The translations under genes and the position numbers were made by a program. This document shows positions 1-30,621 of a DNA stretch of 30,621 nucleotides, piece after piece. The notes beneath the pieces were generated by a model. That model saw only the letters and a list, made by a program, of their open reading frames with translations. It was not told the origin of the DNA and did no database searches. The stretch is from the NCBI GenBank assembly GCA_016840035.1, contig JAEOTC010000016.1, positions 1 to 30,621 on the forward strand. Reading direction: 5' to 3'. The DNA comes from Candidatus Hodarchaeota archaeon. Its GTDB lineage: Archaea > Asgardarchaeota > Heimdallarchaeia > Hodarchaeales > Hodarchaeaceae. Within the stretch, counting starts at the first letter, position 1. Each line of letters starts with the position of its first letter.

Positions 1-15
1 AGCTAAAAAAATACG

Positions 16-124
16 TCCGACAAAAGGGTTCACTATTTTTTATTTTCCGACAAAACAAATTATAGAAATTGTCTAGAGAATTTATCCGACAAAAGATATT
101 ACATAAAATAAATTTCCGACAAAA
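16..124. repeat. Four exact direct repeats of TCCGACAAAA separated by unique AT-rich spacers
   Basis: Copies at 16-25, 46-55, 85-94 and 115-124 (start-to-start 30/39/30 bp; spacers 20/29/20 nt). A degenerate ACCGACGAAA lies at 293-302. Non-coding, and the array may continue left of the window. Confidence 0.85.
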
Positions 125-458
125 CTATTACCCTTATTTTGCTAAAACATTACCAGAGTGTCACTTTTATATCTCATTAGAAGTTCATGCATTTTATAAA
201 GTTTAATATCAGATAAAAGTTAAAAATGAAATTCCGAGTGAGAATTCAAAATATGTAATTTCCTCCCCATTCACCTAGTAATTAAATGACATACCGACGA
301 AAATCACCATTTTTGATAAATTGACTAAACTAATGTTCTTATTGTTCTCCTTAAAGGATTCTGAAAATATCGAAGATTTCTAATTACACTAGGTTTCTAC
401 TTCCAAATTTAAACACAAGATATGTGAATTCCCTCAAATTACATTCTTCTTGTGATTT

Positions 459-2390
459 CTATTTCTTTCTTCGATCATTTCTAGCAATTAAGATTAGAAG
501 CGAGATTATCAACGGAGAAACCATTACCCAAGATGTGGAAGAACTTGTTGGGTCAGTATCTGTAGTATCCGTAATGCTATGAGAATTTCGATTATCTTGG
601 ACCGTAAAAGGTTCCATTTCCAATAAATTCAGTGAATACAAATATCCACTAGTGGTATCAATCTCTACTGTTGTAGGTTTTTTATCAAACTGAAACTGAA
701 TATTTGTGGGAGTTGAGGAGTTACACCATACCCAAATCAGTTCATCCATAGATGATCCCTCAACATCGATCAGAAAAGGGACTTTAGTAGGATATACGGA
801 TAATCCTGTTTGTTTTAAAGTCAAAGATAGATTATACCCGCTTAGTGTTGTATTTTCCAGTTGTGCTGCGACTAATTCAACTTCAGGGATGAATCCTTCG
901 TTAAACCATGGTAAAAACCAGTTGATATCAATATAATAATTGAAACAATCAATCAGATCATTGAAAGTTGCTATTTGAAAGCTATATTGAGTATAAAACC
1001 GTTCTAAAGCATCGAAGAAATTAGCATCACCAATATAAGTACGCAATAAGTGAAGAACAGAAGGAGCTTTGTGATACGCAGCTTCCCAATAATGACTCCC
1101 ATCGATATCATTTTCTAAAATATAATTTATAGATCTATTAATTACTAATCCTGCGGGATAGCGTGTCTCATTACTTGTTTCTGCTGTTCTATATAAATGC
1201 TCCTCAAAAAAACCCATGTAGTTATATCGATTCTCAAAATAATACCAGTGGCAATAGCAAACGATTCCTTCATCAAGAAAACCTTCATCAATCTGATCGT
1301 TTCCTACAACTGCATAGAACCATTGGTGAGCGACTTCATGTGCAATTCCCGTTTCAAACCATCGATAACCCGATTGAATCCATACAATTCCTGGCCAGTC
1401 CATTCCACCATAAAATCCAAAAGTGGTTGCTACGGAGAAGGAAGTATACGGATACTCCCCATATAAATCTGAAAATAGGTCTAAGGAATAAAGGGTAATA
1501 TCCATCGCTGTAAGTGTCCAGTTTCCAGCATCACGAGGTAAATAATACACAGATACGGGAATTGATCTAAATGTTTCTTGTTCCACAATATAATCTGGAC
1601 TTATGGCAAAACTGAAGTCACGAGCATTCAGCATACGAAATTCATATTCAATTTGGTTATTTACCTCTGGATCTTCTCCTAAGAGTTCACCAGATGCAGC
1701 TACTTTAAAATCTGAGGGAACCGTAAGATTTACATAGTAATTAGCAATATCTGAGTAATAAGGATCACCCACAAAATACTGGGGTTCTAAATTCCATCCT
1801 TGTTCGTCATAAACAGCTAGAATAGGGTAATAGTTACACAGAGCATAAACGAGACCTAAGCTAGGATCATCTTTAAAGTTAAGACGAAAAGAATCGTTAT
1901 TAGTAATAGCTGTTTCAAATTCCATATACAGGGAGAAGCTCTCACCTGGAAGCAATGCTTGAGGAAGTGTAATATTGAGTAGTTGATTTCCAAATCCAAA
2001 ATCCAGGTCTTGTCCTAGATCCTTCGTTTTAACATTATCTACTAGTAAATAACCAGGAACATCTTCATTTACAGAGGCATTAGGGTACAGATGAAAAAAG
2101 AGTTCTCCTATGTCAATATCCTCAGTGTTAACATAATCCAGGATTAAGGTACCAGAGAGAGTATGACTACTGGAATCCAATACTATGTCCATAGAATAAT
2201 TTGTAAGACTTTCAGAAGATACCTTATATTCAATGTTTTGTCCATCACGCCCTGATACGCCAGGTGATGTGTGAATATCCCGTTCATAAGGCTTTAAATC
2301 CGTAGAATGCAAAGATACATAAACATGTGCTACTAGTAAGAGAAATCCGATCATTAAACCTGATGCTATATAGCGTCGATTAACTTTCAT
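459..2390 (-). CDS. Secreted, C-terminally anchored M1-family (gluzincin) zinc aminopeptidase
   Basis: HEVAH-x18-E zinc motif (HEVAHQWFYAVVGNDQIDEGFLDE); exopeptidase motif GGMDWP; distal catalytic Tyr motif AAYHKAP; N-terminal hydrophobic signal; C-terminal T/S/D-rich linker + TM + RNDRRKK. Confidence 0.92.
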   Translation of the reverse strand: MKVNRRYIASGLMIGFLLLVAHVYVSLHSTDLKPYERDIHTSPGVSGRDGQNIEYKVSSESLTNYSMDIVLDSSSHTLSGTLILDYVNTEDIDIGELFFHLYPNASVNEDVPGYLLVDNVKTKDLGQDLDFGFGNQLLNITLPQALLPGESFSLYMEFETAITNNDSFRLNFKDDPSLGLVYALCNYYPILAVYDEQGWNLEPQYFVGDPYYSDIANYYVNLTVPSDFKVAASGELLGEDPEVNNQIEYEFRMLNARDFSFAISPDYIVEQETFRSIPVSVYYLPRDAGNWTLTAMDITLYSLDLFSDLYGEYPYTSFSVATTFGFYGGMDWPGIVWIQSGYRWFETGIAHEVAHQWFYAVVGNDQIDEGFLDEGIVCYCHWYYFENRYNYMGFFEEHLYRTAETSNETRYPAGLVINRSINYILENDIDGSHYWEAAYHKAPSVLHLLRTYIGDANFFDALERFYTQYSFQIATFNDLIDCFNYYIDINWFLPWFNEGFIPEVELVAAQLENTTLSGYNLSLTLKQTGLSVYPTKVPFLIDVEGSSMDELIWVWCNSSTPTNIQFQFDKKPTTVEIDTTSGYLYSLNLLEMEPFTVQDNRNSHSITDTTDTDPTSSSTSWVMVSPLIISLLILIARNDRRKK

Positions 2391-2820
2391 ATACTTATCC
2401 CCATAAATATTTCAACAATTAATCATTAGAAACCTTTTACCGTATTTTATGAACAATATTGATTTATAGTTTATTATTGTGGCATAAAATGTCATTTAGA
2501 CGAATATCATTTTTTTGATAAGCAGAGAATTATTGAAGAATTAGAATGTGTAGAGTAAGGGAACCAAGTAATCATAATTATGAAAGGTCTTGGTTAAGCG
2601 AAATACATTGACCTGTTTACTGTTTCGTTTGGTGATTAAACATACGGATTTTAATTACCTTGTGTTTTATTGGGTTTGGTTAGAAAAACCCATTATGACT
2701 ATAATATCTAAGGGAATTATATACTTGGGCTTGAGTTTGGTAATTCTGATTTAAATTGTAAATAATTCTTGCAGTTGGTAAGAGTCAAATAATTATACTG
2801 GTACATGGGGACCATAATTG

Positions 2821-3930
2821 ATGGATTCCCACCTCTCTCATCTTCGATTGGTATTCTTCGTCTGTTTTCTAATTAGTTTTCCTCTCCCCCTCTTTTCTAA
2901 TAACATTCCAATTCACCCATTCATTATAACCAAGGAGTCTAATTCTGCTTTTTCTGTACAACAGTCTATCATCATTGATGGGAATCATGACTTACGTGCA
3001 CGAAACTGGCCAGGTGATGGTTCATTCCTATCTCCCTATCTCATTGAAAACTATTCGATTGAGGTTTCAGAAGTCGGAGCTATTTGCATTGAGATCAAAA
3101 ATACCAATCAGTTTTTTTCTATCCAGAATTGCGTTTTACGCGGTAGTTTGGGAACTACTGGGATTTCTCTCACTAATGTTACCAATGGCTTTGTTACACA
3201 GACTGAAATTCTTACTCAAGGAACTGGTCTTACCCTTAATTCTACTACGAACATGCTAATAAATAACAATACGATTCGTGAGGCTGAATATGGACTTGTA
3301 CTTCATTTTACCTCCTCCCTTGACCTCAGTGAAAATTCCCTAGTGAATAATTATCGTGCAATTTGTTCCTACTCCTCTACAAATAATATCATTTCTAGGA
3401 ATACTATAACCCATTCTCCTTCGGGTGGGTATGGTTTAGACTTTCATTTTACCAATTATACTTTAATTGCAAATAACTCAATTCTATTTCAAAATTATGG
3501 TTTTTATTCCGAATACTCTTCTCATATTAATTTTACCTCCAATATCTTTTTTAGAAATTACTTGAAAGCCATTTTCCTTAGTGAATTTGGGACTAGTCAT
3601 ATCTATGTTTTTTCAAATGATTTCTATACCCCTGTGAAGGACGTTACTTCTGGGAGTCGTTCTCAAGCCACAGATAATGGTCAAGAGAATATTTTTAGTC
3701 ATAATTACTGGAGTGAATGGATAAGTCCTGATGATGATAATAATGGTATAATTGACATTCCCTATCTGTTGTCAGGATTTGCCCGAAATCATGATTTCTT
3801 CCCCTTACCTAGCCCTACGATTTCCTCTTTCACTCCTCCCTTAACCTCCACTAGCTCTGGCTGGTTTTACTTCCCCAGCTTACTACTGATAATCGTAATT
3901 GTCCTTATCAGACGCAAATTCCCTATTTAG
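2821..3930 (+). CDS. Right-handed parallel beta-helix (NosD/pectin-lyase-like) surface protein with C-terminal anchor
   Basis: Signal peptide; WPGDGS..PYLIEN cap motif; repeated (S/T)NNxIxxNxI and GLxLxxS coils; NYWSEWISPDDDNNGIIDIPY C-cap; S/T-rich linker + SSGW + TM + RRK. ATG 2821 preferred over TTG 2818. Confidence 0.85.
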   Translation: MDSHLSHLRLVFFVCFLISFPLPLFSNNIPIHPFIITKESNSAFSVQQSIIIDGNHDLRARNWPGDGSFLSPYLIENYSIEVSEVGAICIEIKNTNQFFSIQNCVLRGSLGTTGISLTNVTNGFVTQTEILTQGTGLTLNSTTNMLINNNTIREAEYGLVLHFTSSLDLSENSLVNNYRAICSYSSTNNIISRNTITHSPSGGYGLDFHFTNYTLIANNSILFQNYGFYSEYSSHINFTSNIFFRNYLKAIFLSEFGTSHIYVFSNDFYTPVKDVTSGSRSQATDNGQENIFSHNYWSEWISPDDDNNGIIDIPYLLSGFARNHDFFPLPSPTISSFTPPLTSTSSGWFYFPSLLLIIVIVLIRRKFPI

Positions 3931-4075
3931 AATTCTCAATTAACGTAATTACCTTTTTTTCATTGAATACAGATCAAAGAGAAACAATTATTAGATGAAT
4001 TGCGAAAAATCGATAGATTACTTCTCACCAGAATGGATCTTAACTGAAACACTAATGGATAGGAGATTTGATTTT

Positions 4076-5443
4076 GTGATTGTTAATCCTAAAATTGTCT
4101 CTATTGGCTCCGGTAGTGCGAGTTTTTACTTATCCACACTAGGTGATATATTTACACAAGAATCCCTCAAGAACGCAGAGCTTTATTTGATTGATATTAA
4201 TAAGGAATTATTAACAAAAGTAACAGCCTTAGCTAACATTCTTAAAACTCGGTTAAAATCAAAAATCGAGATTACTTCTAGCACAGATCGGACTTTACTT
4301 TTGTCTAACGCTGATTTTGTGATCTTAACCCTTGCGGTCGATCGTGAACAAACATGGAAGGAAGATATCCAGATCGCCCAAAAATATGGGATCTGGCATT
4401 ATGGTGAGAATGGAGGTCCTGGAGCGTTTGGTCATACTGCTAGAAATGTGGCCACTCTTCTTCCGATCCTTCAAGATATCAACGATCTTGCACCCAATGC
4501 GACCATAATTAATTTCACTAATCCCCTCCCTAGAATCCATTTGGCAATCACTTCCCTAACTGGTCAGAGGTGTATAAGTTACTGCCACCAATATTTTCAT
4601 GGTTATTATTTACTTGGGAAAATTTTAATGGATGATTTACTACAACATGGTCATTCTTTTCCTAATCAAAATTACCATACAATTCGACAAGAATCCTTTA
4701 ATGAATATGATGTCAAAGCAGCGGGAATTAATCACTTTACTTGGATGCTGACAATTACTCGGATGGATTCTGGAGAAGATATCTATCCCATCCTTAAGGC
4801 CCATCTTCACAAAACCCCAAAAAACATAGAGAAATTTGAGAAGCTTTCCCGAAAGATGTTTGAAGTTTTTGGCTACTTTCCTGTCCCCGGGGAAACACAT
4901 CTTTCTGAATATCTTCCCTACACAAAAACGAAGGAAAATTGGAGAGACTACAATTTATTTCATTTTAATTTCGAAGAAGCGAAAAAAGATAGAGTACGAA
5001 ACCTTGGAATTTTGGATAATATTGTTACTGGGAAAGGATCCATTGAGAATTTGAATTTTGATGATGCTGAACGTCTTGCTGTTATTATTGGGAAATTATG
5101 TACAGATAAAGAATCTTCAGAACCCGCCTTGAATACCGAAAATAGAGGTACTATTAGTAATCTTCCAGAAGATTGTATTATCGAGGTTCCCTGTCAGCTA
5201 AGTAGCAACAACGTAACTCCTTACAAAATTGGTAAGCTTCCTGATTCCATTGCCGCATTATGTCACCGTGAGATAATAATTGCAAAACTTATGGTAGAAG
5301 GATCCATACAGGGCAGTCGTGACCTAATAGTTCAAGCTTTTGCTCTTGATCCAATGGTAGCAGATTTAAAACTAGCAGAACAATTAACCAATGACTACAT
5401 TTCTACTTTTCATGACTATCTCCCACAGTTTTATATACCATAA
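4076..5443 (+). CDS. NAD+/Mn2+-dependent glycoside hydrolase family 4 (alpha-galactosidase/alpha-glucosidase-like)
   Basis: Rossmann motif KIVSIGSGSASF, LIDIN, ADFVI, GENGGPGA, INFTNP, metal-ligand Cys in SYCH, GINHFTW, NLPEDCIIEVP, AFALDP. Start uncertain: the ORF opens at 3995, there is an ATG at 4055, and GTG 4076 follows SD-like AGGAGA at 4061-4066. Confidence 0.9.
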   Translation: MIVNPKIVSIGSGSASFYLSTLGDIFTQESLKNAELYLIDINKELLTKVTALANILKTRLKSKIEITSSTDRTLLLSNADFVILTLAVDREQTWKEDIQIAQKYGIWHYGENGGPGAFGHTARNVATLLPILQDINDLAPNATIINFTNPLPRIHLAITSLTGQRCISYCHQYFHGYYLLGKILMDDLLQHGHSFPNQNYHTIRQESFNEYDVKAAGINHFTWMLTITRMDSGEDIYPILKAHLHKTPKNIEKFEKLSRKMFEVFGYFPVPGETHLSEYLPYTKTKENWRDYNLFHFNFEEAKKDRVRNLGILDNIVTGKGSIENLNFDDAERLAVIIGKLCTDKESSEPALNTENRGTISNLPEDCIIEVPCQLSSNNVTPYKIGKLPDSIAALCHREIIIAKLMVEGSIQGSRDLIVQAFALDPMVADLKLAEQLTNDYISTFHDYLPQFYIP

Positions 5444-5543
5444 TTTCCAATAAGAAACATTTTGGCATATAGCTAGGTTTTTTAAGGACAAATAAGTGTT
5501 AATTCACTTAATTCAACATAATTTCTTAAGAAAGAAGGAGAAA

Positions 5544-7940
5544 ATGATGAAATCTACTCATTACAAGATTGTTCTGTCAGTATTATTCACTATGCTGATT
5601 CTAGTATTCAATTTTGGATTGAATGGAAGCTTGGCTACCGATTCTTTTAATCCTGATATGAAAATGACTCAATTTTGGATACCCCCAGAACCTGATAATA
5701 ATTATTATTCGGAATATCTTGATCTAACTGTTCTCAAGGATGGTTCGATTGTAAAGGAATGGAATTTAGTTGACCAAGGAATAGGTGACATTTCATTTCC
5801 AGTCAATCTTACAACTCCTGTCAATGCATCTACCGTAGCGCTTGAGGATCTCCGGGTAAGACTAGCTGTTGTTCAACATGACGAATTTTCCGAGCAATGG
5901 GGCCCCATTACCTATCAGGATTCTAGTTATGAATTCCTCTATGATGATGATATTGAAAGTATTGTTTCTCACGTCTTTCTTGAGTTTTATGCGTTACTAG
6001 ATGATCCTGCTAATGATACTATCATCTACCCAGTGCTTGAAGAGACAATTTCAGAACTTGAGGCATTATGGGAAGGTGTTACATTCCTCAAATTCGGAGA
6101 AAGCTTCTCTTTAGGGGGAAGAAGACTTACCCAGACCTGGAGAGCTTTTCCCACAAGTAAAGATTTACGGACAATCTTTGAATATATTATCAACCACAAT
6201 CTCCCTTCGGAGGGTTTATTTTTAGTTTCTGACACTAAACAATTCTTACAGGCAGACCATAAGAGTATTCATCTCGTTGCTAATTGGGACGGAATGAATG
6301 AGAGTGAGTCAGATAGTTATGATCAAGAACCGTACATCGATGGTTCTATAGAGAATTTTGATCAGCGTTGGGAATATATTGTCGGTATTTCTCTTTTAGA
6401 ATCAGATCTGTATTCTATTGATACAGATTCTTCCAATATTTTACGCTTTAGAGACATCATACCCTATAGTAATGGACTTCCAAGTCATCCTCATGCGAAT
6501 GACAGCAACCTGAATATCAATCTTTACCATGGAAGTGAGATCACTGCTGCCCGACCGAAGTTTGAAAATATCCCCCGATATAAAACTCGTTATTCCCTTG
6601 ATATGCTCTCCGATAGCGGCGAAGGTGCAGATTATATTCTTCCTGATTCTGCCCACGTGAATTTCACTGATGGAAATAGTGAGATCCCGGTGTTAACTGC
6701 CCAAGTATCTGCGGATAAATATAATATTATACCTGGAGACTATATTACCATTACTTACGAGGTTTCAAATATTGGTGAGGTTTCTGCCTATGATGTTTCT
6801 TTGGATGATGATTTTAATTATGGTTTTCCTGTAAATTATACAATAATCGAAGGTGATCCCGATGACGATGAAGAAATCGAAGCGTTTTGGGATTCTATTC
6901 CAGGGGGCTCTTCTGTAAATTATACAGTTCAAATCTATTGTAATACAACCGCTGAGAATGGTTCCTTTCTCTGGTTTGATCCCACATTAGAATATCATGC
7001 CAGTAATTATGCAGATGAAAATATTTGGGCTCGCAATCCACGAGATTATGGTGGAGGATATCAGGTTGATGGGAGTGAAATTATTGTTCTCTGTGATGTT
7101 ACTTCCCCGATTTTACTTGTTGAATACAAACTCCCTGACACGGCGTTTGCTGTGGGTGATCTAGTTACAGTTCAAATGGAAATTACTAACGTAGGGAATA
7201 ACGCTACTGATCTTAATTGGGGTTTACCTGTACTTGGTATTAACACTACGGCTATCAATGGCTATATTGATTTTCTAGATTCCTCTGACCGTATGGTTAT
7301 TAACGGTTCCTTTATAGTTGACTATCCAACAAGATTTCACGGTGCATTCTTAGAATCCCGCTTCTTCTCTCCATATTCAGATGCGTATGTCGATTATGAT
7401 TTTATCAGTAATCGTGGAGGAGCAATTCGTGTCCAATATGCAAATGAAATTGCAGTCAATGTCTATCCACAAGCCCGAGAAAGTTATGGTGCTTTAATCC
7501 AATTAAGTAAATCTATTACTGATCTCGATATTGAGAATGAGAACAGCTACCAAGTCACTATAACAGCAAAAAATGTCGGAAATTCTCCAGCCTATTCCGT
7601 TGATATAGATGATATTTACCCAATAGAGAATTTTACATTAATCTCTGGGACTACTTCTGTATCTTGGAATTTACTCCCTCCTGATATCCAATTTTCCTTC
7701 TCATATGTCGTTAATTATCCTGAAACCTTTGATTCAAGTATGCAAGTGTCTTATGTTACCGCAACATATGACTTTGGTTTCAACTGGTTCTCTGGATCTA
7801 GCTGGGTAGGTACATATGACTTTGACCCTAGGGATTCAGGAGGAGTTGAAGGTTTTCTTCTAGGACTTGGTTTCATTGTCTCAACATTGGTTGCCATATC
7901 TCTAGGAATACTCCTGCTTCGGGAGAAGGAGATGTTTTAG
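5544..7940 (+). CDS. Acidic secreted surface glycoprotein with three DUF11/BatD/TRAP-beta-like Ig domains and a C-terminal TM (S-layer-like)
   Basis: Signal peptide; three 'GDxxTVxxxIxNxGxxxAxxV'-type domains (YEVSNIGEVSAYDV; MEITNVGNNATDL; ITAKNVGNSPAYSV); C-terminal TM then REKEMF. ATG 5544 follows AAGGAG (5535-5540); the ORF opens at 5496. Confidence 0.72.
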   Translation: MMKSTHYKIVLSVLFTMLILVFNFGLNGSLATDSFNPDMKMTQFWIPPEPDNNYYSEYLDLTVLKDGSIVKEWNLVDQGIGDISFPVNLTTPVNASTVALEDLRVRLAVVQHDEFSEQWGPITYQDSSYEFLYDDDIESIVSHVFLEFYALLDDPANDTIIYPVLEETISELEALWEGVTFLKFGESFSLGGRRLTQTWRAFPTSKDLRTIFEYIINHNLPSEGLFLVSDTKQFLQADHKSIHLVANWDGMNESESDSYDQEPYIDGSIENFDQRWEYIVGISLLESDLYSIDTDSSNILRFRDIIPYSNGLPSHPHANDSNLNINLYHGSEITAARPKFENIPRYKTRYSLDMLSDSGEGADYILPDSAHVNFTDGNSEIPVLTAQVSADKYNIIPGDYITITYEVSNIGEVSAYDVSLDDDFNYGFPVNYTIIEGDPDDDEEIEAFWDSIPGGSSVNYTVQIYCNTTAENGSFLWFDPTLEYHASNYADENIWARNPRDYGGGYQVDGSEIIVLCDVTSPILLVEYKLPDTAFAVGDLVTVQMEITNVGNNATDLNWGLPVLGINTTAINGYIDFLDSSDRMVINGSFIVDYPTRFHGAFLESRFFSPYSDAYVDYDFISNRGGAIRVQYANEIAVNVYPQARESYGALIQLSKSITDLDIENENSYQVTITAKNVGNSPAYSVDIDDIYPIENFTLISGTTSVSWNLLPPDIQFSFSYVVNYPETFDSSMQVSYVTATYDFGFNWFSGSSWVGTYDFDPRDSGGVEGFLLGLGFIVSTLVAISLGILLLREKEMF

Positions 7941-7957
7941 AGTTTCACTTCACTAAA

Positions 7958-7992
7958 TCATACACAGGCAAACTGTGTATGACTCTATTTTT
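7958..7992. terminator. Perfect 10-bp hairpin between convergent genes, followed by a T-tract
   Basis: TCATACACAG (7958-7967), loop GCAAA, CTGTGTATGA (7973-7982), then CTCTATTTTT. Lies 17 nt after the stop at 7940 in a convergent intergenic gap. Confidence 0.55.
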
Positions 7993-8050
7993 CTAGGCTA
8001 TCCTTTCAATCTTGAACCAAGTATTCCTTATCCCTAGGAGAAGGAATAAT

Positions 8051-10390
8051 CTAATTTCTTCTATCTTTTTTTGAATATAGAGTAAATATAATTCCTAATA
8101 AGGTGACTATTGTCAATGGATAGTTTGTTGTTCGAGAAATATCAGTTGAAGTAATTGTTCCCGTAGGTACAAAAGATGAGGTGACTGATTGGGTAGTAGA
8201 GCCTCGGTTTACCCCAGAATTGGAAACCAATATGGTTTTATCTAACATTCCATAGGAGATCAACCCAGTTGCGCTTTGAGCTATCACACGCAAATGATAA
8301 GTTCCGTCAGCTAATTGATTGGTATTTAATTCAACACTTAGTTCCGAGGTCTTTAACTCAATAGGTTTCCAGAAAATTTGTTCTTTTGAATAATAAACCG
8401 AGTATGTTACTTCTGTATTATGGGAATCGACTGACTGTGACCAATGTATTGTCAAAGTTTCTGACACTTGAGAACCCTGAAAAATAGCTAGAAAAGGATT
8501 TGGAGTAGTCAGTATGTGGTTTATCGGAGTGGTCTGTGGGAATGGGTCAGAGTTATTATCGCCATCTATGAGATATGGTAGATCCACTATGCCGTCTTCA
8601 TTATCATCAGGGGTAGTAAAGTCCTTCCAATAATTATAACTAAAATTGTTATTATCAGAAGAAGTATCATAGGCCTGTGATGAAAGCCCCTCGTGGTTAT
8701 CTACAAAATTATTGTACAAAAACTGATTATTAGTTGACAAACTGCTAACAGATACTCCATATAGCCGAAATTTCTGGATTGTGTTGTAGATAAAGGTATT
8801 TTCTTGGGAATTATGAACCTCCATTCCGTAATCGCTGCTGGAAGACGAAGAATTATATGATTGGGCAATTAGAATATTATCTCCAATCAGAGAATTAATC
8901 GTGTCAACTAAGAAAATTCCTTGAGCACCATTGTTAATGAATCTATTCCCTGAAACAATAATATTTTCGGAGTTAACAATTACGATTCCTTGAGAACATC
9001 CTTTTATCGTATTATTCACTATATAACCATTTTTAACATTGTCTAGTATTATCCCCATTCCCCCAAAATTGATATTTATTCCATCGAAAATACTATTTCT
9101 TAAGATAAACCAGATGTCGGTGTTGGTAATACTAATGATCGTAGTGCGATTATTTCTAATGTGTAATTGTTCTATGATGTAGGGATTCTCTCGTGTCCCA
9201 TTTCCTGGGAACCAAAAGTTTTCAAAATCATTATTAGAGGAAATTTGGATGGGGGACAATTTCAATCGTTTATTGATAACATCGAAGGTAGGGAGATAGG
9301 AATCCTTATTACTATTTATTTCAAGAATATCTATGGTACCTTCATCTTGACATACGTAGATTCGAGAACCATTGATATGTACGTTGGTCGTATATTGAGT
9401 AGTATTAACTTTGAACGTTCTGACGGGTGAAGAGAGGTTACTGATATCGAGTACTTCTAAACCATCATTTCCATCTGCTAAATAAGCTACAGATCCATTC
9501 AGTGATAGAGCATTTGCTTCTCCCATACCCTCACGATATTTATTAATAAGGGATGGATTATAGGGATCACTAACATTGTAAAATTCCAATCCATCAACGG
9601 AATCTGCCACAAAGACGATATCCTCTTTTATTGCAATATTTTCTCCTCTCCCACCATCACTTATACTACTTATTTCCACTGGGTTCAAAGGATCCGAAAT
9701 ATCGATAATTTCGAACTCTCCCGATGTTTCAATTACGTAGGCATATGAATCGTTTACTACCACTCCTTTTGCATTCCCTCCATCATTCCAACGTCCCACT
9801 CCTTCAGGCCCGGAAATATCACTTACATTTATTACTTGTAATCCTCTAAAGTCATCAGCTAAGTATGCATATGAACCTTGTACAGCTACATCTTGAGGAT
9901 TGGTGTACGGTGGGTCTTCATTCAACCACAAGATTCCATACTTGAGCAAATTGGTGGGATCACTAATATCATAGATCTGTAATCCATCACCATGATGTGC
10001 TACGTATAATCGATTATCTACAATCTCTATCCCATTCCATTTTCCACCAGGCCAGTCGTGAAATACTTTTCGTGGTTTTGTAGGATCTGACACCTCTAAT
10101 ACCTTAATACTATCGTAAATATCTGCAACAATAAGGTGATTTCCATATGATGCTGTTTCTGAGATGCAATTCGAGCCTTCCACATAGCGACCAATAAGGG
10201 TAATATTATTTATATCAGTTACATTTACTATTTGATCTTTGATTACCATATTACTTGTAGTCTGTTTTAGTTCCTCTGTCCGCAAATTCGTATTGAATGA
10301 TGTCAAACTATCACTATGGAATAGTCCTAATCCATTAAAAACGAGTAAAGTCGTAAGTACAATCATATAGGGTCTAATATTGGGATTCAT
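8051..10390 (-). CDS. Surface protein: LVIVD-repeat beta-propeller + NosD-like beta-helix + FN3-like domain + C-terminal anchor
   Basis: About 7 LVIVD repeats (YVAHHGDGLQIYDISDP, YLADDFRGLQVINVSD, YLADGNDGLEVLDISN); FPGNGTRENPYIIE cap and beta-helix coils; NYWKDFTTPDDNEDGIVDLPY; FN3-like IHWSQSVDS...YSVYYS...DGTYHLRVIA; T/S linker + TM + KKDRRN. Confidence 0.88.
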   Translation of the reverse strand: MNPNIRPYMIVLTTLLVFNGLGLFHSDSLTSFNTNLRTEELKQTTSNMVIKDQIVNVTDINNITLIGRYVEGSNCISETASYGNHLIVADIYDSIKVLEVSDPTKPRKVFHDWPGGKWNGIEIVDNRLYVAHHGDGLQIYDISDPTNLLKYGILWLNEDPPYTNPQDVAVQGSYAYLADDFRGLQVINVSDISGPEGVGRWNDGGNAKGVVVNDSYAYVIETSGEFEIIDISDPLNPVEISSISDGGRGENIAIKEDIVFVADSVDGLEFYNVSDPYNPSLINKYREGMGEANALSLNGSVAYLADGNDGLEVLDISNLSSPVRTFKVNTTQYTTNVHINGSRIYVCQDEGTIDILEINSNKDSYLPTFDVINKRLKLSPIQISSNNDFENFWFPGNGTRENPYIIEQLHIRNNRTTIISITNTDIWFILRNSIFDGININFGGMGIILDNVKNGYIVNNTIKGCSQGIVIVNSENIIVSGNRFINNGAQGIFLVDTINSLIGDNILIAQSYNSSSSSSDYGMEVHNSQENTFIYNTIQKFRLYGVSVSSLSTNNQFLYNNFVDNHEGLSSQAYDTSSDNNNFSYNYWKDFTTPDDNEDGIVDLPYLIDGDNNSDPFPQTTPINHILTTPNPFLAIFQGSQVSETLTIHWSQSVDSHNTEVTYSVYYSKEQIFWKPIELKTSELSVELNTNQLADGTYHLRVIAQSATGLISYGMLDKTILVSNSGVNRGSTTQSVTSSFVPTGTITSTDISRTTNYPLTIVTLLGIIFTLYSKKDRRN

Positions 10391-10596
10391 CTTCTCTTTC
10401 CTTCATAAAAAATATCATTAAAATTAATTTCCGATATTGAGGGATGGAAACTAATAATGAATAGTTTCGTTCCTTTTCTGAGTTGCAACCTAAATATATT
10501 TTGTTAAATTATGTATTTTTTAACATCTCAATGAACAAGAAGTGCTGAATTTTATTTTTATTTTCGCAACAAAGAATACTAGATATTCAAAACCCC

Positions 10597-11928
10597 CTAA
10601 ACACGGGTTCCTGTCACAATCCAAGAGACATAAGAACAATCGAAACACATACCAGAATAAGAAGCGATAAAGGTTGCCTGCCAAGTATCTTCATCAATGA
10701 ATGTCCCAATCAAGCTGTATATCTCATCACACCCGCCGAAGTAAACAAATGTCACATCTATGACTCCATTTGAGGCAGTAGATCCCGTCATGTAACCTCC
10801 CCCATTTATCATTGGCTGTACTGTCAGTGTGGTCCCCGTGTCGACAAATGTGAACGAAGTATAGTAAAGATTCACAATGCCATATGCACAGTAATAATTT
10901 ATAATCGGACTGAGACTATAGGTTCCTGAAGCATTCACTTGAATAATCAGGGAATCATTTCCTGAGTTACCATACTCAATTCCATCAAAAGGAGTGACTA
11001 CACATTTCCATTCCTCCCCGACTCCTGTTCGATTTGATAGAATCGTTGCCCCTGTCTCATTTGTTAAATCGCCATTTTGAAACCACTCATAGATATATGC
11101 AATGCTATCATTATCCGCATCAATACTGGGTGTTATAACAATACATGTTAGATTATCATGAGTGTATGCAAAATCGGGCACGATAGTAACTTCTGGTCTG
11201 GTAGGAAGAGAATTCTCAGGGAGAGGGATTCCATCATCTTGGATGAGAATTAACGCATTCCCAGAGGACCCATAATCTGTTCCATCAAAGGGTGTCACCA
11301 CACATTTCCATTCCTCACCACTCTTTGTATGAATTGCGGATAAATTTCTTCCTGTAAACCCTGTTACACTTTTATTCTTAAACCATTCATAATGATACGA
11401 GATACTATCATTTTCTAGGTCAAAGCTTGGTACTAGGATGGTACATGTGATTGTATCATTACTATAGGCAGGATCAGGGGTAAGAGAAACTTCAGGTGCT
11501 GTTGGAGGAGTATTCACAAGCCCTTGAAATCGCTCCTGAATTACTGTTGTATCTGATCCTGGGTCACCATAATCTTGTCCATCAAAGGGAGTGACAAAGC
11601 ACTGCCAAATATCACCAATAGATGTTTCTGTGGCAGATACTGTTTCTAGTTCGATATTTGTTACACTCCCGTTTCGCACCCACTTATAGCTGTAAGTGAT
11701 ACTATCATTATCTATGTCAGTACTTGGTAGTAAGATGCTACATCTTAACCTGTCTTCATTATAGGAGGGAGAGGGACTGATAATTATTATTGGATCTGTC
11801 GGAGGAGTATTCCTACCATTTTGTTCGGAAAATTTAAAGATATTGGAAAAAATCATGTATGCACTAAATAAAGTTATTATTAAAAACACAGCACCGATTA
11901 CACTTAGAGATTTTCTATCTAGAGACAA
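10597..11928 (-). CDS. N-terminally anchored protein with three ~100-aa Cys/Trp Ig-like repeats and a Cys-containing beta-rich C-terminal domain
   Basis: N-terminal TM; repeats start at nt 11811, 11514 and 11214 (N-T/S-x-P-T-x-P...C-x19-W-x26-C-x-VTPFDG-x-x-YG); the terminal ~110-aa domain has 4 Cys. TTG start. Confidence 0.8.
   Translation of the reverse strand: MSLDRKSLSVIGAVFLIITLFSAYMIFSNIFKFSEQNGRNTPPTDPIIIISPSPSYNEDRLRCSILLPSTDIDNDSITYSYKWVRNGSVTNIELETVSATETSIGDIWQCFVTPFDGQDYGDPGSDTTVIQERFQGLVNTPPTAPEVSLTPDPAYSNDTITCTILVPSFDLENDSISYHYEWFKNKSVTGFTGRNLSAIHTKSGEEWKCVVTPFDGTDYGSSGNALILIQDDGIPLPENSLPTRPEVTIVPDFAYTHDNLTCIVITPSIDADNDSIAYIYEWFQNGDLTNETGATILSNRTGVGEEWKCVVTPFDGIEYGNSGNDSLIIQVNASGTYSLSPIINYYCAYGIVNLYYTSFTFVDTGTTLTVQPMINGGGYMTGSTASNGVIDVTFVYFGGCDEIYSLIGTFIDEDTWQATFIASYSGMCFDCSYVSWIVTGTRV
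10939..11811 (-). repeat. Three tandem ~300-bp coding repeats (Ig-like domains)
   Basis: Periods of 297 and 300 nt; shared WxCxVTPFDG motif, visible at DNA level as the ccatcaaa(a/g)gg(a/t)gt core on the + strand. Confidence 0.85.
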
Positions 11929-12464
11929 GGAAATTCCCTATTCTTTTTATTTTCTATTATTCTCTGGAAATATCCATTTTTCAATTCAGATAGTACTAAT
12001 TCTTTCTGTTCTACGTTTATAAGATTATCTTTCCTGTCCCAGATATAGCTTCCATCTATTCAGTAGACTAATTCCTCCAAAATACCCTAATTTTAGGTAG
12101 AATTAAATAAGAATAGTCCAATTGACGGTGTAAAGGATGAGTAATGTAATGAATTCGTTGGGAATCCTTTACTTCCCTTCTCATCCTTTTTTTTCTCATC
12201 GAATTACTGAACCAATCTAGTGATTTGTTTTTTACATAAATTCGGAGTTTTTCTCTAGATAGCAATATAAGTAGGTTATCAATATTCTAGTTACCGATAA
12301 TGCAATTTCTAGAATCTTAGAGTGATTTTATGGAATTGTAGGGAATTGCTGTCCTTCAACAGTATGTGAGAGATCAACAATTCCGACAAAGTCGATCAAT
12401 TGTATGTACGGGCTCAATTTATTGAATACAGCATCCATCGGTGTTTAAAAACTGGTTGATGATA

Positions 12465-15400
12465 ATGAAAGCCCTAATTCTATCCTCATTTCTTGTTTTA
12501 TTGTTTATTCCTGGACTAACAATACTTCATATTCCTTTAAACGAAAGCACTCAAGATGTTGCTACTCCTCTTGTTGAGCTGAACAGTATACGAAAGGTAG
12601 ACGTGTCGTTAGTAGGAAACGTATATCTATCTCAACCTGGTATCGTGAATGGAGAAATGGTTGAAATTTACGGAAAGATTCGTAATAATGGTGGTTTTCA
12701 AGTTACTTCTTATGTTCTCTTTACTGTGAAAAATTCGAGTTGGAAGCAGGATATTGCCAGTCAAAAAATTACTCTTACTCCAAATGAAGAGCAATATGTT
12801 AAAACGTCATGGATGGGAGTTGAAGGAACATATGAAATAAGTATTCAGGCAAAAGTGATAAATTATAGAGATAGTGTACCTGAGAATAATATAATCACAA
12901 CTGTCTTTAAAGTTGCTCCAGAACAATCTACCAGTATGTTTCTAAGAGACAATAGTGATACGAATGATCATTCTATGCAAGAAATGAATGAAGATATTGT
13001 AGATATCTCAATAATGGAGAAAAATAATTATTATTCTATTTATGAAATTAAACCCGGGGATTCACAAGTATTAGATTTAACTATTATTTCACATGACATT
13101 ACAGATGAATTCCGAGTAATTGTAGGAGGGATTACTAATGGAATTAGGGTGGACCCCGATCAGTGGATCTTACCATTATTTAAGGGAGAAGAAGTAGACC
13201 TTCAAGTAAAGATATCTGTTAGTCAGGACCTTAACGTTGGAAGCTCTCATACTGTAGAATTACTTTTATATCGATCCTCACATCCATCAGATATTGTTCA
13301 GAAATCTTTTGATTTCCTGATTGTATCAGATTATACACAAGATTCAGAAAGTAATACTGAAGATCAGAGCTCCTCCTCGGTTGATAACTCTCAAAACTCC
13401 CCAATAAATGCAAGTATACATTTCTCAATTCTCTCGATTTCTGAAGTTAATCCTCCTATTATTGGTAATATAACCCATGATCCTACATATCCAAGTATCT
13501 TTCAAAATGTTACCATTATTGCAGATATCATTGATGAGAGTACCCTACTGAACGCGACTCTATTTTATTCATTTAATGAGGGGTCGACTTGGTTAAATAC
13601 TTCAATGTTACCAGGTGCACTGAACAGTTGGTCTGGGGAAATAATCACACCAGGATATGAAGAAAACGTTACATATTTTGTCCAAGCTTTTGATAATTTT
13701 ACCAATTCTGCATCATCCTCACAGTATTCTTTCTTATTTGATAATTCACCCCCAGTCATAGGAGAGGTGCAAATCGATGATAATACCCCTAACTATCAAC
13801 AAAATGTGACGATTTCTACTCAGATTAATGATCAGAGCCCTTTAAGGAATGTAACCCTATACTATTCATTTGATAATGGCACCACTTTTATCCCGATTAA
13901 TATGACGGGTAGTGCAGGAACAAGAACCTATGTGAAGGATGTGCTATTGGTGGTCTCAACAAGTGGTCAATATACAGATTATCTATCCCGCAATCTATTC
14001 ACTTGGGATTCGATAACTGCCTCCACATTTTCTTCTATTACAATTTCCACCCTTAGTCAATATAGGATTTTAATCTTAGAACCAAACTGGGTTTCTTACA
14101 CTTATCTTCGAAATGGTCTTCTCACAGTCAACCAAGCCCTTGATGATTTCTCACTTGTAGTTTCCATTCGAGTTGCTGGGAATCAAGGATCCCAAGCTGA
14201 TATAGACTTTCTTGGAACCGATTACGACAGAAGTATCACTCATATTGTTGAAACAATTGTTGATAGCAATCACCCATTTATTTCTGGAGCTCCTTGGAGC
14301 GGAAGTCCAATAATTGCTTCATATTTCAATTCTTGGAGTAGTACAGATCATGGATGGCTTTATAATCTTCCCGCTTCTCAAGAAGGTTATACAGAGATAC
14401 TTCAAAACGCCAATGGAATATCCATGTTTGAATACTCATATAAAGGATCCCATATCCTTCTTGACACATTAACATCCATAGATGGAGGTTGGGGAAGTGG
14501 AAACGACTTTGTGGCTGATAACTACATCAATTATCTCAATTACACCTATTACCAGTTAACACCAGGTTATCAGGCGACTATTCCAATTGCACCTGTAAAT
14601 ACTCTCGTCCAATATTACATAAATGCTATAGATATGGTTAATAATTCTGCTATCTCTGAAACTAATTCCTATTTCTCTGATGGTTCTATTCCCCAAATAA
14701 GCAATGTAACCGAAACAACAGTTGTATCTGAACTTGATTCTCTTACGATTAATGCCACAATTAGTGATAATTGGGCTTTAGATAATACTACAGCCATTCT
14801 TGTCTACACGTATGATAATACTACATTCTATCAAACTTCGATGACATTGATATCTGGTAATGAGACGTATGCTATATTTCAAGCAGTCTCACCTGTTACT
14901 ACCCAGTCAATTGTTTTCTATTCCATACAAGTCATAGATCTCTCTGGTCTACAAGGGTCTTCTGGTAACTTTTCCTACCTCGTAGATCATATGCCCGTCT
15001 TGAATTCTCAGTTGACGATTCCTACTTACCCTCAAGCCAATCAATCAGTTACTATTAACGCTACAGTTAGTGATGATTATGGAATCGCATCGGTTATCCT
15101 GCATTATAATAGTAATTCTACTTGGGACCAGATTAGTATGAATTTGAATCAGGGAATATATCAGGCGACCATTCCTGCAACAATTAACGATACAAATGTC
15201 GACTATTTCATTTCTATAACTGATACATTTGGTCATCAAATAAATTCGTCAAATTTTAATTATCACTCTGACGGACTAGCTCCAAGCTTTACCAGTATAA
15301 CTCACACACCGATACAGCCAAATGCTGATGCTCCTGTTCTTGTCCAAGCTATTATCACAGATTCAAGTGGTATTCAAAATGCTTCCCTGTCCTATTCTAC

Positions 15401-18400
15401 TGACGCTGGTTCTTCATGGACGAATCTCTCCATGGGCTTCAACCTAGGGTCTTGGGAAGCATCTATCCCCGCACTCAACCAATCTATTCAAGTAAATTAC
15501 TTTGTAACTGCTTATGATCAAGCAGATATTATGGGTGAATCAAATCAAACAATTTTTGATACCGATGCCGATTCTCCCCAAATATATAACCTTACAGAGA
15601 TCGGAGTCGTTTCAGAATTATCCAATATCCCCATCAATGTGACCTTAACTGATAATTTTGGTGTAGATTCAAGTAATGTCCTTTTATTGTATTCTTATGA
15701 TAATAGTAGCTGGTTCTCAACAGCCATGAGCCTAATTATGGGTGATACACTTAATGGTACATATAATGGTAATTCTCCCTCTACTAGTCAGAACATGGTA
15801 TATTATTATGTACAAGTCTTTGATTTAAGTGGTCGTTCCAATATCTCCTCAATTTTGACTTATACAATTGACCACCAACCTGTTGTGATTCTCGATCATA
15901 TTGAACCTCTTTATCCCTCTCCTCTTACTGATGTTAATGTTTATGCAAATATTACCGAAGATGTTGGACTTAATCAAGTAGTTCTCTATTACAATTATAA
16001 TACTACTTGGCAACAAACTCCAATGGCTAATGTCAGTAATCAATTTACTGGAACTATCGGATTTACAAATATGGATACTCAAGTCTCCTATTATGTCTCT
16101 GTTATTGATTCCTTTGGTCATATGGTCAATTCTTCAACTCAATTGTTTTATGTAGATGGATTACCACCCACAGTTGAAAATATCAGCTACGTCCCCACAT
16201 TTCCAACCTATACTGAAAACGTTACCGTAAAGGTAGATCTAGTTGATAATCAAAATGTTTACAACAGTACCTTATATTATACAACCAATGGTACTTGGAT
16301 TGGAGTAAACGTCTCTATCCCCCAAGCCAATACCGTAACAGGAAGAGATCCCACATCAGGGGAGTATTACGGCATTACTCAGACGATGGATTACGATTCT
16401 GGAGACCTCAAGCGTCTTTCTATTTATGTATATTCTTCTGATTCTGACACTTTGTATGTGACCCTTTGGGGATTCCGAATGGATACTGAAGTTTGGGAGC
16501 AATTCCATTATTCTGGATCTCGTGGTACAGGAAACTTACCTGAATTTAACTGGGCAACTCCAATATATGACCAATGGCGTATCCAGATCTATGATTCCGA
16601 AAGTAACGATTATTTTTACTATTCATATGAATACGATTATCAACCAGGGTATTCTACCACAATTCCTGCAACGAATTCTAGTTCAACTGTCCAGTTCTAT
16701 ATAGAAGCATTTGATTATGCTGGAAATAAAGGAAATTCCTCTCTTTTCAGCTACTTTACTGATGCTGATGCCCCAAGTTGGTCAAATATTACCATTGTAT
16801 CTACTGTTTCTGAACTAACCAATGTTCCTATAAATATCACCATTGGTGATAACGTAGCTGTGAATACCAGCCTAGTGATAATGTATTACTCGTATAATCA
16901 ATTAACCTGGTTTAGTACTCTAATGACGCTTACTTTGGGATCAAATATCACGGGTACTTACACTGGCAATATTCCTGCAACAAGTAATTTCGTCGTTTAC
17001 TATTATATTAATGCTTCAGATATAAGCGGGTTAACAAACCAAACTTTAACATTTAACTACACCATAGATCATGTACCCATTCTCAATGAAGTTAGGATCG
17101 ATCCTCTCTACCCTAATCCTTCTTCATCTCCGACGATTTATATGAACATTACCGATGATTCTAGCCTCAGTTCTGTGAAGTTGTCCTACGAATATATTGG
17201 TTCGTCAGGAACACTTAATATGACTGAAAACAGTGGATTATATGAAGCTTCCATCCCTGCTACGGGAATTGATAGTTTGGTGAATCTCACATTTATTATT
17301 GTCGATAGTTTCGGACATAATCTCACAAATAGTGATTTTTCATATTTCTCTGACGGGCTTTCCCCTATATTCCGAACGGTCCAAACTATTCCTGCATATC
17401 CCAACTATCTACAAAATGTAACAGTAGTGGCTGCATTTGATGATGTCAACGGTATGAGGAATGTTACATTATACTACCGAATGAATTCTGGTATTTGGAA
17501 CTCTCTTATTATGAATGGTACCGTCGGAATTGATGCGGGGAATCCTGCAACAGATGTCTTACTTATCTCTCATGGACAGGATACCTCATATTTAACCCGA
17601 AATGGATATACTTTTGATTCAATAACAGAATTTCAATTCTCGACCATTACAACTGTTACGCTATCTCAGTATAGAATTCTCATTCTTGAACCCGATTGGT
17701 CAAATTACGCTTACTTAAGAAGTGGACTTGTTGTGGTTGATCAAGCTCTTGATAATTCATTATTGGTGGTATCCATCCGAGTTGGAGGTAATGCTGGTTC
17801 TCAAACGGATATCGATTTTCTAGGAACCGATTATTCTCAAACAGCTTTCTCAAATGTGGAAACGATTTTAGAATCGAATCATCCTTTCATAACTGGTTCT
17901 CCCTGGGGAGGAAATACATTGTTGGACTCTGATTTTAATTCTTGGGGTTATACCGATCATGGTTGGTTATACAATCTTCCTATTTCCCAACAAGGATACA
18001 CTGAAATCCTTCAAAATGCCAACGGTATCTCCATGTTTGAGTATAGTTACAAAAACTCACACATTTTGGTAGATTCTCTGACTTCTATTGATGGAGGTTG
18101 GGGTACTGGAAATGACCCTGTTGCTGACAACTACATTAACTATCTCTATTACCTCTATTCAATATTTATTCCTAGCCATTCTGCCACAATTCCAGTTGCT
18201 CCTGCAGATACAATAGTCGAATACTATATAGAAGCAACTGACCTAGCAAATAATTCTGCAATGTCAGGACTTTATACCTATCTTGTTGATGGAGGTGCTC
18301 CTCAAATAAATGATGTTACTCAAGTTATGGACACTTCCCAACTTGATTCTGCCGTGATTAATGCAACGGTAACAGATGGATTAGGTGTTGATAACAGTAG

Positions 18401-21400
18401 TGTTCTTCTTATTTATACGTATAACAATTTGACTTATTATCAATCTCCAATGGCCTTTATCTCAGGAAATGAAACCTTTGGAATTTATCAAGGTGTGTCT
18501 CCTGCTACCAGTCAATCAAAGGTCTATTATTATATTTCCGCTAGAGATATCAGTGAGCTTCGCTCCTATTCAGGAAATTTCTCATATCGCATTGATTTCC
18601 TTCCCGTAATTCAGAACATTTCTTTGACGCCCACTTATCCTAGTGGCTTTAACAATATGTATGTATTGCTGGAAGTAACTGATGATATTGGAATTGCCAA
18701 TGCAACGCTGTATTATACCTATAATTCCACTTGGGTCAGTATCCCCCTTACACAACAAGGAAGTGATTTTGAAGCAATTATTCCCCCGTTGAATGTTGAT
18801 GCGTTTTTAACATATTATATTGTCGTTTTTGACACCTTTGGTCATCAGATTACCTCTTCACAAGATCAACGGTATATAGATGGATTAATTCCAGCCATTA
18901 CTGATATTGATAGGTCTCCTGTATACCCCATAAACAATACATCTGTTATGGTTTCGTGCATTATTAAGGATAATAACACCCTTGTAAATAAAACCCTTAT
19001 CTATTCCGTTAATGGTTCCAGCTGGATTTCGCTTGATATGAATCAATCTGTACTAGTAACCATAAATGGAAGGAACCCTCCTACAGGTAATTTTGCATCA
19101 GGAACAACCCAAATAATCGATCATGATGTTGGTGGGCCGATCGAACGATTATTATTATATGTCTATTCAGCTGACAGTGATACAATATCGGTCACTCTTT
19201 GGGGTATGAGAATTGATTCTAGCACTTGGGAACAATTCTACACTAGCAGTTCACTCTCTAATGGATATATTCCAGAATTTAACTGGCCAACTCCCATATA
19301 TAACCAATGGAGGATCCAGATGTATGATACTGAGGGTAATGACTACTTCTATTACTCGTATGAGTATGATGCATTATTAGACTTTGGAGCACAAATTCCT
19401 GGATTTGGTCAAGATACGAATATTACATATTACATTCAATCATTTGATATAGCAGGAAACTTTGCAGAAAGTAATTATTATTCCTATGTTATCGATGGTA
19501 CCAGTCCTACCATTCAGAATGTTACTGAAGTCAATATAGCTCCTGCTATTGATCCAATCGACATTGAAGTAGTTTTTTCAGACAGAGGAGGAATCAATGA
19601 GTCCCTCGCTCTTCTTTACTACTCATTTGATAATTCTTCTTGGTTCAATACACAAATGGTAAAGCAATCAGGAACCATTCAAAATGGGAGTTATTCGGGT
19701 ACAATTCCAGCTTCTGTTTCGGAAACGACCGTGTATTATTACATTTATGTAGAAGATCTAAGTGGACTAAATGTTACATCATCTATATTGACATATCTTA
19801 CTCTCGATGTCACCATAAATTTACAATCTCCAGCTGAATATTCAGTCCTGAATGGAACTATATTAGTTGATTTTGAGTTTTTGATTACTCCAAATACCAG
19901 TCTTGTAGAACTTAGTTTTGATCAAGGTGGTAGCTGGATTAACATGACCAATACTAGTGGTGATTTGTTTATACACACGTTAAATACTTCTGCTAAATCT
20001 GAAGGATTATTGGATGTATGGTTAAATGTAACTGTAATTCCAAGTGTGAGCCTTATTAGAACGTATACGTATTACATTGACCGATCTATCCCCCAAATTA
20101 TCAGTCTTACCAATTCCACAAGAATTAGTGGTTCAGGGGATATAATCTATAGTACAATTTCTGATGCAGTTATCAATGCTAATATGTCTGTAACCCTCTT
20201 TTATACCTATGACAATTCCACATGGTATCAAACTCCGATGGTACTCCAGAATCAGTCAACAAACCTTGGTACTTACTCTGGTACATTACCTGCAGCATCT
20301 GGAGAGCTCGCATTATCTTATTATGTTACTGTTACAGATGAGCTCGGTTGGACTAATCAATCTTCTACAATAAATACCCTGATTGACTACGAACCTGTAA
20401 TTTCGAGTATTAATCTTTCTTATGATTATGTTCGGTCAGATATCCCGGTAACTGTCTATGTCTTCGCAAGTGACGACTATGGGATCTTCAATGTATCATT
20501 ATACTATAATTATGACGATACAAACTACTCAACTGTATTGACATTTCAAAATGGAGCGTATCAAGGAATTATCCCAAGCACATTAATCGATGTTAATGTG
20601 ACATATTCTGTAGGGGTGTTTGATACTTTTCTTCAATACACTGAAAGTGTCACTTATCAATATTATTCTGACGGAATTGATCCCAATATCAGTTATATAG
20701 TTCAATCTCCCTCAAATTCCAACCTACTCGACGTTGTAACCATATACAGCAATATTGATGATAAAAATCCTTACCGAAATGTGTCGCTCTTCTATACCTT
20801 TGACGGATCTACTTGGACCAGTGTTGATTTCATTTCTGCCGGGATTCACACCATCACTGGTCGTAATCCCATATCAGGGACATATTATAATGAAACAATC
20901 ACCACAGATTATGCAAGTGGGCCTCTCTCTCGTCTATCAGTGTATACCTATTCCAGTGATGCAGATACAATCGCTGTGACACTCTGGGGATTCCGAAGTG
21001 ATACTGGTACTTGGGAGCAGTTTTATTCCTCTTCGATATTAGGAACTGGGTATATCCCTGAATTTAATTGGGCAAATATTGTATATGAGCAATGGCGGAT
21101 TGAGATTCACGATACTGAGAATGACGATAGTTTCCATTATTCTTTCGAATTTGATATTGAACCCGATTACTTCGCCGAAATTCCAGCCTCCTCCTTGGAT
21201 GGTGATGTCGATTATTACATTTTTGTTTCAGATATGTCGAATCGTACTTCTCTCAGTAGTGTCCTCTCATATTACACTGATGGTGTGTATCCTACTGTCA
21301 GTGGAGTAACAGATTTCGATCCTGTTTCACAATTTGTATCCCCAAGGGTTTATGCTGATATTTCAGATAATATTGGACTCCTTACTCCCAGATTATTCTA

Positions 21401-23036
21401 CTCAACAGATGAAATTACCTGGTTTAGTCAAGTACTGACATTAGAAAGTGGAAATATGATTGCAGGTAGGTTTTATGCCGATATTCCTGCCATCTCAAGT
21501 GGAGTAGTGGCTTATTATATCGAAGTAAGTGATTTGAATAGATTAATTTCGAGTTCTATTGTTCGATATTATGTAATTGACACCCAACCTGAAATTCTAT
21601 TTATTACCCACTTTCCTGCCGAGATTCCTCTCAATACACGAGTAACTGTAACTGCATTCATTACGGATGATTATGGAATTAGTATTGTTAGACTATATTA
21701 CTGGATAAATGGATTTTTCCATAGTAAAACAATGAGCTTGGTGAATGGAGCATTTCAGTCATCTATCGATCCAATCAGCACAAATGCTAATGTAGAATAT
21801 ATTGTCAATGCTATTGACACGATTGGACAGTCTAGAAATTCAACAAGTACGACATTTATGATAGATGGTTTAGCTCCTACAATAACATTTATTCAGGTTC
21901 CAGTTGGAAACAGTATCCCTCATCCAGCTGAAGTGCCAATAGAGGTACATGTAGAAGACAATGTTCAATTAAATATGTCTGGAACGACATTATATATTTC
22001 CTATGATAGAAATACCTGGATTGAAATGCCAATGCAACTCTCTGGTGGAACTACATTCAGTGCTACCTTTATTAAGATAATTCCTGAAATCCCCACAAAT
22101 ATCATCTATTTCTATGTAGTCAGTTATGATGATGTAGGTCTTATGAGTTCTACTTCAATAATGCATTATAATATTGAGATCTTTCCCGATGCTGACGAAG
22201 ATGGCGTCGCAGATTGGACTGAAATCAATGTGTATAATTCTGATCCAAATAACAATGATACTGATGGGGATGGACTCTTAGATTTCAATGAAATTTATGT
22301 TTATTCTACCAATGCCACTGATAGTGACACGGATAACGATGGAATGCCTGATGGATGGGAAGTTCGCAACAGTCTTAATCCACGGGCCAATGATGCCAAT
22401 CTTGATGCTGATGAGGATGGATTACTGAACATTGAGGAATATAATGCTTCAACTAATCCACAAAAGCCAGATACCGATGATGATGGCATGCCTGATGAGT
22501 GGGAAATTCTAAACGATCTCAATCCAACTCTTAACGACAGTTACTCAGACGCGGATAATGATGAGCTGATCAATTTAGACGAATTCTTTGAAGAAACTGA
22601 TCCTCAGAATGCCGATTCTGATGCTGATTTGATCCCTGATGGTTGGGAAGTCTTCAACTCTCTTAATCCATTGAGCAATGATTCCGCTTTAGATCCAGAT
22701 GTAGATGAGTTATCTAACTATGAAGAATTTACACATGGAACTGATCCCCAAGATGAGGACACCGATAATGATGGAATGCCCGATGGTTGGGAAGTTAGAA
22801 ACAGTTTGAACCCCCTTGTCAATGATGCAGAACTTGATGCTGATGAGGATGGTTATTCTAATCTTCGGGAATATGAACTTGATTCAGACCCAAATGATCC
22901 GAATGATCCTGCTTCAAGTTCGAATGCAATTTTAATTGGTTTATTGGTTCTGTCTTCAATACCTGTAGCATTTGTTGGAATAAGAAAGAGAGATACTATC
23001 CGAAATCTTATTCAAAAATATAGAAATCGAGATTAA
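12465..23036 (+). CDS. Giant (~3520 aa) membrane-anchored adhesin/surface-layer-like glycoprotein: CARDB-like N-terminus, ~22 Ig-like domains with five inserted domains, Ca-binding DxDxDG repeats, TM and short basic tail
   Basis: Uninterrupted 10.6-kb ORF (opens at GTG 12441; ATG 12465 gives MKALILSSFLVLLFIPG signal peptide). Repeated P-x-I...VTIxAxIxD...LYYS...W...M...YxAxIP...VxYYIxAxD units; 10 DxDxD motifs; TM AILIGLLVLSSIPVAFVGI then RKRD...; very many N-x-S/T sequons. Confidence 0.9.
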   Translation: MKALILSSFLVLLFIPGLTILHIPLNESTQDVATPLVELNSIRKVDVSLVGNVYLSQPGIVNGEMVEIYGKIRNNGGFQVTSYVLFTVKNSSWKQDIASQKITLTPNEEQYVKTSWMGVEGTYEISIQAKVINYRDSVPENNIITTVFKVAPEQSTSMFLRDNSDTNDHSMQEMNEDIVDISIMEKNNYYSIYEIKPGDSQVLDLTIISHDITDEFRVIVGGITNGIRVDPDQWILPLFKGEEVDLQVKISVSQDLNVGSSHTVELLLYRSSHPSDIVQKSFDFLIVSDYTQDSESNTEDQSSSSVDNSQNSPINASIHFSILSISEVNPPIIGNITHDPTYPSIFQNVTIIADIIDESTLLNATLFYSFNEGSTWLNTSMLPGALNSWSGEIITPGYEENVTYFVQAFDNFTNSASSSQYSFLFDNSPPVIGEVQIDDNTPNYQQNVTISTQINDQSPLRNVTLYYSFDNGTTFIPINMTGSAGTRTYVKDVLLVVSTSGQYTDYLSRNLFTWDSITASTFSSITISTLSQYRILILEPNWVSYTYLRNGLLTVNQALDDFSLVVSIRVAGNQGSQADIDFLGTDYDRSITHIVETIVDSNHPFISGAPWSGSPIIASYFNSWSSTDHGWLYNLPASQEGYTEILQNANGISMFEYSYKGSHILLDTLTSIDGGWGSGNDFVADNYINYLNYTYYQLTPGYQATIPIAPVNTLVQYYINAIDMVNNSAISETNSYFSDGSIPQISNVTETTVVSELDSLTINATISDNWALDNTTAILVYTYDNTTFYQTSMTLISGNETYAIFQAVSPVTTQSIVFYSIQVIDLSGLQGSSGNFSYLVDHMPVLNSQLTIPTYPQANQSVTINATVSDDYGIASVILHYNSNSTWDQISMNLNQGIYQATIPATINDTNVDYFISITDTFGHQINSSNFNYHSDGLAPSFTSITHTPIQPNADAPVLVQAIITDSSGIQNASLSYSTDAGSSWTNLSMGFNLGSWEASIPALNQSIQVNYFVTAYDQADIMGESNQTIFDTDADSPQIYNLTEIGVVSELSNIPINVTLTDNFGVDSSNVLLLYSYDNSSWFSTAMSLIMGDTLNGTYNGNSPSTSQNMVYYYVQVFDLSGRSNISSILTYTIDHQPVVILDHIEPLYPSPLTDVNVYANITEDVGLNQVVLYYNYNTTWQQTPMANVSNQFTGTIGFTNMDTQVSYYVSVIDSFGHMVNSSTQLFYVDGLPPTVENISYVPTFPTYTENVTVKVDLVDNQNVYNSTLYYTTNGTWIGVNVSIPQANTVTGRDPTSGEYYGITQTMDYDSGDLKRLSIYVYSSDSDTLYVTLWGFRMDTEVWEQFHYSGSRGTGNLPEFNWATPIYDQWRIQIYDSESNDYFYYSYEYDYQPGYSTTIPATNSSSTVQFYIEAFDYAGNKGNSSLFSYFTDADAPSWSNITIVSTVSELTNVPINITIGDNVAVNTSLVIMYYSYNQLTWFSTLMTLTLGSNITGTYTGNIPATSNFVVYYYINASDISGLTNQTLTFNYTIDHVPILNEVRIDPLYPNPSSSPTIYMNITDDSSLSSVKLSYEYIGSSGTLNMTENSGLYEASIPATGIDSLVNLTFIIVDSFGHNLTNSDFSYFSDGLSPIFRTVQTIPAYPNYLQNVTVVAAFDDVNGMRNVTLYYRMNSGIWNSLIMNGTVGIDAGNPATDVLLISHGQDTSYLTRNGYTFDSITEFQFSTITTVTLSQYRILILEPDWSNYAYLRSGLVVVDQALDNSLLVVSIRVGGNAGSQTDIDFLGTDYSQTAFSNVETILESNHPFITGSPWGGNTLLDSDFNSWGYTDHGWLYNLPISQQGYTEILQNANGISMFEYSYKNSHILVDSLTSIDGGWGTGNDPVADNYINYLYYLYSIFIPSHSATIPVAPADTIVEYYIEATDLANNSAMSGLYTYLVDGGAPQINDVTQVMDTSQLDSAVINATVTDGLGVDNSSVLLIYTYNNLTYYQSPMAFISGNETFGIYQGVSPATSQSKVYYYISARDISELRSYSGNFSYRIDFLPVIQNISLTPTYPSGFNNMYVLLEVTDDIGIANATLYYTYNSTWVSIPLTQQGSDFEAIIPPLNVDAFLTYYIVVFDTFGHQITSSQDQRYIDGLIPAITDIDRSPVYPINNTSVMVSCIIKDNNTLVNKTLIYSVNGSSWISLDMNQSVLVTINGRNPPTGNFASGTTQIIDHDVGGPIERLLLYVYSADSDTISVTLWGMRIDSSTWEQFYTSSSLSNGYIPEFNWPTPIYNQWRIQMYDTEGNDYFYYSYEYDALLDFGAQIPGFGQDTNITYYIQSFDIAGNFAESNYYSYVIDGTSPTIQNVTEVNIAPAIDPIDIEVVFSDRGGINESLALLYYSFDNSSWFNTQMVKQSGTIQNGSYSGTIPASVSETTVYYYIYVEDLSGLNVTSSILTYLTLDVTINLQSPAEYSVLNGTILVDFEFLITPNTSLVELSFDQGGSWINMTNTSGDLFIHTLNTSAKSEGLLDVWLNVTVIPSVSLIRTYTYYIDRSIPQIISLTNSTRISGSGDIIYSTISDAVINANMSVTLFYTYDNSTWYQTPMVLQNQSTNLGTYSGTLPAASGELALSYYVTVTDELGWTNQSSTINTLIDYEPVISSINLSYDYVRSDIPVTVYVFASDDYGIFNVSLYYNYDDTNYSTVLTFQNGAYQGIIPSTLIDVNVTYSVGVFDTFLQYTESVTYQYYSDGIDPNISYIVQSPSNSNLLDVVTIYSNIDDKNPYRNVSLFYTFDGSTWTSVDFISAGIHTITGRNPISGTYYNETITTDYASGPLSRLSVYTYSSDADTIAVTLWGFRSDTGTWEQFYSSSILGTGYIPEFNWANIVYEQWRIEIHDTENDDSFHYSFEFDIEPDYFAEIPASSLDGDVDYYIFVSDMSNRTSLSSVLSYYTDGVYPTVSGVTDFDPVSQFVSPRVYADISDNIGLLTPRLFYSTDEITWFSQVLTLESGNMIAGRFYADIPAISSGVVAYYIEVSDLNRLISSSIVRYYVIDTQPEILFITHFPAEIPLNTRVTVTAFITDDYGISIVRLYYWINGFFHSKTMSLVNGAFQSSIDPISTNANVEYIVNAIDTIGQSRNSTSTTFMIDGLAPTITFIQVPVGNSIPHPAEVPIEVHVEDNVQLNMSGTTLYISYDRNTWIEMPMQLSGGTTFSATFIKIIPEIPTNIIYFYVVSYDDVGLMSSTSIMHYNIEIFPDADEDGVADWTEINVYNSDPNNNDTDGDGLLDFNEIYVYSTNATDSDTDNDGMPDGWEVRNSLNPRANDANLDADEDGLLNIEEYNASTNPQKPDTDDDGMPDEWEILNDLNPTLNDSYSDADNDELINLDEFFEETDPQNADSDADLIPDGWEVFNSLNPLSNDSALDPDVDELSNYEEFTHGTDPQDEDTDNDGMPDGWEVRNSLNPLVNDAELDADEDGYSNLREYELDSDPNDPNDPASSSNAILIGLLVLSSIPVAFVGIRKRDTIRNLIQKYRNRD
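13452..22187 (+). repeat. Array of ~22 diverged ~95-105-aa Ig-like domains in a three-domain super-repeat
   Basis: Domain starts read from the protein: NPPII, DNSPP, DGSIP, DHMP, DGLAP, DADSP, DHQP, DGLPP, DADAP, DHVP, DGLSP, DGGAP, DFLP, DGLIP, DGTSP, (atypical LDVTI), DRSIP, DYEP, DGIDP, DGVYP, DTQP, DGLAP. Confidence 0.8.
22188..22910 (+). repeat. Thrombospondin type-3-like (prokaryotic) calcium-binding repeat stalk
   Basis: Ten DxDxD(G) motifs: DADEDG, DTDGDG, DTDNDG, DADEDG, DTDDDG, DADNDE, DSDADL, DPDVDE, DTDNDG, DADEDG. Recurring MPDGWE..N.LNP / L.N..EY...TDP alternation. Confidence 0.88.
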
Positions 23037-23309
23037 ATCTCACTTTTGCATTTCCCATAACTTACACCTACCTTCCCCTTAATACTCACACATCAGTGAA
23101 CGCTTCTAAAAATAACGGAAATAATCAATCCTCTCCTTTACTCTAAGGAAATGAATCAAGGGAACGTAAAAATTAGTACATGCGTAGTACTGATGGAAGG
23201 ATGCCTGAAAGTTTTAGTAGATTTAGACAAGTATATTTTAATTAGGTTTATCCGAGAAAAATATTCTGAAACCAGATAATTTTTTTAACCTGCAACTTAT
23301 ATCAGAGGA

Positions 23310-24173
23310 ATGAAAAATCCTATTCCGGAAACAGAAAAAATGGGAACCAATAGTGAACTATCGAAGAACGGGGCTTTTATTTTTCTTATTGGACTCATTA
23401 TCGCAAGTATTGTTTTTGGCGGATTATTTATTGGGTATTATTGGTTTTTTTATGAATCTCCAGGACCATTGGACAATGATAATACTGGTTGGATTGAGGA
23501 TTGTTCAGATATTTCTGATTGGTCTGAAGCACAAGGTACCGATTTTGAAAAATATTCTCTTGGTCATTATGGTGCAATTGAATCCTTAACCGATTCAATT
23601 GTTGCCTCTAATGATGTTTTTACTCCTGATACAACTTGGTGGAATCCACCTAGTGGCGATAGCACTCATCGAAAAGCGGCTAGAATAAGAAGGCTTCCTT
23701 CTTATGGGAATGAGTTAATAATTCAATCTATTATAAATTTCGATCCTTCTTCAACCTCTAATCCATATACATTTCAAGGGGGAATGGACCTTATTCTAAC
23801 GGGACCTTCTCTTGAACCACTATTTCAGATTCGCCTAGCTGATGGCGCAGCTTCAAGTAATATGCACCAAATCTCTCACCGGGCTTGGTATTTTACTTCA
23901 GCTGGTGTAGATATTGAAATTCTTCCCCCTACCTTAAAAGCAAATCCTCTAATTTTTGATGGTCAATTCTCGATATACCTAAATCAATCAACAATAGAAG
24001 TTTTTACACCTGTTTCTGACCAATGGATTGATTTAGACATTAATCCCGAAACTGCTTTACAACGAGGTACTCCAACATTTCTTGTCTTATATTTTCAACA
24101 GAATAGACAGTTATTTCAACCTCCCCCTTCTGTCATGAATATCGATCAAATTACTGTTGATACTAGGTCCTAA
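23310..24173 (+). CDS. Hypothetical single-pass membrane protein with a beta-rich extracellular domain
   Basis: N-terminal TM (GAFIFLIGLIIASIVFGGLFIGYYWFF) followed by a ~240-aa soluble domain; GAGG precedes the ATG. No family recognised with confidence. Confidence 0.7.
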   Translation: MKNPIPETEKMGTNSELSKNGAFIFLIGLIIASIVFGGLFIGYYWFFYESPGPLDNDNTGWIEDCSDISDWSEAQGTDFEKYSLGHYGAIESLTDSIVASNDVFTPDTTWWNPPSGDSTHRKAARIRRLPSYGNELIIQSIINFDPSSTSNPYTFQGGMDLILTGPSLEPLFQIRLADGAASSNMHQISHRAWYFTSAGVDIEILPPTLKANPLIFDGQFSIYLNQSTIEVFTPVSDQWIDLDINPETALQRGTPTFLVLYFQQNRQLFQPPPSVMNIDQITVDTRS

Positions 24174-24542
24174 TGAATCCATGGAGTTTCTTTTTCCTGG
24201 GTGAATTTCATGCTGGGTTTCTTATTATCGATAATTTTGAAAGAATATTACATGTTAAAGACCTTTTATTGATGTCTGGGGTGAAGTATGCGTAATGATA
24301 CCTCCAAGAGATGATTCTTACAGAGTACTTTGGAATTGAATTGGGTGGAATGCGTTTATTGGAAATCAACGATCAAAATGATAAAATGGGTCAAGAAAAA
24401 AAAAGATCGCAGCACACTTGAGATAGTTATGTGTCGTCAAACCACTGTTTGAAGACATTTCTGCATTATTTTTTTGAATTAGTTTCCTCAATTTAGCAAT
24501 CCACTCAGGCATTATAGAAAAAGAATTAATGCAATTGTTCCT

Positions 24543-25340
24543 TTAAATATTTTGAATTTCGTTCCTCAGGACTTGATAAAATTCATCTATAGCTTCTTTT
24601 TCCCTCCACGGAGTATGTCCACAATTCTTCAATAAATAAAATTGGAAATCTGTTAGAAATCGAAAGAGTGGTTCCTGCACACCACGAGAAGGATGGGGAT
24701 CAAAATCACCATGAATTGCGGTTACAGGTGTTTTAAGTGCCGTAATTCTTTCCAAAAGCTGACCGGATTTTCTTAAATCTGCAGCTTCACTCCATACTTT
24801 CTGGTAGATATCTCCAGAGTCTTTTACATTAAATATATCTTTGTCAGATAATTTTATTGGATTATAATTATCTGTTTTGGATGCTAGTTCACCAAGTCTC
24901 TTTAACAATTGATCTTTTTTATTACCAGCTATAAGATTAATTGTGGAAAGAATTTTATTAAATTCTTCTCTTTCTCCCTGTTTTAGCCTACTCATTCTTG
25001 TTTTATGCAGCTCTTTAACAAATGATTCTTCGAATGGGCCACTACTAACAATGATTACTTTTTTAACCAATTCTTGATTCTGCGCTGTAAACAATAAACT
25101 TAACCATGCCCCCCATGAGTACCCGATCATGATTACTGGAGTGAAACAATACTCTAGTATAATTGATTTTAATTCAAAGATTTGATCTTGAATTGTTTTT
25201 TTTGTCTGGATCGGTTCAATTATTCCCCATTTATTAGATAGATTCCGACCGATGGGTGCCATTTCCCCACCAGCTCCAGGACCTCCATGAACAACTGCAA
25301 TATTAAAAGGTTTATCACCATACTTCCGAAGGAACATCAT
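24543..25340 (-). CDS. Alpha/beta-fold hydrolase (proline iminopeptidase-like)
   Basis: Oxyanion motif HGGPG; nucleophile elbow GYSWG; acid residue in HGDFD; catalytic His in CGHTPW. Confidence 0.9.
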   Translation of the reverse strand: MMFLRKYGDKPFNIAVVHGGPGAGGEMAPIGRNLSNKWGIIEPIQTKKTIQDQIFELKSIILEYCFTPVIMIGYSWGAWLSLLFTAQNQELVKKVIIVSSGPFEESFVKELHKTRMSRLKQGEREEFNKILSTINLIAGNKKDQLLKRLGELASKTDNYNPIKLSDKDIFNVKDSGDIYQKVWSEAADLRKSGQLLERITALKTPVTAIHGDFDPHPSRGVQEPLFRFLTDFQFYLLKNCGHTPWREKEAIDEFYQVLRNEIQNI

Positions 25341-25575
25341 AATTCACTTATAGCTGTATTCTTATTTAATGAGTCATGGATTGAAATGGTACAATCGTGA
25401 ATGAATTTATTCAAGCTTTTATTAACCCTGCGTGAATCGGAGGTGGGAATGTTATTTGGTCTAATTTAAAAAGATTGATCTGTTTATTCTATTTGTACTT
25501 CTTTTATAATAATTAACCAAGAGTTAACTAGCTGAAAATCGACACCATACTAAAAAGTGAATTGTGAGGAATATC

Positions 25576-26136
25576 ATGGCCCTAATCGCAAAAGTATGCT
25601 TTCTTGGTGATGGAAAGGTAGGAAAAACGTCCCTCATCAATCAATATTTGGGAAAAGGGTTTAGTTCCGAGTATTTACCGACTCTGGGATCGGATTTTGC
25701 CTCAAAAGATATAGAATTAGAATCAGAATATGGACATCAAGAGATTCGGTTTCAAATATGGGATTTGGCAGGACAACCTAGCTTTGGGTCAATACGGAAA
25801 GCTTATTACAAAGGGTCGATCGGAGCATTACTAGTTTTTGATCTTACAAATCCTGATTCATTAATGAACCTTGAACAATGGATAAACGAATTTTCCAACC
25901 ACTCTGGTGTTCCTAATCACACAATAATCGTACTGGCTAATAAATCTGATCTTAAAGGTGAGATTACAATTTCTCCTCCTGAAATTGAAAGTTACATTCG
26001 TAAAAATTTACTGAGTGATGGCAAAGACGCTATTGAGAGACTTAGATATTTTGAAACATCTGCAAAAACTGGTCAAAATGTGAATGAAGCATTTGAATCG
26101 CTCGGACATGCAATTCTAAAAAAACTCTATAGTTAA
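25576..26136 (+). CDS. Rab-like small GTPase (Ras superfamily; eukaryotic signature protein)
   Basis: G1 GDGKVGKTS, G2 YLPTLG, G3 WDLAGQ, G4 NKSD, G5 ETSAK. RabF-like segments LGSDF, RFQIW, YYKGS, LVFDLT. No C-terminal Cys. ATG 25576 follows GTGAGG. Confidence 0.95.
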   Translation: MALIAKVCFLGDGKVGKTSLINQYLGKGFSSEYLPTLGSDFASKDIELESEYGHQEIRFQIWDLAGQPSFGSIRKAYYKGSIGALLVFDLTNPDSLMNLEQWINEFSNHSGVPNHTIIVLANKSDLKGEITISPPEIESYIRKNLLSDGKDAIERLRYFETSAKTGQNVNEAFESLGHAILKKLYS

Positions 26137-26225
26137 GAAACCTTACCCGAATTGAGTTTAATATCTCTAAATATTCAAAAACTGATTTGAATAAAAGCTC
26201 TATTAAAAATCTATAAATAGATCGG

Positions 26226-26795
26226 ATGAACGAGATGAGAAATCAATTAAGATACCTTATGATTGTCAAACCTGGAGGATTACCCCTCTATTCACACAGT
26301 GTGAACTTTAAAACAGATTTAGAATGTCAAACCTTTAATCAGCGATTATCCGATTTAGACATTAATCCTATATTACTCGGAGGTCTTTTTGAAGCAATAA
26401 AACATTTGTTTCATGAACTAATTCACGATAATTTCCAATTGATTGATATTAGCTTCTCTAGCTACCGAGTAAGTGGATTGGTATTCAAAAACTTACTCTT
26501 TTTAGGAATTTTTGGGATTATTAGAGGAGAATCTTCTCAGACCCAGGAAGAGTTTATTCCATATCTGGGAGAGATTGCAGAAGTTTTTACACGAAAATTC
26601 CCAGGTGCTCTTGATGCGAATAATGAATACGATTTTTCACATTATGATGCATTTACAATTAATCTAGTCAATTTAGGATATGTTTTATCTCTCGCTGATT
26701 GCCGAGATTGTCTAGCTAAATGTGCTGATGAAAATAAGGGATGTTTACCCCATTTATATTATTACAAAGAACAACAAGCTAAAATGCAAGGTTAA
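26226..26795 (+). CDS. Longin-like domain protein with a C-terminal Cys/His cluster
   Basis: N-terminal LRYLMIVKPGGLPLYSH beta-hairpin, helix LLGGLFEAIKHLFHEL, three strands, then helix LGEIAEVFTRKF: the longin beta-beta-alpha-beta-beta-beta-alpha pattern. Tail CRDCLAKC-x6-CLPH. Confidence 0.65.
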   Translation: MNEMRNQLRYLMIVKPGGLPLYSHSVNFKTDLECQTFNQRLSDLDINPILLGGLFEAIKHLFHELIHDNFQLIDISFSSYRVSGLVFKNLLFLGIFGIIRGESSQTQEEFIPYLGEIAEVFTRKFPGALDANNEYDFSHYDAFTINLVNLGYVLSLADCRDCLAKCADENKGCLPHLYYYKEQQAKMQG

Positions 26796-26921
26796 TACCT
26801 ATTAAGTAGATATTTTTTGAGTTCATTTATGTAGATCAAAGACTCTGGATATTTGTCTTCAGAACTAAAACACAGGAATACAGAAGAAAGTCTCTACCTA
26901 GTTTCTGTTTGTTTGCTTAAA

Positions 26922-27794
26922 ATGACCTCTCTCGACATCATATCCAATGCTCAAGAATTAATTAGATCTAGAACATCTATCAGAACCTACGACTCGTCTG
27001 TTGATGTTAAACCCGAAGTGAACTTGATTCGTAAGTTTTTTAACTACTTACCTTCAAGTCCATTTTCTGGATCAGCACGCTTTGAGCTAGTTCAACTTGG
27101 AAATGTCAATAGATTAAAAAAACTTAGACTAGGAACATATGGTTTTGTAAAACGAGCTGAAAATTTCATTATCGGTATTCTAACTGAACCTTCAGCTCAT
27201 GACTTAGAAAACATTGGGTTTCTCTTTGAATGTCTTATTCTATTCGCTACGAAATTAAATTTAGGTACCGTCTGGCTTGGGGGAACATTTAATCGAAGAG
27301 CTTTTTCAAATCATCTTAAATTAAGTGAAGGGGAGACAATCCCCATTATTTCACCACTCGGAAAAAGTGCTACAAAGCAAACATATCGCTCAAGGGCAAT
27401 TAAATCAATTGCACAGTCTAAAACTCGGAGACCCTGGGAGAAATTGTTTTTTGATACTACATTTGAGCGTCCCCTCCCAAAGGATGTTGTTAAAGAATAT
27501 GAGGTTCCCTTAGAAATGGTAAGACTAGCTCCTTCTTCGTCGAATTCCCAACCATGGCGAGTTATCTTCTCACCCGAGGAGAATAAATTTCATTTTTACA
27601 TCTATCGAAGAAGTTCTCGGTCTCGTAACCTCTTTAGCTGGCCTGATTTTTCTCGTATCGACCTTGGTATAGGTATTTGTCATTTTAATATTTGTGTTGA
27701 ACAGATGCAGCTTCCAGGAAACTGGCAATTCGACGTTCCTATTCGACCAGAGGCTGAGAATATGGACTACTTGATTTCTTGGGTACCTAGATAA
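26922..27794 (+). CDS. Nitroreductase-family FMN-binding protein (duplicated-domain, TM1586-like)
   Basis: IRSRTSIRTY FMN-binding start; LGTVWLGGTF; second-domain RLAPSSSNSQPWRV and RIDLGIGICHF. ATG 26922 preferred over TTG 26853. Confidence 0.9.
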   Translation: MTSLDIISNAQELIRSRTSIRTYDSSVDVKPEVNLIRKFFNYLPSSPFSGSARFELVQLGNVNRLKKLRLGTYGFVKRAENFIIGILTEPSAHDLENIGFLFECLILFATKLNLGTVWLGGTFNRRAFSNHLKLSEGETIPIISPLGKSATKQTYRSRAIKSIAQSKTRRPWEKLFFDTTFERPLPKDVVKEYEVPLEMVRLAPSSSNSQPWRVIFSPEENKFHFYIYRRSSRSRNLFSWPDFSRIDLGIGICHFNICVEQMQLPGNWQFDVPIRPEAENMDYLISWVPR

Positions 27795-27795
27795 T

Positions 27796-28647
27796 TTAAA
27801 TGATTTTCTTCTGATTATTTCTTCTTTGGGCAACTAAACTTCTTAGAAATGCAGCTGTGAGTATCAAAAACACACATGACATATTGAAGACCCAGTTTTG
27901 GAATAATATATCAGAATAAACAAGCATTAAGCTACACCCTATTGGAAGTAAGCTGTTTGCAATTAGTTTAAAGTTTGAAGGGAATTTGAAGGGTAGTAAA
28001 TACCTCAAAGTAATGGGAAGAAAGGTTAAAGGTAAAATAAGTGGTATTAGGCTAATTATTTGCTGATCAAAGCCATTTATGAGATATACACTACCAAGAA
28101 TTATAGAAATAGCTGTTCCTAGAAGTATTCCATAACAACCAGTACAGAAAAACTTCTTCTTAAATTGGAATTCATGCCCTGCAGTAATTAAATGAGGAGG
28201 ATGATGAGAATGATTAATAGAAAACCAACCAAACTTGGTGGAAAGAGAGTTCCTTGATATATTTTTCATCCTATTACAGGAAAATTGCTGATTCGGTCTA
28301 TGGATTCTAATGCCAGTTAAATTAAATGCTAGAATGACTGATCCGAATATTGTCATTATAATTGGCCCCTGTGAGTTGAAGGCTTGAAAAATCCCTAGGA
28401 ATATCGAAGTGACAAGTGCGCAACCTAAAGTGAACAAATAAGGTAAAAATATTGTGTCTGTTGATGATCCACAAGAACAAGTCGCCCCTGAACATGATTC
28501 CGAGCAGGCATTAGAGCAAGCATCAGAGCAAGCCTGATTACACGAATCTTGACAATTTGCAGTACAAGAATCAGTACAGCTTTGACAGCATGACCTTGTA
28601 CAATCTTGACAAAATTCCTCAATACAATTCGTTTCTTCTGTGGACAT
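27796..28647 (-). CDS. Polytopic membrane protein with an N-terminal Cys-x3 ladder and a His/CxxC metal-binding motif (DUF2085-like C-terminal part)
   Basis: 15 Cys in 52 residues at the N-terminus; about 6 hydrophobic segments; HSHHPPH...H...FCTGCYG before the last four TMs; basic tail. ATG 28647 follows SD-like GGTGA (the ORF opens at GTG 28656). Confidence 0.75.
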   Translation of the reverse strand: MSTEETNCIEEFCQDCTRSCCQSCTDSCTANCQDSCNQACSDACSNACSESCSGATCSCGSSTDTIFLPYLFTLGCALVTSIFLGIFQAFNSQGPIIMTIFGSVILAFNLTGIRIHRPNQQFSCNRMKNISRNSLSTKFGWFSINHSHHPPHLITAGHEFQFKKKFFCTGCYGILLGTAISIILGSVYLINGFDQQIISLIPLILPLTFLPITLRYLLPFKFPSNFKLIANSLLPIGCSLMLVYSDILFQNWVFNMSCVFLILTAAFLRSLVAQRRNNQKKII

Positions 28648-28760
28648 AAATCTCACCAGTTTGTAGTCTCATTTGATCTGGAAGAAGGGATATAAAAATG
28701 TTTAGCTCAATATATTTCATTGAATAGGAGAGATCTCACCCCATAGACACAAACTATTTA

Positions 28761-30383
28761 CTAATCAGAAACATTCTTTTGGGGGTCTTTGAACAGCATA
28801 ATAGGGGTAGTAAAGAACCTTTTAATCCTTCCTGGATCAACGATTTGCTCTTTCGCATATTTAACTCCTAGATGATCGAGTCTTAAGAGAAAATTTTTCA
28901 AGCGTTTACGAAAATCAGGATAATCCTTTTCTTTTGGAGACCAAGCAATCTCACTAAGGGCCGTCAACCGTGGAAATGCTTGCCAATCAATCCTCGAGAC
29001 CGAGGGAACCCATTCAGTCCAGAGAGGAGCCTCAATCCCAAGAATATTCCTTTGAAATTCCTCTTCCAAACCACTTGGAATAGGATCATATTGATATGAT
29101 TTCTTCAACGGTGTCATTACATATGGATAATCAAGATAAGTATAGAAGAAATTAGATCGGATAATTCTTCTACCATGTCTGAGGTGGTTTAGCACACGAT
29201 CCGTCCCCCCTAACCAATGTTGGATAATAACATCTGAATCTAAATCATCAAATTCTTGAGAGAGAATCTCATTCCAACCAATTGGTATCTTATTCATCGA
29301 TTTAAGGAGTTGAACAACACGGGAGGTAAAATATTCCTGAAGGGCATGCTCATCTGGTAAGGTCTCCTCTTCTATCCGATTTTGGCAATCAGGACATTCA
29401 ATCCATCGATCTTTAGGAGCTTCATCTCCCCCTATGTGGAAGTAAGGATCGGGAAATAGCGGAACAACTTCATTGAGAACATCTTCAATGAGAGTGAAAA
29501 CATGTTCTTTTCCAGGACACAAAACATCTTTAAACACTCCCCAATCGGTAGCTACAGGAAGAGGATCACCAGTGCAACTATATTCAGGATATGCAGCAAG
29601 AAGAGCTCTTGTGTGCCCTGGTAAATCGATTTCAGGGACTACAAGAATATATCTAGACTGAGCATACTCAATAACTTCCTTAATATCTTCTTGAGAATAG
29701 AATCCTTCGTGAGGAGTCAGTGATCTCTTCTTTCGAAAAAAACTCTTATACCCCCCAATTTGACTCCCTTGTCGTTTTGCACCAACTTGAGTTAATCGAG
29801 GATATTTCTTTATCTCTATACGCCATCCTTGATCTTCCGTTAAATGCCAATGGAATACGTTTAGTTTATGCAAAGCCATTAGGTCAAGAAATCTTTTGAC
29901 AACGTGCTTTCCATGAAAATGTCTACCCTCATCGAACATAAACCCTCTCCAGCTAAATCGAGGATAGTCGAAAATATCAACTCCTGGAATTGCCCAACTT
30001 TTCTCACATACTGTTCTAGACTCAATTTCAACAGGCAACAACTGTCTGAGGCTTTGAACTGCATAAAACATTCCCCTCAAAGAGTTAGCTTTTAGTACAA
30101 CTTGATCAGAAGTGCTAAGAAGGCTATATCCCTCTTCTCCGTACCTATCTGAGGAAGAATCGTGAATTAAAATTATCGCTTGACGATGGGAGTTTATAGC
30201 TACAAACTCTTCGAGAGTAAAACTCATTCCAGTTGGAGAAGATAGCAAATCGTGCAAATAATTTGCAATTGGTTGAAAGAGGGGAAGAAATACAATCGAA
30301 GTATTCGCTTTTAGGTCAAATTCTTGAGAAGTTACTTCACACTTAACTGGTTTGGGAATAATAAAAATCGTGTCTTCGCACAT
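28761..30383 (-). CDS. Beta-N-acetylhexosaminidase, glycoside hydrolase family 20 (cytoplasmic)
   Basis: GH20b N-domain (IIPKP...EEGYSL...GMFYAVQSLRQL); DYPRFSWRGFMFDEGRHF, HWHLTEDQGWR, PEIDLPGH, catalytic HIGGDEA, GIEAPLWTE, FPRLTALSE. No signal peptide. Confidence 0.96.
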   Translation of the reverse strand: MCEDTIFIIPKPVKCEVTSQEFDLKANTSIVFLPLFQPIANYLHDLLSSPTGMSFTLEEFVAINSHRQAIILIHDSSSDRYGEEGYSLLSTSDQVVLKANSLRGMFYAVQSLRQLLPVEIESRTVCEKSWAIPGVDIFDYPRFSWRGFMFDEGRHFHGKHVVKRFLDLMALHKLNVFHWHLTEDQGWRIEIKKYPRLTQVGAKRQGSQIGGYKSFFRKKRSLTPHEGFYSQEDIKEVIEYAQSRYILVVPEIDLPGHTRALLAAYPEYSCTGDPLPVATDWGVFKDVLCPGKEHVFTLIEDVLNEVVPLFPDPYFHIGGDEAPKDRWIECPDCQNRIEEETLPDEHALQEYFTSRVVQLLKSMNKIPIGWNEILSQEFDDLDSDVIIQHWLGGTDRVLNHLRHGRRIIRSNFFYTYLDYPYVMTPLKKSYQYDPIPSGLEEEFQRNILGIEAPLWTEWVPSVSRIDWQAFPRLTALSEIAWSPKEKDYPDFRKRLKNFLLRLDHLGVKYAKEQIVDPGRIKRFFTTPIMLFKDPQKNVSD

Positions 30384-30621
30384 CTCTATTCCTCACAACA
30401 AAAGGATATTAGGTTAATATATAATTTCTGTATAAATTTGTATGAAAAACTACAAAAATGAACCTTTTTTAAAAATTATGAGTTGATTCCTAGCAGGTAG
30501 AAATTACTATGAAGGGCTTAAGATACGATCTAAAGGTCTATAAAGTCTTACTCAAGAAATTACATATTGGGGGAAAGTACATCATGGTGAAGTATAGGGA
30601 GGATTGGGAAAAACCTCATAT

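What the first reader, a model, noticed from the sequence alone, without database searches (positions are those of the whole stretch)
13905..21167. Giant surface protein with a 'plug-in slot': interchangeable cargo domains inserted in the same loop of every third Ig-like domain
Seen: the Ig-like units normally read ...W-x-x-x-x-M-(4-12 aa loop)-Y/F-x-A/G-x-IP.... In five units this loop is replaced by a whole domain, after which the host resumes with YxAxIP...VxYYIxAxD. Cargo A (221 aa both times) is at 13905-14567 and 17514-18176. Cargo B (112/114/112 aa) is at 16314-16649, 19041-19382 and 20832-21167. A sixth equivalent host (15270-15563) has an empty 6-aa loop (GFNLGS, 15435-15452). Slot order: A, empty, B, A, B, B. 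Inference: a bottle-brush or branched architecture in which a ~22-domain rod displays functional modules sideways at regular intervals instead of only at its tip. The slot behaves as a cassette position that can be filled, emptied or swapped by recombination between super-repeats. I know of no described archaeal adhesin built this way; this is the best candidate for a new system in the window.
Basis: partly seen in the sequence, partly recalled or inferred. Interest (0 to 1): 0.85.

Follow-up and report, generated by a model that had tools for sequence, protein, structure and literature searches.

The report
Archaeal surface fibre with split domains
A 3,531-residue membrane-anchored surface protein of an Asgard (Hodarchaeales) archaeon is a rod of 22 fibronectin-III-like domains, five of which are interrupted at the same loop by a whole extra domain; bacteria use this design in RTX adhesins, but it has not been described for archaea.

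Summary

- **Cargo A:** a Cys-less class-I glutamine-amidotransferase-like (ThuA/STM3548/GIFT-type) domain. In other Asgard surface proteins it sits in-line.
- **Sequons:** N-glycosylation sequons crowd the scaffold (4.5 per 100 aa) and avoid the cargo (0.5 per 100 aa).

New here: a second family of about 1,000 aa, in 7 of 22 genomes of the genus, uses the same loop of the same Ig family. It carries two further cargos (C1, and a P-domain-like C2), again spaced host-plain-plain.

The "cassette" idea is only weakly supported. Slot order is identical in all orthologues seen, and synonymous sites are saturated. One gain or loss is implied by empty D5 being sister to B-bearing D14.

The design matches the "split domains" of bacterial RTX adhesins, but it splits at a different loop and uses a different anchor and different cargo. 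I class it as a new variant of a known kind. Ligand-binding function is inferred, not shown.

The parts
12441..23036 (+). Whole gene, 3531 aa from GTG 12441 (the record's protein starts at ATG 12465, 3523 aa): N-terminal signal/TM, tip region, 22-unit rod, TSP3 stalk, C-terminal TM anchor
   Evidence: orthologue of 3534 aa in G004
12558..13445 (+). Distal tip region (aa 40-335), CARDB-like beta domains by eye; poor in sequons; most variable part between orthologues (79.5% identity)
   Evidence: no Pfam hit
13446..22175 (+). Rod of 22 FN3/Ig-like units (aa 336-3245) in X-Y-Z triads; 95 N-x-S/T sequons in 2130 scaffold residues
13740..13904 (+). Host D2, N-half (strands A, B, C, C')
13905..14567 (+). 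Cargo A1 (aa 489-709): class-I GATase-like alpha/beta domain, no nucleophile Cys
14568..14678 (+). Host D2, C-half (strands E, F, G)
15270..15563 (+). Host-type unit D5 with an empty slot (loop GFNLGS at 15435-15452); sister of B-bearing D14 in the unit tree
16155..16760 (+). Split host D8 (N-half 16155-16313, C-half 16650-16760) with cargo B1 at 16314-16649
17352..18287 (+). Split host D11 (N-half 17352-17513, C-half 18177-18287) with cargo A2 at 17514-18176
18879..19493 (+). Split host D14 (N-half 18879-19040, C-half 19383-19493) with cargo B2 at 19041-19382
20670..21278 (+). Split host D19 (N-half 20670-20831, C-half 21168-21278) with cargo B3 at 20832-21167
19806..20078 (+). D16 (aa 2456-2546), a degenerate or odd Ig-like unit that breaks the triad register
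22176..22910 (+). Membrane-proximal stalk of bacterial-type thrombospondin type 3 (Ca-binding) repeats
   Evidence: Pfam PF18884 E 5e-10, 39.5 bits against cutoff 25
22926..23033 (+). C-terminal hydrophobic helix (aa 3496-3514) and basic tail: membrane anchor
   Evidence: read from the translation; same ending in fragment P0100

Best explanation
The gene encodes a long, C-terminally membrane-anchored, probably heavily N-glycosylated surface fibre of a Hodarchaeales (Asgard) archaeon. Its shaft is a chain of FN3-like domains arranged in triads.

In five triads the third domain is a 'split domain'. After strand C' the chain leaves the sandwich, folds into a complete cargo domain, and returns to lay down strands E, F and G. 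In FN3 topology the C'-E loop lies at the N-terminal pole of the domain, next to the junction with the preceding unit. The cargo must therefore sit off the rod axis, on the side facing away from the cell (inferred).

There are two cargo types:
- A is a non-catalytic GATase1-like (ThuA/STM3548/GIFT-type) domain.
- B is an aromatic-rich GOLD-like beta-sandwich.

Both are sequon-poor, while the shaft is sequon-rich. This fits bare functional surfaces on a glycan-shielded rod.

The most likely function is multivalent binding of polymeric or cell-surface ligands, such as glycans, particles or partner cells. The knobs would be displayed roughly every three domains. This works like the split-domain ligand-binding regions of bacterial RTX adhesins but arose separately.

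Shown: the colinear split, the common loop, the reassembled fold in models, the cargo folds, and reuse of the slot by other cargos in a second protein family.

Inferred: lateral geometry, glycosylation, and ligand binding.
For: - **One insertion column:**
- **Host+B model:** AF2 pLDDT 85. Host strands run 6-13, 23-30, 35-43, 49-52, then cargo, then 166-170, 178-187, 192-201.
- **Cargo A is autonomous:** 94 relatives, in-line in other Asgard surface proteins with PKD, cadherin or NosD domains.
- **Sequons:** 95 in 2130 scaffold residues against 4 in 780 cargo residues.
- **Second family:** the layout is host+C1, Ig, Ig, host+C2, Ig, Ig, with the same column, in 7 of 22 genomes.
- **Topology:** N-terminal signal/TM, TSP3 stalk and C-terminal TM.
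Against:
- The structures are AlphaFold2 models.
- pTM of the host+B model is only 0.56, so the relative orientation is uncertain.
- Neither cargo belongs to a family with a demonstrated ligand. GATase1-like domains can also mediate oligomerisation, as in GH42 enzymes.
- Between orthologues the cargo is not better conserved than the scaffold (86.5% against 88.2%). Cargo-specific constraint shows only between paralogous copies.
Confidence: 0.68

Rival explanations
1. Active cassette system. The slot is filled, emptied or swapped by ongoing recombination between super-repeats, which would generate strain-to-strain variation in cargo order.
For: - Empty D5 and B-bearing D14 are sisters (SH-aLRT 90). 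They lie in a colinear segmental duplication, D2-D6 to D11-D15, so at least one gain or loss occurred.
- P0003 differs by an extra X-Y pair before host+A.
- Four cargo families use the same loop across two protein families.
Against: - Slot order is identical in G004 (87% identity, 7 gap positions) and in all colinear fragments P0096-P0100.
- The order C1, C2 is constant in 7 species.
- Codon identity at identical residues is 39-53% for cargo pairs and 39-57% for whole plain domains. This indicates saturation and no recent conversion tracts.
- The repeats are only 44-66% identical in DNA.
Confidence: 0.1
2. Lattice or canopy builder. The lateral domains bind each other or neighbouring fibres, cross-linking fibres into a surface mesh rather than binding foreign ligands.
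For: - GATase1-like middle domains mediate oligomerisation in GH42 enzymes, and these are among the fold matches.
- p24 GOLD domains form homo- and hetero-oligomers (title of a reference cited in PMC10936438).
- Regular spacing of the knobs suits a lattice.
Against: - No test of self-association was run.
- The protein is present in only 2 of 22 genomes of the genus, which is unlike a core envelope component.
- In relatives, cargo A sits at the tip of unrelated surface proteins.
Confidence: 0.13
3. Enzyme display. Cargo A, and perhaps B, is catalytic, and the fibre is a scaffold for extracellular enzymes acting on glycans or peptides.
For: - The GATase1-like fold is shared with many hydrolases and with glycan-enzyme accessory domains.
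- Invariant or near-invariant His, Asp and Trp residues occur in the HP.I.G and W..TDHG motifs.
- The neighbourhood holds GH4, GH20, NosD-like and M1 peptidase genes.
Against: - There is no nucleophile Cys at the elbow position in the family consensus.
- There is no Pfam enzyme family match.
- The neighbours are not conserved next to the G004 orthologue, within the short flanks examined.
Confidence: 0.07
4. Plain beads on a string. The 'cargo' domains are simply in-line modules between truncated Ig remnants.
For: None beyond the linear order of the sequence.
Against: - The N- and C-halves are colinear with the two parts of every uninterrupted unit.
- HMMER reads the B hosts as one domain with an insertion.
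- The models rebuild one FN3 sandwich from both halves.
Confidence: 0.02

Closest known systems
Split Ig-like domains of Gram-negative RTX adhesins (MpIBP, V. cholerae FrhA, A. hydrophila AhLap)
   Same: An Ig-like sandwich that is discontinuous in sequence carries a whole domain budding from it. The split domain projects that domain away from the fibre axis. In AhLap two extender domains separate two split domains (PMC12077191; PMC10865825). The period here is likewise host-plain-plain.
   Different: - The RTX split comes after the first beta-strand (12 aa, then the cargo). Here it comes after the fourth strand (about 55 + 38 aa).
- RTX adhesins use a T1SS signal, an RTX beta-roll and an N-terminal retention domain. 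Here there is a signal peptide, a TSP3 stalk and a C-terminal TM anchor.
- RTX split domains cluster at the distal tip. Here they run along the whole rod.
- The cargos differ: GATase1-like and GOLD-like here, against CBM, PA14, peptide-binding or vWFA domains.
- The host organism is an Asgard archaeon.
Nested domain insertions in Gram-positive pilus tip adhesins (e.g. RrgA: vWA domain inserted in a CnaB-type domain; from my own knowledge, not checked here)
   Same: A binding domain is inserted in a loop of an Ig-like stalk domain of a surface adhesin.
   Different: The pilus adhesins have a single insertion at the tip of a covalently polymerised pilus with isopeptide bonds. They are not a periodic series in one polypeptide.
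Class-I glutamine amidotransferase-like fold: ThuA-like, STM3548, GH42 middle domain, GIFT domain of IFT52/OST48
   Different: Cargo A has no catalytic Cys and no Pfam family. It is extracellular and inserted in an FN3 loop.
GOLD domain of p24/TMED cargo receptors
   Different: Sequence identity is 7-8% and no profile match was found. Small beta-sandwiches match easily, so homology is not shown.
Titin-type Ig/FN3 super-repeats
   Same: A long rod built from a repeating pattern of distinguishable domain types. Here the types X, Y and Z are separated in the tree.
   Different: Titin is intracellular and has no domain-in-domain insertions.

Membership tests
Split Ig-like domain with projected domain (architecture as in RTX adhesins) | An Ig-like sandwich, discontinuous in sequence, whose two parts form one fold | tested here: met
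Split Ig-like domain with projected domain (architecture as in RTX adhesins) | The inserted domain has adjacent N and C termini and points away from the fibre axis | not testable with these tools
   Model coordinates are not returned. The feature is inferred from FN3 topology, in which the C'-E loop lies at the N-terminal pole.
RTX adhesin (protein family) | RTX nonapeptide beta-roll, C-terminal T1SS signal and N-terminal retention domain | tested here: not met
   Pfam finds only TSP3_bac repeats. The C-terminus is a TM helix plus basic tail, and the N-terminus is a signal/TM.
RTX adhesin (protein family) | [quoted passage not shown] | tested here: not met
   Four strands (6-13, 23-30, 35-43, 49-52) precede the cargo and three follow it. 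In RTX adhesins the split follows a single 12-aa strand (PMC10865825).
Fibronectin type III / E-set Ig-like fold (host units) | Seven-stranded sandwich superposable on FN3 domains | tested here: met
Class-I glutamine amidotransferase (enzyme) | Cys-His-Glu triad with Cys at the nucleophile elbow | tested here: not met
   The 62-sequence family consensus has no Cys; the elbow reads AGN.G.Q. Only the fold is shared.
GOLD domain (PF01105-type) | Sequence-profile membership | tested here: inconclusive
Proprotein convertase P-domain (cargo C2 of the sister family) | Match to PF01483 | tested here: inconclusive
   Two of 6 members match, best E 1.4e-4. The G011 member itself does not match.
Bacterial TSP3 repeat | Match to PF18884 above the gathering score | tested here: met
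   39.5 bits against cutoff 25, E 5e-10.

The most novel reading that the evidence does not exclude
The C'-E loop of one Hodarchaeales FN3-like family may be a true, evolvable display platform that arose independently of bacterial split domains. It would accept unrelated autonomous domains. At least four sequence families are seen so far: GATase1-like A, GOLD-like B, C1 and P-domain-like C2. It would space them host-plain-plain along surface fibres from 6 to 22 domains long. This would give Asgard archaea a modular toolkit of multivalent surface receptors. Cargo B would then be a real GOLD-domain relative exposed on the cell surface.
Probability: 0.3. Interest if true: 0.7.

Novelty: new variant of a known kind. 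Interest (0 to 1): 0.55.

Why it matters
Asgard archaea are the closest known relatives of eukaryotes and live in tight partnerships. How their cells touch partners and substrates is almost unknown. This protein and its smaller sister family give concrete, testable candidates for multivalent surface receptors.

They also show that the "split domain" solution for presenting binding modules sideways from a fibre evolved in archaea as well as in bacteria, at a different loop of the fold.

In practical terms, split hosts are a marker for finding functional modules in giant repetitive proteins. The loop is also a natural example of a permissive grafting site in an FN3 scaffold.

Tried and rejected
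- **Pfam:** scans of the whole protein and of each cargo gave nothing for A or B. Scanning 62 A-family members gave only one weak DUF4159 hit.
- **Cargo B outside this protein family:**
  - Present in 2 of 83 genomes of the class.
  - Two searches of the 5.8-billion-protein set returned only colinear fragments of the same protein.
  - The profile search against PDB sequences gave nothing meaningful.
  - Atlas feature search gave only sub-threshold viral hypotheticals, 0.89 or lower. The first atlas call failed on length.
- **Foldseek on host+B:** only weak jelly-roll or CBM hits. The VIA-align searches were needed.
- **Cargo family links:** profile-profile comparison of B with C1, B with C2, and C1 with C2 showed no relationship, probability below 1%.
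- **Other split hosts in the window's own genome:** a search with the unit profile found none. The assembly is 87% complete.
- **Synteny with G004:** none of four window neighbours was found in the 1.8 and 3.6 kb flanks held.
- **Self-BLAST:** BLAST of the whole protein against itself returned only the trivial hit, so it was redone in chunks.
- **P0002:** at first it looked like an independent 85% relative. It is the window's own protein and is not counted as evidence.
- **Literature:** no paper held both 'split Ig-like domain' and archaea. Searches on Hodarchaeales adhesins and on Asgard giant surface proteins gave nothing relevant.
Full report
**1. What is there**

The finding lies inside one ORF, 12441-23036 on the + strand, 3531 aa. 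The record's own protein starts at the ATG at 12465 and is 3523 aa.

The protein is laid out as follows:
- a hydrophobic N-terminal signal/TM segment;
- a tip region of about 300 aa;
- 22 Ig-like units, aa 336-3245;
- a stalk of bacterial-type TSP3 repeats (PF18884, E 5e-10);
- a C-terminal hydrophobic helix with a basic tail.

Colinear fragments 79-84% identical to it are named Candidatus Hodarchaeales archaeon. The host is therefore an Asgard archaeon.

**2.

- A phmmer search seeded with the empty unit matched its first 54-60 positions before each cargo and positions 61-93 after it.
- MAFFT of the 22 units, with cargo left in, placed all five insertions in one block of 211 columns. The block lies between the W..M strand and the Y.A.IP strand. 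A 48-unit alignment with orthologues agreed.
- A HMMER profile run over the genome read the B hosts as single domains, model 1-102 over 606-615 nt. It read the A hosts as two halves.
- The every-third rule holds from D2 to D14. An extra X plus a degenerate unit (D15-D16) then shifts the last host to D19.

**3. Do the halves make one fold?**

Two AlphaFold2 models were built on custom alignments.

*Host+B (aa 1239-1440).* Mean pLDDT is 85. Four strands come before the cargo and three after it.
- The host halves sum to about 91 residues, so these matches use both halves.
- The ESM-Atlas search agreed, with 97-98 residues at rmsd 1.3-1.8.

The insertion is in the C'-E loop. By FN3 topology (established knowledge) this loop lies at the N-terminal pole with the BC and FG loops. 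The cargo should therefore sit beside the junction with the preceding unit and face away from the membrane. I could not measure this, because coordinates are not returned.

**4. The cargos**

*Cargo A.* It is confidently folded, pLDDT above 93. It has the class-I glutamine-amidotransferase-like fold:

|---|---|
| STM3548 | 15.4 |
| ThuA-like | 14.8 |
| IFT52 GIFT domain | 13.6 |
| OST48 | 12.4 |
| GH42 middle domains | also matched |

- The 62-sequence family alignment has no Cys. Its conserved motifs are HP.I.G and W..TDHG, so it is not an amidotransferase.
- It has no Pfam family.
- It has 94 relatives among 1.84 billion representatives. The closest are in Kariarchaeaceae, Heimdallarchaeota and Lokiarchaeia.
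- In those relatives it sits in-line, often right after the signal peptide. The proteins also carry PKD, cadherin, NosD or laminin-G domains, or it stands alone with a PEP-CTERM tail.
- A is therefore an autonomous extracellular module. Only in this protein family is it inserted into an Ig unit.

*Cargo B.* It is an all-beta domain with 41 of 112 positions invariant among copies, many of them Trp, Tyr or Phe.
- By sequence it exists only in this protein and its orthologues.
- Identity is 7-8% and there is no profile match, so I treat this as a fold resemblance only.
- GOLD domains have already been noted in other archaea (PMC10936438).

**5. Sequons**

| Region | N-x-S/T sites | Residues | Per 100 aa |
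|---|---|---|---|
| Ig scaffold | 95 | 2130 | 4.5 |
| Five cargo domains | 4 | 780 | 0.5 |
| Expected from composition | | | 1.6 |

The pattern fits a glycan-coated shaft with bare functional knobs. Glycosylation itself is inferred.

**6. Evolution and the cassette idea**

*Evidence for stability:*
- The G004 orthologue is 87% identical with 7 gap positions and the same slot order.
- Fragments P0096-P0100 are colinear with the same occupancy.
- P0003 (51-59% identity) differs only by an extra X-Y pair before host+A.
- Within the protein, A1/A2 are 67% identical and their host halves 39-51%. The B copies are 53-57% identical and their hosts 30-36%.
- Identical residues use the same codon in 39-53% of cases for cargo pairs and 39-57% for whole plain domains. 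Synonymous sites are therefore equally saturated, and there is no recent conversion.
- Between orthologues, cargo and scaffold are equally conserved, 86.5% against 88.2%. The distal part (tip, D1, D2, A1) is the most variable at 76-83%.

*Evidence for change:*
- A colinear segmental duplication, D2-D6 to D11-D15, pairs empty D5 with B-bearing D14. These two are sisters in the unit tree (SH-aLRT 90, flagged as long branches).
- At least one ancient gain or loss of B therefore happened. An active swapping mechanism is not supported.

**7. The slot is reused elsewhere (new)**

- The unit profile found partial matches in other genomes of the genus.
- A protein of about 1,000 aa in 7 of 22 genomes (G008, G009, G011, G012, G015, G016, G018) has a signal peptide and a C-terminal TM anchor. 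Its layout is host+C1, Ig, Ig, host+C2, Ig, Ig.
- Both insertions lie at the same alignment column as A and B.
- C1 (about 136 aa) and C2 (about 134 aa) have no profile link to B or to each other.
- Two of six C2 members match the proprotein-convertase P-domain (E 1.4e-4).
- Four sequence families thus occupy one loop of one Ig family, again with host-plain-plain spacing.
- If the six loops were equally likely, three further families choosing the same loop would have a chance of about 0.005. This is a rough figure and the events may not be independent.

**8. Comparison with what is known**

Split Ig-like domains that project ligand-binding domains away from the fibre axis are established for RTX adhesins of Gram-negative bacteria. 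In AhLap two extender domains separate two split domains (PMC12077191; PMC10865825). The present protein works like these but is not a member of that family:
- it has no RTX roll or T1SS signal;
- the split comes after the fourth strand rather than the first;
- the anchor is different;
- the hosts are spread along the whole rod;
- the cargos are different.

I found no paper describing such a design in archaea. That library is limited.

**9. Verdict**

The architectural reading is supported. The cassette mechanism is largely unsupported, and the novelty claim needs trimming. This is a new variant of a known kind, made more interesting by its Asgard host, its periodicity, and the recurrent slot shared by four cargo families. 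Function (multivalent ligand binding) is inferred.

Noticed in passing
L023:130-3117 (G011:C12); also L024, L027-L030, L032, L033, L035, L036: A surface protein family of about 1,000 aa occurs in 7 of 22 genomes of the genus. It has two split hosts of the same Ig family carrying two other cargos. C1 is about 136 aa. C2 is about 134 aa, and 2 of 6 C2 members hit Pfam P_proprotein. It was not found in the window's genome or in G004.
   Followed up: partly
window 13446-22175 versus cargo segments: N-x-S/T sequons are nine-fold denser in the Ig scaffold (95 in 2130 aa) than in the cargo domains (4 in 780 aa). The tip region is also poor in them (3 in 335 aa).
   Followed up: yes
window 12465-14678 (tip, D1, D2, A1): The membrane-distal end is the least conserved part between the window and G004: 76-83% identity against 84-97% for the rest of the rod. 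This would fit faster evolution of the exposed tip.
   Followed up: partly
window 459-11928 and 28761-30383: The neighbourhood is rich in secreted or glycan-related genes: M1 peptidase, two NosD/beta-helix proteins (one with LVIVD repeats), GH4, a CARDB/DUF11/TRAP-beta-like protein, and GH20 hexosaminidase. The immediate neighbours were not found beside the G004 orthologue in the short flanks held.
   Followed up: partly
G012:C15:115682-116554 and G008:C31:79580-79879: Units of the same Ig family occur in even larger open frames of sister genomes, 12,627 aa and 4,447 aa. These were not examined for split hosts.
   Followed up: no
G016:C1:301297-301647 (-): A C1-like domain (38% identity) lies in a different ORF of 526 aa, so cargo C1 also occurs in more than one protein.
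   Followed up: no
L003 (G010:C1:618339-618692): A distant cargo-A-like stretch (28% identity, E 5.5e-5) lies in a 409-aa frame with one internal TAA. It may be a decayed or separate A-domain gene.
   Followed up: no
window 19806-20078 (D16): A 91-aa unit fits none of the X, Y or Z types and sits on a very long branch (3.17). It is 96% conserved in G004. It breaks the triad register.
   Followed up: partly
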